Part shown: positions 1 through 64,000 of the stretch, in pieces | How positions within the stretch are numbered: the stretch's first letter is position 1 | How the letters are laid out: each line of letters begins with the position of its first letter | Source of the DNA: Blasia pusilla | Lineage: Eukaryota | Reading direction: 5' to 3' | Length of the DNA stretch: 64,000 nt | Assembly (NCBI GenBank): GCA_050084515.1 | Contig: CM114271.1 | Coordinates: forward strand, 33,728,001-33,792,000 | Translations under genes and position numbers: made by a program | Notes under the pieces: generated by a model | Told to the model about the DNA's origin: nothing | What the model saw: the letters and a program-made list of their open reading frames with translations, nothing else | Database searches by the model: none

Positions 1-433
1 TATAAGAACAGATGAGCAAACTGCTGACATCCTTACAAAGACATTGTCTAGAGATAAGTTTGAGATGTTTAGAAAGGATTTAGGTGTTAGAGATATCGAT
101 ATGAGCTTGAGGGGAAGTATTGAAGATTGAGTTACAGTCAAGCTCATGAGACACCTGAACTGCTACATTTTGCAATCACACGAAGTAGGGAAGCTTAATC
201 TTGGTTAGTCAGTTAAGCATGATTATTTTAACTAGGATTAGTTAATCACAATTAGGCTAACTCGAGACTATGGTTAAGGATAGGGTTATGATTGCTTGTA
301 CATACCCTATATAATTGAGAAGAGAACCAGCCTCCAATCATTCTCTCATTGCAAATTTTGTTCTCCATGGTGATGTGTGTGTGTGTGTGAGAGCCGTTTT
401 CCACTAGTTATGCTTGTTTAGTAGTTTTCCACA
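1..433 (+). mobile_element. 3' end of a Ty1/Copia element: RNase H C-terminus, PPT (109-117) and 3' LTR (118-433), inserted into the gag region of Gypsy copy 1
   Basis: Frame 2 reads IRTDEQTADILTKTLSRDKFEMFRKDLGV (Copia ADxxTK motif), followed by GAGGGGAAG and an LTR ending TTTTCCACA. The same LTR occurs at 61388-61690 followed by a PBS. Gypsy sequence resumes at 434. Confidence 0.9.
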
Positions 434-1899
434 TGCGTGAGGCTAGGATGGCTACTCAGATACAACAGCTACATGAGCATATTGCCGCTATGGCATTGAG
501 GTTACGTGATGCCGGATCCGTGGCATCGACATCATATGGAGCAGCCATAGATATGGAGATCCTGGTTGGATGTGCGGGGTTGCCCAAATGGAGGCCGCCG
601 CAGTTGTGACGCGTGGAGCAGCCGTAGAGTTGGATCCACAGCGGGGGAAAGCTAGGAAATAGATCAGGCTTCCTCAATCTTTCACGTTGTCTGAGGCGAT
701 GAGGACCCCATCGATGGGTCCTGATCAGAGTTCTTGGAGAATTGGTGATGTTGTTGGTATGCAGGCATGGAGGGCGATGGGAAAAGCGAGTGTGACGACT
801 CCTATTGTTGATGCTCAGGAGGGGCATGTATCAAGCACGTTGTTGGGGGCGGCCACCATTGTGTACCGCGTTCCTTTATTTTTGCTTCCAATATTATGAC
901 ATTGGGAGGTATATCCGCCGAGGTTTTGCGGCTGGACGCTACGCTATGTGAGCGTGGAGTTGGAGTTCCTCCATCACATTCAGAGGTGATGGACCTACCC
1001 TTGGAGCGGATGCTGGGGCCGTCCACGTCAGATTCATGGCAGGTTCCGGTTGCTAGGATGGCGGAGATGCCTGCTAGACCCGCGAAGAGCGTGCCATGGT
1101 TTCTCATGGTGTTGTGTTGCTGGATAACCGGGGAGAGGTCTTCCAATTGGTGAGTCCCGAAGATAGAGCTTTTAGTCCGCAACGCGTCTTGTTGGATTCA
1201 GGAGTGCAACCCCTGATGTTGGGGAAAGCGTCATTCAGAGGATTGGGCATGATAAGAGCCGATGTAGAGAGTTGTCCATTCCGGATATAGACATCCTTGG
1301 GTGGAGTGAGTACCACATAGTATATCACGCGACAAGAGGTCATGGTGAGGATTCGCCCGGGACACCCTACAAATGAGTCTGTGATGCAAGGCAAGGCGAT
1401 AGTGATTGATGTAGAGTCCTACGACATCTTGGTTGGTGGAGCAGTGTTGTACCCGATGGGGTTTTCCTTGGATTACTGGGAGGAATCAACGTCCTATAGA
1501 CCAGGATGGCAGTCAGGTGATGGGCGCCTTAGCTCATTACCCGTTCGATTCACAAGTGCAATGATGGAGCGACGGCCAGGAGAGATGGCGACCTTAGCAG
1601 CATTTAGCAGTGCCATCACTCATCACAATGATTTGATTGAGGGACATATCCATGTAGAGGATACTCCCGTTCTTGACATTTCTATGCAGAGGAGTGTCAT
1701 GGTAGCCGCATCAGTCCGTGGATGAGAGGTGCAGCTTTGGGGCTCGATTGAGGAGCTTCGATGCTTAGCCATTGAGCATGTGCAAACCACGTGGAGCGAA
1801 ACGTTTGCACCAGAGTGTGAAGGGTCAGAGGAACCCCAAGTAGGCAGGAGTGCTGCTATGATCCTTTTGGACACCACCCCGATTTTGTGGTGCATCCTA

Positions 1900-4150
1900 G
1901 AGAAGGATATTCGGGTGTTGGATCTCTTTGGAGGGATCAGCACTGGGTTAGCTATTGTTTTGCACAATGCGCGTGCAGTAGTACCTGTACGTGGAGATTG
2001 ATGATGTTGTGAGACACACTTCACTTCACCATGTGGCGCTGTTACACCTCCATTTTCTTGACTTGTTGTCTGCATCCGCCATTCAGGGTTACGAGGATTC
2101 CCTACCGAGGGACATTTCATTGTTGGGGGCGCAGGACTTGGAGCGGGTAGGGACCATAGACTTGGTCATTGCTGGTTGGCCGTGTCAGGGCCAATTGAGT
2201 GCTAGATGAGATAGTGGATTAGCTAACACTCGGTCCAGGTTATTTTGGGAGATGATGCGGATCTTGCGATATTTACAAGAGCATCAATCTTGTTCTCCAG
2301 CATATATTTTGGAGAATGTGCCAATTTTGGGCGATTCGAGGTCCCACGTGGTGACGAGTGCACATCAGGTGCGCGCATGGATTGGGCGAGCAGTGTTGTT
2401 AGATGCGGTGTTGTATTGAGAGCCTTTCTTCGAGTAAGGACGGGCCTTCTAGCTACGGTAGACGTGATCGATGCAAGGTGAACTCTCTAAGAAGTTCTCC
2501 TTTTTCAATACAAAATTTTTATGTATACTCTCCATTCTCTCACGACAGGTATCACAAATGGAACTACCGAGGCGATCATTTCTTCGTAACATCGGACCCT
2601 GAAATTCCTAACTATAAAATCCCTATAAACTACTTTACGCTTGTACACGAGGAAGATAGCACAACTAGTGTTAAACCCTACTTGAGCAGACCTATTGACA
2701 TCCATGGATGGTTATATAAGGACATACAAAGTACAATCCCATGTCCTTCCATATGTGACGATAGGAAGAATCATTGGAGTTGGAGATTGCATGACCTGGT
2801 TCATGAACGTCTCCCAAAAGTGATAAACTAAATTGCGAGTGAACTAGTTTCTATGTACAAAGAGCACCTTGACATGATAAGGATTGAGGAAAGGAAAGTT
2901 GGGCATAACTCGTGCTCCATCCCAATCCATGCTTGACAAAAATTCTCTACTCTCCTCAAGAATGGGTTTTGGCAGAATTATTCTCCCAAGAGGGGTAATC
3001 CACTCTCATTGGGACAGTAACAAGCCAAAATATTCATTATTTTAGTATGACTAAACTCTTCTAAGCTGAAAAGCCTCTCATCTCCACACACACACCCCAC
3101 TCTAGAAACCTCTTGAACAATAGACCATGGTCGAGTTACTCTCCCAAGAGGGGTGATCCACTCTCATTGGAAGAACAAGCAATCCCAAAGCCATACACTC
3201 AAGAGTGACACGAGAGACTCAAGATGTGGAATAGAAGATGATGAATCCTTGAAGGTCCCTCATCTTTATATACTCACGAGGGATCCACAAGAGTAAGAAA
3301 TAGAGCTAATCTTATCTTATGCCACATGGCTTCCTCTCAAGGCTTAGCCAATCACATTTTGACACAAGTAGATTTCCTCTTATATCTCCCAAAATATCCT
3401 CTTTTATCCACTTGATATTTTCCAAATTACTCCAACTATTCTAGCCACCAACCAAGACTACTTTTTCTTTCCATTAAAGCACCAACCTCACTACTTTACT
3501 TTTATAAAGTCATCTTTTATTTCTTACCTATTTTCCTGAAGTTGGGCCCGCATAAAAGAGGCATCATAAAGAGGCTTAAACATGGGAATTTCCTTTTCAT
3601 AAGCTAATTTACTTAATACTAATAAAACTCTATCTAACACTTAATGAAGAAGGAGTTTATACACTGGCTGATTTTACTATACAACAACGGCGAGTGTGGG
3701 TTCACGAGCACATCGCCCGCATCTTTGGTGGACCAGCTTGGTACCACATGAGGTACCAAGTTATGAGTACCAAGGTATTGCGGAGGCCTAATGCAAGAGT
3801 GGAGTGTCCCTCCGATTTGTTGGTGGATTCTATATTGGATCTAGACAGTCAATCACAGGTAGTGAGGCATAATGATCGACCGTCGTTGACTATGATCAAC
3901 AGGATTGGCATGCCACGAGCCGCCTTTCCCACATTGGTGAGTTTTCCCGCTTCCTATGCATTCAAGGAGGCCGGACCTGACTTGGTTTGGGATGACCAGG
4001 TATAGAGGTTGGTGGAGCCCAACGCCGATGAGTGAGAGCGAGCGATGGGATTCCCAACAGGAGTGACGGCAGTATCGTCACTATCGGAGGCATCACGACG
4101 TCATGTCTTGGATGAGACGATGGACCTGAACTGCTTGACATGGATTTTCA
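1900..4150 (+). pseudogene. DNMT3-like C5 cytosine DNA methyltransferase domain inside Gypsy pol, interrupted by a solo LTR
   Basis: Motif I IRVLDLFGGISTGL (1909-), motif IV IDLVIAGWPCQG (PCQ 2180-2188), RLFWEMMRIL, motif VI YILENV (2312-2320), motif VIII LLDAASVGSRAHRPHLWW (rejoined across 2408/3691), motifs IX-X ERAMGFPTGVTAVSSLSEASRRHVL (4036-4110). Confidence 0.92.
2409..3686 (-). mobile_element. Solo LTR (~1.28 kb) inserted into the methyltransferase domain
   Basis: Termini TGTTGTA...TACAACA; flanks GCGG/ACGG (4-bp TSD with one transition). Removing it restores the MTase frame. Internal ~32-bp direct repeat at ~2980 and ~3140. TATA-like TATATAAAG on the minus strand at ~3265, so orientation is tentative. 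Confidence 0.85.
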
Positions 4151-7100
4151 GCTTAGGAGTAGCTAAGCAAAGTCATTTGAGGATGCAACAGATCACAGTT
4201 GTTCCGTTGTTGAGCCCCATGCCTACCGAGGCGGTTGAGGCAATGGCTGGGGGCGAGACCCGAGGAGATCGACACACTAGGGATGATCGGGAGAGACACC
4301 CTTGGACTTCTTGGGATGTTTTGCAGATACGCTAGGAGATGATAGCCACAGCATCGAGTGTGGTTCCGGGTACTGCACGTGGAGATGAGAGTTCTATTTT
4401 CCGAGATAGGGTTGCACCATAGCAACTACCGACACGCGTGCCGGAGAGTCCTACCATAGTCACGATGGAGACTTGGGAGCCAGATATGGGCCCTAAGTTG
4501 ACAAGAGGAGAGCGGCGCCAGATACACCAGTTCCTTATGAGTTATAGGAGTTGTTTTGCATATAGTATGCATGATTTGGGTATGTTGAAGGGTCCAAGGA
4601 TCCGCATTGAGTTGTCGAGTGACACGCCAATATTTTGACGAACCTACAGGTACACTGACATAAAGAGGGCTATGATTCAAAGTATGAGCCAGGACTTGGT
4701 TGGAGCAGATTAGTGGAGATGTCGCATGGAGAGTATCCATCTTCCACTGTCATGCCTGCCAAGAAGGATGTACATGGCAACTGGACGAATAGGCGGATAT
4801 GTGGAGATTACCGACCTATCAACCGGCAGACGAAGTCTGATAGGTATGCCATGCCCACCCCTGAGGAGATCTTTGATGCGATTGGGCATGCAAAGATCTT
4901 TAGTTCATTGGATTTGTGAGCCGGATACCATCAGCTGCCTATCAGATTGGAGGACAGGCAGAAGATGGCATTTTGGGGCATCAATCCTCACGGGAAGGAT
5001 TGTTTGTACCAGTGGTAGTTCTTACCATTCAGGTTAAAGAATGCCCCGGTTGAGTTTTAGAGGGTCATGGATAGGATCTTGGCAGGTCTAGATTTTGCTA
5101 GGTGTTATATTGATGACATTGTAGTCTTTAGCACCATGGTTGAGCAGCATGAGCGACATCTAGAGGAGGTGTTTCGACGATTGCAGTTACATGGAATGAA
5201 GCTACATCGAGGCAAGTGCAAGTTCTTCTATGACCAGATTGAGTACTTGGGTCATACGATATACCCTAGGGCCCTTGGTATGCAATAGACAAAGATAGAG
5301 GCTATTTCACGCATTCCATGCCTTATTGATGTGAGTCGAGTTCATGCATTCATGGGATTGGCAAACTTCTATCAACGTTATGTCAAGGGTTTCAGTTCGA
5401 TTGCAAAGCTAACCTTGATGACCAAGGTGGATAAGGAGTGGCACTGGGGGGATGAGCAAGAGAGATCATTTCAAATGCTCAAGGACAGATTGATGTCCGC
5501 GCCCATATTGAGGAGACCGATCAAGGGGCGTCCTTTCCAATTGCATACCGATTGGAGCATGTTGGGGCTTGGAGCCGTCCTCACCCATCATGACAATGAT
5601 GGTAGAGAGTTCGTGGTGGCTTATGCTAGTCGCTCGAACAATGCTGCAGAGGCGAAGTATAGCTCGTATGAGGGTGAGTGCTTGGCTGTAGTGATGGCTG
5701 TCGCACATTTCAGATGTTATCTATTCGGCAATCCCTTTACCATCATTACTCATCATTAGCCACTTAAGTGGTTGATGGAGTCCGAAAAGCTTACAGGGAA
5801 GCTTGCAAGGTGGGCTCTTTTGTTGCAGGAGTATGAATTCGAGGGGTTGCATAGCTCTGGGACGTTCAACCAGGATGCAGATGGTTTGAGCCGTAACCCA
5901 TGTAGCGTTGCCAGCACTGTGGGTGCTAGAGAGCGTGATCCGATCCTATATCAAGCCAGACGGTTCCGGTGGGAGGACACACATGTATTGCAAGTGTGGG
6001 AGGATGGTAGAGTGCATGTAGTGCCTCATCCTTCGCAAAGAGCACGTTTGGTGCGTCATGCCCACGAGGAGTTGGATCATTTTGGAGTGAAGCAGACATG
6101 CAGTTTGCTCTAGATTCAGTATTGGTGGCGAGGCATGCAGACTAACCTTCAGTAGTTTGTTGCTAGATGAATGATGTGTGATCGAGTCCGAGCATCGTTC
6201 AATGCTCCAACTCCACAATTGCATCCACTTCCGATCATGGGTTTAGATTATAGATGGAGTTTGGATTTTGCAGGATCTTTGCCTTTGACGGAGCACCATA
6301 GTCATTATGTGTTGGTGATGGTCGAGCACTCCTCGAAGTGGATAGAGTTGGTTGCATTGCCTAAAAAAGCGAGTGAGGGAATAGCGTATGCCTTCCTAGA
6401 TCGAGTTTTGAGTCATTACGGCACACTAGTTGAGGAGTGGATAGACTAGGGTACAGAGTTCCGCAGGGAGTTTCAGGCCTTGTGTGATCACGCACTCATC
6501 GACCACCGCACTACTTCGCGAGATCATCCTGAGGCGGATGGACTAGCCGAGCGGGTTGTGCAAACGGTGAAGAGAGGACTACGCAAGTATGGCTTGCACA
6601 GAGGTTACCTAGGAGATTGGGACCTTCAGTTGCCCTGGTTGGAGATGCGATACAGATTCAGCAAGCAAGCATCCTTAGCATCTTTTTCACCGTACTTGCT
6701 ACTTTATAGTTGAGAGCCAGATTTACCAACGGCCATTCGTCAAGATACTGGTGAGGTGTTGAACCTTCATAACCCTGATGTATGGATGCAATCATGTTCT
6801 CAGAGGGCTGAGTTTTTTTGGAGAGTGATGCCCATGGCGTTTGAGAACTTGGAAATTGCGCAACATCGGGATACGTTGAGGTATGCGACTATTCAAGGAG
6901 GTGGTTATCAACCTACTATCTGGAGGTTTCATCAAGGAGACTATGTCTACTTGCAACAGACGGCACCTACGATGTTGGATGTGACTCCAGGGCACACCAT
7001 ATTGAGAGTACGTGAGGTTTGTCATCCGGTGTTCTCTTATTGGAGGGACCCGATGGTATGGTTTGGAAGGACCATATGCGTAATTGTGCGCCATATCATC

Positions 7101-7460
7101 TTCCGAACATTGACGGTAAGTTGATCCGAGCTTAGCAATAGTTCTTGCATGCTTGCGGTGTATGTTGCGTGGTTCCGCCCATGGTGGAGCCACTATGCTA
7201 GTCCGTGATGGGTGTTTTGAGAGGATGGCATATGGCATGTTTGACGCCACATCTCACTAATGTTCCTCAAGGACGATGGATGTGTCCCATATGTACATAG
7301 AGTAGGTAGTTCTACATTCCGACTTGTGTCTGTAACATGGATGACAAGAAGGCGACTAACGATGGGGTCACATGAGCACCCAACCTTCTTGCTCTTAGCG
7401 TCCGAGAGATGTATGTCATGGTAGGTAGGGATAGATGGCTACCTGGAGTTAGGGGGCCAT

Positions 7461-8229
7461 TGGAGATATTTTGGTACTTCTTGTCTCATTTTTTGGATGC
7501 CATGAGTTAGCATGGGATTTTCTGTGTTTGTGTGTGTGTTTGGTGACAGCGATGTATGTTGTGTAGCAATGTGTATGCGCACGATAATTATTCTCGTCTT
7601 TTAGGATAGATTGGTGAGATCTGGTAGATTCTTTTATGAGTAGTGGAGGACAGGCTCAGTAGGTCGAGGATGACCTGCTGAAACCCTAAATGTTAGAGAG
7701 CAGGTTTTCCCTTCGTTTCAGCTCATTTGGAGCCATATTGAGGAACTTACTATTTTAGGTAAGTATCATTTTGAATATATGATCAACTTGATATTTTTGG
7801 TAAGTGGCCCTTGACCTCCTACATTAGGTCAAGAGCCAAGGAGGTGACTTGGGAGCATAGGTTACCGTGGAGAGAGCTTGGGAGAGGGAAGAGGTATACC
7901 TCAAGGAGAGAGAGCTTGAAAACTCATTCTCTCTTTGTTGAACCTCTTGGCATGAGGCGGTAGAACTATGGTCTTGCTTGCCTTGTGTGTGTAACCCAAG
8001 CCTCTCATTAGGAGATTGGGTTTGGTTTGACATTGAGAGAGAAATGTGAGAGTGCACACATGTGAGAACTATGGTGTTGTGAGAGAGATTGGATTTATTT
8101 TATTGGAGATATTTTCGTACTTCTTGTCTCGTTGTTTGGATGCTATGAGTTAGCATGGGATCATGCATGTTTGTGTGTGTGTTCGGTGACAGCGATGTAT
8201 GTTGTGTACCGATGTGTATGCGCACAACA
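7461..8229 (+). repeat. 3' terminal A-B-A repeat block of copy 1 (A 7461-7586, B ~7589-8103, A 8104-8229)
   Basis: A ~126-bp unit TGGAGATATTTT...GCGCAC(G/A)A(T/C)A occurs twice, flanking a ~515-bp B unit homologous to 18795-19313 and 27927-28443 (reverse strand). Confidence 0.9.
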
Positions 8230-9804
8230 CTTCCAACTCTAGATTTTGGAATTCATACTTCCAAGGAACTTATCTCATTTATATGATGGAAGGCTACCGT
8301 AGACTCTACATATCCTGAAAATCTTTTTGAAGGTTTAAGGTTAGGAAATATCTAATAAATATTGCCAATAAAAATTTTTGTGGTGATTAAAATTCAAAGT
8401 CAATCTCTATTCGATTGTAATTTTTCTAAGAATAATTCATAGATAGTATGACCCCATATACATGCCTCTAAAATATGCAATGGGCCCCCAGTCATTTTCA
8501 TAAATAAAATACTTGGAAACTTTTCCCCTTGTCTACCTAAGATCAAAACCCATATTTCAGATATATCATACATATGGAGGCTTTTTTGACAATAATGGAA
8601 ACCATAAAACATGCATGATCACTACGTTTGTCCTCCACAAATAATTAGAGTAATTATTCAAAATGATATAATGACTAAAGTTATACCATGTGCTACATAT
8701 ATTTACTTATGAGAAGGAGAGTATTATACAAAGATTCCATCATACCATGAATGAATGTTAATTTTGGTACAAACGGAGCACTCTCGGATTCTTTTGGAAT
8801 CTCATCATACATTGTATGATATATCCCAAATTCAAAGTCCATGACTGCAGGCTAACATCCATGTGATGGAAGGACTTGTCCATATGATCCCCACCTCCTC
8901 CACCCGCCTTCTCCTCCTCCCCACTTAACCTCTTGTCATGTGCTTGCCCATTGCAATTCCTCCCCCCTTGTTGCCTTGCCTGCACCCACCCAACCTTCCA
9001 CCACGAGAAATAAGTGAGGGCCCCACCTCTTGCAATCCATGTCTGCAATCATAGGTGGACTTATCTATCAGTGTCCGTTTTAGGGATGGAGTTGTCCGTT
9101 TTTGTGCATCAAGAGGTGAGTCTCTCTCCAATCCTAGTATTCTAATGATTCACCTCTTGGAAGTAAGATTTTCTTTCTTGTAAATCTGATGGGAGTTTAT
9201 TTAGCCAGAAATGAATTTATATATAATCATAATATCGATTGAGAATATGAAAATTTCTAATTTTTAATATCTCTTGATCTATATTACAATTGAATAAGTG
9301 GGAAGCATATTTTCAACAAGAGTGAGGTTTCATCTCTAAAGGGAAGAAAGAAGCATCTCCATACAATCTACATATTTCAAATAGTTATAGAATATTTTCA
9401 AAGGAAGATATGTTCTTAGAATGAAGAATATTTTATCAAGTTCAAAATTAATGAATATTTATGGGATGCTAATATATCATGAGTGCATCCTTACTAGTGG
9501 AATAGGAGCTGTTAGATATCTTAGCAAGCTTGTACCTAAATCATTCAATTTTACTATATGGACAAAGTGTGGAAATTGTTGATTTCTCACAACATTATTT
9601 GAGAGTGCCCTCTTAATTTTTGACCATCTCTTATTTTGAGAGCTAGCACTCTCATCCACTAGGGCTATTCACCCTCTCAGCCAATTACATGAATCGAGGT
9701 CAATTCAAGAGGTTTATTTGACGGTTAATAGTTTTGAGGGTCGGTTAGGTACAAGCTTAGGCACATTTTTTACAATAATAATGGGTAATTTAAATTAACC
9801 ATCG

Positions 9805-9836
9805 TTAACATGTGCATCGCATAGACATCCACTAGT
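9805..9836 (+). mobile_element. Possible Helitron 3' end
   Basis: TGTGCATCGCATAG (degenerate hairpin) followed by ACATCCA-CTAG|T. The 5' end was not identified. Confidence 0.35.
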
Positions 9837-9986
9837 TTTAATTAACACATTGCCATGATAGTGATAAATTATAAAACTCTTAAAATTTTCCTTACAATCA
9901 CAATTTAGAGAAGAATTTCCACTATTCTAAAGGCATATTTATTCACATCATACTTTGATACTTAGGTTCAAACTGATAACACAATT

Positions 9987-12555
9987 TCAAATATCAAGAT
10001 TTTAGTTTTTCTTTGGTAAAGATTAATCCCTCAACAAGTGTAAGAAATCGTGAAACAAAATTATGTTTAGGTTATTATTATAGGATGAGCCTTCAACTTT
10101 GCAAAGACTCCTCCACATACACAAGAGAAGAGTCTTGAAGATATGTGTGATAATTTATGACCCCCACATTATTTTCATCTCTTAACATCTTTCATCATCA
10201 AAGAAGGAGAATACATTTGAGCATGGATATTGTCAAATTTTCATCCATCCACAATTTCTTAGAATATTTTATTTTATGATGAAATTTTAGAAACTCTCCT
10301 CATAACTTGATTATGCCCTTCTCAAAATAATAAGAATGGTATCTCGCTTATAGCGTAGAGCATCTCCATTTCACAAAGGAGATTTTTCTTAGAAGGAAAC
10401 AACCTTTTATTTTCCATAAGATAAATTTTTGTTTTTCAAATTGCATCCATTAATTTTTCCATCTCTTCTTGAATATGATAGTTTTATGTTGTTCAAGAAT
10501 AATTTAAAGTAAATGATACATACAATAACTAAACTCAAGGAAATTAAATTGAATCTTCGAATCAGGAGACGTTAATTTAGAGAAAATTACAAATGTAACT
10601 TGGGATAAAGGAAAGGAAGAAATTGGGAAACAATTCATTACAATATTTACATTAAAAAAATATCTTCCAAAACTAAAATTAAAGTGAAGAAGAAGGAAAA
10701 AGGACCACTAAAGGGAAGGATTTAAAGTGAAAAAAATGCTAAATTAAAAGATATAAACATAACGTTATAGAAAACAAAGAATGAATTACTAAAAAGGAGA
10801 AGGGATTTTTCAAGGAAAATAAATGCATTAATTCTAATTTATTCCATAAGAATAAAGAATAATTGTAAGATATTGGAAGCTTCCTTGTAAGCTTGAAAGA
10901 CCATCAACCACAAAGTTGGGAGAAAGAAAATAGGGAAATGCCAAAAAATTAGGATCATCTAAAGATGAAAGGAACAATTCAAAAAATATTAATGAGATAG
11001 GAGCTCATAGGTGAACTATAGGGAATTCCCAAGGTTGCATAGGCCAAACGGAAATGTCCATGGACATCATCATGTTGTGTCAACACCGCATCCAAGGAAT
11101 CACATATCATGAGCCAAACCCACTTATGTGGGAGAATAGTGTGCTAGTAGAGGAACCACCATAGCCAAGAGCTCTACTCACTAGAGAGGTTAACTTCATA
11201 CATAGGGTTGAAAGGGTTAACTCTGTTCTTTGAGGGTGACTTTTCCACAATATGTCCTCTAAGGTTAGAGGACATATTGTGAAAAGTCACTCAACCGAGT
11301 TAGTTCCGTTGAACCCTATGTATGAAAGTTAACCTCTGGTAGTAGTAGAGCTCTTGGCTATGGTGGCCTCTACTAGCACACTATTCTCCCATAATGGAGT
11401 GGGTTTGGCTCCATTATATGTGATTCCTTGGAGCGGTGTTGACACAACATGATGATGCATGTCCATGGAGTTTGTGGTGGCCTATGCAACCTTGGGAATT
11501 CCCCTACTAACCTTCGCTCCTATCTCATTAATATTTTTTGAATCGAATTCCTTTCATCTTTAGATGATCCTAATTTTTTTATTTCCCTATTTTCTTTCTC
11601 CCAACTTTCAGGGTATATTTGTCTTTCCTTAACCGTCCTTCCAATACCTTCAATTATTCTTTATTCTTATGGAATAAATTAGAATTAATGCATTTATTTT
11701 CCTTGAAAAATCCCTTCTCCTTTTTAGTAATTCATTCTTTGTTTTCTATAACGTTATGTTTATATCTTTTAATTTAGCATTTTTTTCACTTTAAATCCTT
11801 CCCTTTAGTGGTCCTTTTTCCTTCTTCTTCACTTTAATTTTAGTTTTGGAAGATATTTTTTTAATGTAAATATTGTAATGAACATCTTCCTCTAGTTTAG
11901 ATTCCTTTCCTTTATCCTAAGGTTGGAGATTTGTAATTTTCTCTAAATTAATGATGATTCAAGATTCAATTTAATTTCCTTGGAGTTTAGGTTATTGTAT
12001 GTAGTGCCATTTAGCTTTAAATTGTTCTTCAACAACAAAAACTATCATATTCAAGAAGAGATATAAAATTAATGGATGGAGGATTTGAAAACAAAAATTT
12101 ATCTTTGGAAAATAAAAGGTTGTTTCGACATGCCTAAGAAAATGGGACATTTTGGGGAAATGGAGATGCTTACTCCTGGTAAGCGATTGATACCATTCTT
12201 ATTATTTTGAGAAGGTGGTGTCATGTTGTATGGTTTATGAGGAGAGTTTCTAAAATTTCATCATAAAATAAAATATTCTAAGAAATTGTGGATGGATGAA
12301 AATTTGACAATATCCATGCTCAAATGTATTCTCCCTTCTTTCACAAGAGAAAGATGTTAAGAGATGAAAATAATGTGGGGGTCATAAATTATCACACATA
12401 TCTTCAAGACTCTTCTCTTGTGTATGTGGAGGAGTCTTTGCAAAGTTGAAGGCTCATCCTATAATAATAACCTAAACATAATTTTGTTTCACGATTTCTT
12501 ACACTTGTTGAGGGATTAATCTTTACCAAAGAAAAACTAAAATCTTGATATTTGA
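9987..12555. repeat. Long inverted repeat (arms 9987-11262 and 11265-12555, 2-nt spacer)
   Basis: Outer ends TCAAATATCAAGATTTTAG / CTAAAATCTTGATATTTGA are exact reverse complements. Centre is ACAATATGTCCTCTAA-GG-TTAGAGGACATATTGT. Long perfect blocks alternate with clusters of small indels. Confidence 0.95.
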
Positions 12556-14091
12556 GACCATCTAGAGGCGGGATGGTTTGGCTGAGCGTGTGGTTCAGAC
12601 GGTGAAGAGGGCATTGCGCAAGTATGGCCTACAGAAGGGGCATCTTGGAGACTGGGATATTTAGTTGCCATGGTTAGCCATGGGGTATAGGTTCAGTTGC
12701 CAAGCATCCTTGGCTTCCTTCTCACCTTATTTTTTGTTATACGGCCCAGATCCAGACTAACCAACAGCAATTCGTTGGGAGTCTAGTGAGGTGGTAAACC
12801 TTGATGACCTAGAGATGTGGATGAGAGTGTGTTCTCAGCGGGCAGAGCTCTTTCGGAGAGTTGTGCCAACAGCCTTTGAGAATCTTGCCATTGCTCAACA
12901 CAAGGATACGTTGCGGTATGCAACCATTCGGGGTGGAGGTTATCGACCATCGATTTGTAGGTTCCATGTGGGGGACTATGTCTATTTGCAGCAGATTGCA
13001 CCGACAATGTTGGATGTGACGGCAGGCCACACTATTTTATAAGTGCGCAAAGTGTTAGCTTCTGGAGTTCTCATGTTAGAGGGTCGTGATGGAGTTGTTT
13101 GGAAGGACCATGTGCGTAATCGTGCGCCATGTCATCTTCCAAATTTGGATGGTACTATTGACTCAAGCTTAGCCATGATACGTGCTAGCTTGAGGTGCAT
13201 GTTGTGTGGGTCTGCTGGTAACGCAGCCCGTATGTTGGTGTGTGATTGTTGTTCTAAGGGTTGGCACATGGTGTGTTTGACTCCACGTATGGATGTTGTT
13301 CCTACTGGAAGGTGGGTTTGTCCTTGATGTACTTAGGAGAGGTAGATGACTTGATCTTTGCATGATATGGATTACAGATGTGCGACTTACGATAGGGCAT
13401 CCTAGCACCCGGCCTTCTGATTCGTGCACCCAAGAAGGTGTATAGCATGTAGTAGATGTATAGGGCTACCTGGGAGTTAGAGGGACCTAACCGCCAGTTA
13501 GGGGGGCGAGTTGTGGTACACTTGTGTTTGTGTATGCTCTCGTCTATGTTATGTATGTATGTGAGTATGGTATGTCAGCGATGTATGTTGTATTACGATG
13601 TGGATTCGCACGACAGTTGTCATGACCATACGGATTATGTCGTAGAGTATAGTGTGCTAGTAGAGGCCATACCTTATGTAGGGCCGTAGTGTCCAAGTAG
13701 AGATGCGGTTTCATACATAGGGTTGGGGGTTACTCAGTTGAGGATGACTTTTCCAGTAGGGCCCGCTCTTAGGTTGGAGGATATAGTGTGGAGTGCACTC
13801 AAAGAACAGATAGTTCTTTGAGTTGAGCCTGTTGCGTTGGGATTTAGCCTTGGTAGTGAGTAGAGCTCTTGGCTATGGTGGTTCCCGCAAGCTTCGACGT
13901 GGATTCTCCCATCGTGGAGTGGGTTTGGCTCGATTGTATGTGATTCTATACGTGTTTTATGACAGTAGGTCTTTCACGGATTTCAATTGTGGTACACTTG
14001 TGTTTGTGTATGCTCTCGTCTATGTTATGTATGTATGTGAGTATGGTATGTCAGCGATGTATGTTGTATGACGATGTGGATTCGCACGACA
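12556..14091 (+). mobile_element. 3' fragment of a related Gypsy subfamily (copy 3): integrase C-half, PHD finger, PPT, A'-B'-A' repeats
   Basis: LAERVVQTVKRALRKYG...SPYFLLYG; PHD CMLC-x-CDCC-GWH-xxC-x-WVCP*C (13190-13330); PPT AGGGGGGCGAG (13500-13510). The 104-bp A' unit occurs at 13512-13615 and 13988-14091 with one mismatch. Confidence 0.92.
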
Positions 14092-14939
14092 CCGCCCTTA
14101 AGGTTGTCAAGCCCTTCCAGTAGACCTTGGCTGGTCAAGCGTGCATTGTGGCCCACGCACAACCCACACCACCCCAAGGAAGACCCACAACCATGTCCGC
14201 AGGGCGGGCTTAGCTACAGGACCTGAGCTTGCCCAATGGGGGCCCAACCCAGTTCTACACGACGGGCTCGACAAGCTCAAGGGCAGGCTCAGATGCAGGC
14301 CGCAAGTACCCATTGGGAGGGCTCAGGGCTTGCGGCTGAGCCCGTCCTACTAATGGAACCTAGCTTCGAGTGTGCCGCGTGTTTGTGGGGGTTGCGCGCG
14401 GACCACAAAATAGGAGTGCGCTCGCCTAGCCCGAGTCTATGTGATGGGCTCAGGGGCGGGCTCGCCGGCTTGTGTGCCCGCCGTGGGTACCCGGGCCCGC
14501 ATGGACATGGAAATGTCCACGGATACAAACTTTGTTCATGTGCAACCCTGGGATTAAAAACTAGGAAAATTAAGAAAATTGGATGAGGGATATGAATAAA
14601 AAATCAATATAAATAAATGATTAGAAGTTGCCAAAAATAGGAAATCTCAGAGAGAGGGATGTAAGTTAAGATAGTACAATAATGAAGTTGCACTTGGATA
14701 AAAAGTTATAGGAGATGGAACAATAATGCAACATTTTCAAAAGCTACAATGAACACCATAGGTAATAAAATAGAGAGTGAAGAAATAGAAACTTAAAAGG
14801 AAAAGGAAAAAAAGGGGATTTTTAATTTTGGAGCAAGCAAATATGATACATTAATTTTTTTTTAAATGACCACTCACAACTTGGGATTCCCTATGCTTTG
14901 GGAAGAGACTGCCATTCGTCTTGGTTTCCCTAAACATGT

Positions 14940-15200
14940 TCTCCATGATTGCACAAAAACAAATATGGGTGGATAGGTCTATGAACATGGATCGCAAGAG
15001 GTGGGCCTCACACTTATTGCTTGTGGTGGGGGCAGGCGGGCGGTGGGCCAACAAGGGGGGAGGAAGTAGCAGGCAAGCGCGAGATATGGGGGCAAGTGGG
15101 GGGATGAAAAAGGGGGAAAGTAGGACCCACACAAACAAGTCCTTCCATAATTCAGACATGCACACATCCACGGATGTTTGCACTTTGCCCATATGCAACC
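14940..15200. mobile_element. Copy of a ~260-320 bp MITE-like family with GGTTGCA...TGCAACC ends
   Basis: Begins CATGATTGCACAAAAAC and ends ATATGCAACC. Homologous to 17147-17458, 17551-17878 and ~8845-9110. Confidence 0.55.
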
Positions 15201-17146
15201 TTACTTTTTCTCACACATGCGTAGAAGAAGACAAAAAATCTCCTCCACTTTTGAAAATTTCATCTAGTGTGCCCCCTTTCCATTTGCATTATGAGGTTGG
15301 GGGATTTTAACTATTTTTCTTATATTAATAAATATGGAATTACATATGGTCCAACTTAAAAAAGATAAGTTTTATTTACGTTTTTAGGTTATGCTTTGTG
15401 GCACATAAAAAATGAGGATAACAAACATGTGTTTGAAGAAGTATGTATTAAAAGATGGATATGCATCTGCAATGATGAGAACGCATATTATCAAAATAAG
15501 TTTGACACATTATATGGTATAAGTTATTTCTGGCTCAACACCATGCAATTAAGGTTGTGAATTCAAATCTTTAAGATATTATGCAAGACTAAATCATCTC
15601 CTTAGGTTTCAAATAATTTCCATTTATCATTTTTATGGTGATTCTTTTCAACTGCTCCATATAGTCCGTCACAGAGATAGACCAAAAATTATTCCACCAT
15701 CATTATGAGATTCCCATATTCATGTAAAAGGCACAAAGGTGATAACAAAAATAAAAGTTTCAAACTTGACATATTATCAAATCTTGACTTAAGGGATTTA
15801 GGAAATTAGATATTAGAACGTGGGTAAGGGTACTAAGGTCGCAAACCTATTACCCTATCTCTACAAGAGCATACTTATTAACCAAAATAGTCAATAGTAT
15901 AGATAAATAGAAATTTTTTTTGAATCGGAACCCCTAATATGTTGTATGAGTGTGTATTTCCACCATCCCATTATGTTCTTTCTTTCTTGTCATCCAATCT
16001 TTTTCTTATTTGCTAGCGAACATGAGACCTAAAATTTCTTTTATAAATGATTTTGAAATGTGACGTTAGGCCATAACCGCATTAACATTTATATGCTTGG
16101 GAACCACTCCCATGGGAATAAGAGTGAAGTCTAATTTCATTTCATCGTGCGATAAAACATCAAGGAAAAAATTGTATGATCTAGTTAGAAATGAGAATTC
16201 ATGCCCTAGTCTATCTTCAAAAACATTGGGGGTCTGGGACCACTTTTGGAGATTGTAGTTGGACCAACTACATAAGACCCCATCTCATAGGAATACAAGA
16301 TAGATTTGAAATTGGACAATCAAGAATCAAGGACCAAATTTGACAACCAACTTACAATTCATACCTTGGTCTAAAAGGAGGCAAATTACGACCAATTTTG
16401 GAGATTTTCCTCACAAGATTACTAGCGAATGACAAGATGCTTATTATCTGGTTCTATAAGAGTAAACACTAAGTCAAAAGTCCTAATCAAACTTAATCAA
16501 TTTTCTGAAATAAAAAGATCCAATTTTACAACCAAGGAAAATCTGCTCTCATGACGTGAATTTGTTGTTTGTTCATTTGATGAGACCACTACATGTATGG
16601 AACCGATCCCTCAAGATAGATATCTTTGCAAGAGCCTCGAAATTTTTCTACAAATTTTTCCCAAAGGAAATATGGCACAGATTTCAATTAGATTGTAAAA
16701 TGAGATCCTTGATCATGCTATAAAAATTAAGGGAGAATTTAAATGATAATGTGTTTATGGTCATATGGGTTGGTGTGTTGGGGTTAAGGCTGTCTGCGGT
16801 GCGGGATAGAGGCCTAGCAAGGGATGCAAGAAATTTTTCCCATGCGGACATAAGTCTGCACACACAAACTTTGTCCAAATGCAGCCTAGCTTGCTAATGT
16901 AAGAACATAGAATCTAAATAAATCAATGAAATATATATAACAAATTTTGAAGGTACTAGGCGGCCTGGTTTAAGCATGCGCTCATAGTAGAGATTTGATA
17001 GAACTTGAACATGGAGAAAACCTTGACATATGAGAATATACTACCGTTGTTGGTTCCTAACCATATCACTTATTGAGAAATTAGGAATTTTTATCTATTT
17101 TCTTCAATTCTATTTATAAAAGAATTACTCCAAGGACCTCGCCCAA

Positions 17147-17878
17147 GGTTGCATGTGGACAAAGTCGATTTCCGGTAACATATCCATGTCTATGGACCTA
17201 CATCCTTCCTATAGAAGGACTTGTCCCTGTAGGCCCTACAATTCCCTTCTTTCTTATTCCCCCCACTTGCTTTCGTGTTCCATACTCTCTCGTTTCTTCC
17301 TCCCTCCCCCCTTACTGCCCCACTCGTCCTTGTTGTGCCGTCCATCATGAACTATAAGTGTGGATCCCCCCTCTTGCAATCCATGTCCGTGGATATGTCC
17401 GGACTTCTCCTTCCATCTCCGTCCTACGAACAAGCTTGTCTATTTTTGTGCAACCATGACTTTGCCTCCTGACCCCCCGTCACATCAAGGTGTCTCGAAT
17501 CTTGATGCCAAATAGGGTTAAATCAACCTATTAATGCTACTCCATAAACCCATGGTTGCAAAAAAATAGACAAGTCCATCCCTAGGAAGGGCATGGATGG
17601 AAAAGTTTGGACATATCCACGGATATGGATTACAAAAGATAGGGCCCATACTTATAGTTCATGGTTGAAGGCAAGGCAAGGGGGGACGGGGCAAGAAAGG
17701 GGGGAGTGGAGGTGGAAGCAGAAAGAAACGAGGAAGTGTGGATCACGAAGGCAAATGGGGGGATGAGAAAGAAGGGGGATATGGAGCCATATGGACAAGT
17801 ATTTGTATAGGACGAACATGAGTCAATAGACATAGACATGTCCACGGACACAAACTTTGTCCATAGGAAACGTTGCAT
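17147..17878. mobile_element. Two MITE-like copies in inverted orientation (17147-17458 and 17551-17878)
   Basis: The reverse complement of 17375-17458 aligns with 17551-17635 (CATGGTTGCA.AAAAATAGACAAG...GGACATATCCACGGA.ATGGATT.CA). The first copy is bounded by GGTTGCA/TGCAACC. Confidence 0.65.
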
Positions 17879-17919
17879 AAACCACCTATGTTATATTACT
17901 ATGACTCCTTCAATATCTA

Positions 17920-18677
17920 AGTCGGGACCATTAGTCTAGGTTCTCCTCATACAAGGGGTTGTTTAGATAAATCGTGCACAATAAGAAGTGAATATTGAGA
18001 ATCCAATAGCTAGTACAACTAAGGACATTAAGTTATAGCCAACTTAAATATGCACCTTAGTTCATTGAAACACAACATTACATGTGATCCCAGGACTACC
18101 ATGAAGAAACTCCTTTGTGGGTGAGTGCTATAAAAACTAAATTAGTTCTCGATCTTGTAGAACATGTAAAGAGGTTATATGCCACATCTAAAGTCTTCAT
18201 GGAATTGAACTAGATAGCCTAGTACAACCAAGGACATTAAATTGCAACCAACTTAAATTCACACCTTAGTATATAAAAATAAAAATTTTCATAGAACTTC
18301 AAGACTATCACGAAAAGAACCTATCATCGGACCGATTCATAGCCATGGGATCCATAGGACCACCAAATGCTGCAAAACCCAAACTATCTAGGACTTAGGA
18401 AACTATTAGTCTCCTCTAAGCAGTCCGTGCATACGCTCATAGTAAACTAAACCAACTTAAATATGCAAATTCTAGAGTATAGCAAATGCAAAATTACAAA
18501 GGTTCATTTCATGTTCTAGTCTAGTAATATGTATGAGAATCAGAACATGCAAAGATAGCTTTTCAATGATCTAGATCATAGCGTGCTACTTGAGAATTCA
18601 AACATACCTCCCATGGGACCAGGTGGTACAAAACCTAAAATAGTAGGTGGTCCTATAGAAACTAATTCCCAATGGGA
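17920..18677. repeat. Degenerate tandem-like repeat (AAGGACAT.AA.TT...CCAACTTAAA), interrupted by copy 2 and continuing at 28444-28545
   Basis: The motif recurs at ~18020-18050, ~18230-18258, ~18450, ~28453-28480 and ~28530. Confidence 0.6.
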
Positions 18678-19441
18678 TGTCGTGCGCATACACATCGCTA
18701 CACAACATACATCGTTGTCGCCAAACATACACACAAACACGCACGATCCCACGCTAACTCATGGTGTCCAACAATGAGACAAGAATATCTCCAATAAATC
18801 AAGTAGATCCAATCTCTCTCAACACCATAGCTCTCAAATGTGTGCACTCTCACATGTCTCTCTCAATGTCAAACCAAACCCACTCTCCTAATGAGAGGCT
18901 TGGGTTATACTCACAAGTCAAGCAAGACCATAGCTCCACCGCCTCATGCCAAGAGGTTCAACAAAGAGAGAATGAGCTCTCAAACTCTCTCTCTTGGAGG
19001 TATACCCCATTCCCTCTCCCAAGCTCTCTCCTCGGTAATCTATGTTCGTAGGTCACCTCCTTGGCTCTTGACCTACTATAGTAGGTCGAAGGCCACTTCC
19101 CAAAGTGGAAAGTCAACTCTGCCAAATATGGAAACTTGCCCAAAATAGTAATTTTCTCGATATGGCTCCAAATGAGGCGAAACGAAGGGGAAACTTGCTC
19201 TCTCAGGTTTCCCGGGACTTGAGCAGGTCATCCTTGACCTCCTAAGTCTGTCCTCCTCTACTCGCAAAGGTGCTCTACCACATCTCTTTGATCTATCCTA
19301 AAAATTTGTGACAACAATCGTATGCATACACATCGCTACACAACATATATCGTTGCCGCCAAACATCCACACAAACACGCACGATCCCATGCTAACTCAT
19401 GGTATCCAAACAACGAGACAAGAAGTACCAAAATATCTCCA
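18678..19441 (-). repeat. 3' terminal A-B-A block of copy 2 (A1 19441-19316, B2 19313-18795, A2 18793-18678)
   Basis: Direct duplication of CACATCGCTACACAACATA...ATATCTCCA on either side of B. Confidence 0.92.
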
Positions 19442-22400
19442 ATCGGCCCCCTAGCTAGTGGTTAGGTCCCTCTAACTCCAGATAGCCATCTATCCTTACC
19501 TACCATGACATACATCTCTCGGACGCTAAGAGCAAAAAGGTCGGGTGCTCCATCGTTAGTCGCCGTCTTGTCATCCATCTCACAGATACAAGTCGGAATC
19601 TAGAACTATGTACTCTATGTACATATGGGACACATCCATCGTCCCTGAGGAACCTTAGTGAGAGGTGGCGTCACACATGCCATATGCCACCCTCTTAAAC
19701 ACCCATCACAGACTAGCATAGTGTGGCTGCACCACCGACGGAACCACACAACATACATCGCAAGCCTGCAGAAACTACTGCTAAGCCCAGATCAACAATA
19801 CCGTTAATGTTAGGAAGGTGACATGACGCACAGTTACGCACATGGTCCTTCCAAACCATACCATCGTGTCCCTCCAATAAGAGAACACCAGATGACAAAA
19901 TCTCACGCCTCTCCAGATGGTGCGCCCTGCAGTTACATCCAATGTTGTGGATACCGTATGCTGCAAGTAGACATAGTCTCCCTGATGAAACCTCCGGATA
20001 GTAGGTCGATAACCACCTCCTCGAATAGTCGCATACCTCAATCTATCCCGATGTTGTGCAATCGCCAAGTTCTTAAACGCCATGGGCATCACTCTCCGAA
20101 ACAACTCAGCCCTCTGAGAACATGCTTGCATCCATACATCAGGGTCATCAAGCTTCAACACCTCACCAACATCTTGACCAAGGGCCATAGGTAAATGTGG
20201 CTCTCGGCCATAAAGCAACAAGTACGGTGAGAAAAATGCTAAGGATGCCTCCCTGCTGAATCTGTATCCCATCGCCAACCATGGAAACTGAAGGTCTCGA
20301 TCTCCTAGGTGACCTCTCTGCAAGCCATACTTGCGTAATCCTCTCTTCACCGTCTGCACAACCCTCTCTGCTAGTCCATCCGCCTCAAGATAATCTCGCG
20401 AAGTGGTGCGATGGTCGATCAGCGCCTGATCCCACAAGGCCTAAAACTCCCCGTAAAACTCTATACCCTAGTCTATCAACACCTCAGCTGGTGCGCCGTA
20501 ATAACTCAGCAGTCAATCTAGGAAGGCATATGCAACTCCATCATTCGCTTTGTCAGACAATGCAACCAACTCTATCCACTTTGAGAAATGCTTGACCATC
20601 ATCAACACATAACGACTATGGCACTCTGTCAAAGGCAAAGGTCCTACAAAATCCAAACTCCATCTATAACCTACACCCATGATAGGAAGTGGATGCAACT
20701 GTGGAGTCGGTGTATTGAACGATGCTTAGACTCGATCACACACCGTGCACGTGGCAACAAACTGTTGAACGTTAGTCTGCATGCCTCGCCACCAATATTG
20801 TATCTGGAGCAAGTTGTACATCCGCTTCACTCCAAAATGACCCAACTCTTCATGGGCATGACACACCAAAACGAAGGATGAGGCACTACATGCACTCTAC
20901 CATCCTCCCAAACTCGCAACACATATGTCCTCTCCCATCGAAACCGTCTGGCTCACTGTAGGATCCGATCCCGCTCTCTAGCACCCACTATGCTTCGCGA
21001 TGCTGCCAGTACATAGGTACTCCAAGACCACTCCATCGTCGTGAATATCTTGGCCACCTGTCGTCTCCTCACTAGCGTCTTGATCTAAGGACTCTCCATC
21101 ATACCTCGCCATCGAAGTCTCAGCAATCTGGCTTTCTATAGCCAACAAGCCCAAATAGGCTGACGCATGCCATCCTGGCATCAACTTCTCATCACTCTCA
21201 CCATGCCAACGAGCTCCAATCGCATCTCAGTGACTGGGGGGCATGGATTACGGCTCAAACCATCTGCATCCTGGTTGAGCGTCTCAGGTCTATGCACCAC
21301 CTGGAAGTCATACTCATGCAACAAAAGAGCCCATCTTGCAAGCTTTCCTATAAGCTTGTCGGACTCCATCAACCACTTGAGTGGCTGATGATCAGCAATG
21401 ATGGTAAAGGGGTTTCCAAATAAATAACACCTGAAATGTGCGACAGTCCACATCGTAGTCAAGCACTCACCCTCATACGAGCTATACTTTGCCTCTATAA
21501 CATTGTTTGAGCAACTAGCGTAAGCCACCACCAACTCTCTACCATCATCGTCATGTTGGGTGAGCACGACTCCAAGCCCCAACATGCTCCAATCGGTATG
21601 CAATTGGAAAGGACGCCCCCTGATCGGTCTCCTCAATATGGGCGTGGACATCAATCTGTCCTTGAGCAATTGAAATGCTCTCTCTTGCTCATCCCCCCAG
21701 TGCCACTCCTAATCCACCTTGGTCAGCAAGGTTAGCGGCTTTGCAATTGGACAGAAACCCTTGACGTACCATTGATAGAAGTTCGCCAATCCCATGAATG
21801 CACGAACTCAACTCACATCTATAGGGCGTGGAATGCGTAAAAGAGCCTCTACCTTTATCGACTGCACACCAAGGCCACTTGGGTATATCGTATGACCCAA
21901 GTACTCAATCTGGTCATAGAAGAACTTGCACTTGCCTGGATGTAGCTTCAGCCCATGTAACTGCAATCGTCAAAACACCTCCTCTAGATGTCGCTCATGC
22001 TTCTCAACCGTGGCGCTAAAGACTACAATGTCATCAATATAATACGTAGCAAAACCCAGACCTGCCAAGATCCTATCCATGACCCTTTGAAATTGAGTCG
22101 GGGCATTCCTTAACTCAAATGTAAGAACCGCCACTAGTACAAACAATCCTTCACATGAGGATCAATGCCCCAAATTTCCGTCTTCTGCCTGTCCTCCAAT
22201 TTGATAGGCAGTTGGTTGTATCCGGCTCACAAATCCAATGAAGTGAAGACCTTTGCATGCCCAATCGCATCAAAGATCTCCTCACGGGTAGGCATGGCAT
22301 ACCTATCAGACTTCGTATGTCGATTGATAGGTCGGTAACCTCCACACATTCGCCTATCCGTCCAATTTCCATACACATCCTTCTTGGTGGGCATGAAAGT

Positions 22401-23029
22401 GGTAGATGCATTCTCTCCATGCGACATCTCTACTAGTCCTACTCCAACCAAGTCCTGGCTCCTACTCTAAATCAGAGCCCTCTCCATGTCACTGAATCTG
22501 TAGGGTCGTCGGAAGATTGGCGTGTCACTTGACAACTCAATGCGGATCCCTAGACCCTTCAGCGTACCCAAATCCTGCATGCTAGATGCAAAACAGCTCC
22601 TATAACTCCTCAGGAACTAATGAATCTGGCGCCGCCTCCTATTGTCAACTTAGGGCCCATGTGTGGCTTCCAACTCTCCATCATGACTATGGTAGGACTC
22701 TCCGGACGTGGGTGTAGGTGGTTGCTATGGTGCAACCCGGTCTCGAACAATAGACCTCGACTGCTCTCCTACAGCCACCTCCAAAATCTGATCTCCATGT
22801 GCAGTCTCCAAAACCACGCTCAATGTTGTGGCTACCATCTCTTGGCATACTTGCAAAAAATCCCAAGAAGTCCAAGGGTGTCTCTCTCAATCACCCCTCA
22901 TGTCGTGATTTCCTTGGGTCTTGCCCCCAGCCACTGCCTCAACCGTCTTGGTAGGCATGGGGCTCACCAACGCAACAATTGTGATCTGTCGCATCTCAAA
23001 CAATGTTGCTCAACTACTCCTAAGCTGAA

Positions 23030-23280
23030 AATCTATGTCAAGTACTTTAGGTCCATCACCTGACCCAAGACATGACGTCGTGATACCTCTGATAGTAGCA
23101 ACGTGGAGATGAGAGTTCTATTATCCGATTGCTCCCATCCCACATGGTGAAGTGAAGCACACCTCGTACCATCATCAATCTCCACATACAAGTACTGCTG
23201 CACATGTATTCCTGCCTGCAAAACAGTAGCTAACCTAGTGTTGATCCCTCCAAAGAGATCCAACACCCGAATACCCCCCT
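23030..23280 (-). pseudogene. Internally deleted DNMT3-like domain of copy 2
   Basis: IRVLDLFGGINTRLATVLQAGIHVQQYLYVEIDD is joined by a short filler to LSEVSRRHVLGQVMDL. Motifs IV-IX are missing. Confidence 0.88.
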
Positions 23281-26200
23281 CTGGGATGCGCCATACAATC
23301 GGTGTGGTATCCAAGGGCATCATCATAGCACTCTTAGCAACCTCGGGTTCCTCTCACCCGTCACGCTCTGGTTCAAACGTCTCACTCCATGCCATTTGCA
23401 ATTGCTCAGTGGCTAAGTGTCGAAGCTCCTCAGTCAAGCCCCAAAGCAGCACCTCTCTTCCACGGACTAATGCGGCAACCATGACACTCCTCTCCATAGA
23501 AATGTCAGGAACGGAAGTGTCCTTTGCATGGATATGTCCCTCAATCAAATCACTAGGCCAAGTGATGGCGTTGCTAAATGTTGCTAAGGTCGCCATCTCT
23601 CCTGGCCGTCGCTTGATCACTGCACATATGAATCAAATGGGTAATGAAAAAGGGCATCCACCACCAAACTACCATCCTGGTCTGTAGGACGCTGCCTCCT
23701 CCCATTAATCCGGAAGACCCCATCGGGTACAACACTGCTCCACCAACCAAGACGTCGTAGGACTCTCCATCAGTCACTATTGCCTTGGCTTGCACCACGG
23801 ACTCATTTGTACGATGTCTCGGGCGAATCCTCACCGTGACCTCATGTCGGGTGATATTCTTTGTGGTACTCATTCCACCCAAGGATGTCTCTATCCAGAA
23901 TGGACAACGCTCCATATCGGCCCTTGTCAGGCCTAAACCTCTGAATGCCGCTTTCCCCAACATCAAGGGTTGTGCTCTTGAATCCAACAAGATGTCGTGC
24001 GGACTAAAAGCTCTACCTCCTGGACTCACCAACTAGGAAGACCTCTCCCCGATCATCCAGCAAAAAAATACCAAGAGAAGCCATGGCATGGTCTATCGCG
24101 GGTCTAGCGGGCATCTCCGCCATCCTAGCAACCGCAACCTACCATGAATCTGACGTGGACGGCCCAAGCATCAGCTCCAAGGGCACGTCTATCACCTCCT
24201 TTGAAATCACCTGTGAACGTGATGCAGGAACTTCAACTCCACGCTCACATAGCGTAGCGGCCAGCCGGAAAACCTAGGCGGGAGTACCTCCTAACCTCAT
24301 AACATAGGAAGCAAAAAATAAAGGAGCGCGGTACACAATAGTGGCCGCCTCCAACAACGTGCTCGACACGTGCTTCTCCTGAGCATCAGCAATAGGAGTA
24401 GTCACACTCGCTTCTCCCATCACCCTCTATGCGTGCACACCAATAACATCACCAACTCTCCGAGAACTCTGATCAGGATCCATTGATGGGGTCCTCATTG
24501 CCTCGGACAACGTGAAGGACTGAGAAAGCCTGGTTTGTTTCTTGGCTTCTCCTCGCTATGGATCCTACTGTGTGTCTGCTCCACGTGTAACAACTACGAT
24601 GACCTCCATCTAGGCAACCCCGCACATCCAAATCCATATCTCTGGCATCTCCATAAGACGTCGATGCCACGGATTCGGCATTGGGTAACCTCAATGCCAT
24701 AGCGGCAATTTGCTGCTCTAGCTACTAGATCTGAGCAGCCATCCCAGCCTCACATCCGGCATCTCCTTGGACGCGTCTAGGTGGTGGGACTCTACCTCCT
24801 CCTCCTCCTCCATGGGCAACTCCACCACCCCCTCGGGAAAATCCAATTCCTCGTCCCCCAACGAGACCACCTAGTGCCCGGCCTCTAGGGCCACTTGGAC
24901 CGGAAACTCACTCCAATGCCCTCTCTGGCCCCCGGTCCAGATATAACCCAGGGTGCAAGCTGAAACACCTAGCGCATGTGTGACCGTACCTCTGACAATA
25001 GTCACACTGATAACCTCCTGGTGCAGCACTATCTCCTCTTCCATGTTGAGGCACACGACCATGACCCTGACGAGTGCAATCGCGCTGATGATGGACTCCA
25101 CCACATGACCAACAAGTAATCGCAGGCAGATGCTGTTGAGCTGCATATGAAGGCGCAGGTTTTTGTGGCACGGCCTCCCGATATCCTCCCTGAGCTCGTG
25201 GTGCCACAAACCTATCTTGGAATCCACATTGCTGCATTGGTAGTGTAGGAAATCGTGACTGCTCTTGCCTAGAACCCATGGTCGCTACGGTCTCCTCCGC
25301 CATGTTGCGCTCAATGTTCTCGGCGGTCCTATAAACATCTCTCAACGTAGGGGAGCTGTTCAAAAGAAGCACCCCCTCCCGCACACGTGTCCGCACGGTC
25401 TCTTCCGGCATTGCGTACCATGACTGGATACCGTGAGCGTCTGTTGCCCCCTGAGTGACGTTAATCAACCGGGTGTAGGCCTCACGCAAACTCTCACTTG
25501 GGCGCCTCCGGAAGTCGTGGATGCTCCACAACTTCTCAGTCCGTATCTCCTGGTAGCTCGCCCTCAACTTAGCAAAGAACTCAACCACGGGGTTGAACCT
25601 TGGACAAACTCGACTGGACGATACAATTGCTCCAGTGCGAGTCACCCCTCTTACAACATCATTGGTGGAGGAACCCTCTCCTGATTCCTCCTCCTCATCT
25701 GGAAACGGCTCTGTCCATGACACATAGTGTGGGTCATAGTAGAGTCTCCAGACCTCAATCTTATGGGCATATTTCTACAAGAACTCATGGTAATCGTCCA
25801 TGGGTGCCCCCTCTAATTGCTGGAACATTCTGTTCCATGCTGTAAACGGGTTGAACTCTCTGGAGTTCCTTGCCCGCCGTGAGTCGCACCAACTCCTAAA
25901 CTCCGCAATGAAGTCGTATAACTCTATAGTGCCTATAGCACCCGAAAACCTACGCGGTCCTCTACCACGGTCGTCCATCTCGTACGCCCAACTGGTAGGA
26001 TCACTCAATGTGTGCGGTGGAACACTAGCACACTCCTCTACACTCTCCCCCTTGTCTGAAGATGACACAGTAAGAGATTGAGGTGGTCTCTCACGTGGAG
26101 ACTCTCAAAACCTCGCACCACTCCAAATAAACCCTCTAGAGCTACTCTCAAGTCCACCACCTTGCCTCTCAAAGTCCTGAAAGGACGCCCTGATGATCCT

Positions 26201-27926
26201 CGTGCAGCCCTCACACGATCACTCTCAACCTCACGAGTAATCACTCAAGCACTCAACTAAATAGGCGGCACTCAATCCACACTCTCTCACTAAGACGTAT
26301 GATGTGCGGCAACAAGCGGCGTGGTGCGGCAAATCGTCTACTGTCCTATCATCTCATCGACAGGACACACCCTCAACTCTGGATATCCCACACAGGTCTA
26401 TGTCCCCTAACCCACATACATAAATGATGCTTGCAGCATTTGCACGAAACCTAATATCCCGAATAACTGTCCAAATCCCATAATTCCCTAACACGTGCAA
26501 GGTAAGAGACCAAAATGGGTAACCTGACAATAATGTCGATGTTGCTCTTCAGCAACTGAAAATCTTGAACTCAAGTTGGTCATAAAGACAACTCCTCCAA
26601 ATAGCACGTCGTACTCCCTTGGTACTGATGATGCTCAAATCTTCTCGATGTGCGGTGTAGGTCCTACGGTCCGGTGGGGCACTAGCGGCACGAAACGGCT
26701 ACAAACGGCACGACACTCAAGAATGAGGTGCGGCACTCGGCGGCATAACCTCCTTAGTAAAAAAAACACAATCTGCTCCTAGTGATGGTGCGGCTCCGCA
26801 ATTGAGACGGTGCCGTGCGGCCACTAACGGCACGGCGCGGCAATCGGCGGCGCGTTGCGGCTACGGGCGTCACGGCACGGTACTCGATCTTCGTCGAACG
26901 GCTACAAATCACGGCATAACAAAGTAGACGGAACACTACAACCCCATCAATCCAAAAATGCAAATGGCCGGCCGCGAACACAGGCAGCCGCGGCGGTGTG
27001 GGATAGAGATTCAGACGCCCAGCTCTACGGGCGGCTGTAACCCAGGGTGGGACAGAGGAGCGCACGGCTGTACGACGGCTCAGTATTTTTTCAGAAATAG
27101 AAGGTGGAAGGAAAGAAGTTGTTCCCCGCAAAATTTTACTTTTATTTTTATTTTTTTTAACTAGAATAACCATCAAGAAATTTGGATCTCCACTGTCTTC
27201 CTTACTTGACAACCCCCCTCCTGACAGGTCTGCAAATTGAATGCCTTACCACAAATCCCTCCTAAGATTGAGGATCAACATCCCAAAAAATGGGATCTAT
27301 TCATCCTACCTCCAAATAGCTGAAGTCCCCTGTCCTAACCACCAAGTAAACTCATTTTTTTTTCTACCTCTCAAGAAAGAATTTCTACCCAAAAATTTCG
27401 AAATTTCACTCACACCTTGGAACGGTGGCTATGGCAGCCCACAAAAACTGTTGTAACTTCACGCTCACACAATGAAAATGCACATTGTTTCTTCCACAGC
27501 GTGCACAACTTTCCGATATACGACCTCATCAAATTGGTTTCTCCATTTGATCTTCCGATAAAAGTAGACTGGGACTGTCGTGCAACCCATTGTCTCTTTC
27601 TCCTACGCAAAATTCGGCAAGGCTTCTGCGCTGATTTCTCCCAAAGAAAATGTAAAACTTATGAAAATACAAATCAGCAAGCTACATGGTGCTCCCAAGA
27701 GCACTGGAATGGGGCAACCCACCCCCATACTCAATCCCTATCAAAAATTAGGCAACGCTTCCGCGCTTCACTCTTCCACACGAAAAATTGGCAAAAGAAA
27801 CATCAAAAGTAAGCGGCTCTTGCTCCGGTGAGCACTGAACAAGGAATACAATCCCCAACATGAAAAACCAGCGAGTGACCAGAAAGCTCCCCCATGAAGC
27901 TCTCTCACTCACTCATTCTCTCTTTG

Positions 27927-28443
27927 TAAATCAAGTAGATCCAATCTCTCTCAACACCATAGCTCTCAAATGTGTGCACTCTCACATGTCTCTCAATGTC
28001 AAACCAAACCCACTCTTCTAATGAGAGGCTTGGGTTACACTCACAAGGCAAACAAGACCATAGCTCCGCCGCTTCATGCCAAGAGGTTCAACAAAGAGAG
28101 AATGAGCTCTCAAGCTCTCTCTCTTGGGGGTATACCCCCTTCCCTCTCCTAAGCTCTCTCCTCGGTAACCTATGCTCGCAGGTCACCTCCTTGGCTCTTG
28201 ACCTACTATAGCGGGTCAAGGGCCACTTCCCAAAGTGGAAATTCAACTCTACCAAACATGGAAAATTGCCCAAAATAGTAAGTTTCTCGATATGACTCCA
28301 AATGAGCCGAAACGAAGGGGAAACATGCTCTCTGAGATTTACCAAGACCTCAGCAGATCATCCTCAACCTCTTGAGCTTGTCCTCCTCTACTCGCGAAGG
28401 CGCTCTACCAGATCTCTCCAATCTATCCTAAAAAGTCGTGAGA
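27927..28443 (-). repeat. 5' terminal repeat B1 of copy 2 (B only, no A)
   Basis: Colinear with 18795-19313. Homology stops where A begins in the 3' block. No TGG-type PBS follows it. Confidence 0.9.
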
Positions 28444-31400
28444 GAGACCAGCAAGGACATGAAATTATAACCAACTTAAATTTTTGTGACAAAACAAAAA
28501 ATGGGACTAGCAATGAGAGGAAATTACTACCAACTTAAACATAAAGTGTGCAAAATTACAAAATTATATCAACATAATCAAATGATTACATGGTCCTTTT
28601 CAACAACTATTGTATGTTACATGTCATAAAAAATAACAATAAGGAAAATGTATGAAACCATCTCTAATTTCAATCACTTCTTCCCCTTACAAGCACTTGT
28701 AGTTTTCGTTCTCTCCATTAATTTCTCCAATTTAATTGAGAGTAATTAATTAAATTGGTTTAAAAGTCAATGAACACCTTACAAACAGACTCAAATCTAT
28801 ATACTAACCAGAAACGGGTTGGTAAAAAGAATTTATTAAAAACCTATTTTATACAACGGAAATATGATGTCATGTATCATAAATTCAATGAAGATATGCT
28901 TAAGAAAGACTTCAATCCCATATCAAAGCACTAGTCAAATAGTATAGACGGGGAAGAGTTTTATTCGATAAACATGTTCACCCTCCATCTTACAGGCATT
29001 TATTGAAAAATGTATTTAAAATGCAGAAGTTGGAAAAGCAAGTTATTCTACATGCATGCTTTTGGATATGAATTCTTGACGATCCGATGTCAGCATCATG
29101 TTAATATTATCTCTTCGTTAATATTAATATGATAGAGATATAACCTTAGTAGCCTTCCCATCGATCCCTTGTGTCAGTAAGACTCAAAACCCGAAAAAGG
29201 GGCCGCATACATGGAGGATGGAAAAAAAAAACGAATGGGGACTCGTCCAAGGAGACTAATTAAACCCTCAACGGCCACCGCACTAGCAAGCGCAAAATCA
29301 TGAAAAAAATGAGAACGTCGCAAAGACGGGAGCACGAAACACGAGAGTCGGAGCGGGTGCGCGAGAGCCCGAAGCCGAAAGAGTCATGGGCAGTCGAGAG
29401 TCGACGCGGACGGGGGCGGGGGCGGGGGCCCGAAATCCCCGACCCGCAGTGTGTGACTGTGAGTGCGGGTGGTGGGACGGTGATGGGGTTGGGGATGGAT
29501 GTAAAGGGGGAGAGGAAGGTGACACGGAGCTCGCGGTCGGTCGCTCGGTCTACGGCGAATGGGGGAGTTGGTTGTGGCGCGTGCGAATCTGAGCCGAGCG
29601 GAGCGGAGCGGAGCGGAGTTGCGCGAGGACGGAGCGCTCGGAGGGGGGGAGCCCAATGCTTGAGCGCTAGCGCGGGTGGGGGGAGGTCCAATGCTTGAGC
29701 GCTAAAGCAGGCGAATCGATCGGTGCATGACGACGACGCGGGGCCACGCGTGTCCTGTGCGGAGGGAGGGAGGGAGTCGAGAGAGACTCGGCTCCCTGCC
29801 ATGCGCGCGCGGCCGGGCAAGAGCTGCGCTAATTGTATGAGTCCGTTCGTCTGTTGTTTGTTTGCTTTTTGTTTGTTTGTGTGTCTGTGTGTGTATGTAG
29901 CTGCATTGGAGTAATTGGAGATGGTCCCACTGCGATCGATTCAACATTCTCTCGCTCCGTGTCGGTTTACATGCGATGCGGAGGATCACGTGCGCGGTTT
30001 CTCGATTTCAGATCCCTTGTCGTGGGATTCTTTATTCACAGCGCTCGTCCATGACGCCGAGGCGAGGCGGCCGTGGCAGGGCATTATTATCGGCTTTCCC
30101 TCGCTCTATTCTCGTGTCGGGATCCGGATTCCGAAAACAATTCTCTCTGCGCGTGTCTCGACTCTCGCCCGAAATCACACAACGCCTTTCGGATCTTCAT
30201 GTTCGCCTTCATGACTCTCGCTCGGACCACAGACGAATTCACTCAGTCTCCCATGGCTCATGGTACGCGCGCTTGCCTGGCCTTCCAACTCGTGGCCAAG
30301 ACGTGGAAAGTTGGATTCGTGAATCGAGCGACGGCACGCTCTTGCTCGAGGAGAGAACCGACGAACAATCGTCACTGCCTCATGATCCAAATCCAAATTG
30401 AAACTGGCCTTCGCTTGCTTCCACATGAGATCCACAGCACAGCAACCAAATCAAATTGTCAGGCAGGTAAGAGTCAGCTCTAAATTCCAGTCGATCTACA
30501 CCTATTTTCGTCGGGTATTTTCCCGTATAACACGACCTTCAGATTTTATTTATTGAATGAATCTTTTCGGTAGTATAATACACGGATGGGAGTTGGTTTT
30601 GATGGACGCAGCATGATTAGTCGCGGTTGTACACTATTGCGTTTAATAACATTGTGAATTATGAAATTTTGATGAGTAAATTTTGCAAGTCACTTCTGTT
30701 CGGGAAGATATTTTCGGCAGAGAATTATTTGACAGAAATCTGGGAAAAAAAATTTCGTGCCGGTTAGTTATTTCAGGTGGGACATTTTCGAGGAAGAAGT
30801 GCTGGCGACGATAACTTGATATGCGATCGGAGCTAAGGAAATTTCCGGTTAATTCCCAGTGCGGTTGGCGCGACATTTTTAGCAAGAAATTTCTGAGTGT
30901 TTCTGAGAAAACACATATTGACATTAGAGGGGAAAAAAATTTGGTCACATCGGTCAAAAGGAATCATCATATTTTCTGACCAAGTATTGCCAATTTTAAA
31001 ATTATACGTTTAAGACACAGCACATAAGAGGACTTCCCTGAAGTGGTGGTAGACCTAGACAAAGTACGACCCCTTGCGGTTGGTGAGTACACAATTATCC
31101 ACCTTTGGCGGGTGGTCCCTAGCCGTTCTTGACGGCTTTGCTTCCCCATGACATCACTCTACCATTTGCCTGCGGATAGTTCGTAACTGATCCATTCCCC
31201 CTCCCCACGACATTTCTTTCGTCGGGACCCACCCTCGAGGTGGCGAATTGCGTCGTCTCCGCGCCCTGCCTGGGAGTAACTTATGTTATATCGCGACACA
31301 TGGCGATTCGTACTTTGGTAGAGGTTGGACGACTTGAGAACTTAAAATTGGCCGACTTTCATGAGCTTGTGTCAGTCAGTCCTTGTGGCTGGAGGCAGTA

Positions 31401-32088
31401 ACTGAAAATCACCATGACAGCTTCAATGAAACAATTGAAAAGCATGGGCCGCCGATCCTGATGTTGCTCCAGGTGACTTCCTTTTGAGAGGACCTATGGT
31501 GCTGAGGAAGCTCCGAGTCCCCCGAGGGCTCTGAAGGACCCAAAAATTCTAGATGTCACTACCATCCCCAGAGACAGTCGCATGACCATGGACAGAAGAT
31601 ATGGATTCACCACACCGTCTTCCCTGGCATTTGCAAACACGACCTACCTGGCGACAAACTTCGAGGCACTTTAATAACTAGATGATCAAGGTCTGCCTCA
31701 GTTTCTTCCAAGGATGAGTCAATCAAAGCCTTGTTCCTGTGCTCTCAGGGAAATGAATTTATACCTCGATGCCCAATGATGAGAAACTCTCGTAGTACAG
31801 ACCACATGCTCTCTTTTTTTATTTGGGTAAAGAGGACAAATGGGTCCCATAGAATTTCACCATCAAAACAATGCCATACTCAATTTTGTTCGCAAGGACC
31901 ACCCAGAGTAGCTCAAATATACAGATTAAAGAGGGGTACTGAGTGTCACAGCTATACCTGGATTGGCCTATGGCAGCACCCTTTCTTGAACTCGCCGAAT
32001 AGTGTAGTACGGAATTAGTCTAACACCGTGTCTAGTTTCTAACAAATCTCGCCACTGAGGGTCCAACCACAAAAACACCCTCTACTAA

Positions 32089-35000
32089 TCAGCCAATCCT
32101 GGTGGTGACTGTTTGATAAAGAGACTTCAGTTGTGTGTTCCATTTATCAATCGCTGTATACTTCTTCAACCCCTTTGACCTGAATGCATGGCAATTGTTT
32201 GTCAAGTTTTGTCATGAGGAAAACATCTTTTCTCCATGAGCCTATAACAAGTGAACGCTAGTCATTGACAAAACGAGGAAAAACAGCAATAACCAGGACA
32301 GGCTAAATTGAAGTCTTTCGGCCTCCATCTATGAGAAGGCTTTGTAGTGACTGATTCACACGAAAACAAAATAACTATCCAAGTCTGGAGATTGGGAAGT
32401 CTCATCACTTAAAGATGTGTATACCTGTCTCCCAACTCTAGTAACTGGTTGACTTGATCAATGTGACCATGTACTCTGTTGTCCAATATCAGTGACACAA
32501 GCAACTGTTCCACATCCTTTTCTGGGATATTTAGCTCCTGGGGTCCAATGAGTATTAAACCGTCAGCAAAAACTGGCTCCACCAGATTTTAGGATTGGCA
32601 TAGACTCTACATCCACCGCACTATACCACAGCCAACGCTTACCAATCCAACTGTATCATGATGCACCTCAAATCTCCGGAAACAGTGAGACAAGCCAAAC
32701 TAAGTTCGATAAGAATTCCTGTCTAAATTTTGTCTCAAAGATCCACCATGTCGTGAGTCGTCGTACCAAGACCTACACTACCAAGCATAATGTTTCTTCC
32801 TAAGTTCTATCAAAATGGACAGTATTTTCCAATGTTTGGAGATCCTAGAACTTGAGTGTAGCACAATGCACAATCAAGCTTTCCATGTGAAATTAGTAAA
32901 CACCTGCAGTATCATGTCTTTCAAACTCTAACGAAGAAATAAAACAACTCTTAATCATCATGTTCTTTTATTTGGCGACTAGTAATTAATGATCCTCATT
33001 ACGACTAACTTCTTTTTTTGAAGGACCTTTGGAAATTCAAAAGGGCATACCTTAGAAATAAAAGGAATTCGGATGCGAGTGTAGGGTTTGATGAGCTTCA
33101 ACAGCACTTGAGTTCGGATATTCTTCAGTAGATCCTCAATATAATTCCGGATGAATGGGTCATCCATGATGGTTTTCCGATTGCTCTGCAAACAGAATTG
33201 GGACATTCCTATCAAAAAACCTCGCCCAAGCGATCCCCAACCAGAAAAGCTGTGAAACATGTCCATATCAGGGAGCTTTTGTGCAATGATACCTTGAGCT
33301 CTAACTGTTACTTGAATGTACTGGAATCAAGGAAAAATAAACTGAATGCAACCAAATATGGGTACTCTTCAAGCTGCAGAATGGAGACGACAAAACGTGA
33401 AGAAACAGCACAACATATAGTCCCCCATTCAGAAGAACAAATTTACACAGCTTCCAACCAACAGTAAGACACACTGGTTGCATGAAGTTACTCTCAATAT
33501 GGTGCATTGAGCCACATGAGCCCAGGATCAGATGAGACCCACATCTTGAAGTGTCAGGCATGTATATAATTATAAGAAAAATTTCTTTTGCCCATGTACC
33601 GGGGTGCTCAACAGTTATGAAGGTACTAGGAGATGGGAAACCAGCCTGATTTCACTTGGGAGTGCCACAGTTCAGACCCCTTATGAAGGGATAAAAATAC
33701 TGACTGAGACATTGAAAACTTCTTAGGAGACTAGATAGAGCATGCACTCAGACCGACCAACACTTCCCAAGAGCTGAAAAATGCAGAGCTGAAGAAGCCC
33801 AATGCAGACTCTTCTTAAACAAATGCAGCACTTGACCTGTCATTTATGCATTCATCATCGCTGTTTTATTTACCCAAAATCCCCACTTTTAGGAAATCTA
33901 ATCCTCAGGCCTACAAAACCTGCTACTCCCAGTCCACAAATCACAGGATAGATTGTCTTCAGTTGTCTTTACTCCTTTCACTTGCCATTCTCTTCTCATT
34001 GTTTAGTATTTTAGTCTTTGGTGATAAGTTTACTGGCCACCAGTTCTACACCTACAAGTCATTCTTGCTTGCTCATACTCTGACACAGGAGAAAGCTCTG
34101 CATCGATAAAGACTATTCAGTCTCCACTAGTACACACAATGAAGAGATAGGAAAGAAAACGGCCAGAATTAAGCTCACAAAAAAAGCAGGAGATATATTT
34201 TCCTGAAGGACAGACCTACAAGATATATTTTCCTTAAGGATAGACCTACACAAGGTCATGAGACCAAGAGTGCAGAGCATGAGGTAATACACTCCGGATG
34301 GCTCTTATGAGATCTTACTTTCTTCTTTAGAAATAAACAGAATACAGAAAATTCTGAGGATGTTTGAAACGAAACAAAAATCAATCATTCTATAAAATCA
34401 ACTGCCTGTCCTGCATTGTCAGAAAAGAGGGGGGAAAACAAGACTCATCCTCCTAATTATTTTATCTGCACTTTCACTCAAAATCACTTTCTCTATCAGA
34501 ATCCCTTCTCAACCTCTGAAACCCCGTGAGAGTGAATCCAACGACTTCGAATCAGTCAATCTTTAAGTAGAAATATCAAAGGAGGGCAGGTGCATTGGAC
34601 TGATACCTTCAAAATCTTCTCAAACTCAAGAATTTCATTGCGCTGATAGGCAGCCACAAGGTTTGTCATTGCTAAAATTTCCGGATCATTCTTGTATCTG
34701 CGGAATTCGGTGTCCAAAACACACTTCATTAAGTTACTCACAAGGAGGAAGGGAAATTCCACAGAAAACTAGAAGAAAAATCGTATTGCAACTTGATGCA
34801 AGAAAACGTGAGTCACAATTAGTGTGACAAAATTCCAAAGATTAGAGGACTTACGGCTTAGCTTCTTGACCATCGAACGGATTAACTTCCGACTCCATCA
34901 ACATATTTGCCAGCACAAGATATCTGGGCAGGTCCCAGAAAACGCAACAAGCAAGTTTATTCCATATGTACGAGTATGGAAACACCAGATTTCCATCATG

Positions 35001-37379
35001 TGACAGGACTACAGTGTAGACTTTTTCAAAGATATTCTCTCACCAGGACAAGTTAGCAAAACATTTCTCACATACCTTGCATATGAGAGTCAATAGCCTC
35101 TCATGTCTCACATTGAAGCCCTGTACTGATAAAACACTAAAGCTCCAGACATTTCTATTGATAGTTTAACTTGAAACGGAGCATTGAGAGAGATTACATA
35201 CTTGAGACACTGAATACGACGATGAGTCCCAGCCTCATCATAGTTTTTGAAGGCATCAAAAAAGTCAGTGGCTGCCTCTGCCCACTGGCGCTCTGCCATA
35301 TGCATTTTCCCTCCACACTCATGTATAATCCCCATAATTCGAGGGTGAGGAATTGCAGACTTTATGGATAATGCCTTCTGGTATAGTTGCTGCATAGATG
35401 ACAAGAAAACCCCTTCCAAATTATTGACTTCCAGATTATTCACCATGAAAAATCAGTATAGCATACATACCAGCAGAGCTTGTGAGGAAGCAAAGCATAT
35501 AATCTGCTTTCAATCCACCAAGTGGCACCATGACCCACCATATTACCAGATTGATGATATGCACTTGTGTTCTACAGAACCAGTCACCATATGCCCAACA
35601 TGAATCATGCAACTCACTTTCAGCTTCTTGTTGTTCTTAGTTTCTGTGTACATCTGAATTTCGATGGCATAAACCTCAAGCAGCTGGGTTCCTTTCTTCT
35701 GATCATCTGAACCATCTTCTCTTTGACAAGACTTATGTAATTCCTTCAAAATCTGCACCAACCCAGGAGACAACCATAAGAGCCTGTCAAAGTACACTGC
35801 CCAAATCTTTAGCAAAACAAGTTTCCACAAAAAAGTAACAACTGTCATGCACCTAGAGACATGCTGAAGTAATCAGGTTCGATGCTACAGTGAAGTGAAA
35901 GCTTTCTGTAGTAGAAGAAGTTAACATGTGATTATTCTCAACTCTGAAGCAAAGCCAATATCTGCAAGAATTGAGTGACGAGACTCACATTGTCCATATG
36001 GTCTTGGCGGTTCAAAACACAACACTAACCTTGTTCATGCGACCATATTCTCCCATATCAAACCATAATTTACACAGCTTCAAGTTTGTCTTAAACCATA
36101 GCCTCTGTACACAAAAAAAAATCACATGTGGCAACCCTGGCCATCAAAACGGCAAATCAATGGTAGAAGGGGTAGATAAGCGAGTACCTAAAATTGAGAA
36201 AATTTTGAAAATTTTGTGGAGACAGAACGCAGCAGGCCATGTGTGGGTGGGTGCTACCCACACCGACTAAGATCGTAGTGATCATGTCCGGCACACGGCC
36301 AGGTGATGTGTTATTAAACAACCATGCTTTTCAAGTCTCAATTTATTTCAAGAAAGACTATCGTAGTGAATGGTGACCGAGATGCAATAGTTCTGCCATG
36401 AAAAGACTTTCAACCAACATTTTCACTAAAAACCGAAGCAAATTCTTGCACCTACACACTCAAAACTAAAACACGAATGTGCACTATTGGAGGCTTCTCT
36501 ACGTGCTGCAAAACCCACCACTGTTCTTGATGATAACTATGGCTTCTCACCTCATTCTTGGCCTCCTCGAGAGCTTTTAAAGTAGTTTGATAAAACTCCT
36601 GGAGAAGCTCCAGGTTTTGGCTTGCACTTCCAGACACAAAGTCCAAAATATTGTTGATGCACTTTTCACTATAATTTCGAGTTACTGCAGATTTGATGTA
36701 GGTCAGCATCTCTCTGTAAGCATCCATCATTTCTTTGTAGTTTCCAAGCCTGTAATGCAGCTTCACTGTCTGCTTCAAAGCCTTAAAGCCCCTGACAAGT
36801 TCCAAAACCATCGCTCTCAGGAGGGAAAACTTGGGATGTAAACAACTAGAAAGAACCCTTAAGTGACAGGTAACTCTGCTACTTCAACACCAGAAACTTC
36901 CACATCACAAATAAAGCACGTTAGACGGTGATGTTTCCGTGAAGCAAGCATATGGACAGAAAATTCAGAAACTCCCTGTCAGAAGCAAACTTGAGATTTC
37001 CAACTCCTATCATAGAACGAAACCATACATTTAATGACAACAAATAAGTACCATTCTCCTTTATCTCCTTCCATCTTCACCACTTCAGCAAAGCCTTTGA
37101 GAGCACCCTCTGGATCAGCTTCAACTAATCCTGCAGAAAAAGGCCACATTCCAGATTAAGTACATGAAGCACTTCGGTGTATGCAGAGTGTTACAGCCGA
37201 GAGCTAATTTACCATCAAGATAAGTGTCACTGAAACGTAGTTGCAATCGGCATGGTTGACTAAACCTACGATCATTCTCAGGATACCTTTAGAATTGTAG
37301 TACTGATTTTCGATATCTACATCTTGCTCTTCGGGCTCCTCATCAGAATACTCGAAACCGTAGTCCTCCATGTCTGCAT
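32089..37379 (-). CDS. CSN2: COP9 signalosome subunit 2. Exons 37379-37287, 37130-37052, 36791-36551, 36104-36030, 35752-35618, 35389-35202, 34923-34855, 34697-34607, 33185-33051, 32537-32425, 32179-32089
   Basis: Spliced translation [32 protein letters not shown]...[10 protein letters not shown]...[12 protein letters not shown]...[20 protein letters not shown]. All introns are GT-AG with consistent phase. The start is either the ATG at 37371 or an unresolved tiny upstream exon. Confidence 0.96.
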
Positions 37380-38482
37380 CTTCAGTTCCCAAAGCAAATT
37401 CCCCAGGTTCCAGCACACAGTCAGTACATCATCTGAAAGTCTGCGCGCTTGCAAAGAAACCTCAAATAGAGAGCGCGTACTTCTACAGTAATTACGATCG
37501 CCCTTATGCCGTGTGGAATAGCATTCACCAACGCAAGTACAAGAAATGCAAGGATTGTGGCTAAGCATAGAAAATGGCAGTCCGCAACGAGCCGGACAGT
37601 ATGAAGGTCCGACGACCGTCGATAAGTAAGAGTAACACAGTCATGAGACGTTCCGACTCATTCCGTGCTTGAAGCAATGCTCTAGGCTCCGAGTTCCACG
37701 CTACCACGACGAAGGCATACAGAACTCCCGCACTTAACCCGACTGTGAACACTAGGCCACTGAGCTAAGAGTCGCGTAAAGCAGCTTGCATTGCTTTTTC
37801 CACGATGGATTGCACTCCCAACCGGCGTGCTTAACCTACTAAAATTCGTCAAGACACCACACGTGCATCCAAGCATCGACTGACCTAAAGCGCAAAACCA
37901 CAACCACGAAGGAGCGATCAAATCCAATTTCGAATCACGATACTGTTCCTCGCTCCACACATCCTACTCTTCCCATCATCCTCACCGGAATCCATGGCTC
38001 CACTTGGCACCTCCCCTCAATTGGTGCCCCTCCTTCCTCTCTTCCAATTCTCCAAAATTCGCCCTCCTCGCGAAGTTCTTTCTCCTCCCGGCGACCGTCA
38101 GTCCCTACGCCCGCGTCATCCGATCTCGCACGACGCCCCGAGTCGATCTGCCTCCCTGCGACGGACGCAATTCTCCTCACAGATCGCTGTGCTTTCAACG
38201 CACAAACCGAACCCTAGGAAGAGCTGGACGTGGAGCCCAAGGCACCATGCTCTCTCGCAGTAGCACGGAGCAATCTCTTCGGAAAGCTTCGAAGCATTCA
38301 TTCATTCATTCATTCTTTCTTTCTTTCTTTCACATCTCCATCGCGCGCACGCACGAACAGACAAGTGATCTTCTGGCACCGCAAGGCACCGCAACCCTGA
38401 CCGCGCCTAAACACGCACCGGTTAGTAACTCGGGTCATATTTGCCCTGGCTTCGAAGTAGGCGGCGGTGCACCGGCACATAA

Positions 38483-41400
38483 TTTTTTATTTTTTATTTT
38501 TTTGGAATAAAATATATATATGTAGGAAAAGGATGGGAAACCGATCACTGTACAAAAGAGGGGGCCCAAAAAATAGACCTCAAGAGGCCGGAACCTGCCC
38601 CGAGGAGAAAGATGGGTTTAGGGTTAAACCCCCCCTAACGACCAAAATCACCAACAGCAAAGACAATATCAGCAACACCTAGAGAACTATGACTACTACT
38701 AGATGGGCCTCTAGCATTGGCGTCTCCAACCGCCTGAGCCCGCCGCAGAAGCCCATTTGCCTGGGCGCGCTGCAAAGTTATGGAGACACATTGCCTACAA
38801 TAAAGGACAACCCATTTCTCGATTGGAGATGATGGGCGCAATCCGTACGGAACGAGTCAGACCTCTCCCCCATTGCCCCATACATCTGAATGGCTAGGGG
38901 GATAAATCGATGTTCGTCATGAAGTTGACTATAAATGTGGGTCTTCTTGACCGCCGCCATCGCCGCTCCTTGTAGCAGTCTCCCTTGTGCTACCACTTGG
39001 GCTCGCACCGCCTCCCCCGTAGGATCAGTCACTACAACATCCGCTACCACCACCTCAGACTCCCTCGTCATGTAGAGATCAGCACGGATAAGGGAATCTC
39101 GCATGGAGTAGTGCCTCTCTCTTTGTACATGGAATCCACTCTCCCGAGCAATAGATAACATAATATCCCGCATTACATCGTGAGTGGCTATCCTCTCACC
39201 CCCCACTGGGCACCGTGCCAAATGCACACCAAGTGGATCCAGACTCCGGCGACACTCGCAATGTGTCAAACCAACCACCGTTGGTTGGGGTAGGGCCAGT
39301 CGGAACCTCATCGTTGTAGTGTAGGTAAGTGGTGCGATGCGGAAAGCCAGGATGAGGGGACGAGCCCCCACCCATGAGCCTGCCCCCTTTCCGAAGCAAG
39401 AGCGAATACGGGCCCGAACCTCCATGGGGATATTCCCGTCCGACATAGCAGCTCTAAACAATGCATCAAAGTGAGCTTCCATCAAAGAAGATTGGAGCCC
39501 AGACTGTCCGGAGATAACTAGGGAAGAGAAAGCGGGAAGAACTGCTCTAGCCTCAACAAGAAGGGAGTCTCTACAAGCTGTGAGTGAAGACTGAAGTGGG
39601 AAAAGACCATCCTCAACGTGGGAAACATATTGTAAAAGTAGCGGTCTATCCCTAACCAAAAATCAGGAACAAAGGAGGGGTGCTACACTGGCCCAACTCC
39701 CTAAAAAGGCTGAAGACGCCACTTCTCAGTCACTATGAGACCTACTCCACCAAAGGCAATCGGCCAAGAAGCTTGTCTACAAGCTAACTCCCCCGCGGGG
39801 CACTCTAATGAGCCGGGTCCTAGAAGATCCTCAAACGCCTGCATAATCTTTCTATCAAAGGATCTATACAAGGAAGAAATATAGCTAGTCGCCCACACGA
39901 TTCTACACAGATAACCAGGTCTACGGGCAAAACATGACGAGAGGATTCCATAAGCTACTTGAGGGTCACCAATCCTCGTGAGATAGACGACATGAAGAAG
40001 ATCCTCGGTAAGAGCCGCCGCCACAAAACTCGATACAAAGTCCTGGCTCCCGAGTGGGACTCCCAAGACGCAAAGCCCTCCAAAGCGGTGTCAAAAAACC
40101 GTCGGATAAATGAATATCCGCTGACAAGCCTAATGAAGACCAAGCCTTGCACTTTCCCACCTTCACCGCCAGGCCGACGTGTGCCAACTGTGCTGAAACG
40201 TGCTGAAATGCAGGAACAACCAAGTCTCCAGGGCCGACAATGTGAGTATCATCTGCCAACGAAGGGAAAATCCAACTCGGGAAAGTCTCCATCGTAGAAA
40301 GAACCGCTCGATAATGAGCCAAAGCAAACAATGCACCACCCAAGGGATCCTCGACGCCCCGTCCGTGTGAGACTCCAAGACCGTGACCTCCTCCTCGAAC
40401 CTACCGTGGTGAAAATAGAGAGCCGAGGGGGCCCCATAAAAAGCATGCACGAAGGGAATCAGGCTCGCTATGGGACCCCCTGCATCTCTCAGCTCCGTGA
40501 AGATAGCTGCCCGAGACACTCAGTTAAAGGCGTTCTCCACATCAACTTGGAGAACCACCCTCTCAGGATGTATATCTAAACAAGCCCTCAAACCTAAGGC
40601 TACAGCCTCACAACCGGCTGGCGTGGCAACTCCTAACTGGTGCGGACTCAGATGTGACTGGAAAGCCTCACGGAACTACAAAGCGAAAGTGTGACTCACC
40701 AACCGCAAGAGCACCTCCCCTATGGCAATCGGACGGATCCCTCCACCCTCCTTCGATAACGCCAAAAGTCACCCCGCCCCCAATACCTGGGCTACTGCTG
40801 TTGGCACTCTCCCCTGAGCTAGGTGAGAGGCAACCTGAAGCAACTCGGAAAAGCCGCAAGTAGAGTCCTCGGAGGGAAAGCAATCACAAAGGTGTTCGTA
40901 CATCATACCGGACAACACTCCAACTGCTATCCTAGGGGAACACCCGAGTGCCCGTGCAAAGAGGGAAGGGTCTAGGCATAAGGTCGTGTCATGATGGAAG
41001 TCACGTACAAATGTTGGGATGTCAACCAGTGGACGAGGGTGTAGCCTCCGGAGGGCGTCGATGGTAACAGTGGAAGGAGGAGCCATATCCATGGGGCGGA
41101 GCGCACGAGCCGCTCACGAGTACTCCCCGGCTCGCCCAAGTCTCCTACATCGTCGCAATCTGGCAGCTACAAGATCATCTGCTGGGAAACCATGTGGAGT
41201 GCTATCTCTCGCATATGCCATGAACTCGCTCTGCAGAGACTCCCAATCACCTCCTCGGAAGCGCCGCAATCGGGCCACAACCTCTCTATGGCCAGCCTTC
41301 CCTCCTTGGGTATAGCGAAGACACCATCGTGGAAGGAGAAGTAGTAGATACCACGAGAGCTCATCCATACGATCAAGTGCGATCCTAGATAAGGGAAGGA

Positions 41401-42230
41401 TGAAAGACTGGAAAAGCTCATCCCAAATAGCATGGGGGATCCTATGAAACAACCTCGGGCAGGGAAAACGGGTCTCAAAGAGACTTGTGATGCTGCCAAG
41501 GTGGGACCTCAACCACTCTCATGCCTCGGGAGGGGGTGATGATGCATGAAGCACCGGTGAGCATCCATGATCAACTGGAGGAAGCACCCATCCGAATCTA
41601 TCAAAGTCAGGATGTTTAGCCGCTAAATGGTTCCGAATTCCTGAACGAGTGAAGAATTCAAGACAACAAAGGCATTTCATATCCCGGCTAGACGACCCAC
41701 AAGCCCCTACACAAGAGGCCGATGCGGGTCGAGGCATGGACATCTCTCACCAAGAAGAGAACATGACCCCCTCCGTCAAACTCGAGAGACAAACCCCACC
41801 AAAATCTGCCCCACAATCCCCATTCGAACTAGCCCTAATGGTAACCGACTCTCTTCCCGTCCACGGGAAATGCTCTCCCTAGTATGAACTCTCATCTACC
41901 ATCTTCACCTATGACATATGGCCCAACCCCTTCCCCAAATAATGTAGAGATAGTATGGAGGTACTAGTGATATGGAAAAAGAATAGATGGAAAAAATAGA
42001 TGGGAATAGAGTGGGATAAGGGAGAAAAACATGGGTCAAACGTGAACGAGGAACGTGTGTGGCTACAGAATAAGGACATAGAGAAAAAAAATTTAAAAAA
42101 AGGTGGTGTGGAATAACAACATGAGTTGTCTTGGAAACATTCAAAGCATTACAACAAAACGAGACAACAAAGAGGACCCTAATACCTACATGAGAAACCC
42201 TAAAACAACAAAAGTCTAAAAAAAAAAAAA
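38483..42230 (-). mobile_element. CRE-like non-LTR retrotransposon with restriction-like endonuclease (RLE), degenerate
   Basis: N-terminal C2H2 CLCCLEFFTRSGIRNHLAAKH (~41615-41675); RT (QFGVATPAGCEAV, VDVENAFN, SLADDTHIVG, GVPLGS); CCHC CECRRSLDPLGVHLARC; RLE motifs HD, RADL, DVVV, KKTHIY, FIPLAIQMYG; A-rich tail at ~38483-38502. The 5' boundary is approximate. Confidence 0.85.
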
Positions 42231-43199
42231 TTTGAAAAATACTTCACTAGAAGATTTACGCTACGGATCAAAACGTAGAGGAAGTCGATATCTCCATTTT
42301 GATATAACACTCGACCCCCCTCGATCAGTCTTCTTCCCATCCCCGCCGCCATCCCGTAGAACTCCGCCGCGCCCTCCTCTGAGCTCCCGCCGCGCCCTCC
42401 GTCTCTCGATCTTGCTTGATAGGGCGTCTGATACTATGGCCATAAGGCCGGACATTCAGTTCCGTAAGGTTCTTTACGTCCGTCTTCCACAACGGGGTAA
42501 CGTCGGAGGTGGACGCGCAACGAATGTGGAGTGTGGAGGTTGCACTTGCAATGAATGAGATGAGACGCCCGATACATGCGATCCACTAAAAATAAGACGT
42601 AAAAGTCCTCCATCCTTCTTTTAGAGCCAAGCCACCATCCGACGTCGCAACCCTAACGGACCCTAGAATGAGACGCCCTAATGTCTCGTCCGTCCGTGTG
42701 ACTGTACGTCCGTCCGTCCGTCGCTCGCTCGCTTGGTGGGTGGGTCTGGCGGATGGTCGGATTACGGGACGGATGACCGACAAGAGTGGAAAAGTTGGGC
42801 GACGGGTTGTGTGGGACCATCCCGCGTATGTTTCTTTTTCAAGGGCGCGTCAAAGGGATTCTATATAGGGCGTTCAACAAATATCGTAAAATGTTTGAGG
42901 GGATTTTGAGTGAGAAAGTGGTGGGATTTAGGGGGTCCCCATCCTCCATTGTGGGAATGATGTATGCACCCCATAGATCCATGAGATACCCCTCACAACC
43001 ACTACAACTCTTGGCGGCTAATAAGGTGTATGGATCGATGATGATCTTAAATTTCACCTACTCGGACTAGTGGCAATAGAAAGTAGAGTAGATTATCATG
43101 TTCAAGTTTAGGAAAGAAGAACAAGTTGTAGATAGTAGTTGAGGCGTAGTGTAGTCCAATAGCTTTGAGTGAGACAACATTTTATTGATATAGCTAGAT

Positions 43200-44330
43200 T
43201 CTTACTATAAATTAATAATATTTAATGTAAGCTCGCGTGATGCACAGGTTTAAATTACCTCCCATAATTAACTTTCAAAATTTTCAAATGTCATTTTAAA
43301 TCATTTTTTAACAATCCTATTGGCTCATAAGGCGAGCGATCTTATTGGCTAAAAATGCCAAAAATCAAGAGGAGAGGAAAAATGGTTGTACATACTAATC
43401 TCTTTACGGATCTATATGATTTGATTGGAACTAGAAGTTTTGAAATAGGCTAGTTGCAAAATGAAGAGGCATATTCCAATATAGATATATATTTGTGGAT
43501 TAGAATATGAAACTCTCCAATCTGTATCTCATACGAAATCTTTTTTTAAAATATATATTCCTTTTCACTCTTGGTATACAATAACATATCATAAGAGTAA
43601 AGGATGAATACTAGCAAGAAAATACTATCAAATTATCCTAATTAAATCTTGCTAAGAATTAGTATCAATACACACACTCCATTCTAAACATTGTTTCCCA
43701 TTCATCAACATCCGTTTATACATTACAAAAAACAAACAACTTTTCCATTTTCTTCTTCCACTGCTTATTCAAACATCAAGCATATCAACAAGAAGAAAAT
43801 CATTTTGTCTTTAAGCTAGAAGAAGTGCATACAACGCGTTCCTAAGAGGTAAAAAATTTATCCACATTCAAGTATCATTTCATACCTTGTAAGTATAAGT
43901 TTCATTATTGATTGCATATCTTTCAATTGAGTGTATTTTGTATACCTATAGTGAATTGGAGTAATTTATAGGCTACACGTCCATGTTTTTGCAAAAATGA
44001 CTCTTCACTTTTCCTTCATATCGAAATAGAATTTCTAATTCCTTCATACACATTACTTCTCCATTTTCTTCCTCCTCTACCAATTCAAAAAACAAGCATA
44101 TCAAGAATGAGCGATTCATTGTATCGCCAATCACAAAGAAGTGCACTTAGATAATTCATGTCGTGTAAAAAGTTCTCCATATTGAAGTGCCCTTTATCCA
44201 TTGCATTGTCATTTCATATCTTATGACTATAAGTTTCATTATTAGTTGCATGACTTTCAATCGAGTGAATTTTGTATCCTTGGGGGAAATTGGAGCGATG
44301 TGCATAGTGCATGTGTGTACAACGCACTAG
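43200..44330 (+). mobile_element. Putative non-autonomous Helitron with an internal ~320-bp duplication
   Basis: Starts TCTTACTATAAATTAATA and ends with a GTGCA-containing hairpin remnant then CTAG|T. Diverged direct repeat at ~43740-43960 and ~44057-44295. Confidence 0.45.
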
Positions 44331-45489
44331 TTTTCGAGAATTTTTGCATGGTTAAAGGCAATTGCCTTATTTTGTGACAAAATTAACATTTATTGTCAAA
44401 TATTTATCAATCATATATCATAGCTCCTTATTTCTCTTTTACAATCACTCTTCTTTATATATAGTACGTGATTTGGTATTGGTTCATAAGCAATGATGCA
44501 CTCATTACTCCATATTTGGCATCAACGTGATACATTCTAACAAGATAGTGTTTGATCTCCTTGTAAACTTAATATTCATGGCTATGATCAACATAGATCA
44601 CCATGATAATAGTTTGATATGTACTTTTTTTATTCTCCATACAAAATATACATGATTTCTTGAATATATGTCATTATTAATTCATAAAAAATTATGTTCA
44701 AGTTCTATGGTTTAGGATTTTTTTTATTGAAATTTTATTGTAGGACTTCTCTATTAAGGATTTAAGGATAATTGGCTATTATTGGGATGTGTGCTTAATA
44801 ATTATTTCTATTAAACACACATCCCATTATCCAGCATTGTTTCTAATTTTTCCTATTAATTTTTTTAATCCACTTTTTTGGTATATTTTGAGGTATTTAA
44901 CAAGCCTCCATGACGAAATTGGTGGTTAACGCTTTCATGCTGTGTAACATAGGCATGCTTTCTTTTCTTTTAGGGTTATATAGTATGCTTTTTCTTTCCT
45001 ATTTTCCATTTCCGAAAGTAGGGATGGCTTGAATTTATCAGGTTTTTTATTTGAATTCTAATTTTCAGTTTCCACATATCTCCCTTACTTGCATTTTCTC
45101 CATTATCTTTGATGGCTCATTATTTAGGGTCAATTTTTTTTACAAATTTTTATTGCTTTTATAGTTCCCCATATGGGAGTAAGGTTTAGTGCCTCACTTT
45201 ATTGCATTTCTATTTTGAAATAAAACTATGGGTTTTAATTTCTTACTTTTTAGGGTTTATGGAAATTTTGCATTTACAATTTTTCATGTTTGGGTTTATT
45301 AAAAATATACAACTTACAACTAAATTCAACATAGATCGCAATAGATTTTTAGGGTTTAGGTTTTTGTATTTAACGCTTTAGGATTTTAAAAAATTGGCAC
45401 TTGTTAGCACTGCAGTGAATGAGGGGAAATGCAAGGAATGGTCTCTATTAGGATAACCTTTGACTTTCATTTTCCATCATATTTCAAGA

Positions 45490-46040
45490 AAGTCAAAGGA
45501 TAACCCTTTGACTTTCTTGACATATGATGGAGGTGTTTGTGTCTTGGGGATTTCGGTTGGGAGACATAATTTTGTTTCGAGTTTAATTACCACAAGACTT
45601 ATAGAGGATCTGCTTCGCGTCGACTACTTCACGAGGATTGGTGATCCTCAAGCTGCTTCCCTGTCGTCTTGCATTGTTAGATGATCTCCGTATCTCATTA
45701 GTGTTGGAAGGTCTTCTAGGTATGGTTCCATAGAGGATCCGATGGGCGATCCAGCCTATAAATAATCTTTGGTAGAGTAGGTCCTTTTCCAACTTGATTA
45801 GGGACCCCTTCAACTTTTTAGGTAGTTCATCCCACTGGAGCATCCCTTCTTTACTCTCGATTCGTTTTTAGGGATAGACTCCTCCCGCAATAATTTATGT
45901 CTTTAAGTCTGACTCCCTTCCCCTACAATCTTTCCACACAAATAGAGATTCCCTTCTAGATGAGGCTGAGCAAGTCTCCCATCTTTCTCCTCTTCAGTTA
46001 TCTTTGATCATCTTACTTCCAGTTTTTGCAACTATCCCCA
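45490..46040 (+). mobile_element. Older fragment of the same CRE-like family
   Basis: GISVGRHNFVSSLITTRLIEDLLRVDYFTRIGDPQAA aligns with GVPLGSQDFVSSFVAAALTEDLLHVVYLTRIGDPQVA at ~40066-39955 (minus). Confidence 0.75.
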
Positions 46041-47662
46041 AGGACATTTGCAGCCACTAAAGACCTAATGGAACAAACATCATCCCCTCACACAGCATGA
46101 TTTTATTGGAGAGATTAGTGAAGAAAAGCCTGATTAATTCAACACATCTTGAATGAGGTGATCAAACCACCCGAGACTGAAATACTGTTGATAAAGCATC
46201 TTCAAGGATAACAAGTCTGGGAAGAAGAGGACTGGATGAGCAGCAACAATGTCCAGCTACAGAATGTACACTGGAACATGACTAAATAGGAACTTTTGAT
46301 TCTTGAACAACATCTGCAATGTCGCTTCAGGGACTGCCAGAGCACATACCTACAATGTTCCTAGTTATCCTTCTGAAATCCTACCTTAGGCTGAAGCAAT
46401 TGGCCCACCTTTACTACTCCTTCCATAGGTGAGAGGATAATGAACTGAAATGAGGTCTTTACATTCAAATTGAGACTGCGGCCAACTCCTACCTGTCCTT
46501 CCCTTTCTCCAACAAGTAATTAGAAACGGAGGATGGTATCGAATAGAAACTTTGTGGCCATTTGCCAAGAAGGGGGGGGAGGGGGGGGGGGGAATATAAT
46601 GAGACAAAAAGTCCCCATATCAATGAGACTATCTAATCGAAGTAGGCACAGCCTTTCTACTCTTTCAATCAGTTCCAAGGGTATGCTTGCAGATCTTCAA
46701 AAAAGACCATTCACAAACTTTTACTATTATGTACTCTTCACTGGCACGCTTCAGTACAGACAACTTTGCCCTACCAATAGGGGGAGAACAGTGGAAACCA
46801 GTCATTCTGATGTACAGTAGAGCTTGACTAAGTTGCCTATTTCTTAGCAACAGAACTCAAAAATCAACAATTATTTCCCCTCTCATCTTCAGAACTGATA
46901 TAAGGAATAAAACTTTCGAAGGTGCAACTTCCTGGCTTTGTAGACCTCCAAAATCCAGATCTGACCTGTGTGTCCTCTGTCAGCCACTTCTGAGATCAAA
47001 AGGAGTTTCACAAGAATCCAAATGCAACCACAGCAACTCACGTCTTGAAAGCCGGGTGGGATACACACTTTGTCATAGGCTTCTTCACAAAAGGTAAACA
47101 AGCTGCTTTTCTGTTCGAAAGTCATGTGGACCATAGCCACAGTTCACAATCTGGAAAGTGGAACATACATTGTATCATTTTCATAAGCATACAAGCTGCC
47201 AGTCAAACTGCCCTTCTTACTCAAAGTCTATATTATAAAGTTCATCAAAACAAAATGGCTCATCCCTGCTCCTTCTTTAATATACACTTCTCCAGCAATC
47301 CTTGTTGAGATCATTATCCATGCATAAGGTATTTGGATGTGTTTCACACAGACAAACAGAACAGCAGATTCTTGCAAATTTAAATATAACGCTTTGACAC
47401 TAACAAGGACAAAGCATGCTCGCAAGAAACAACAATGAGACCACAAGTTGCCTGCATTGCAGGTAATCTTCTCCAGGAGGACTTCAATTTCTGGTGAATT
47501 GACTGGCCTAGGTCGGAAAAAAGAGTGAACTGGATACTTCCGAGTAGAAACCTGGGCAAAGTCATCAGATGTCATCAAAAGTTCAAGACTGGACTAGCCT
47601 AGCTTAACCAAAGCAACTATGAGCCCTAGTATAGGGTCCGAAGCGAGGTGAACATACCTCAA

Positions 47663-50600
47663 TTATCTACCTCTTGATTTCAAGGTGTCACTGAGCCTGC
47701 GATCACAATGACGACAGACCAATTTCAGATCTAGGTTTGAAGAACAATCGCAGAGCCACACAGCTCTTTGAAAGTCCATGGAATAAATCCAGGAATCCTA
47801 CATTGTACAAAAAACCATAGAGTCCCAATTTTACACAAAAAACCAAAACGTCCACCATTGCCTCCGGAATTTAACTACTAAAGAAATGCAGAAATCAAAC
47901 ACCATGCTTCAACAGAGATGGCACATCGCGATTCTGATTGCCCAGAATTAGTACACATGATCCATCGAACGTTGGTAAGAACACATAGACATTCTTGAAT
48001 AGTTCTATACAAGCACCAAACAAAATCAAAGAAAACTTCATAGGACACTCAAATTATCAAAAGTAGGTCAACTGAATCAATCCAAACAGATAAATAAATC
48101 AACCTTATCATCAGGTTCAACACATTTCAGTGTCCGGCAGGGGAAAGTACCAGGTAGGGTTTACATTTCAGGATGTACATATATCCGACGAAAAACAGAC
48201 ATACTTTTGTATGTTTAATCATGAATTTGAAACCTCGACATCATCCATCTAATGGAAACCAGCCAATCCCAGAATGACAGAACTTACCAATCCAAGCCCT
48301 CGAATAGGCCATCACCCTTTATAGCTGAAGTCTTAAAAATAGCCCACTGCCTATTCTTAATTTTGTGCAAATTTAGAGCCTCTGTCACAGATGCATCATC
48401 AAGTGCTCCAGGCAGGTCCTGCCACATATGATGAACTAGATTAGTCACACCTACAATGATTCAGAGTGCCTTACAGCAAAGCACCCAAAAGAAGTGCTCC
48501 ATGTTCGATAAAATGCTCAGTGTGTATCCCGAGACAGAAACCAAGCAAATAAATTCACCGCAAACTCATGAGAAGGTATTCACCTGTTTGTTCGCATATA
48601 TGAGAACCACAGAATCTTTCAGCTCCTCCTCCTGAACATCTCGGATTTGCAGAACAGTTTTGCTCGATGAGTCAAACATGGGCAGAATAGCAATTGTTGA
48701 CAAGAAAAATAACCACATTTATACTTCTCAAATCAACAGCGTTAATGAGCTCCCTTTAGAATCCAAAAAAATTTGAGGCTGCCTTGCCAACACAAAAAAT
48801 ACCTCTAAAATGGCATGAAACTCTTCCTTGGCTATGGCCATCCTCTCCGTGTCACTTGAATCTACAACATAAATAACTGCCTGTGTATTGGGGAAATAAC
48901 ATCTCCAGTACGGCCTGCATACACATTCCACTCAGCTTCAAGCATACTTTTCATATATTGGACATATTTTGACTGAGAGCCTACTTAAATATGCTACACT
49001 AACTGCAGTCTTTGATCTTAAAGACATAATTGTTCTTGGGGGAATGTCCAGTTCATTAGAAACCTCCTTCAAGGCTAAATCTATCAAATATTAGAAGTAT
49101 AGAAACATGGCACATCACTCAAATACCGATTGAAAATGATGAACTATGAGCCAACCCTAACTCTTGGCATTTTACATAAGGCATTGAAATCTCCACAACA
49201 TTCCGGTTCATAAGTACCTTATGCTGGTTTGACCGCCTGCATAGATGGATGAAAAATCCATGTAATCGCCCATGTGGAACACCAAACAAGGAGAAAAATG
49301 AGAGTATATTGGATGAACTGCGAAGAGTGTGCCTAGATGAACTGTAATTCATGGACCCCAACACATGGATTTAACTGCTGTCATAGTTTGGTGACTAGTA
49401 GGTCCCCATGGACATCATGGATCTAATTGATATGATTCATGGAAGGTGTGTCTTGGAGACTCCATACATCCAGCAGAGGGCTGGGTCAAACACTTGTAAA
49501 GCAGGCTGGGAAAATAATCTTGGTGCCTGTTTAGGGTTGAACAGAAAACAGGCACCAAGATGGCTCAGAAGAGGCATTTACAGATAAGCCAAGTCATAGA
49601 TGAAACCCAATGCCACACACGAAGATAATGAGGGATGTATCCTACCAAGGTCCCACACTTGAAACTTTATATTGTTGTACTGTACTGTCTCCACATTAAA
49701 GCCGATAGCTGCCACATTTAAGAGCATCAAATATCACCTGTCAGCAAGGACTCACATTTGAAGAGAGAAAAATTGCTCCCCCTCCTCCAAATCAAAGCTC
49801 CTCTAGATTTTGGTTAGAATATAGATTTCAAGAGTTATGGACCATACATGAAGATAAAAGTTGGTCGACTGCTTTTCCAAGACTCGAATTTGCAGAGAAC
49901 CCCAAACCCTATTGCCAATGTAGTGAAAAAGACTAACTGGGCTAATTTTAGATCTTTATTAAGATACAAACAAAGAAAAATCACCACCGCATCCACATGC
50001 AGGGATCTGTCAGACACAGTCTTATCTTGTTTTATGAGAATCTATACTATTGACATGCAGTTACTGATGCCACCAATTATTCACTGTGTGGACTCACTGA
50101 GGCCTGTTCATGCCGCAGTCTTCCTTGACTACGCCTGCAATATTCTTACAGCCATAAGCCCCACACTCTGGATGTACGTTGTGCGAAGGTGACAGTGAAT
50201 TATTTTGTTTGGAAAACTACAGGTAAAGTACACTTGTCTGTGTTTTCAAGGATTCATTTAGAAGATTTTGAGGAAAATCTGACAAGTTTTGTTTCAATAC
50301 AGAAGCTACAATAGTAGAAACGCATCCATTTTGCATCTCTACTTAGAATATTAATCCACAATACAACAGGAAATTCACAGTGATGACCAGTCTCCTGAGC
50401 TCTACTTCACCAAAAGGCTTCTTGCATTGCAGAGGTGGAGGGATTTCTAAGCCACTCCAGGTGTAGGGTTGGGATGATCACTTTGTTTACACTAGAGTGA
50501 AGTAGCAGCAGACAGAGAGGAACCAAGAGCCAGAATTGCGCCCTCTTTTCAAGAGACACACACTACCTGGAATAAACCTTTCCATATCGGCACAGAAAGT

Positions 50601-52008
50601 ACATGCAAGGACTTGTGACTATCTCTGAGGATTCCGTGGTGGAGTTCTTCATGGCTAAAACTTGGTAAGTGGGGTTCAGAGTCCTTCACTTGATCTAATG
50701 TCAAAGAGAATGACATGGCAGGGACATGAAATTTGGAGTGGGAGATTAATTCTCCACAAGGACGAGAATTCGAAGTTCGTGTTTGAGGTCTCGTGTACAG
50801 GGTTTCAGTTCACAGCACAACAAAGAACAAAGACTCAGGGATGAATTCTCCACTGGGACGAGAATGCGAAGCTCACATGTGCGGTCTTGTGCACAGGATT
50901 TCAGTTCGCAGCACAACAAACACAAGGTTATTAAAGGTCCAGTTGAACTTCTACAGGTGAATTCGAAGGGTCGGAGATATAATTACTACCAATAGAGTAG
51001 ACGCAAATCAACTAATACAAATGAAAGCTTGCTCTGGTCTTGCAAACACAGACATTGCAACCTGAGTTGAGCAAAGAAATGTTAGCGGGACAGAGTCCTT
51101 AACATCGCTCATAAAACCTATCAACAAAACCGCCTACTCCAACAGGTGGTAGTCCTTATAAATTCACCAGTATAACGCTCCACAGAAAGATAAGTAATAC
51201 AAGAATATTCGAGGAAAAGAAGAAACAAGGAAACGAAAGAAGGAAGGGAACAATGATGAAAGAGACAGAGAGACGGGGGAGGGAAAGTTACTTGGTATTG
51301 TTGCCACCACTTCTCCAACCTGCAATCGATCTGCATGACTCAATTAAGAAAGAACCTCGTCCTTTTCTTCTTCATTGTGTTTAAACTGATGAGATTTTGA
51401 GGAGATTTTCTTTCAACCTTTTTCGCTTGAGCAAGGCTAAGCTAAGTCGATTATTTTCTCATGTTTACATGACCCACAATCCAAAATCACAAGACTAAAC
51501 CAAGTCGTTTCTTGCCACTTTTTTCAACGATATCTGAGACATGCTCCCCAAGCAATTTACACATTTGAATACATCAGCTCAATTGAGTGAATCAATCCTA
51601 GGGGACAAACAGTTTGACCAGAACTGACCCAATAATACAATCAAATTATACAATATTTTTATAGGCAGGCGTCAAATCTTTATTTGGCATGTCCACGCGC
51701 TAACCCGAGCCGTTAGACTTCAATACTCGTCGAATTTGAGACTCGTGTTCCGGATCACAGCCAGAGGATTTAGATCGAATGGTTGCTGCTTCAGCATTTC
51801 CCCGGGCTTTTAATAATCTGCAACACTGACACAATTTCAAGAGAAAAAAACGATACAACGACCAACTTGCATTGGCAGAAGCATGAGGCATTCATGGTAG
51901 GATACACAGTATGGTCGTCTTTCCCGCGTTATCAAGCCCTAACACGAGAATCCGGGCCTCCTTGTCCCCAAATACTTGTGAAAACAACCTCGACAGAAAC
52001 ATCCCCAT
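47663..52008 (-). CDS. ARL1: ADP-ribosylation factor-like GTPase 1, 182 aa. Exons 52008-51906, 51330-51292, 49708-49646, 49236-49218, 48914-48803, 48631-48584, 48418-48288, 47696-47663
   Basis: [43 protein letters not shown]...WDLGGQTSIRPYWRCY...ANKQD...TSAIKG...[11 protein letters not shown]. 549 nt, all introns GT-AG, including a 19-nt micro-exon. Confidence 0.96.
50749..50920. repeat. Two-copy tandem duplication (~95-bp period) in ARL1 intron 2
   Basis: ATTCTCCAC..GGACGAGAAT.CGAAG...TTTCAGTTC.CAGCACAACAAA occurs twice. Confidence 0.8.
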
Positions 52009-53368
52009 TTGATCTCCTCCTCTGCACCCTCTTTTGGTACCTTCGCATACAACCTCAGCCCGGGACCCGAGCTCCCTGTTCCACAAAACGAGTCTCTCTC
52101 TCTCTCTATTTACACCTAATCTCGACTCGATCGCAACCCAAACTCCACAGCGTCGATCGATCCTGAACACCTATCACAGAAACATCAGATGCTTGTCAGC
52201 AGCACAGCCCCGTCTCCCCACTCCTCTCCCGTCCCCCGCATCCGAATACGCCTTCCGAGACAACCAAGACACAATCGATCCTGCACGCGGTAAACTCTAC
52301 AGTACATGCCCCTACCTCTGCTCTAGATGTGGTCTACGTTTCAAAAATTGCACCTCCCAATCCGTCCCATGTCCGCTCCCAAACCCCATTCGATCGCCCT
52401 CCCATCTTCCTTCCTCGGTCTCCGTCTCTCCTCGCACCCCTTTTTTCTCTCTCTCTCTCTCTCTCCCTCTAGAACCTCAGAATTGATTATCATGTGCGCA
52501 TTGCCCCTCACAACGCACGCTGCACGATGCATCTCGAGCCTACCCCAAACCTGCCCCGAGCCTCGCATCTCTGCAACCCACAGCCTGCTCCGAGGTGCGG
52601 GAGAGGCCCGGAGAGTCGACGCCCGAAGCTCCTCCCCACTCTCCATGCGCCCGAAGCTAGATGTCGAGTGTTAGAGCGGGACCGAGGCAAGATCAGGCTC
52701 GACGCCGAAACTATGGGTCCTTCAACGAAGCCCGAACCACGAGCTGGATCGACTTCCGACGGTGCCCTTGAGGCTCGGACCGGGGGCAAAAGCCCTGCTA
52801 ATGGCGCATCCCGAACCTGGTTGGACCCTACCGAGGGGGATCTATGACCGGCGACTATCGCGTTCTGTTAACGACGAGTCGTCTGCTACGGTGGAGGTGA
52901 AGATTGGCGGCGACTGGAGGTAGAGGGGGGCGTAAACGGCATCCGCCACTCCGTCCACCCATAACAACGGCCAGGATCTCGTGGTCTCGTGAGGAACTGG
53001 AGAAAATCCCATTGACTGTTGTCCTCCCTTTTTTCCCAGTCAAGTCGACAAAGGAAATCCTAAATTTTCGTTCTTTTCATGGGAACAAGGAAAATTTTTG
53101 GAAAATAGAGTTTTTTATATTTTAAATCAATTATTTTCCAATTTCATTAAGGATTATTTACGACTCTTACCTACACTCCCAAATTTTTTTTCCTACCCAC
53201 ATGTCCCTCTCACAAGGTCGTAGATTGGTTGATATGGGTTTAGTTAGTTAAACCATTTTTAGTTAAACCCCCCTTTCTTTTTGCGAGTTTTTCCTACCGG
53301 ACTTTTGTGTGTTGGAAGTCTCACAACACGGTGAAAGAATTAGATCAAACAGTCGTAATAGAGAGAGT

Positions 53369-53452
53369 GTCCCCGGATAGAGAGATCCTGGAACACTAAA
53401 ATCCCTAGCCCCCGAGGGATTTTAGTGTCCCGGGATCTCTCTATTCGGGGAC
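53369..53452. repeat. Hairpin with 38-bp stem and 8-nt loop between divergent ARL1 and RPB6
   Basis: GTCCCCGGATAGAGAGATCCTGGAACACTAAAATCCCT / AGGGATTTTAGTGTCCCGGGATCTCTCTATTCGGGGAC, with 3 non-Watson-Crick positions. Confidence 0.9.
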
Positions 53453-54305
53453 TTGCCGGATCCCAAAAGGGTAATTCCCGAGCTATCCGTCTTGGCGCTC
53501 CGGGGAAGAATTACTCCTGCCCCGTTTGCAATTTTTCTCGGGTATTCAATGGATTTAAGGCTGGCAATTGACATACACGGGTCACTGCCCACTCGAGGGG
53601 AGTAGACGGGTGACTTTCCGGGGTCAGCCCTTCACCCGGACGGATCCCAGATAGGCAATATTTTGACACCCCCTAATTAATCCCGTTGGCTAATGTCGGT
53701 GTTTGACGCTAGCCCATGATTAAATGCAAACTGGGCCTAGGCAACGTGGGACGGGTTTCGATAGTCGACGGGAAAGTCCTTGCGGCCGTGGATCCGTTTC
53801 CCACAAGTTTCCCGTTTCCCGTTACGGGTACTCCATGGATAGTTCGGACCTCCGGACTTTTGGTACGCATGCCGGGGAGATGAGGGCATGCAGACAGACA
53901 TACATGAGTGATGAGTACCATGAGTCGTTGGGTGAGTATGTTCCATGGGTGGGTGGGGTATTTCAAATTTAAATCAGTCGGGGAAGTGTTTAAGAGCCTG
54001 ACCTCCATTCCATGAAGTCCAAGTTTCCACAGCTGCAGCCAGAGGTTCGCTCCACTCCGTGCGCACAGAGGTGCCCGATCTGTTTCGAAGCTCTCCGCTA
54101 CTATTTCTGAAGCGCACTAATTTTCAGACAGGATGGTCTTAATCCCCCGGGGAAGTGAAAAGGATAGTAGTAATTGAGGAACTGGAACTGGAACTGGAAC
54201 AGAGTAGAGAAGTGCAGAGATGAGAGAGCGCACTGGGGGCTGCGAAGACTTGTATCGCGCAGCTGCGCGGCTTCGGTGCGTGGGACGCGCTTCGCTGATC
54301 AAACG

Positions 54306-55843
54306 ATGGCAGACGAGGACGATTACAACTATGATGGCGCGTAAATATTGGACGCGTTTTCGCTGTGGTATGGTGTGGCGTCGTGGAAGCTGTGGCTGGA
54401 AGCGACGGTGGTCTGGAACGGAATGTAAATGTTAATTCTCTGTGTGCTTGATTCCGCAGGTATGAGGAGGAACCCGTCGACGCCGAGATAGAGGTAAGGA
54501 AGCACTTGCTTGAGGTCTAGAAATTTTGCTACTTGCATTTGCACATCGGTCAAGTTCAGCAAGATTCTCCGCCTTGGCAACAGCGTTTTAAGTCCGTGAA
54601 ATTGTTCCCTCATTTCAGGGAGAAGAGGTAGAAGAAGAAGAGGAGAACGCTGAGAAAGATGGTTTGGACCCGTTCTCAGCCCCCGATGTGGACATTCTCG
54701 ACGCGGAACCTGAACCGTCAAGTGATAAGCCGCGGAAGACAACGAAGTATATGACTAAATATGAGCGACCCCGAGTGCTGGGCACTCGGGCTCTTCAAAT
54801 TAGGTACTTCAATCTTCGGAGTCCAGTCGTTAAGCATCGATCACATCACAAAGTCCGCGCTTCTTTCTTCGAATTCTCATTTTAGGTCACACCAGGGCCG
54901 ACGAAACACTCTCAACATTGATTCATGTGCACAGTGAGGTCACGAATGCATACTGTCTATGTTGCAAATGGGATCAAGGATAAATAGTACCTTCCAAGCT
55001 TTTGAATCGGTAGTTTTATTTGCAAACGCTGCTCCCCACCTACTACACGAAGCTAGGCGAGTCAGAGTGATGAATTCTGTCTGAGGCTCTGCCTGTCTAT
55101 TTTGGCAGCATGAACGCACCAGTCGTGGTAGAGCTAGAGGGAGACACTGATCCACTGGAGGTACGCGTCTGAGACTAGTTCTATCTCATGTGACCATTCA
55201 GCCAGCATCTTATTAACCTTGAAGTGAAGTTCTAACGCGTGGGAACCAAATGTTGCTTAAAATCGTGTAATTTGCGTGTGCATATCGCCATGAAAGAACT
55301 TCGTGTGCGGAAAATTCCTTTCACCATTCGACGATACCTTCCGGATGGAAGGTGAGAATGCAAATATCTGCCAGTCCAATCAGGAAGAGGTCGCAGGTGG
55401 TCAGAAACTCTTGGGAAATCATATGTGCGGACAAAAATAAGTGTCGGTTTTAGAGTTTCTCGTTTCCGGTCATGTGGAGGAATAATGTTGTACAGTCTGC
55501 AGTGTATCTCACCTTCGGCTCACATCTGGAACCCACCTTGGCGAAGCCAGCTCCGTTGCTCAACGTTTAAGTTTCACACACAGGCTTTGAGTCAGAAAAG
55601 GGCCCAAGGTTTAGTATTATCCCAGTTTTCCAGCAAAATGAGCTGTTAGCACTAGTGCAATGGGTGGTCACAATCGGGGTCATGACAACGGTGCACACTT
55701 TCTCCTTGCAGTTCTCGTGTAACGAGCTCTCTTGTTTGTAGTAGTGGTTTTGAATCATAATTTTTGTCGACTCGTGCAGCTATGAAGATTGGGGTGTCGA
55801 TGAACTGATAGTGGAAGATTCATGGAGACGACAAGTGGACTAA
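54306..55843 (+). CDS. RPB6: Shared RNA polymerase subunit RPB6, possibly defective. Exons 54306-54340, 54460-54493, 54619-54803, 55109-55160, 55284-55351, 55780-55843
   Basis: MADEDDY...[84 protein letters not shown]. The intron 4 acceptor reads CAT instead of CAG. Confidence 0.9.
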
Positions 55844-55933
55844 GCAGGGTGGCTGTGCTGATACGAAGATTTGGGTGTCCGATGAATGGATAATGGAAGA
55901 CCCATGGAGACCAGTGGACAAAGAAGGTTGGCT
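55774..55933 (+). repeat. Tandem duplication of the last RPB6 exon; second copy degenerate
   Basis: GTGCAGCTATGAAGATTGGGGTGTCGATGAA...GTGGACTAAGCAGGGTGGCT is followed by GTGCTGATACGAAGATTTGGGTGTCCGATGAA...GTGGACAAAGAAGGTTGGCT. Confidence 0.85.
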
Positions 55934-56109
55934 AAGGATCAAAACCCTAATCCAGCCTTAACAAATTGAGAGCGTAAGTTGGTCTGAACCTCTCTACTAT
56001 GTGGAATCGGATTTTTGCATAAAAGAGCCACACCCGACCCTCATGAATGAGATGGGCTACTCCCGGAAGGGGAGGGGGCGGCAGTTTGGCGTTGGCCCGT
56101 GTATGTCAC

Positions 56110-56225
56110 TTGCTAGCCTTAAATCCACAGAATACCCGACAAGAACTGCAAATGGGGTGGAAGTGATTTGCTAGCCTTAAATCCACCAAATACCCGAGAA
56201 GAATTGCAAATGGGGTGGAAGTGAT
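56110..56225. repeat. 58-bp tandem repeat, 2 copies
   Basis: TTGCTAGCCTTAAATCCAC...GCAAATGGGGTGGAAGTGAT occurs twice. Confidence 0.9.
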
Positions 56226-59200
56226 TCTTCCCCAAAGTGCCAAAATGGGTAGCTCGGGAGTACACATTTGGCAAGACCCCAGAGAGAGATCCGGGGATAC
56301 CAAAATCTTGGATAGGGGGTATTATGACCCCCTATTATTGCCATTGTTTTCGGCAACCACAAGCTATGCGGGAGGATCATGGATGGCATGAATGATTGAT
56401 TCATACATCATTAATGCATCCATGACCATGATGAATCCATGGCTATGGGCATGGAATCCTCGCATATGGATGTCTATGGTGTTATCAGGTCATGAGTGGT
56501 GGATTGGCCAGATAAGGGTGTGCGTGTGTGAGGGATTGGTCATCAATCTTGCCATGGCACTCTCATTGGCCTCCTGGGAACAAGTGCACAAATTGTTTGT
56601 TGCAATTCCTCTTCATGAAATGTCTCAATTGTCTATTTGAGCCGCCATACCAAATGTTATTGGATGGAGGAATGCCCTACACTCACGAAACAAATGAATT
56701 AGAGAAGAGGCTCAAGATCCCTTGCCTACGAAATGTTGCTTGAGGAATCTTTTTGATCATTGGCAAGAAGTTCAATTCAATTTCACTTGTGCAGTCATAC
56801 ATCATGGAGGTTGTGCGGAAATTAGGGTGGCTTGAAGGAATGTTGGAGATAGCCATTGTTACTTTGGTAAATGAGTTGTCGGTAAACGCATACTTCACAT
56901 TTGTAACTTCTTTGTTCCATCGGGTCTTGTCAATGTGAAAATGTTGAGATCCTCTTGGCATAAAGGGATGTTAAACACAACCAGGAAGTCATTTTCAATA
57001 TCTCACTTGAGCTTTTCTACGTTGGATTTCATGTGTTATGGCCTTTGTGGAATTTGATACTTGTCGTCTTCAATTCAAAGTTATAAGTGCAAGGAGAAGG
57101 CAACCTTACTAAGTTCATGGCACGGGAGCAAGCGTTGAATATATGTACCCGGAATGACCTTCCTAATTTCATTCTTGTTGTTGTCCCTTCCACCTGATGA
57201 GAGTAGACATGTTTCCATATTTCAATTTTTTGCGATGCTAGGATATTTCATATTAAGTGTTGCAATTGGATAAATTTTAGTATACGAGAGACATTCCATC
57301 ATTTCATAGAGAGACGATTGGGGTAGGGTGGCCTCCATAATTCTCGCACCTTGAATTTTTAGGCATAGCGTGTTTTACACTTTATGGTGGGGGTGGGGTT
57401 CATATCATACGCGTAATGGTGTTGCGCATTATTAAAATTGGTTGAAGATTACTTGCCTTAAGAATTGGTTTCTAACATTTAAGATTTAGGATGAATGTTT
57501 TGATGGTTTACAGCATCCACTTAACTATGGACTTCTAAAGTACCTCTTATCGTCCATCCCACCCAAATTGCTATGAATGTCCACACAATTTCTTTACTCC
57601 CTATGACTATTAAGTTTCCCACTTCCCAACCTTTACCCATACCAATTTGCTCAAAAGCTTGTTGTCTCACTCATAGCCAAGAGGACATCCTAGTTATGGA
57701 ATTTGCACCATTTTGGGGTTACATACTTACGCAAATCACCAAATCCAAAATTTGCTTGCCACGTTTAGGGCAAAATTAAATCCAACATGACACATTAACC
57801 AAATCCAAAACGTGAGATTCATGTGCAAGGCATGCCTTCCAATCCCTTTTTTATTATCCTACATTGGGAATGATTGGAATGTTTGCTGTGAATCAGTGTG
57901 ATAATCCTTTATGTGTATCATTTGAAATCTACCTTCCTAAAGGGATGTGGACAAAGACTTTCTATTCTTGAAGGACAATTACACTTCCCTCTTCCTAACC
58001 TCTAACCTACAACTATTACTACTACTTTTCTCAGTGGGCGTGATGTATCGATTGTGAGGTGTTCCACCTTCTCTAATTCATATCAATCCCAGATTGTATC
58101 CCACAATTGCTGATGAATTTGAAGAATTAGGGGGTTATACGCTTTCTCAAGCAGATTGCTCTACCCAAATTTCTCCTCAAATTCTTTAAACACAATCGGT
58201 ACATGGGGGATTTCCTTAAGGAAACCTTGAATCCTACATGGATTCAATCACCAAATCCTAAATATGCTTGCTACACGAGTCCTTTATTGTAGGGCAAGCG
58301 CAAATCGTGCATTATTATGTCGATGGATCCAAAACATGGAATTCATATGCAAGCGAGGACTTTCAATCCCTTTTGCATTCTCCAACACCGAGTATGACTT
58401 CAGAGTATATTTTTACAATTTGCACTTTATTCTTTCATATGAGTCATTAAATGATAGAAAATCATAGCAAAATAAATCAAAAATCCTTCACGGAAATTGC
58501 AAGTAATGTGAAGACGTAGATAATCTTATTTCACCTTCCAACTTGTAGGGAATGTGGACACGGTTTGGGGTAAAGAGGCTTCTTCTACCGGGATGATTGT
58601 GGACTAACTGTAATACGAGTAGTCCAGAATTAGACATGGCACAAGCTTCTAAGAGCCGACAACAAGCTCGTGTTTGTGTATGGATCTACAGATCGCACAG
58701 AGGGAGAAAAGTTGTTTTAGGCATTGCGTTTAGGGTCCCATATGGCTTTCGTTGCGGCTTTGTAGCATTAGTACTTCTCGCTAGGCCAATGACCAGTGCA
58801 CTACCTTCTTTAGCTTGTCCATATTTTGCAAGATGGGCAACATACACGCAACATACAGACTACATTGTACAATTCGCCGATTCAACCGATGAAAGGAATA
58901 AGCGGCTCCCCTTATTCCTTTCATGCACATAATGCCACAAATAACGAGCCTAACTAAATCTCAAAATGGAGAGTCTCACCTTGAGCCCTTGAAACATAAA
59001 TCCCATGCCCTCACTCGATGTAACTTTCTTCTATAGGAATTTGGGACTCCCATACCTGACTGGCAGAAGGCAATTTGAGTTTTGGCTATGTAGAGGATAA
59101 TTGCTTTAGAGAGATGTTCCACCTATAGTTCCTTGGTTGGCAGTTCCATGTGTCTTTGTCACATGTGCTCCTTGGAATTGAGTGATTTGATTACAACTTG

Positions 59201-60839
59201 CCAGTATTAGCTTTGCATCTTGCTATTATTTCGTCTGATTGCAGTTAGCATGTATGTAGAGCTTAAGTCAAGTGCATGAGGAAAATATGAATGTAGTGAG
59301 GAATTCGGGGAATAGTGGAAGAGGAGGGAAAATTGGAGCTCATCCAGTCCAAGGACAAGTTCCAAGATTGATAATGAGTAGGGGTCCAGAAGTAGCGATG
59401 GAAAATGGGATTATTCATCGATTGGTGACTCGGACTGGTTCTACGATTCTCAATGGGAGATCCTTAGGAGAAGGAGGATGGAGATGAGCAAAAATAGGGG
59501 CAAAATTTTAGCAAGTAGGAAGGAATTCCAATTAACCATCTCCTAAAAAAAAGTCGTCCACACGTACCCGACGAACCTCTTATGGTTACTAGGCAGGCGA
59601 CCTAGCGCCAACAACAAAATTAACAAAGGAAAAAATTGATTCATCTGCAGTTCAGCTGTAGAAAGACAATGGTCGGGAATATTCCTCTTCACATTGCACA
59701 CCGGCCTTTGGAAGTCCCGTTGAAGATGTAAGTGCCCATGCCCCGACCAATGTTCTTATATATTGCACGTCTAGTAATGTATTTGAGTTGAGAGGCTTGA
59801 ATGTTTATCATGCCTGTAATATTGCAGTGAAAAAATGGGAAAGCTTGCGAGGAAATCGATACACAGCTTCTATTACCAACAAGGAGAGATTCAATTTTCA
59901 TCTAAAGATTGTGCGTAAATTTCCACTTGATTTTGTTGTTCCAAAGTGCAAGACAGGTAGATGGACTTTGGATAAATCAAGGGCTGAAAGTAGTACTTAA
60001 TAGCACCCAGAAGGCACGAGCAGTCGGATGTAGGGTAGATGATCCTCTCCGTAGGATTGCAAAAAAATCGAGTTGAGTTCTTGAGGCAGCAAAGCATACG
60101 CTTTACCCAAGAATACAACAACCACAAGCTCCCACCTGATGGGGATGTCACCACCCTCCACCTCTGATACAAGAAATGAAGTCTGTCATGCTCGAATTTA
60201 TGGGATTGATATGTTGGAAGGATATCCTAGACCCCATTCTCCTTGGGGAGCTGACCAAGTGTATGAAGGCGTTGCCAACGATATACAGCTCATGTACAAC
60301 ATCCTTCAAAACATCGTGGATAAGAAGTACAAAGATGCAATCACCAAGTTTCTTTTTCCATGGAAAATCCATATTAATGACGATAGAGACTAGAGAACTA
60401 CACCTACAGGTTCGGAATTTTTTCATTCCACATCCCTCCTTCATAGAGATATGGTAGAGAGGTCTTTAGATTACGTTTCAGCTATGCATAAAAGGATATA
60501 CTTGGCCTTGTACATGGATAAATTGGCTTGGGTTGCTCATGATGTGGATCTTCAAATGAGGGAGTGGGATAAGGTTGACGAGATCCAATTAGCTACCAAG
60601 GCCATTACTGAGTTAAGGAAGGACAAAATTTTCTCTTGACTAAGCCGATTCCACCCCCAAGCTCTTCTTGGAAAGAAACTTCCATGAAAAGGAAGGACAT
60701 AATTTCTTCCTCAACTAAGCCCAAAAAATGGATTAGAAATTTGGAATAAACAAGAATAAGGTCCCTTTGATTGGAGCTCACTCCACTCTTTTGCCATGCT
60801 GAATTGTATGTCCTTAGCAAACCAATATACATATCTTTG

Positions 60840-61135
60840 TATATTTGGAGGTCTCATTTTCCGTTTAATGTTGCCATGGATAGTTCTCGTTCTACACTAT
60901 GATGATCTATGATAAATTCCACAACAGCATCCTAATAACATGGGTTTTGAAAAACTCCTACAAAGAATCTAACATTGCATGGCGGTTGGAGGAAATGAAA
61001 ACAAGTTCTCTTAATCACCATAGACAAATATGTTGCCAATGCAAGTTGGAAATAGAGTCACAATGGTGCCAAAATGCAAGCTCCATTATGAAATATTGCT
61101 CAATAGCGGAGATCAACGCCCTTAGTAACTAACCT
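60840..61135 (+). mobile_element. Probable degenerate Mutator/MULE transposase fragment
   Basis: FSFYTMMIYDKFHNSILITWVLKNSYKESNIAWRL...IMKYCSIAEINAL resembles the MULE DDE core by eye only. Confidence 0.4.
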
Positions 61136-61387
61136 TCTTCTCCTCATTCAATATGACAACTTCCACATATGTTGTTACTATGCGTGGCACCGGATATTTT
61201 TATGTGCATCAACATATCTGACATACGGTGGTTAACTTTTGATTATAGGCGAGTGTTTGAGGACATTCCAATCATTCTTTGCTTGTGGCATGTACGACAC
61301 GAGTGGCACAAGCACTTGCGTATATAGGTGTGACCGTGTTAAACGATATGAGCTAAGCACTACGTTAGGAAAGATAATGCAAATAAA

Positions 61388-62398
61388 TATTGAAGATTGA
61401 GTTACAGTCAAACTCATGCGACACCTGAACTGCTACATTTGATACTCACACGAAGTAGGGAAGCTTAATCTTGGTTAGTCAGTTAAGCGGGATTATCTTA
61501 ACTAGGGTTAGTTAATCACAGTTAGTCTAACTCGAGACTGAGGTTAGGGTTAGGGTTGGTTGTACATACCCTATATAATTGAGAAGGGGACCAGCCTCCA
61601 CTCATTCTATCATTTCAAATTTCGTTCTCCATGGTGGTATGTGTGAGAGCCGTTTTTCCATCAAGTATGCATGTTTAGTAGTTTTCCATATGATATCAGA
61701 GCGATAGGAGAACATCACTTGAAATTATTGGTGTTTGAGGAGAGAAGAGAGGCAAGAGAAGGCACAATTTCAGTTTGGGAGAAGGAATTTTTATTCAGAG
61801 CTCAGTGGATGCAGATTTCAGGTGGAGTTTTGACGGTGATAAAACTTTGGGGCGTTTTTTAAGGCTTTCCCGATAGATTTAGTTGTCTGGTTCTGCAACG
61901 TCTAGAACAATGCCAAATTTTTGTTTTAGTTGCTTGGAGAGCTCATGGAGAGCTTTCCAACGCACCCAAAATTGCTTGATTTTGACATTCAGAGCTCATG
62001 TAGTAGCAATTTCAGTGTAGGAAAGTGCAATTAGTAAAGAAAAAGTTGTGCAATTTGCTTTCTACATGCCATTTTCGACTAGTTCTTTCATATAGTTGAT
62101 CAATTTTGGAAAATTTCAGGACGATTTCTGTGTAAGAGTTATCTATGCTTCAATTGGAGCAGTAGAAGCATAAAATTATGTTTTTGTGAGAGATATCGTT
62201 CGTCGTAGAATATTCCTCAACAACAATCACATGCGAGAAGCTAGATAAGCAGAATTACAATGTCTAGAAGTTTCGCATGAAACGATTTCTGATGGGTCAA
62301 GAACGATGGGAGCTTGTCACAGGTGATGAGGCCAAGCCAGAAGGTAATGCAACAGACTTGAATGTTCGCGCTTGGAACAAACGCGCAAGGCAAGTAAT
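61388..62398 (+). mobile_element. 5' end of a Copia element: LTR 61388-61690, PBS 61691-61702, gag N-terminus ~62232-62398
   Basis: The LTR matches 118-433. PBS TGATATCAGAGC is tRNA-iMet type with one change. CEKLDKQNYNV*KFRMKRFLMGQERWELVTG is a typical Copia gag start. Confidence 0.9.
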
Positions 62399-64000
62399 TG
62401 TCAGATCTGAGTAGCCGATAGGCAGAGATCTATCGTGGATAGGACGTAGGAGCCAACCGACTATCTTGAGTGTAACTTTGTCCCATGGTGTCGGATCAGG
62501 TTGAGGACAGGTCCATTGTGTCAGGAACGTCGTTTTTGACAACTTTCTTATTGAAGTCTTTCACAGCCGGGTGACTTGTTGACCAAGTCACCCGCTCTGT
62601 TTGTTGGTTTGTTGTGCACGCAGGTTACCAAGGGGATAGCTATTTTTAGGGGAAGAGTATTTTGGCTTTTCCCAACCCTATATAAGAGAGGAAGATGACT
62701 TTCCTAAGCCATCTTTCTCACGTTGGGCCGTTGGAGAACCTCTCTTGTATGTGTGTGAGATAGGACTAGGGTGCTAGCATCCGGATTCCTTGATAGCGCA
62801 GGGTGGATGAGGCTCGATATGCCGATGTAGATTGAGGAGTGGAGTTTTAAGCCGGGTGTGCCACTTTTACCACTCTTTATTTTTACATGAGAAAGATGTG
62901 AGGGGGTTGGTGGGAATTCGTTGTTTGCAGGTAGGCAAGCGAGTTGCCTCGGTGGGGATCCCGTGGAGACGCTGTTTGGCTTTCGTGTTTGTCATTTTTT
63001 TATGTTCGGAAGGCCGTGGGCAAAAGTGATGTCCGTTTTTCTCAGATTTTGCCGATGCACAAGGATTGGGGACAGTGGCAGAGTGTAGCACGGAGTGGGG
63101 CGGCGAGTGTATCGTCGAAAGGAGCGGGAGTGTCAGGAAAAAGCAGGAAGGAAAGGTCGCGGAGATGTTTAGGTCGCGGAGGCGGCCGGATGCCGAGCCG
63201 CACCAGGTGGTGGAAGGTACTATCACCACATAGATAAGAGTGATGTGGTAAGTTGGATGAACACGATCAGTCAAATCGGACATGGCAAGGGCGATGTGGT
63301 GACGAGGCTACCGGGTTAAGCAAGGTTGGAAATGCTTACGTACTTAGGAGAGCCTACGTGGTTGAGCGGGCTTGTACCAAGATTTTCAGAGTTGAGATTT
63401 TCCGAACATTATTTTCGGAGGACTGTAGTGATTTTGTCGGCGAGGTGGGTGAGCTACACCGACCGTTGACGACAGAGTGTTAGTATGCTGATGCCGATGA
63501 CTAGTCCGTATCTGTTGATGGGAGGATCGCAGTACTGTGGGGGGAGATGGATGTGCAGTGGAGGTTCCCAAGCACTCCATGCAGAAGGTTGATCAGCGGG
63601 AGTGATCAGGTTACCCATTCGAGTCCCTTTTCCCACACTAACGTGTGTGATTGAGAGTGCTGGGTATCGAGTAGTAGTTGGTGCTAGGTGGGTGCAGTGA
63701 TGGTGACGAGTGTAGAATCTTTTCATGTCTAGCATGTTGGTGGATATATGGCGGTTGCCGAGTAGGGGTCGCATGTATGACCCGAGAGAGTGTCGCTAGA
63801 TTAGGTGAGTTAGTTGGGAGGCTCATGGTGAGCCCGAGTGTTAAGTGTATGTGAGGCCGGGTGTGTCATCACGGGATTGACGTTAGCATAGGTGAGCTAG
63901 TGAGGAGTGTGGGAGACTCTCGATAAGTCTGAGTGTTGAGCGAGTGAGATAGGGTTGTCATCATGACGTTCTTCCAAGGTTTGAAAGAACATGGTAGTAG
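62399..64000 (+). mobile_element. 5' part of a nested retroelement interrupting Copia gag, possibly another member of the DNMT/PHD Gypsy group
   Basis: Starts TGTCAG where gag breaks off; CCCTATATAAG at ~62676. Bases 63961-64000 resemble the pre-gag region of copy 2 (minus strand ~26200-26155). Confidence 0.55.

Follow-up and report, generated by a model that had tools for sequence, protein, structure and literature searches.

The closest described system is KnitGypsy-Dnmt3 of Klebsormidium nitens, a Gypsy-type retrotransposon whose polyprotein carries an intron-less, non-rearranged Dnmt3 domain under purifying selection (PMC5890265; statements on this paper refer to its accessible part). Its repeats are described as 'the same as that of a DIRS retrotransposon' and its domains as Gypsy-like (PMC5890265, Fig. 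4 legend). When placed in yeast, the Klebsormidium domain gave no methylation, but DNMT3B failed there too, while the SymbioDIRS-Dnmt3 domains of dinoflagellates methylate CG (PMC5890265). Few copies are present in K. nitens, and its methylome was reported to be plant-like despite these elements (PMC5890265). de Mendoza et al. emphasise the recurrent acquisition of DNMTs and discuss an effect on host silencing in the case of Symbiodinium (PMC5890265). In that accessible part, published elements of this kind are limited to dinoflagellates and a single charophyte, whose case was interpreted as lineage-specific.

The element described here belongs with these Gypsy-DNMT3 retrotransposons, since a non-rearranged domain in a Gypsy polyprotein, DIRS-like repeats combined with Gypsy domains, and kinship with Klebsormidium were all present. 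The Klebsormidium protein KFL_013780020 (P0227), which carries zf-CCHC, Asp protease and DNMT domains, matched our family profile with an E value of 1.3e-112, and showed the same Gag(CCHC)-PR-DNMT order and an ORF ending shortly after the domain; the same A1...B1-A2-B2 layout of repeats is indicated by the Fig. 4 legend of PMC5890265. The two differ in that the domains are only 35-37% identical and fall in separate clades, and in that our family is very abundant in its land-plant-like host, as opposed to the few copies reported for K. nitens; a further difference is that the window's own copy is dead. The dinoflagellate elements SymbioDIRS-Dnmt3 and SymbioLINE-Dnmt likewise bring C5 methyltransferases with them as retrotransposons, but they belong to other retrotransposon classes (tyrosine recombinase DIRS and LINE) and their kinship is far more distant, a Symbiodinium protein matching the family profile weakly (E 6e-9).

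The window, i.e. the whole stretch of 64,000 nt that was analysed, is in this region a patchwork of repeats nested in one another, with numerous breaks of frame. An element on the plus strand (copy 1, 437-8225) was delimited by self-BLAST against a second copy, by tblastn with Marchantia polyproteins and by Pfam matches to RVT_1 and RT_RNaseH. Its order is PR - DNMT - RT - RNase H - integrase - B1-A2-B2, and it is 5'-truncated, lacking the 5' repeat and gag. The aspartic protease region (1087-1668, +) was located by tblastn with residues 733-934 of P0033/P0034, which carry Pfam Asp_protease_2; its LLDSG lies in the ORF 1078-1290, and the window ORFs of this region did not themselves match Pfam. 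Downstream of the methyltransferase, the RT, RNase H and integrase region (4453-7124, +; Pfam, tblastn) contains more frame breaks, and its rve match (22.7 bits) remained under the Pfam cutoff. The 3' split direct repeats, found by self-comparison on the plus strand, are B1 at 7459-7582, A2 at 7599-8104 and B2 at 8102-8225. Taken over relatives and window together, Pfam matches to zf-CCHC gag, aspartic protease, RVT_1, RNase H and rve integrase bear out the Ty3/Gypsy assignment made in the sequence-only reading.

The methyltransferase of copy 1 lies in two halves, an N-terminal one with motifs I to VI (1882-2408, +; PF00145, tblastn) and a C-terminal one with motif VIII, the target-recognition region and motifs IX and X (3691-4161, +; tblastn, read-through). 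Motif I (DLFGGISTG) is in frame 1 (1882-1964), motif IV (AGWPCQG), RLFWEM and motif VI (ENV) are in frame 2 (1967-2407), motif VIII (GSRAHR..LWW) is in frame 3 (3693-3755) on the 3' side of an insertion, and motifs IX and X (ERAMGFPTG...SRRHVLD) are again in frame 1 (3778-4161). The first half is interrupted by a frameshift near 1965 and by in-frame stops at 1979-1981 and 2207-2209, the second by a frameshift within a small tandem duplication (about 3756-3777) and by stops at 4006-4008 and 4033-4035; motif X has a D where the family has a G. When read through these breaks, 1882-4161 (+) encodes a C5 cytosine methyltransferase domain that is complete, its motifs I to X following one another in order and PCQ, ENV and GS.AHR being among them, just as had been proposed from a repaired reading. 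The profile check suggested at that stage gave 37.2 bits against PF00145 (E 3e-9, cutoff 22; 1982-2419 with X at the stop). The separate ORF pieces were weak, one of the five matching PF00145 at 16.4 bits, under the cutoff of 22, and the C-terminal read-through alone had no match in Pfam. In contrast with these pieces, the full read-through, with X at every break, aligned with positions 5-316 of a 322-residue Marchantia domain at 400 bits. The intact relative L032 scored 49 bits against PF00145.

The two halves are separated by an unrelated 1278-bp insertion (2409-3686, -) with TG...CA ends and 8-bp inverted ends, whose likeliest identity is that of a solo LTR in minus orientation. It is flanked by 4-bp duplications (2405-2408 and 3687-3690) that match at three of four positions, and the loose ends found behind 3686 are purine-rich (PPT-like) in reverse complement. 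That the insertion is clean was seen by tblastn, residues 383-549 of the Marchantia protein P0006 mapping to 1916-2407 and residues 551-694 to 3691-4146. DNA reads from other copies of the family skip it, 59 of them joining 2405 to 3688 and 95 joining 2382 to 3688; the insertion has its own high DNA depth, and its RNA is on the opposite strand. With two frameshifts, four private stops and this insertion, copy 1 is dead and is itself incapable of any of the family-level activities proposed below.

To identify the type of methyltransferase, the family profile (A1) was searched against PDB sequences. The best match was DNMT3A (2e-27, in three collinear stretches), with DNMT3C and DNMT3B at about 1e-25 to 1e-24, followed by NtDRM (7.5e-17), DRM2 (1.4e-13), M.HhaI (3e-9) and DNMT2 (4e-7); DNMT1 was absent among PDB matches at 1e-3 or better. 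As a secondary check only, a structure model built from a 9-sequence alignment (mean pLDDT 56, i.e. of low confidence) was searched with Foldseek, and among the matches listed, ranks 1-50 were all DNMT3A, DNMT3B or DNMT3C chains. The host enzymes DNMT3A, DNMT3B and DNMT3C (PDB 2qrv, 6u8p, 8tci) are thus the best matches in both sequence and fold, and they share with the element a collinear series of motifs I to X, in which motif VIII (GS.AHR..W) and motif X (RR..LG) have the form typical of DNMT3. The alignment with DNMT3A also agrees with the DNMT3 catalytic peptides cited in the sequence-only reading. Identity is however about 20%, and the element's domain differs from these enzymes by the lack of PWWP and ADD and by a poorly modelled stretch between motifs VIII and IX (PTLVS.P.S.AFR) that is longer and specific to the family. 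The plant enzymes DRM2 and NtDRM, second-best in PDB, belong to the same DNMT3 superfamily, but their matches span only profile positions 81-208, which fall within the C-terminal portion of DRM, which is consistent with the rearranged motif order of DRM. A DRM or a bacterial-type enzyme was therefore rejected, on the weaker profile matches and on a motif order that is not DRM-rearranged. Judged from these comparisons, the domain is of DNMT3 type, with collinear motif order.

A second copy (copy 2, 18680-28441, -) is full-length but decayed, as seen by self-comparison and tblastn. On the minus strand it comprises A1 (27927-28441), gag (about 24944-25963), B1 (19318-19424), A2 (18795-19311) and B2 (18680-18785), A1 and A2 being 90.5% identical over 517 nt. 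Self-BLAST showed two collinear blocks, 437-2036 of copy 1 with 24753-23140 of copy 2, and 4080-5902 with 23096-21242. The DNMT remnant of copy 2 (23033-23353, -) is an ORF in which motif I and YLYVEIDD run directly into motif X; of the motifs it retains I and X alone, some 720 nt of the core (motifs IV to IX) having been deleted between 23096 and 23140, and it had no match to PF00145. The claim that copy 2 carries the same domain at the same position thus holds for the place of the domain's ends, but not for its catalytic core, which is missing. A related family, with about 71% identity, is represented by a fragment (12554-14091, +) that consists of the 3' end of an integrase with B1 (13511-13615), A2 (13616-13986) and B2 (13987-14091), B1 and B2 being 99% identical; it contains no DNMT part.

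That the domain belongs to the family, and lies between PR and RT as first suggested, is better established by its relatives, found in Marchantia, Sphagnum, Calypogeia, Closterium and chlorophytes. The domain occupies the same place on the tblastn map of the window, in Marchantia polyproteins (in P0006, DNMT at 460-529, RVT at 833-919 and RNase H at 997-1098), in 80 related metagenome loci and in most of the family's reads from the host. Locus L032 carries gag-PR, DNMT and RT-RH-INT in one frame, with zf-CCHC, RVT_1, RT_RNaseH, Integrase_H2C2 and rve. Among 90 proteins of at least 900 aa, the order GAG-PR-DNMT was found in 26 and RT-RH-DNMT-INT in 27. An open frame across the whole domain was present in only 4 of the 80 loci, indicating that most sampled copies have decayed. 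In a midpoint-rooted tree, built without a host DNMT3 outgroup, the window sequence was nested among those of Marchantia, Sphagnum and Calypogeia; for the relation of the Klebsormidium clade to host DNMT3 we follow PMC5890265. P0157 and P0167 were considered as a host-enzyme outgroup and rejected, since both carry Dam in addition to C5 methylase domains.

For an exon of the COP9 signalosome subunit 2 gene, used to place the host, the 120 best matches were 72-96% identical, and those among them bearing a species name were all land plants, with no bryophyte name. The family is very high in copy number in the host and is transcribed in sense. DNA depth was 790-2634 per bin (family reads, about 1 in 100 of one WGS run), and sense-strand RNA, assigned by the usual library convention, covered all 30 bins in each of three RNA runs, few reads being at least 99% alike. 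Depth over the catalytic core amounted to 34-58% of that in the RT bins, which could be due to numerous copies lacking the core, as copy 2 does, or just to greater divergence. Neither this depth nor the reading frame, which in intact relatives the domain shares with PR and RT, refutes the idea in the way named beforehand, by most members lacking the domain or carrying it out of frame. Compared with the family majority, copy 1 shows 216 G-to-A and 189 C-to-T changes against 96 and 101 of the reverse kinds, an excess suggesting that copies are methylated and decay like ordinary silenced transposons. Substitution rates were compared for L032, L006 and L004, those involving the window being undefined due to saturation of dS. 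Between the deep lineages (L032 and L006/L004) dN/dS was 0.235-0.25, a rough value since dS is saturated (1.5-2.6), and between the close copies L006 and L004 it was 0.77. These values point to long-term purifying selection on the family's domain.

No pair of identical LTRs bounds the element. Its repeats are instead split as A1...B1-A2-B2, a layout observed, whole or in its 3' part, in the three copies of the window and in 5 of 23 loci compared with themselves. Target duplications of 4 bp flank the start of A1 and the end of B2, there are 7-bp terminal inverted repeats, and at the internal junction of B1 and A2 the two ends form a palindrome; no tRNA primer-binding site was recognised after A1. 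PAT, Ngaro and VIPER elements have the same layout, A1 - coding region - B1-A2-B2, according to the part of PMC4157794 consulted, but they use a tyrosine recombinase, unlike the present element with its DDE integrase, 4-bp target duplications and 7-bp terminal inverted repeats. We considered the possibility of a DIRS, PAT or Ngaro tyrosine-recombinase element and rejected it, since no recombinase family was matched while Integrase_H2C2 and rve were found, together with the 4-bp target duplications.

Between the Gag-PR-DNMT and RT-RH-INT frames, copy 1 has a stop in the context TAG CAA CTA (4420-4428, +), distinct from a private TAG in the tail after the domain (4333-4335, +), through which relatives read. 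The former is conserved in the family, a stop followed by CAA being present at 39 of 44 sites (26 TAG, 13 TAA), and the reading frame is the same on both sides. Tobamoviruses have a type I readthrough motif, UAG_CAR_YYA (PMC3542737, in the portion consulted), to which the window sequence conforms as a TMV-type motif. Most relatives have CAA CCC after the stop, so that five of six motif positions fit and the sixth does not; this, and the fact that a retrotransposon is compared with an RNA virus, sets the two signals apart. The conserved stop is thus a candidate site of programmed readthrough.

Taken together, 437-8225 is very probably a dead, 5'-truncated copy of a Gypsy-DNMT3 element organised as Gag-PR-DNMT, conserved stop, RT-RNase H-DDE integrase, with split repeats and 4-bp target duplications. 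In this lineage, the first frame encodes Gag (with a zinc knuckle), the aspartic protease and, as its last domain, the DNMT3-type C5 methyltransferase, and in functional members RT-RH-INT would be made by leaky readthrough of the TAG/TAA-CAA stop. If so, the methyltransferase would reach an abundance similar to that of Gag, be cut free by the protease and be contained in the particle. Its most likely role, which we put forward tentatively, would be to methylate de novo the cDNA newly made from the element, or its fresh insertions. New copies would then arrive already bearing the host's heterochromatin mark, and we propose that they would thereby do less harm, allowing the family to reach a high copy number.

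Other explanations were weighed against this one. The chance that the domain is just a piece of some host gene (DNMT3 or DRM) lying in nested transposons is negligible: the repeat mosaic and its frame breaks might suggest it, but the PR-DNMT-RT order is common to Marchantia polyproteins, Klebsormidium and the 80 loci, the flanks of copy 2 are collinear, the family's read depth spans the domain and the motif order is not that of DRM; this possibility was rejected. It is also unlikely that the domain is kept without a role as DNA methyltransferase, either as a binding or targeting module, tethering particles or the integrase to methylated or DNMT3-bound heterochromatin, or as an enzyme acting on RNA. 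The negative yeast result with KnitGypsy-Dnmt3, obtained where DNMT3B failed as well, is compatible with such a role, as is the pairing of the domain with a PHD finger, chromatin-reader-like, by the integrase in chlorophyte-type relatives. Yet, the catalytic motifs are kept among 114 domains (PCQ in 80, ENV in 84, GS.AHR in 96), dN/dS is about 0.24, and the related SymbioDIRS-Dnmt3 domains do methylate CG (PMC5890265).

If the enzyme acted in trans on the host genome, perturbing or saturating host silencing (the last option named in the sequence-only reading) rather than marking the element's own DNA, the Gag-level abundance expected from inefficient readthrough and the abundance and transcription of the family would fit, and it is the effect discussed for Symbiodinium (PMC5890265). 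We nevertheless consider this quite improbable, in view of the plant-like methylome of K. nitens reported in the same paper and of the G-to-A and C-to-T excess in copy 1, which suggests that family copies are methylated and decaying. As to origin, an independent capture of DNMT3 by the land-plant elements, convergent with those of Klebsormidium and chlorophytes, appears rather improbable, though less so than the two preceding possibilities. It would account for the two architectures (PR-DNMT-RT and RT-RH-DNMT-INT), for the position of Klebsormidium outside the bryophyte group in the midpoint-rooted tree, and for the recurrent acquisition stressed by de Mendoza et al. (PMC5890265). However, full-length domains match the family profile at 1e-100 or better, versus 2e-27 for DNMT3A, and the Klebsormidium and bryophyte types share domain order, ORF end and, as far as the accessible part of that paper goes, repeat layout. 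A broader reading, which we regard as possible though somewhat doubtful, is that Gypsy-DNMT3 is an ancient green-plant lineage rather than a peculiarity of Klebsormidium, and that in at least one land plant it still ranks with the most abundant and most transcribed retrotransposon families, with the enzyme encoded ahead of a leaky, TMV-like stop and made in Gag-like amounts and a DDE integrase inserting circularly permuted DNA (A1...B1-A2-B2), whose palindromic B1/A2 joint unites both ends.

The sequence-only reading knew of no characterised land-plant family, and this stands insofar as we found no paper on land-plant Gypsy-DNMT3 beyond de Mendoza 2018; a 2026 preprint cites 'streptophytes (Gypsy-DNMT3)', and subscription papers (e.g. 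on the Marchantia genome) and the supplements of PMC5890265 may bear on the point. It must be tempered in that the kind was already described as KnitGypsy-Dnmt3 and that land-plant members from Marchantia, Sphagnum and Calypogeia are already present, unannotated, in public protein sets. New to us in this analysis are the stop followed by CAA at most family sites, the 4-bp duplications around split repeats, and the abundance and sense transcription in the host.

Elements of this kind are now seen in mosses and liverworts as well as in a zygnematophyte and in chlorophytes. Since hosts fight transposons chiefly by methylating cytosines, a transposon with its own de novo enzyme turns the usual picture around. 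The conserved stop upstream of RT also predicts the stoichiometry of the enzyme. Its use to the element, a possible shaping of the host methylome and the way a DDE-integrase element replicates with split repeats can all be studied by experiment in Marchantia and other tractable plants. On the broader reading above, and provided that the enzyme is active, de novo methylation by transposon-encoded enzymes could add materially to that of the heterochromatin in early-diverging land plants.

Two large, mutually collinear retroelement copies lie in the window, and in the first of them (copy 1, about 437-8225, plus strand) stop-to-stop ORFs spread the methyltransferase peptides over three plus-strand frames. 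Motif I (DLFGGISTG) stands in a frame 1 ORF ending at 1964; YLYVEIDD, motif IV (AGWPCQG), RLFWEM and motif VI (ENV) follow in frame 2 at 1967-2407, motif VIII (GSRAHR..LWW) in frame 3 at 3693-3755, and the target-recognition stretch with motifs IX and X (ERAMGFPTG...SRRHVLD) in frame 1 at 3778-4161. The C5-methyltransferase domain that the sequence-only reading had reported there is real. PF00145 scores (cutoff 22) were weak for the pieces and strong for the whole domain: one of five separate pieces matched, at 16.4 bits, and the proposed check on the reconstructed peptide gave 37.2 bits (E 3e-9) for 1982-2419 read with X at the stop. The full read-through, with X at each break, aligned to positions 5-316 of a 322-residue Marchantia domain with 400 bits.

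The domain of copy 1 carries plus-strand frameshifts near 1965 and in a small tandem duplication (about 3756-3777), and in-frame stops at 1979-1981, 2207-2209, 4006-4008 and 4033-4035. It is also split by a 1278-bp insertion (2409-3686) that has TG...CA ends with inverted repeats of 8 bp and is flanked by a 4-bp duplication matching at 3 of 4 positions. The insertion is clean, as residues 383-549 of the Marchantia protein P0006 stop at 2407 and residues 551-694 restart at 3691, and it is skipped in DNA reads (2405-to-3688 joins, n = 59; 2382-to-3688 joins, n = 95). Its own read depth is high, its RNA comes from the opposite strand, and reads continue past 3686 into sequence whose reverse complement is purine-rich; we read it as a solo LTR, in minus orientation, of another expressed family. 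The majority of DNA reads differ from copy 1 by indels at 557, 1085, 1967 and 4707. Since those at 1967 and 4707 coincide with the frameshift near 1965 and with a change of RT frame around 4707, these two lesions are private to copy 1. Copy 1 has A or T where the family has G or C at 216 + 189 sites, against 96 + 101 in reverse, an excess typical of methylated repeats as they decay. Its truncated 5' end adjoins a repeat of another family (115-435) that recurs close to the window's end (61385-61692; about 320 nt, direct, 86% identical).

Copy 2 (18680-28441, minus strand) follows copy 1 as far as 2036 and rejoins it at 4080, its two matching stretches being 43 nt apart. Its ORF at 23033-23353 runs from motif I straight into motif X, a deletion of about 720 nt having removed motifs IV to IX; of the claim that the same domain occupies the same place in copy 2, only the motif I and X ends hold. 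A third fragment (12554-14091) is about 71% related. Directly upstream of it, at 9987-12555, inverted repeats that are 100% identical within each of three pairs (9987-10193/12349-12555, 10206-10305/12235-12334 and 10634-10865/11651-11882) form a block that represents a foldback element or, alternatively, an artefact of assembly. Between the transposon copies, the host gene for COP9 signalosome subunit 2, with several exons, occupies about 32090-37380 (minus strand). One of its exons is 72-96% identical to its best 120 matches, among which the species-named ones are all land plants, including lycophytes, conifers and angiosperms, with no bryophyte names; by this gene the host is land-plant-like. 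Long ORFs of 294, 134 and 129 aa at 38778-41518 (minus strand) resemble those of a non-LTR retrotransposon or some other repeat.

The methyltransferase is of the DNMT3 type. A single sequence had DNMT3C, DNMT3B and DNMT3A as its top PDB matches (E 0.004-0.02). With a profile (A1) built from 25 family domains, DNMT3A was found at 2e-27 in three collinear stretches, followed by DNMT3C and DNMT3B (about 1e-25 to 1e-24), tobacco DRM (7.5e-17), DRM2 (1.4e-13), M.HhaI (3e-9) and DNMT2 (4e-7); DNMT1 was absent from the PDB matches to this profile at E 1e-3 or better. The DNMT3 peptides quoted in the sequence-only reading agree with this DNMT3A alignment. The DRM match was confined to profile positions 81-208, inside the C-terminal part of the DRM chain, consistent with the rearranged motifs of DRM, whereas the element's domain is non-rearranged. 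For a low-confidence AlphaFold model (pLDDT 56), all listed structure matches at ranks 1-50 were DNMT3A, DNMT3B or DNMT3C chains, with target-normalised TM up to 0.71.

In a word-based protein search, a 146-residue piece matched 40 of 828 candidates, the closest (62-64% identical) from Sphagnum troendelagicum, Calypogeia fissa and, many of them, Marchantia polymorpha. The latter are labelled 'hypothetical proteins', and some combine RVT, RNase H and PF00145. When 1.84 billion representatives were searched exhaustively, 535 matched at E 1e-3 or below and 100 at 1e-10 or below. That the domain belongs to the element was borne out by P0006, in which DNMT (460-529) precedes RVT (833-919) and RNase H (997-1098), and by the 69 of 190 collected proteins that also match gag, PR, RT-RH or integrase probes. 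A profile search of long proteins (64 matches) returned Klebsormidium nitens KFL_013780020 (E 1.3e-112), Sphagnum fallax, Haematococcus and Tetraselmis proteins and, weakly, one from Symbiodinium; named cluster members included a Scenedesmus 'pol' and one Closterium protein. Two architectures appeared in the 90 proteins of at least 900 aa: a chlorophyte type, RT-RH-DNMT-INT, often with a PHD finger (27/90), and a streptophyte type, GAG-PR-DNMT (26/90) plus further PR-DNMT-RT variants, including bryophytes, Klebsormidium (zf-CCHC, Asp protease, DNMT) and Closterium. In a midpoint-rooted FastTree phylogeny without host outgroup (114 domains, 322 columns), the window sequence fell within a Marchantia, Sphagnum and Calypogeia clade and Klebsormidium in a different one.

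A metagenome scan matched 128 stretches, of which 103 encode relatives and 80 were kept (L001-L080). Most are decayed, the domain being a single open frame in four (L004, L006, L032 and L056). L032 is nearly intact, with Gag (zf-CCHC) and PR, DNMT (PF00145, 49 bits) and RT-RNase H-Integrase_H2C2-rve in one frame with single stops between. Two metagenome proteins related to the domain, P0157 and P0167 (1417-1608 aa), join the C5 methylase PF00145 to a Dam-type adenine methylase (PF05869) and resemble the dual-methylation 'EpiLTR' elements (2026 preprint 10.64898/2026.05.21.726589). By NG86, dN/dS over the methyltransferase domain was 0.25 for L032 against L006 (417 codons, dS 1.47), 0.235 for L032 against L004, 0.23-0.245 for L056 against L006 and L004 (dS about 2.5, saturated) and 0.77 between L006 and L004, which are 90% identical; it was undefined for pairs including the window copy. 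PCQ was retained in 80, ENV in 84 and GS.AHR in 96 of 114 domains.

Raw reads of the window's species were recruited at 85% likeness from roughly 1% of a single WGS run. Depth was 2145-2634 in RT and integrase bins, 2239 in the protease bin, and 790, 1352 and 1953 in bins 1841-2074, 2075-2308 and 3947-4180. The family is thus very abundant, and the catalytic core is covered too, its core bins reaching 34-58% of RT-bin depth. RNA covered 30/30 bins in all three RNA runs with a 10- to 50-fold orientation bias, which is sense under the usual stranded-library convention. Only 3-7 reads per run were 99% or more alike to the window copy, so the family RNA comes from other copies. A joint in RNA only (38 reads over the three runs, 0 DNA reads) leaves out 1071 nt of RT/RNase H sequence at 4582-5654, with 4 other letters between the sides and ends that are not GT..AG; it could be a deleted, highly expressed copy or a processed transcript.

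The element does not end in two LTRs but in split direct repeats, A1 ... B1-A2-B2. In copy 2 (minus strand) the A repeats lie at 27927-28441 and 18795-19311 (90.5% identical) and the B repeats at 19318-19424 and 18680-18785; the 3' repeats of copy 1 (plus strand) are B 7459-7582, A 7599-8104 and B 8102-8225, and the B copies of the third fragment are 99% identical. Five of 23 self-compared loci have the arrangement (L060, L039, L013, L072 and L034). It is the layout described for PAT and Ngaro elements (PMC4157794), and with the Gypsy domains it agrees with the Klebsormidium KnitGypsy-Dnmt3, which combines DIRS-like repeats and Gypsy domains (PMC5890265, Fig. 4 legend). In L060 a purine-rich tract immediately precedes B1, A is bounded by TG...CA, the start of A and the end of B form 7-bp inverted repeats, and at the B1/A2 junction the two ends make up a perfect palindrome of 16 nt. 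Duplications of 4 bp stand at the A1 start and B2 end (AAGG in L060, TCTC in L039; 3 of 4 positions in copy 2). Because rve is present and domain searches of family sequences gave no recombinase match, this is a DDE-integrase element. Once integrated, it is a circularly permuted [B-A]-internal-[B-A]. The internal junctions, palindromes of the two termini (L060 10330-10370, L039 10480-10510), resemble a closed-circle junction, a hint that replication passes through a circular or permuted intermediate.

The RT region opens with a conserved TWEP..GP. Ahead of it, an in-frame stop (TAG 26, TAA 13) stands at 39 of the 44 sites examined (42 loci and both window copies), followed by CAA and then CCC (35), CCA (2), CTC (1) or CTA (1), with the same reading frame on either side. 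The exceptions are L046 and L047 (stop elsewhere), L075, the decayed copy 2 and L068 (a sense codon). In copy 1 it reads TAG CAA CTA (4420-4428, plus strand), fitting the tobamovirus type I readthrough motif UAG_CAR_YYA, in which UAA can serve too (PMC3542737); a TAG at 4333 belongs to this copy alone. Gag-PR-DNMT proteins have clade-specific conserved ends just past the domain in the Marchantia, sister and Klebsormidium clades. RT-RH-INT would be made by leaky readthrough of the conserved stop, and the methyltransferase would be the final domain of an abundant upstream product. Single in-frame stops at the PR/DNMT boundary of L032 (3192-3194) and L056 (502-504) are probably mutations rather than signals, as at least 7 other loci have PR and DNMT together in an uninterrupted frame.

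The core interpretation, a DNMT3-like methyltransferase inside a Gypsy-type element, was right. Elements of this kind already go by the name Gypsy-DNMT3, so the family adds a new member to a known kind. Among the openly searchable papers, none was found that reports how widely such elements occur in land plants and green algae, how abundant and transcribed this family is in its host, the conserved stop of readthrough type or the target duplications that flank the split repeats.

What the enzyme does can be considered in the light of de Mendoza et al. (PMC5890265), who discuss cDNA methylation, self-recognition and self-limitation. In their yeast assays SymbioDIRS-Dnmt3 produced CG methylation; KnitGypsy-Dnmt3 produced none, an outcome that they grade as inconclusive. 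We consider it improbable that the domain acts in trans on the host, and rather unlikely, though less so, that it has a non-catalytic targeting role or a role on RNA. The conserved catalytic motifs, the purifying selection and the position upstream of the candidate leaky stop lead us to favour, tentatively, methylation in cis: the methyltransferase may modify the element's own cDNA or its new insertions.

Follow-up and report, generated by a model that had tools for sequence, protein, structure and literature searches.

How does a Gypsy-type retroelement that encodes a DDE integrase come to lie in the genome with split direct repeats, a lone B at its 5' end and A-B-A at its 3' end, rather than between two equal LTRs? 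The question is raised by a degenerate element, referred to as copy 2, in a stretch of 64,000 nucleotides from the liverwort Blasia pusilla (assembly GCA_050084515.1, contig CM114271.1, positions 33,728,001 to 33,792,000), hereafter the window. The repeats and ends of copy 2 are as follows.

18678–28443, minus strand: copy 2, full-length and degenerate (many frameshifts), with the layout B...PPT-A-B-A (self-BLAST, end reading, TSD, flank restoration)
27927–28443, minus strand: 5' B, 517 nt, with no A on either side (self-BLAST, end reading)
19316–19443, minus strand: A1 (self-BLAST, end reading)
19314–19315, minus strand: the 2 nt (NN) that separate right-end from left-end sequence at junction J; the preceding CA is mutated to TT
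18795–19313, minus strand: 3' B (self-BLAST, end reading)
18678–18794, minus strand: A2, the terminal copy, ending in CACGACA (self-BLAST, end reading)
28444–28447, unstranded: TSD on the element's 5' side, GAGA on the plus strand, pairing with 18674–18677 at three of four bases
18674–18677, unstranded: TSD on the element's 3' side, GGGA on the plus strand

By self-BLAST of the window, the B repeats of copy 2 (18795–19311 and 27927–28441) are 90.5% identical over 517 nt, and the A repeats (18680–18785 and 19318–19424) are 91.6% identical over 107 nt. The element starts with T(C)TCAC and ends with CACGACA, which are termini of the TG..CA type, and its target duplication is 4 bp in length with one mismatch. 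The rejoined flanks read AATGGGA followed by CCAGCAAGGA and match the neighboring tandem unit AATGGGACTAGCAATGA, with only ~7 nt of support on one side. The B-only start, the PPT-A-B-A end, the GGGA/GAGA flanks, and the restoration of the flanking repeat had all been described in the initial annotation, and each is borne out by these comparisons.

Two further copies lie in the window.

437–8229, plus strand: copy 1, its 5' part truncated by a Copia LTR (115–435)
7459–8229, plus strand: 3' end of copy 1, with A1 (7459–7586), spacer (7587–7588), B (7589–8102), and A2 (8103–8229)
12554–14091, plus strand: copy 3, a 3' fragment of a second subfamily, with the integrase C-terminus and PHD, PPT, A' (13510–13615), GT, B' (13618–13985), and A' (13986–14091)

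Self-BLAST places B between the A repeats of copy 1, which are 90.3% identical (7459–7582 versus 8102–8225). The B of copy 1 (7599–8104) is 83.5% identical to that of copy 2 (28433–27929), and the homology between the two copies ends exactly at 8229 and 18678, respectively. The A' pair of copy 3 (13511–13615 versus 13987–14091) is 99.0% identical. The recurrence of A-B-A in copies 1 and 3 thus holds, as does the unrelatedness of B' in the latter: upon global alignment B' and B show ~50% identity, the level of unrelated sequences. The A repeats of the two subfamilies are 61–68% identical, and 71–80% identical across the last 45 nt.

One explanation for this arrangement invokes ordinary equal LTRs and later damage, the 5' LTR of copy 2 having lost its A or the A-B-A having arisen by local duplication; a 5' end is, indeed, visible in only one of the window copies. 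Against it stand the loci beyond the window, which are from related metagenome contigs and were counted once as independent when they shared a site. In all eight clear independent 5' ends B stands alone, with no adjoining A, and the flanks are mutually unrelated. The A-B-A or B-A at other 5' ends that the initial annotation held would betray a simple loss of A is absent from these eight. Its caveat that the B-only start was clear in a single copy is lifted by L007 (the site of L019) and L058 (the site of L065 and L053), both full-length B...A-B-A copies with perfect TSDs (TCTC and TCTC; CATA and CATA). In six full-length independent copies, the TSDs bracket the start of B and the end of A at varied target sequences, agreeing at four of four bases in L007, L058/65, and L008 and at three of four in copy 2, L049, and L041. 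Finally, A-B-A is found in 10 independent copies spanning two subfamilies, and the nearly identical A' pair of copy 3 likewise speaks against damage. The B...A-B-A layout is a family-wide trait that is regenerated, not a one-off loss of A, and later damage, a most improbable account, is for practical purposes refuted.

Two other candidates were rejected: an insertion of B, as an element in its own right, into A, which would require a 115-nt duplication, and an assembly artefact, given that the layout recurs in the window and at seven independent metagenome sites.

Throughout the copies examined, the 5' end consists of B only, and A-B-A or a single A makes up the 3' end; two equal LTRs at both ends were not found. 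Among 25 loci, the 3' end is A-B-A in 11 (seven independent sites) and a single A in 10, the latter reading PPT-A/flank without B-A (here and below a slash marks a joint). These ten copies count against universality of the A-B-A end. The single-A ends are invisible from the window alone. Among the more distant loci (31–51% identity to the query), A-B-A was detected only in L046, and L077 has ordinary LTRs.

The left ends of the family read TGTCATGACC (or TGTCAC) and the right ends ..(G/A)ACA. Junction J, ...CACGACA-NN-TGTCA..., is an imperfect inverted repeat in which a spacer of exactly 2 nt (GT, AT, AC, GC, or TC) lies between CA and TG in each of the 10 independent A-B-A copies. The B/A2 joint is precise in most copies, reading CA/GTTG or a one-base variant.

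The coding remnants of copy 2 are listed next.

24911–25774, minus strand: gag fragment whose translation shows two CCHC knuckles on visual inspection (no Pfam match)
23036–23353, minus strand: weak remnant of a C5-DNA-methyltransferase (DNMT) N-terminus, with the motif I-like VLDLFGG (pairwise E 0.036 and 6e-4, collinear with PF00145-carrying relatives; no Pfam match)
21184–21708, minus strand: RT-linked RNase H (PF17917, E 2.5e-31; PF17919, E 1.4e-29)
19784–20725, minus strand: frameshifted integrase, core plus C-terminal part (rve, E 9.6e-4, under the curated cut-off; rve is present in relatives)

Most of the frameshifted window fragments (gag, protease, RT, DNMT) gave no Pfam match, and relatives were used instead. 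The domains found in the family are RVT_1, RT_RNaseH, Integrase_H2C2, rve, PHD (E 1.5e-8 in copy 3), and DNA_methylase. PF00145 is present in P0015, P0016, P0047, P0084, and other relatives, and in L065 at 8727–9335 (E 4e-5). The Pol order along copy 2 and L058 is RT, RNase H, integrase, with matches to rve and H2C2. The integrase residues Asp 684, Asp 744, and Glu 779 are invariant in 19 relatives and show D-35-E spacing. On the basis of these domains, the element is assigned to the Ty3/Gypsy type, within the streptophyte DNMT/PHD lineage, with a DDE (DD35E) integrase.

DIRS-type elements share this repeat layout (A-coding-B-A-B), and a closed circle might accordingly be inserted by an unrecognized site-specific (tyrosine) recombinase, as in DIRS, PAT, or Ngaro elements. 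Yet Phage_integrase (PF00589) had no match in 118 window ORFs and 15 locus ORFs, frameshifted copies in which a short remnant could escape detection, and what the family does encode is an integrase with rve, H2C2, and DD35E, in keeping with the earlier claim. The 4-bp TSDs at varied targets and the TG..CA ends also oppose this explanation, such features being marks of DDE strand transfer that are not expected for tyrosine recombination. We regard recombinase-driven movement as exceedingly improbable. The PAT, Ngaro, and TOC elements nevertheless have an identical X...Y-X-Y arrangement in which the internal Y/X junction corresponds to a fusion of the right and left ends, and TOC1 has a split-repeat layout. 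They differ in relying on a tyrosine recombinase, whereas a DDE integrase and 4-bp TSDs characterize the liverwort family; to our knowledge, PAT, Ngaro, and TOC elements make no TSD.

Three signals of copy 2 define where reverse transcription would be primed.

19444–19456, minus strand: polypurine tract (..AGGGGG..), immediately preceding A1 (conservation extends to copies 1 and 3 and to the loci)
28091–28106, minus strand: CTCATTCTCTCTTTGT inside B, predicted to act as self-primer and to mark the start of R; a TATA lies 28 nt upstream (16-nt perfect complement to 27912–27927)
27912–27927, minus strand: predicted self-priming PBS, abutting the end of 5' B (complementarity)

In every copy the G-run of the PPT immediately precedes A1. 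Positions 338–353 of B in copy 2 perfectly complement the 16 nt abutting 5' B, a match reached by none of 500 random control 18-mers. In the other subfamily, with its unrelated B, AGTTCTTTGAG within B pairs with CA/CTCAAAGAACT following 5' B, with perfect complements of 12 nt in L041, 11 nt in L065, and 10 nt in L049 (reached by 0, 0, and 4 of 500 controls, respectively). The complementary sequence differs between the two subfamilies; TATA lies 28–31 nt upstream. Of 19 B copies, 16 have a hairpin motif preceded by TATA at 29–31 nt. Over ten 5' B copies, perfect-match support for the self-primer is clear in four, marginal in two, and no better than controls in four old copies.

Because the PPT abuts A and the predicted Tf1-like self-priming site abuts 5' B, the working LTR would be A-B, with the integration ends inside it at the CA-NN-TG inverted-repeat junction. 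These two placements, and the working LTR that follows from them, are new here. The non-canonical scheme of reverse transcription proposed in the initial annotation was not upheld as worded, for the PPT directly before A and the putative PBS directly after 5' B look conventional. The odd step is more likely to be the joining of ends together with the integrase cut site. Note that A2 of L007/19 and L016 retains CGA, the 3 nt that follow the PPT G-run, and that L007/19 has a 17-nt insertion at B/A2. On these grounds, the left edge of A2 resembles the 5' end of a plus strand that was attached, imprecisely, where B ends. The B/A2 joint looks like a circle-type junction of the U5 end with the U3 start. 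L055 is a fold-back fossil that counts in favor of the self-primer: past the end of B it continues with B positions 176 to 1 in reverse complement and stops at the B-start site beside the flank.

From these features we lean toward reading the integrated form as an ordinary LTR element that has been circularly permuted, joined-ends cDNA having been opened by integrase at J. In such a scheme A-NN-B would serve as the working LTR. U3 would start at A because the PPT abuts it, and transcription would start inside B, ~30 nt past the TATA box. The first 11–16 nt of the RNA are predicted to complement the sequence right after 5' B, in the manner of a Tf1-like self-primer, and U5 would on that account end at the end of B. 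The integrase would ignore the outer LTR ends, its recognition sites probably lying at J inside the LTR. Its substrate would be cDNA with both canonical ends joined, by a 2-LTR-circle-type junction or by an end-to-end template jump of the RT. This cDNA would be opened at the J next to the PBS and inserted via a 4-bp staggered cut. The integrated DNA would then run from the start of B to the end of A, retaining one B/A2 joint where the U5 end meets the U3 start. The single-A copies (B...A) may have arisen as by-products of cuts at two distinct J sites or through later recombination between A repeats, and should be unable to replicate.

DNA and RNA reads were taken from runs with the same species label, namely a 2-Gb DNA sample and three RNA runs. 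The summed DNA depth is ~3000 in the RT-IN half and 1200–2300 over most of the 5' half, and the RNA depth shows a strong strand bias that fits sense transcripts; the family is transcribed and occurs in abundance. The joint counts refer to the 15 rows listed, with 247 further rows beyond them, and leave contiguous alignments through the reference's own junctions uncounted. Among the joints listed, J-type joints were read 197 times in DNA and 25, 32, and 25 times in the three RNA runs, whereas B/A-type joints were read 788 times in DNA and 11, 10, and 9 times in RNA. Among the joints listed, B/A2 is thus ~tenfold depleted in RNA relative to J; A2 is mostly not RNA-templated and must be remade each cycle. 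The B/A joints that do occur in RNA, ~1% relative to DNA among those listed, show that some read-through transcripts exist. The 344-nt depth bins are too coarse to separate U3, R, and U5, and neither a transcription start nor a poly(A) site could usefully be derived from the table of read begin and end positions. The RNA-only joint had no GT..AG within the 3-nt shift tolerance. Estimating the A-B-A versus single-A share from A, B, and internal depth was given up, since a read from a repeat can map to either of its copies.

The permutation could instead be made during reverse transcription, with the plus strand starting at J such that the linear cDNA already extends from the start of B to the end of A. 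The primer might be, for example, an RNase H-resistant PPT-A RNA with its 3' end at the end of A, and the terminal A would come from a programmed template switch; the linear cDNA would carry the usual two extra nucleotides, and the integrase would trim only dinucleotides. The 2-nt spacer of J is, indeed, what classical 3' processing removes, the precision of B/A2 in most copies fits, and conservation of the layout from a charophyte (PMC5890265, on the wording of a legend) to liverworts suggests a deterministic step. J is without a purine run, however, and the conserved PPT precedes A. Moreover, the CGA kept by A2 in L007/19 and L016 reveals a DNA end immediately past the PPT G-run, the predicted self-priming PBS abuts B rather than A, and most RNA is without a template for A after B. 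We judge a plus-strand start at J to be rather unlikely.

The 5' ends bear on both schemes. A 2-LTR circle has two identical J sites, and random opening would be expected to yield B-A-B...A copies as well; none is seen among the eight clear independent 5' ends, which also suits a start at J. If one third of copies were expected to be of this form, the chance of finding none in eight is ~0.04. This leaves directed choice of the site, rapid collapse of such copies, or another mode of end joining. That the lineage must pass through joined-ends (circle-type) cDNA, which its DDE integrase opens at an inverted-repeat site inside the LTR, is put forward only tentatively. If true, a retroelement with an integrase has arrived, by convergence, at the life style of tyrosine-recombinase elements, with its circular intermediate and split repeats, and this has been maintained from charophyte algae to liverworts. 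The family would provide a natural case in which the guides for reverse transcription (PPT, PBS) and those for integration do not coincide, and a direct test of whether a DDE integrase uses internal sites or joined-end cDNA in vivo. Since transcripts of the family occur in the RNA runs sampled, cDNA ends, circles, and RNA ends lend themselves to mapping.

The liverwort family differs from Tf1, which is flanked by two equal LTRs whose outer ends are the sites of integration. The resemblance to Tf1/sushi-type elements lies in a predicted RNA 5' stretch that complements the sequence abutting the 5' LTR. About half of Tf1 cDNA is described as retaining PBS sequence past the LTR end, and such extra primer-derived sequence must be removed by the integrase (PMC11042837, in the portion consulted). 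According to the portions consulted of reports on foamy virus and on HIV-1 in vitro (PMC1180852, PMC1905944), a DDE integrase cuts an internal CA..TG palindrome and regenerates integration-competent ends. That palindrome is the LTR-LTR junction, whereas the cut proposed here would be inside the LTR, with the LTR-LTR-type joint kept in the integrated copy.

For annotation, the consequences are practical, as had been anticipated: LTR-pair finders would pair B with B, drop A2, misplace the 3' boundary, miss the TSD, and date insertions from B only, and the family is very abundant. The attribution of the layout to PAT, TOC, and Ngaro elements also stood (TOC1 is labelled a non-autonomous DIRS element), but its supposed absence from integrase-encoding Gypsy elements did not. 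The legend to Figure 4c of de Mendoza et al. (2018; PMC5890265) ascribes to KnitGypsy-Dnmt3 of Klebsormidium the repeat structure of DIRS elements together with Gypsy domains. The split-repeat layout in a Gypsy element is therefore not new in print. It was noted once, for this algal relative, and not explained there: the article text, as consulted, gives no ends, TSDs, PBS/PPT, or mechanism for KnitGypsy-Dnmt3. That one legend is what the literature consulted holds on split repeats in a Gypsy element, with no ends, TSDs, or mechanism, and supplements and figures may hold more. Streptophyte 'Gypsy-DNMT3' elements are named again in a preprint (10.64898/2026.05.21.726589). As far as the legend describes it, KnitGypsy-Dnmt3 shares with the liverwort family its DIRS-like repeats and Gypsy domains, as well as a Gypsy Pol with an inserted C5-DNMT, a domain carried by relatives and by L065 and represented in copy 2 by no more than a weak remnant. 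The liverwort family differs in its PHD finger at the integrase C-terminus, its liverwort host, and the decay of its window copies. Klebsormidium proteins, one of them with PF00145, match the RNase H of the window at 53–57% identity.

Listed below are the three Gypsy-type retrotransposon copies in the window. A and B denote the split direct repeats of the element, A' and B' their counterparts in copy 3, and PPT the polypurine tract.

Copies of the element in the window
437-8229, plus strand: copy 1, with an A-B-A end, its 5' part cut off by a nested Copia LTR (115-435)
12554-14091, plus strand: copy 3, of a second subfamily ~70% identical to the first, with an A'-B'-A' end
28443 to 18678, minus strand: copy 2, the complete one, with B (517 nt), a 7.9-kb internal part, the PPT, A1, a 2-nt spacer, B, and A2

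Self-BLAST of the window and direct reading of the termini bore out the description of this element in the initial annotation. The two B repeats of copy 2 are 90.5% identical and the two A repeats 91.6%. The copy starts with T(C)TCAC, ends with CACGACA, and is flanked on the plus strand by GGGA and GAGA. Joining of these flanks restores a neighbouring tandem unit, one side contributing only ~7 nt of support. Copy 1 is 84-86% identical to copy 2, and the homology ends exactly where A2 ends. The A' pair of copy 3 displays 99% identity. Between the two subfamilies A is 61-68% conserved; B' and B are ~50% identical in a global alignment, a value no higher than for unrelated sequence.

The Copia sequence that interrupts copy 1 (window 1-435) comprises the end of pol, with an ADILTK-type C-terminus as judged by eye, and the LTR, a second copy of which is found at 61385-61692 (85.7% identical). 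Copy 1 also contains ~2 kb (2037-4079) that is absent from copy 2 and lies between parts aligning to copy 2 at 23140 and 23096. This segment is probably another nested insertion, and no Pfam matches were obtained for its open reading frames (ORFs). At 11097-11426, an AT-rich stretch that precedes the truncated copy 3, two B'-like fragments overlap each other in opposite orientations; their identity to 13645-13946 is 70-73%. Exon-sized Pfam matches to host genes correspond to a PCI domain (32982-33326, minus strand), an Arf-family GTPase (51895-52170, minus strand), and the RNA polymerase subunit Rpb6 (54592-54882, plus strand), the last below the curated cut-off.

The layout across the family was surveyed in 80 related loci (L numbers) from metagenome contigs, evidently bryophyte host DNA, to which self-BLAST and probes for A and B were applied, the junctions being read directly. 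For the 3' ends, 25 loci with an A match after the integrase were considered, and a lone reverse-strand match (L063) was set aside. Eleven of the 25 terminate in A-B-A and represent 7 independent sites after the merging of loci with identical flanks (L007 = L019, L018 = L044, and L053 = L058 = L065). In ten others a single A is followed directly by unrelated flank. Four are otherwise altered: L028 is without A1, A is truncated in L050 and L062, and L055 displays a fold-back. The A-B-A end is frequent, not universal. At the 5' side, the B probes matched 12 loci, corresponding to 9 independent sites, of which one (L005/6) is truncated and another (L024) is without the usual downstream sequence. 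At the remaining 7, and in window copy 2, the flank abuts B followed by the primer binding site (PBS); the flanks are unrelated, and there is no A nearby. The split-repeat observation of the initial annotation is confirmed and extended by these loci, and the A at the 5' end of other copies, by which it would have been refuted, was not found: the eight clear independent 5' ends consist of B alone. Target-site duplications (TSDs) are provided below.

TSDs and layout of the full-length copies
L007: TCTC/TCTC, B...A-B-A
L058/65: CATA/CATA, B...A-B-A
L008: TGTG/TGTG, B...A
L049: GGTA/AGTA, B...A
L041: GGTT/TGTT (3/4), B...A
Copy 2: TCTC/TCCC, B...A-B-A

The locus L041 (9654-10001), which is the same site as L051, carries an internal deletion from just after the PBS to mid-RT, and its 3' end consists of a single A.

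The ends flanked by TSDs correspond to the internal A/B junction, referred to as J, and not to the outer ends of an A-B LTR. In all ten independent A-B-A copies, J consists of CACGACA, exactly 2 nt (NN; GT, AT, AC, GC, or TC), and TGTCA; in copy 2 the CA of J is mutated to TT. J therefore represents the right end of the element joined to its left end, and it is an imperfect inverted repeat with TGTCNTG at both ends. The A-B outer ends are poorly conserved, and those of the copy-2 subfamily are not even TG..CA. The other junction, B/A2, which connects the 3' B to the terminal A, is mostly TTTTCA/GTTGTGG. In L007/19, it contains a 17-nt insertion and then CGA, and in L016 the CGA is present and the CA absent. 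Note that CGA is the triplet directly after the G-run of the PPT. Given the CGA carried at these junctions, the left edge of A2 resembles the 5' end of a plus strand that was joined to the U5 end, in some cases imprecisely; such a form would result from a 2-LTR circle junction or from an end-to-end template jump.

A conserved PPT (containing CTAGGGGGG) directly precedes A1 in every copy. The 16 nt right after the 5' B of copy 2 are perfectly complementary to B positions 338-353, and none of 500 18-mers drawn at random from this element matched B equally well. The other subfamily, with its unrelated B, displays the same complementarity in different letters: AGTTCTTTGAG, located in B, is complementary to CA/CTCAAAGAACT, which follows the 5' B. 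The perfectly complementary stretch is 12, 11, and 10 nt long in L041, L065, and L049, respectively (reached by 0, 0, and 4 of 500 controls), and 8 nt long in L011 and L074 (7 and 22 of 500). In L005, L007, L008, and L058, where this region is decayed or deleted, the complement is no better than the controls. A TATA motif is positioned 28 nt upstream of the predicted self-primer in copy 2, and with two mismatches allowed per arm, the pairing motif with a TATA 29-31 nt upstream occurs in 16 of 19 B copies. The PBS arrangement resembles that of Tf1-type self-priming, which has been predicted for some plant lineages (Neumann et al. 2019, PMC6317226). On the basis of the positions of the PPT and the predicted PBS, the working LTR would be A-NN-B, with U3 starting at A, transcription starting inside B, and U5 ending with B. 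The interpretation in the initial annotation is partly supported: the element family encodes a DDE integrase, and the split layout is family-wide; the reverse transcription, proposed there to be non-canonical, reads as conventional.

Sequencing runs with the same species label were aligned to window 18400-28700 at a likeness of at least 80%. The summed depth of the whole-genome reads is ~3000 in the RT-IN half and 1200-2300 over most of the 5' half in a 2-Gb sample. Differences from the copy 2 reference are mostly C>T and G>A changes, the pattern that decay of methylated cytosines is expected to leave. Coverage of the element in three RNA-seq runs is strongly strand-biased, with first mates on the plus strand; for most stranded library types this corresponds to RNA of the minus strand, which is the sense strand of copy 2. 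The element family is very abundant and is also transcribed.

Reads across the two joints (best-supported joints listed)
J-type (A end, NN, B start): 197 DNA reads; 25, 32, and 25 RNA reads in the three runs
B/A-type: 788 DNA reads; 11, 10, and 9 RNA reads in the three runs

Relative to DNA, B/A2 is ~tenfold rarer in RNA than J among these best-supported joints, beyond which lie 247 further joints and 7026 loose ends, the counts referring to reads other than those aligned straight through the reference's own junctions. Most transcripts thus terminate within the 3' B or where it ends, and A2 has to be remade in each cycle. Among the joints listed, a skip from A2 to A1 is supported by at least 56 DNA reads, and so single-A forms also exist in the genome sampled by the same-species reads.

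We lean toward a reading in which cDNA with joined ends is opened at J by the integrase. Conventional reverse transcription would yield (A-B)-internal-(A-B), the two ends of which would then be joined. Cutting by the integrase at J, beside the PBS, would allow B-PBS-internal-PPT-A-B-A to be inserted with a 4-bp stagger. Single-A copies would be either fragments released by cuts at two distinct J sites or products of later A/A recombination, and should be dead ends because they are without a 3' R. Internal cutting is plausible since about half of Tf1 cDNA has PBS sequence beyond the LTR end (PMC11042837), and cleavage of palindromic circle junctions has been reported for the foamy virus and HIV-1 integrases (PMC1180852, PMC1905944). 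The reading is weakest in one respect: a 2-LTR circle contains two equal J sites, and yet none of the eight 5' ends is of the form B-A-B...A, an outcome with a probability of ~0.04 for an expected share of one third. Extension of the right end only, by an end-to-end jump, would account for the missing copies, as would the main rival, in which reverse transcription follows a programmed scheme and is primed at J; the locations of the PPT and PBS, and the CGA that is retained, argue against this rival.

Two loci deserve separate mention. The first, L077 (200-970 and 8830-8900; 45% identity), has ordinary B...B LTRs with the inverted repeat TGTCA..TGACA. Its PPT is still followed by 57 nt ending in GTGACA, then GC, and then the LTR start TGTCATG, which constitutes a J-like site upstream of the 3' LTR. 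This hints that the displaced PPT and J-like site came before the split layout. In the second, L055 (3242-3880), PPT-A-GC-B includes a complete B, after which B positions 176 to 1 recur as a reverse complement; the inverted copy stops exactly at the B-start site, next to the flank. It looks like a fossil of fold-back priming, the form expected if the PBS tail of a plus strand had annealed to the R start of that very strand and the product had then been integrated via an inverted B-start site.

The window copies are frameshifted, and their coding pieces follow the Gypsy order. In the translation, a gag fragment containing two CCHC knuckles was recognized by eye, RNase H was matched in Pfam with an E-value of 2.5e-31, and the integrase core is weak in the window. 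Better-preserved relatives match RVT_1, RT_RNaseH, Integrase_H2C2, rve, PHD, and C5 DNA methylase in Pfam, and in an alignment of 19 relatives D684, D744, and E779 are invariant with D-35-E spacing. The C-terminus of the integrase is a PHD finger, not a chromodomain, as observed in copy 3 (13043-13324) and L058 (11969-13090). Relatives also have a C5-DNMT upstream of the RT, represented in copy 2 by a weak collinear remnant only. The window is of eukaryotic origin, and the closest protein relatives of the element are from the liverworts Riccia, Calypogeia, and Marchantia, followed by Closterium and Klebsormidium.

The repeat layout is the same as that of the PAT/Ngaro/TOC-type tyrosine-recombinase elements. 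The liverwort element differs from these, however, in its TSDs and in the recombinase: a Pfam scan of 118 window and 15 locus ORFs revealed no tyrosine recombinase domain. Its proteins, ends, and TSD agree with Gypsy, whereas two equal LTRs are not present. Such a layout is already in print, since the Klebsormidium KnitGypsy-Dnmt3 is described in a figure legend as having repeats arranged as in DIRS and Gypsy domains (de Mendoza et al. 2018, Fig. 4c, PMC5890265). A streptophyte 'Gypsy-DNMT3' is referred to in a 2026 preprint (10.64898/2026.05.21.726589). In the accessible body text of these two sources, figures and supplements aside, neither ends, TSDs, priming sites, nor a mechanism are given, and our literature search retrieved no paper providing them for a split-repeat Gypsy element of this type. 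The liverwort element adds a new member to a kind reported once previously.

Two further features were observed in the read alignments. Among the joints listed, one at 21486-22557 is found in RNA only (10, 17, and 8 reads in the three runs, 0 in DNA). It skips 1070 nt, would remove the RT-coding part, and has GG..AG edges in the reference copy, not GT..AG; it may represent a spliced subgenomic RNA. Within the long 5' untranslated region of copy 2, at 27000-27343, the depth drops from several hundred to ~34 in DNA and 0 in RNA, a repeat at 27128-27166 having been skipped in the alignment. This segment is therefore not common to the family and is probably a copy-specific insertion.
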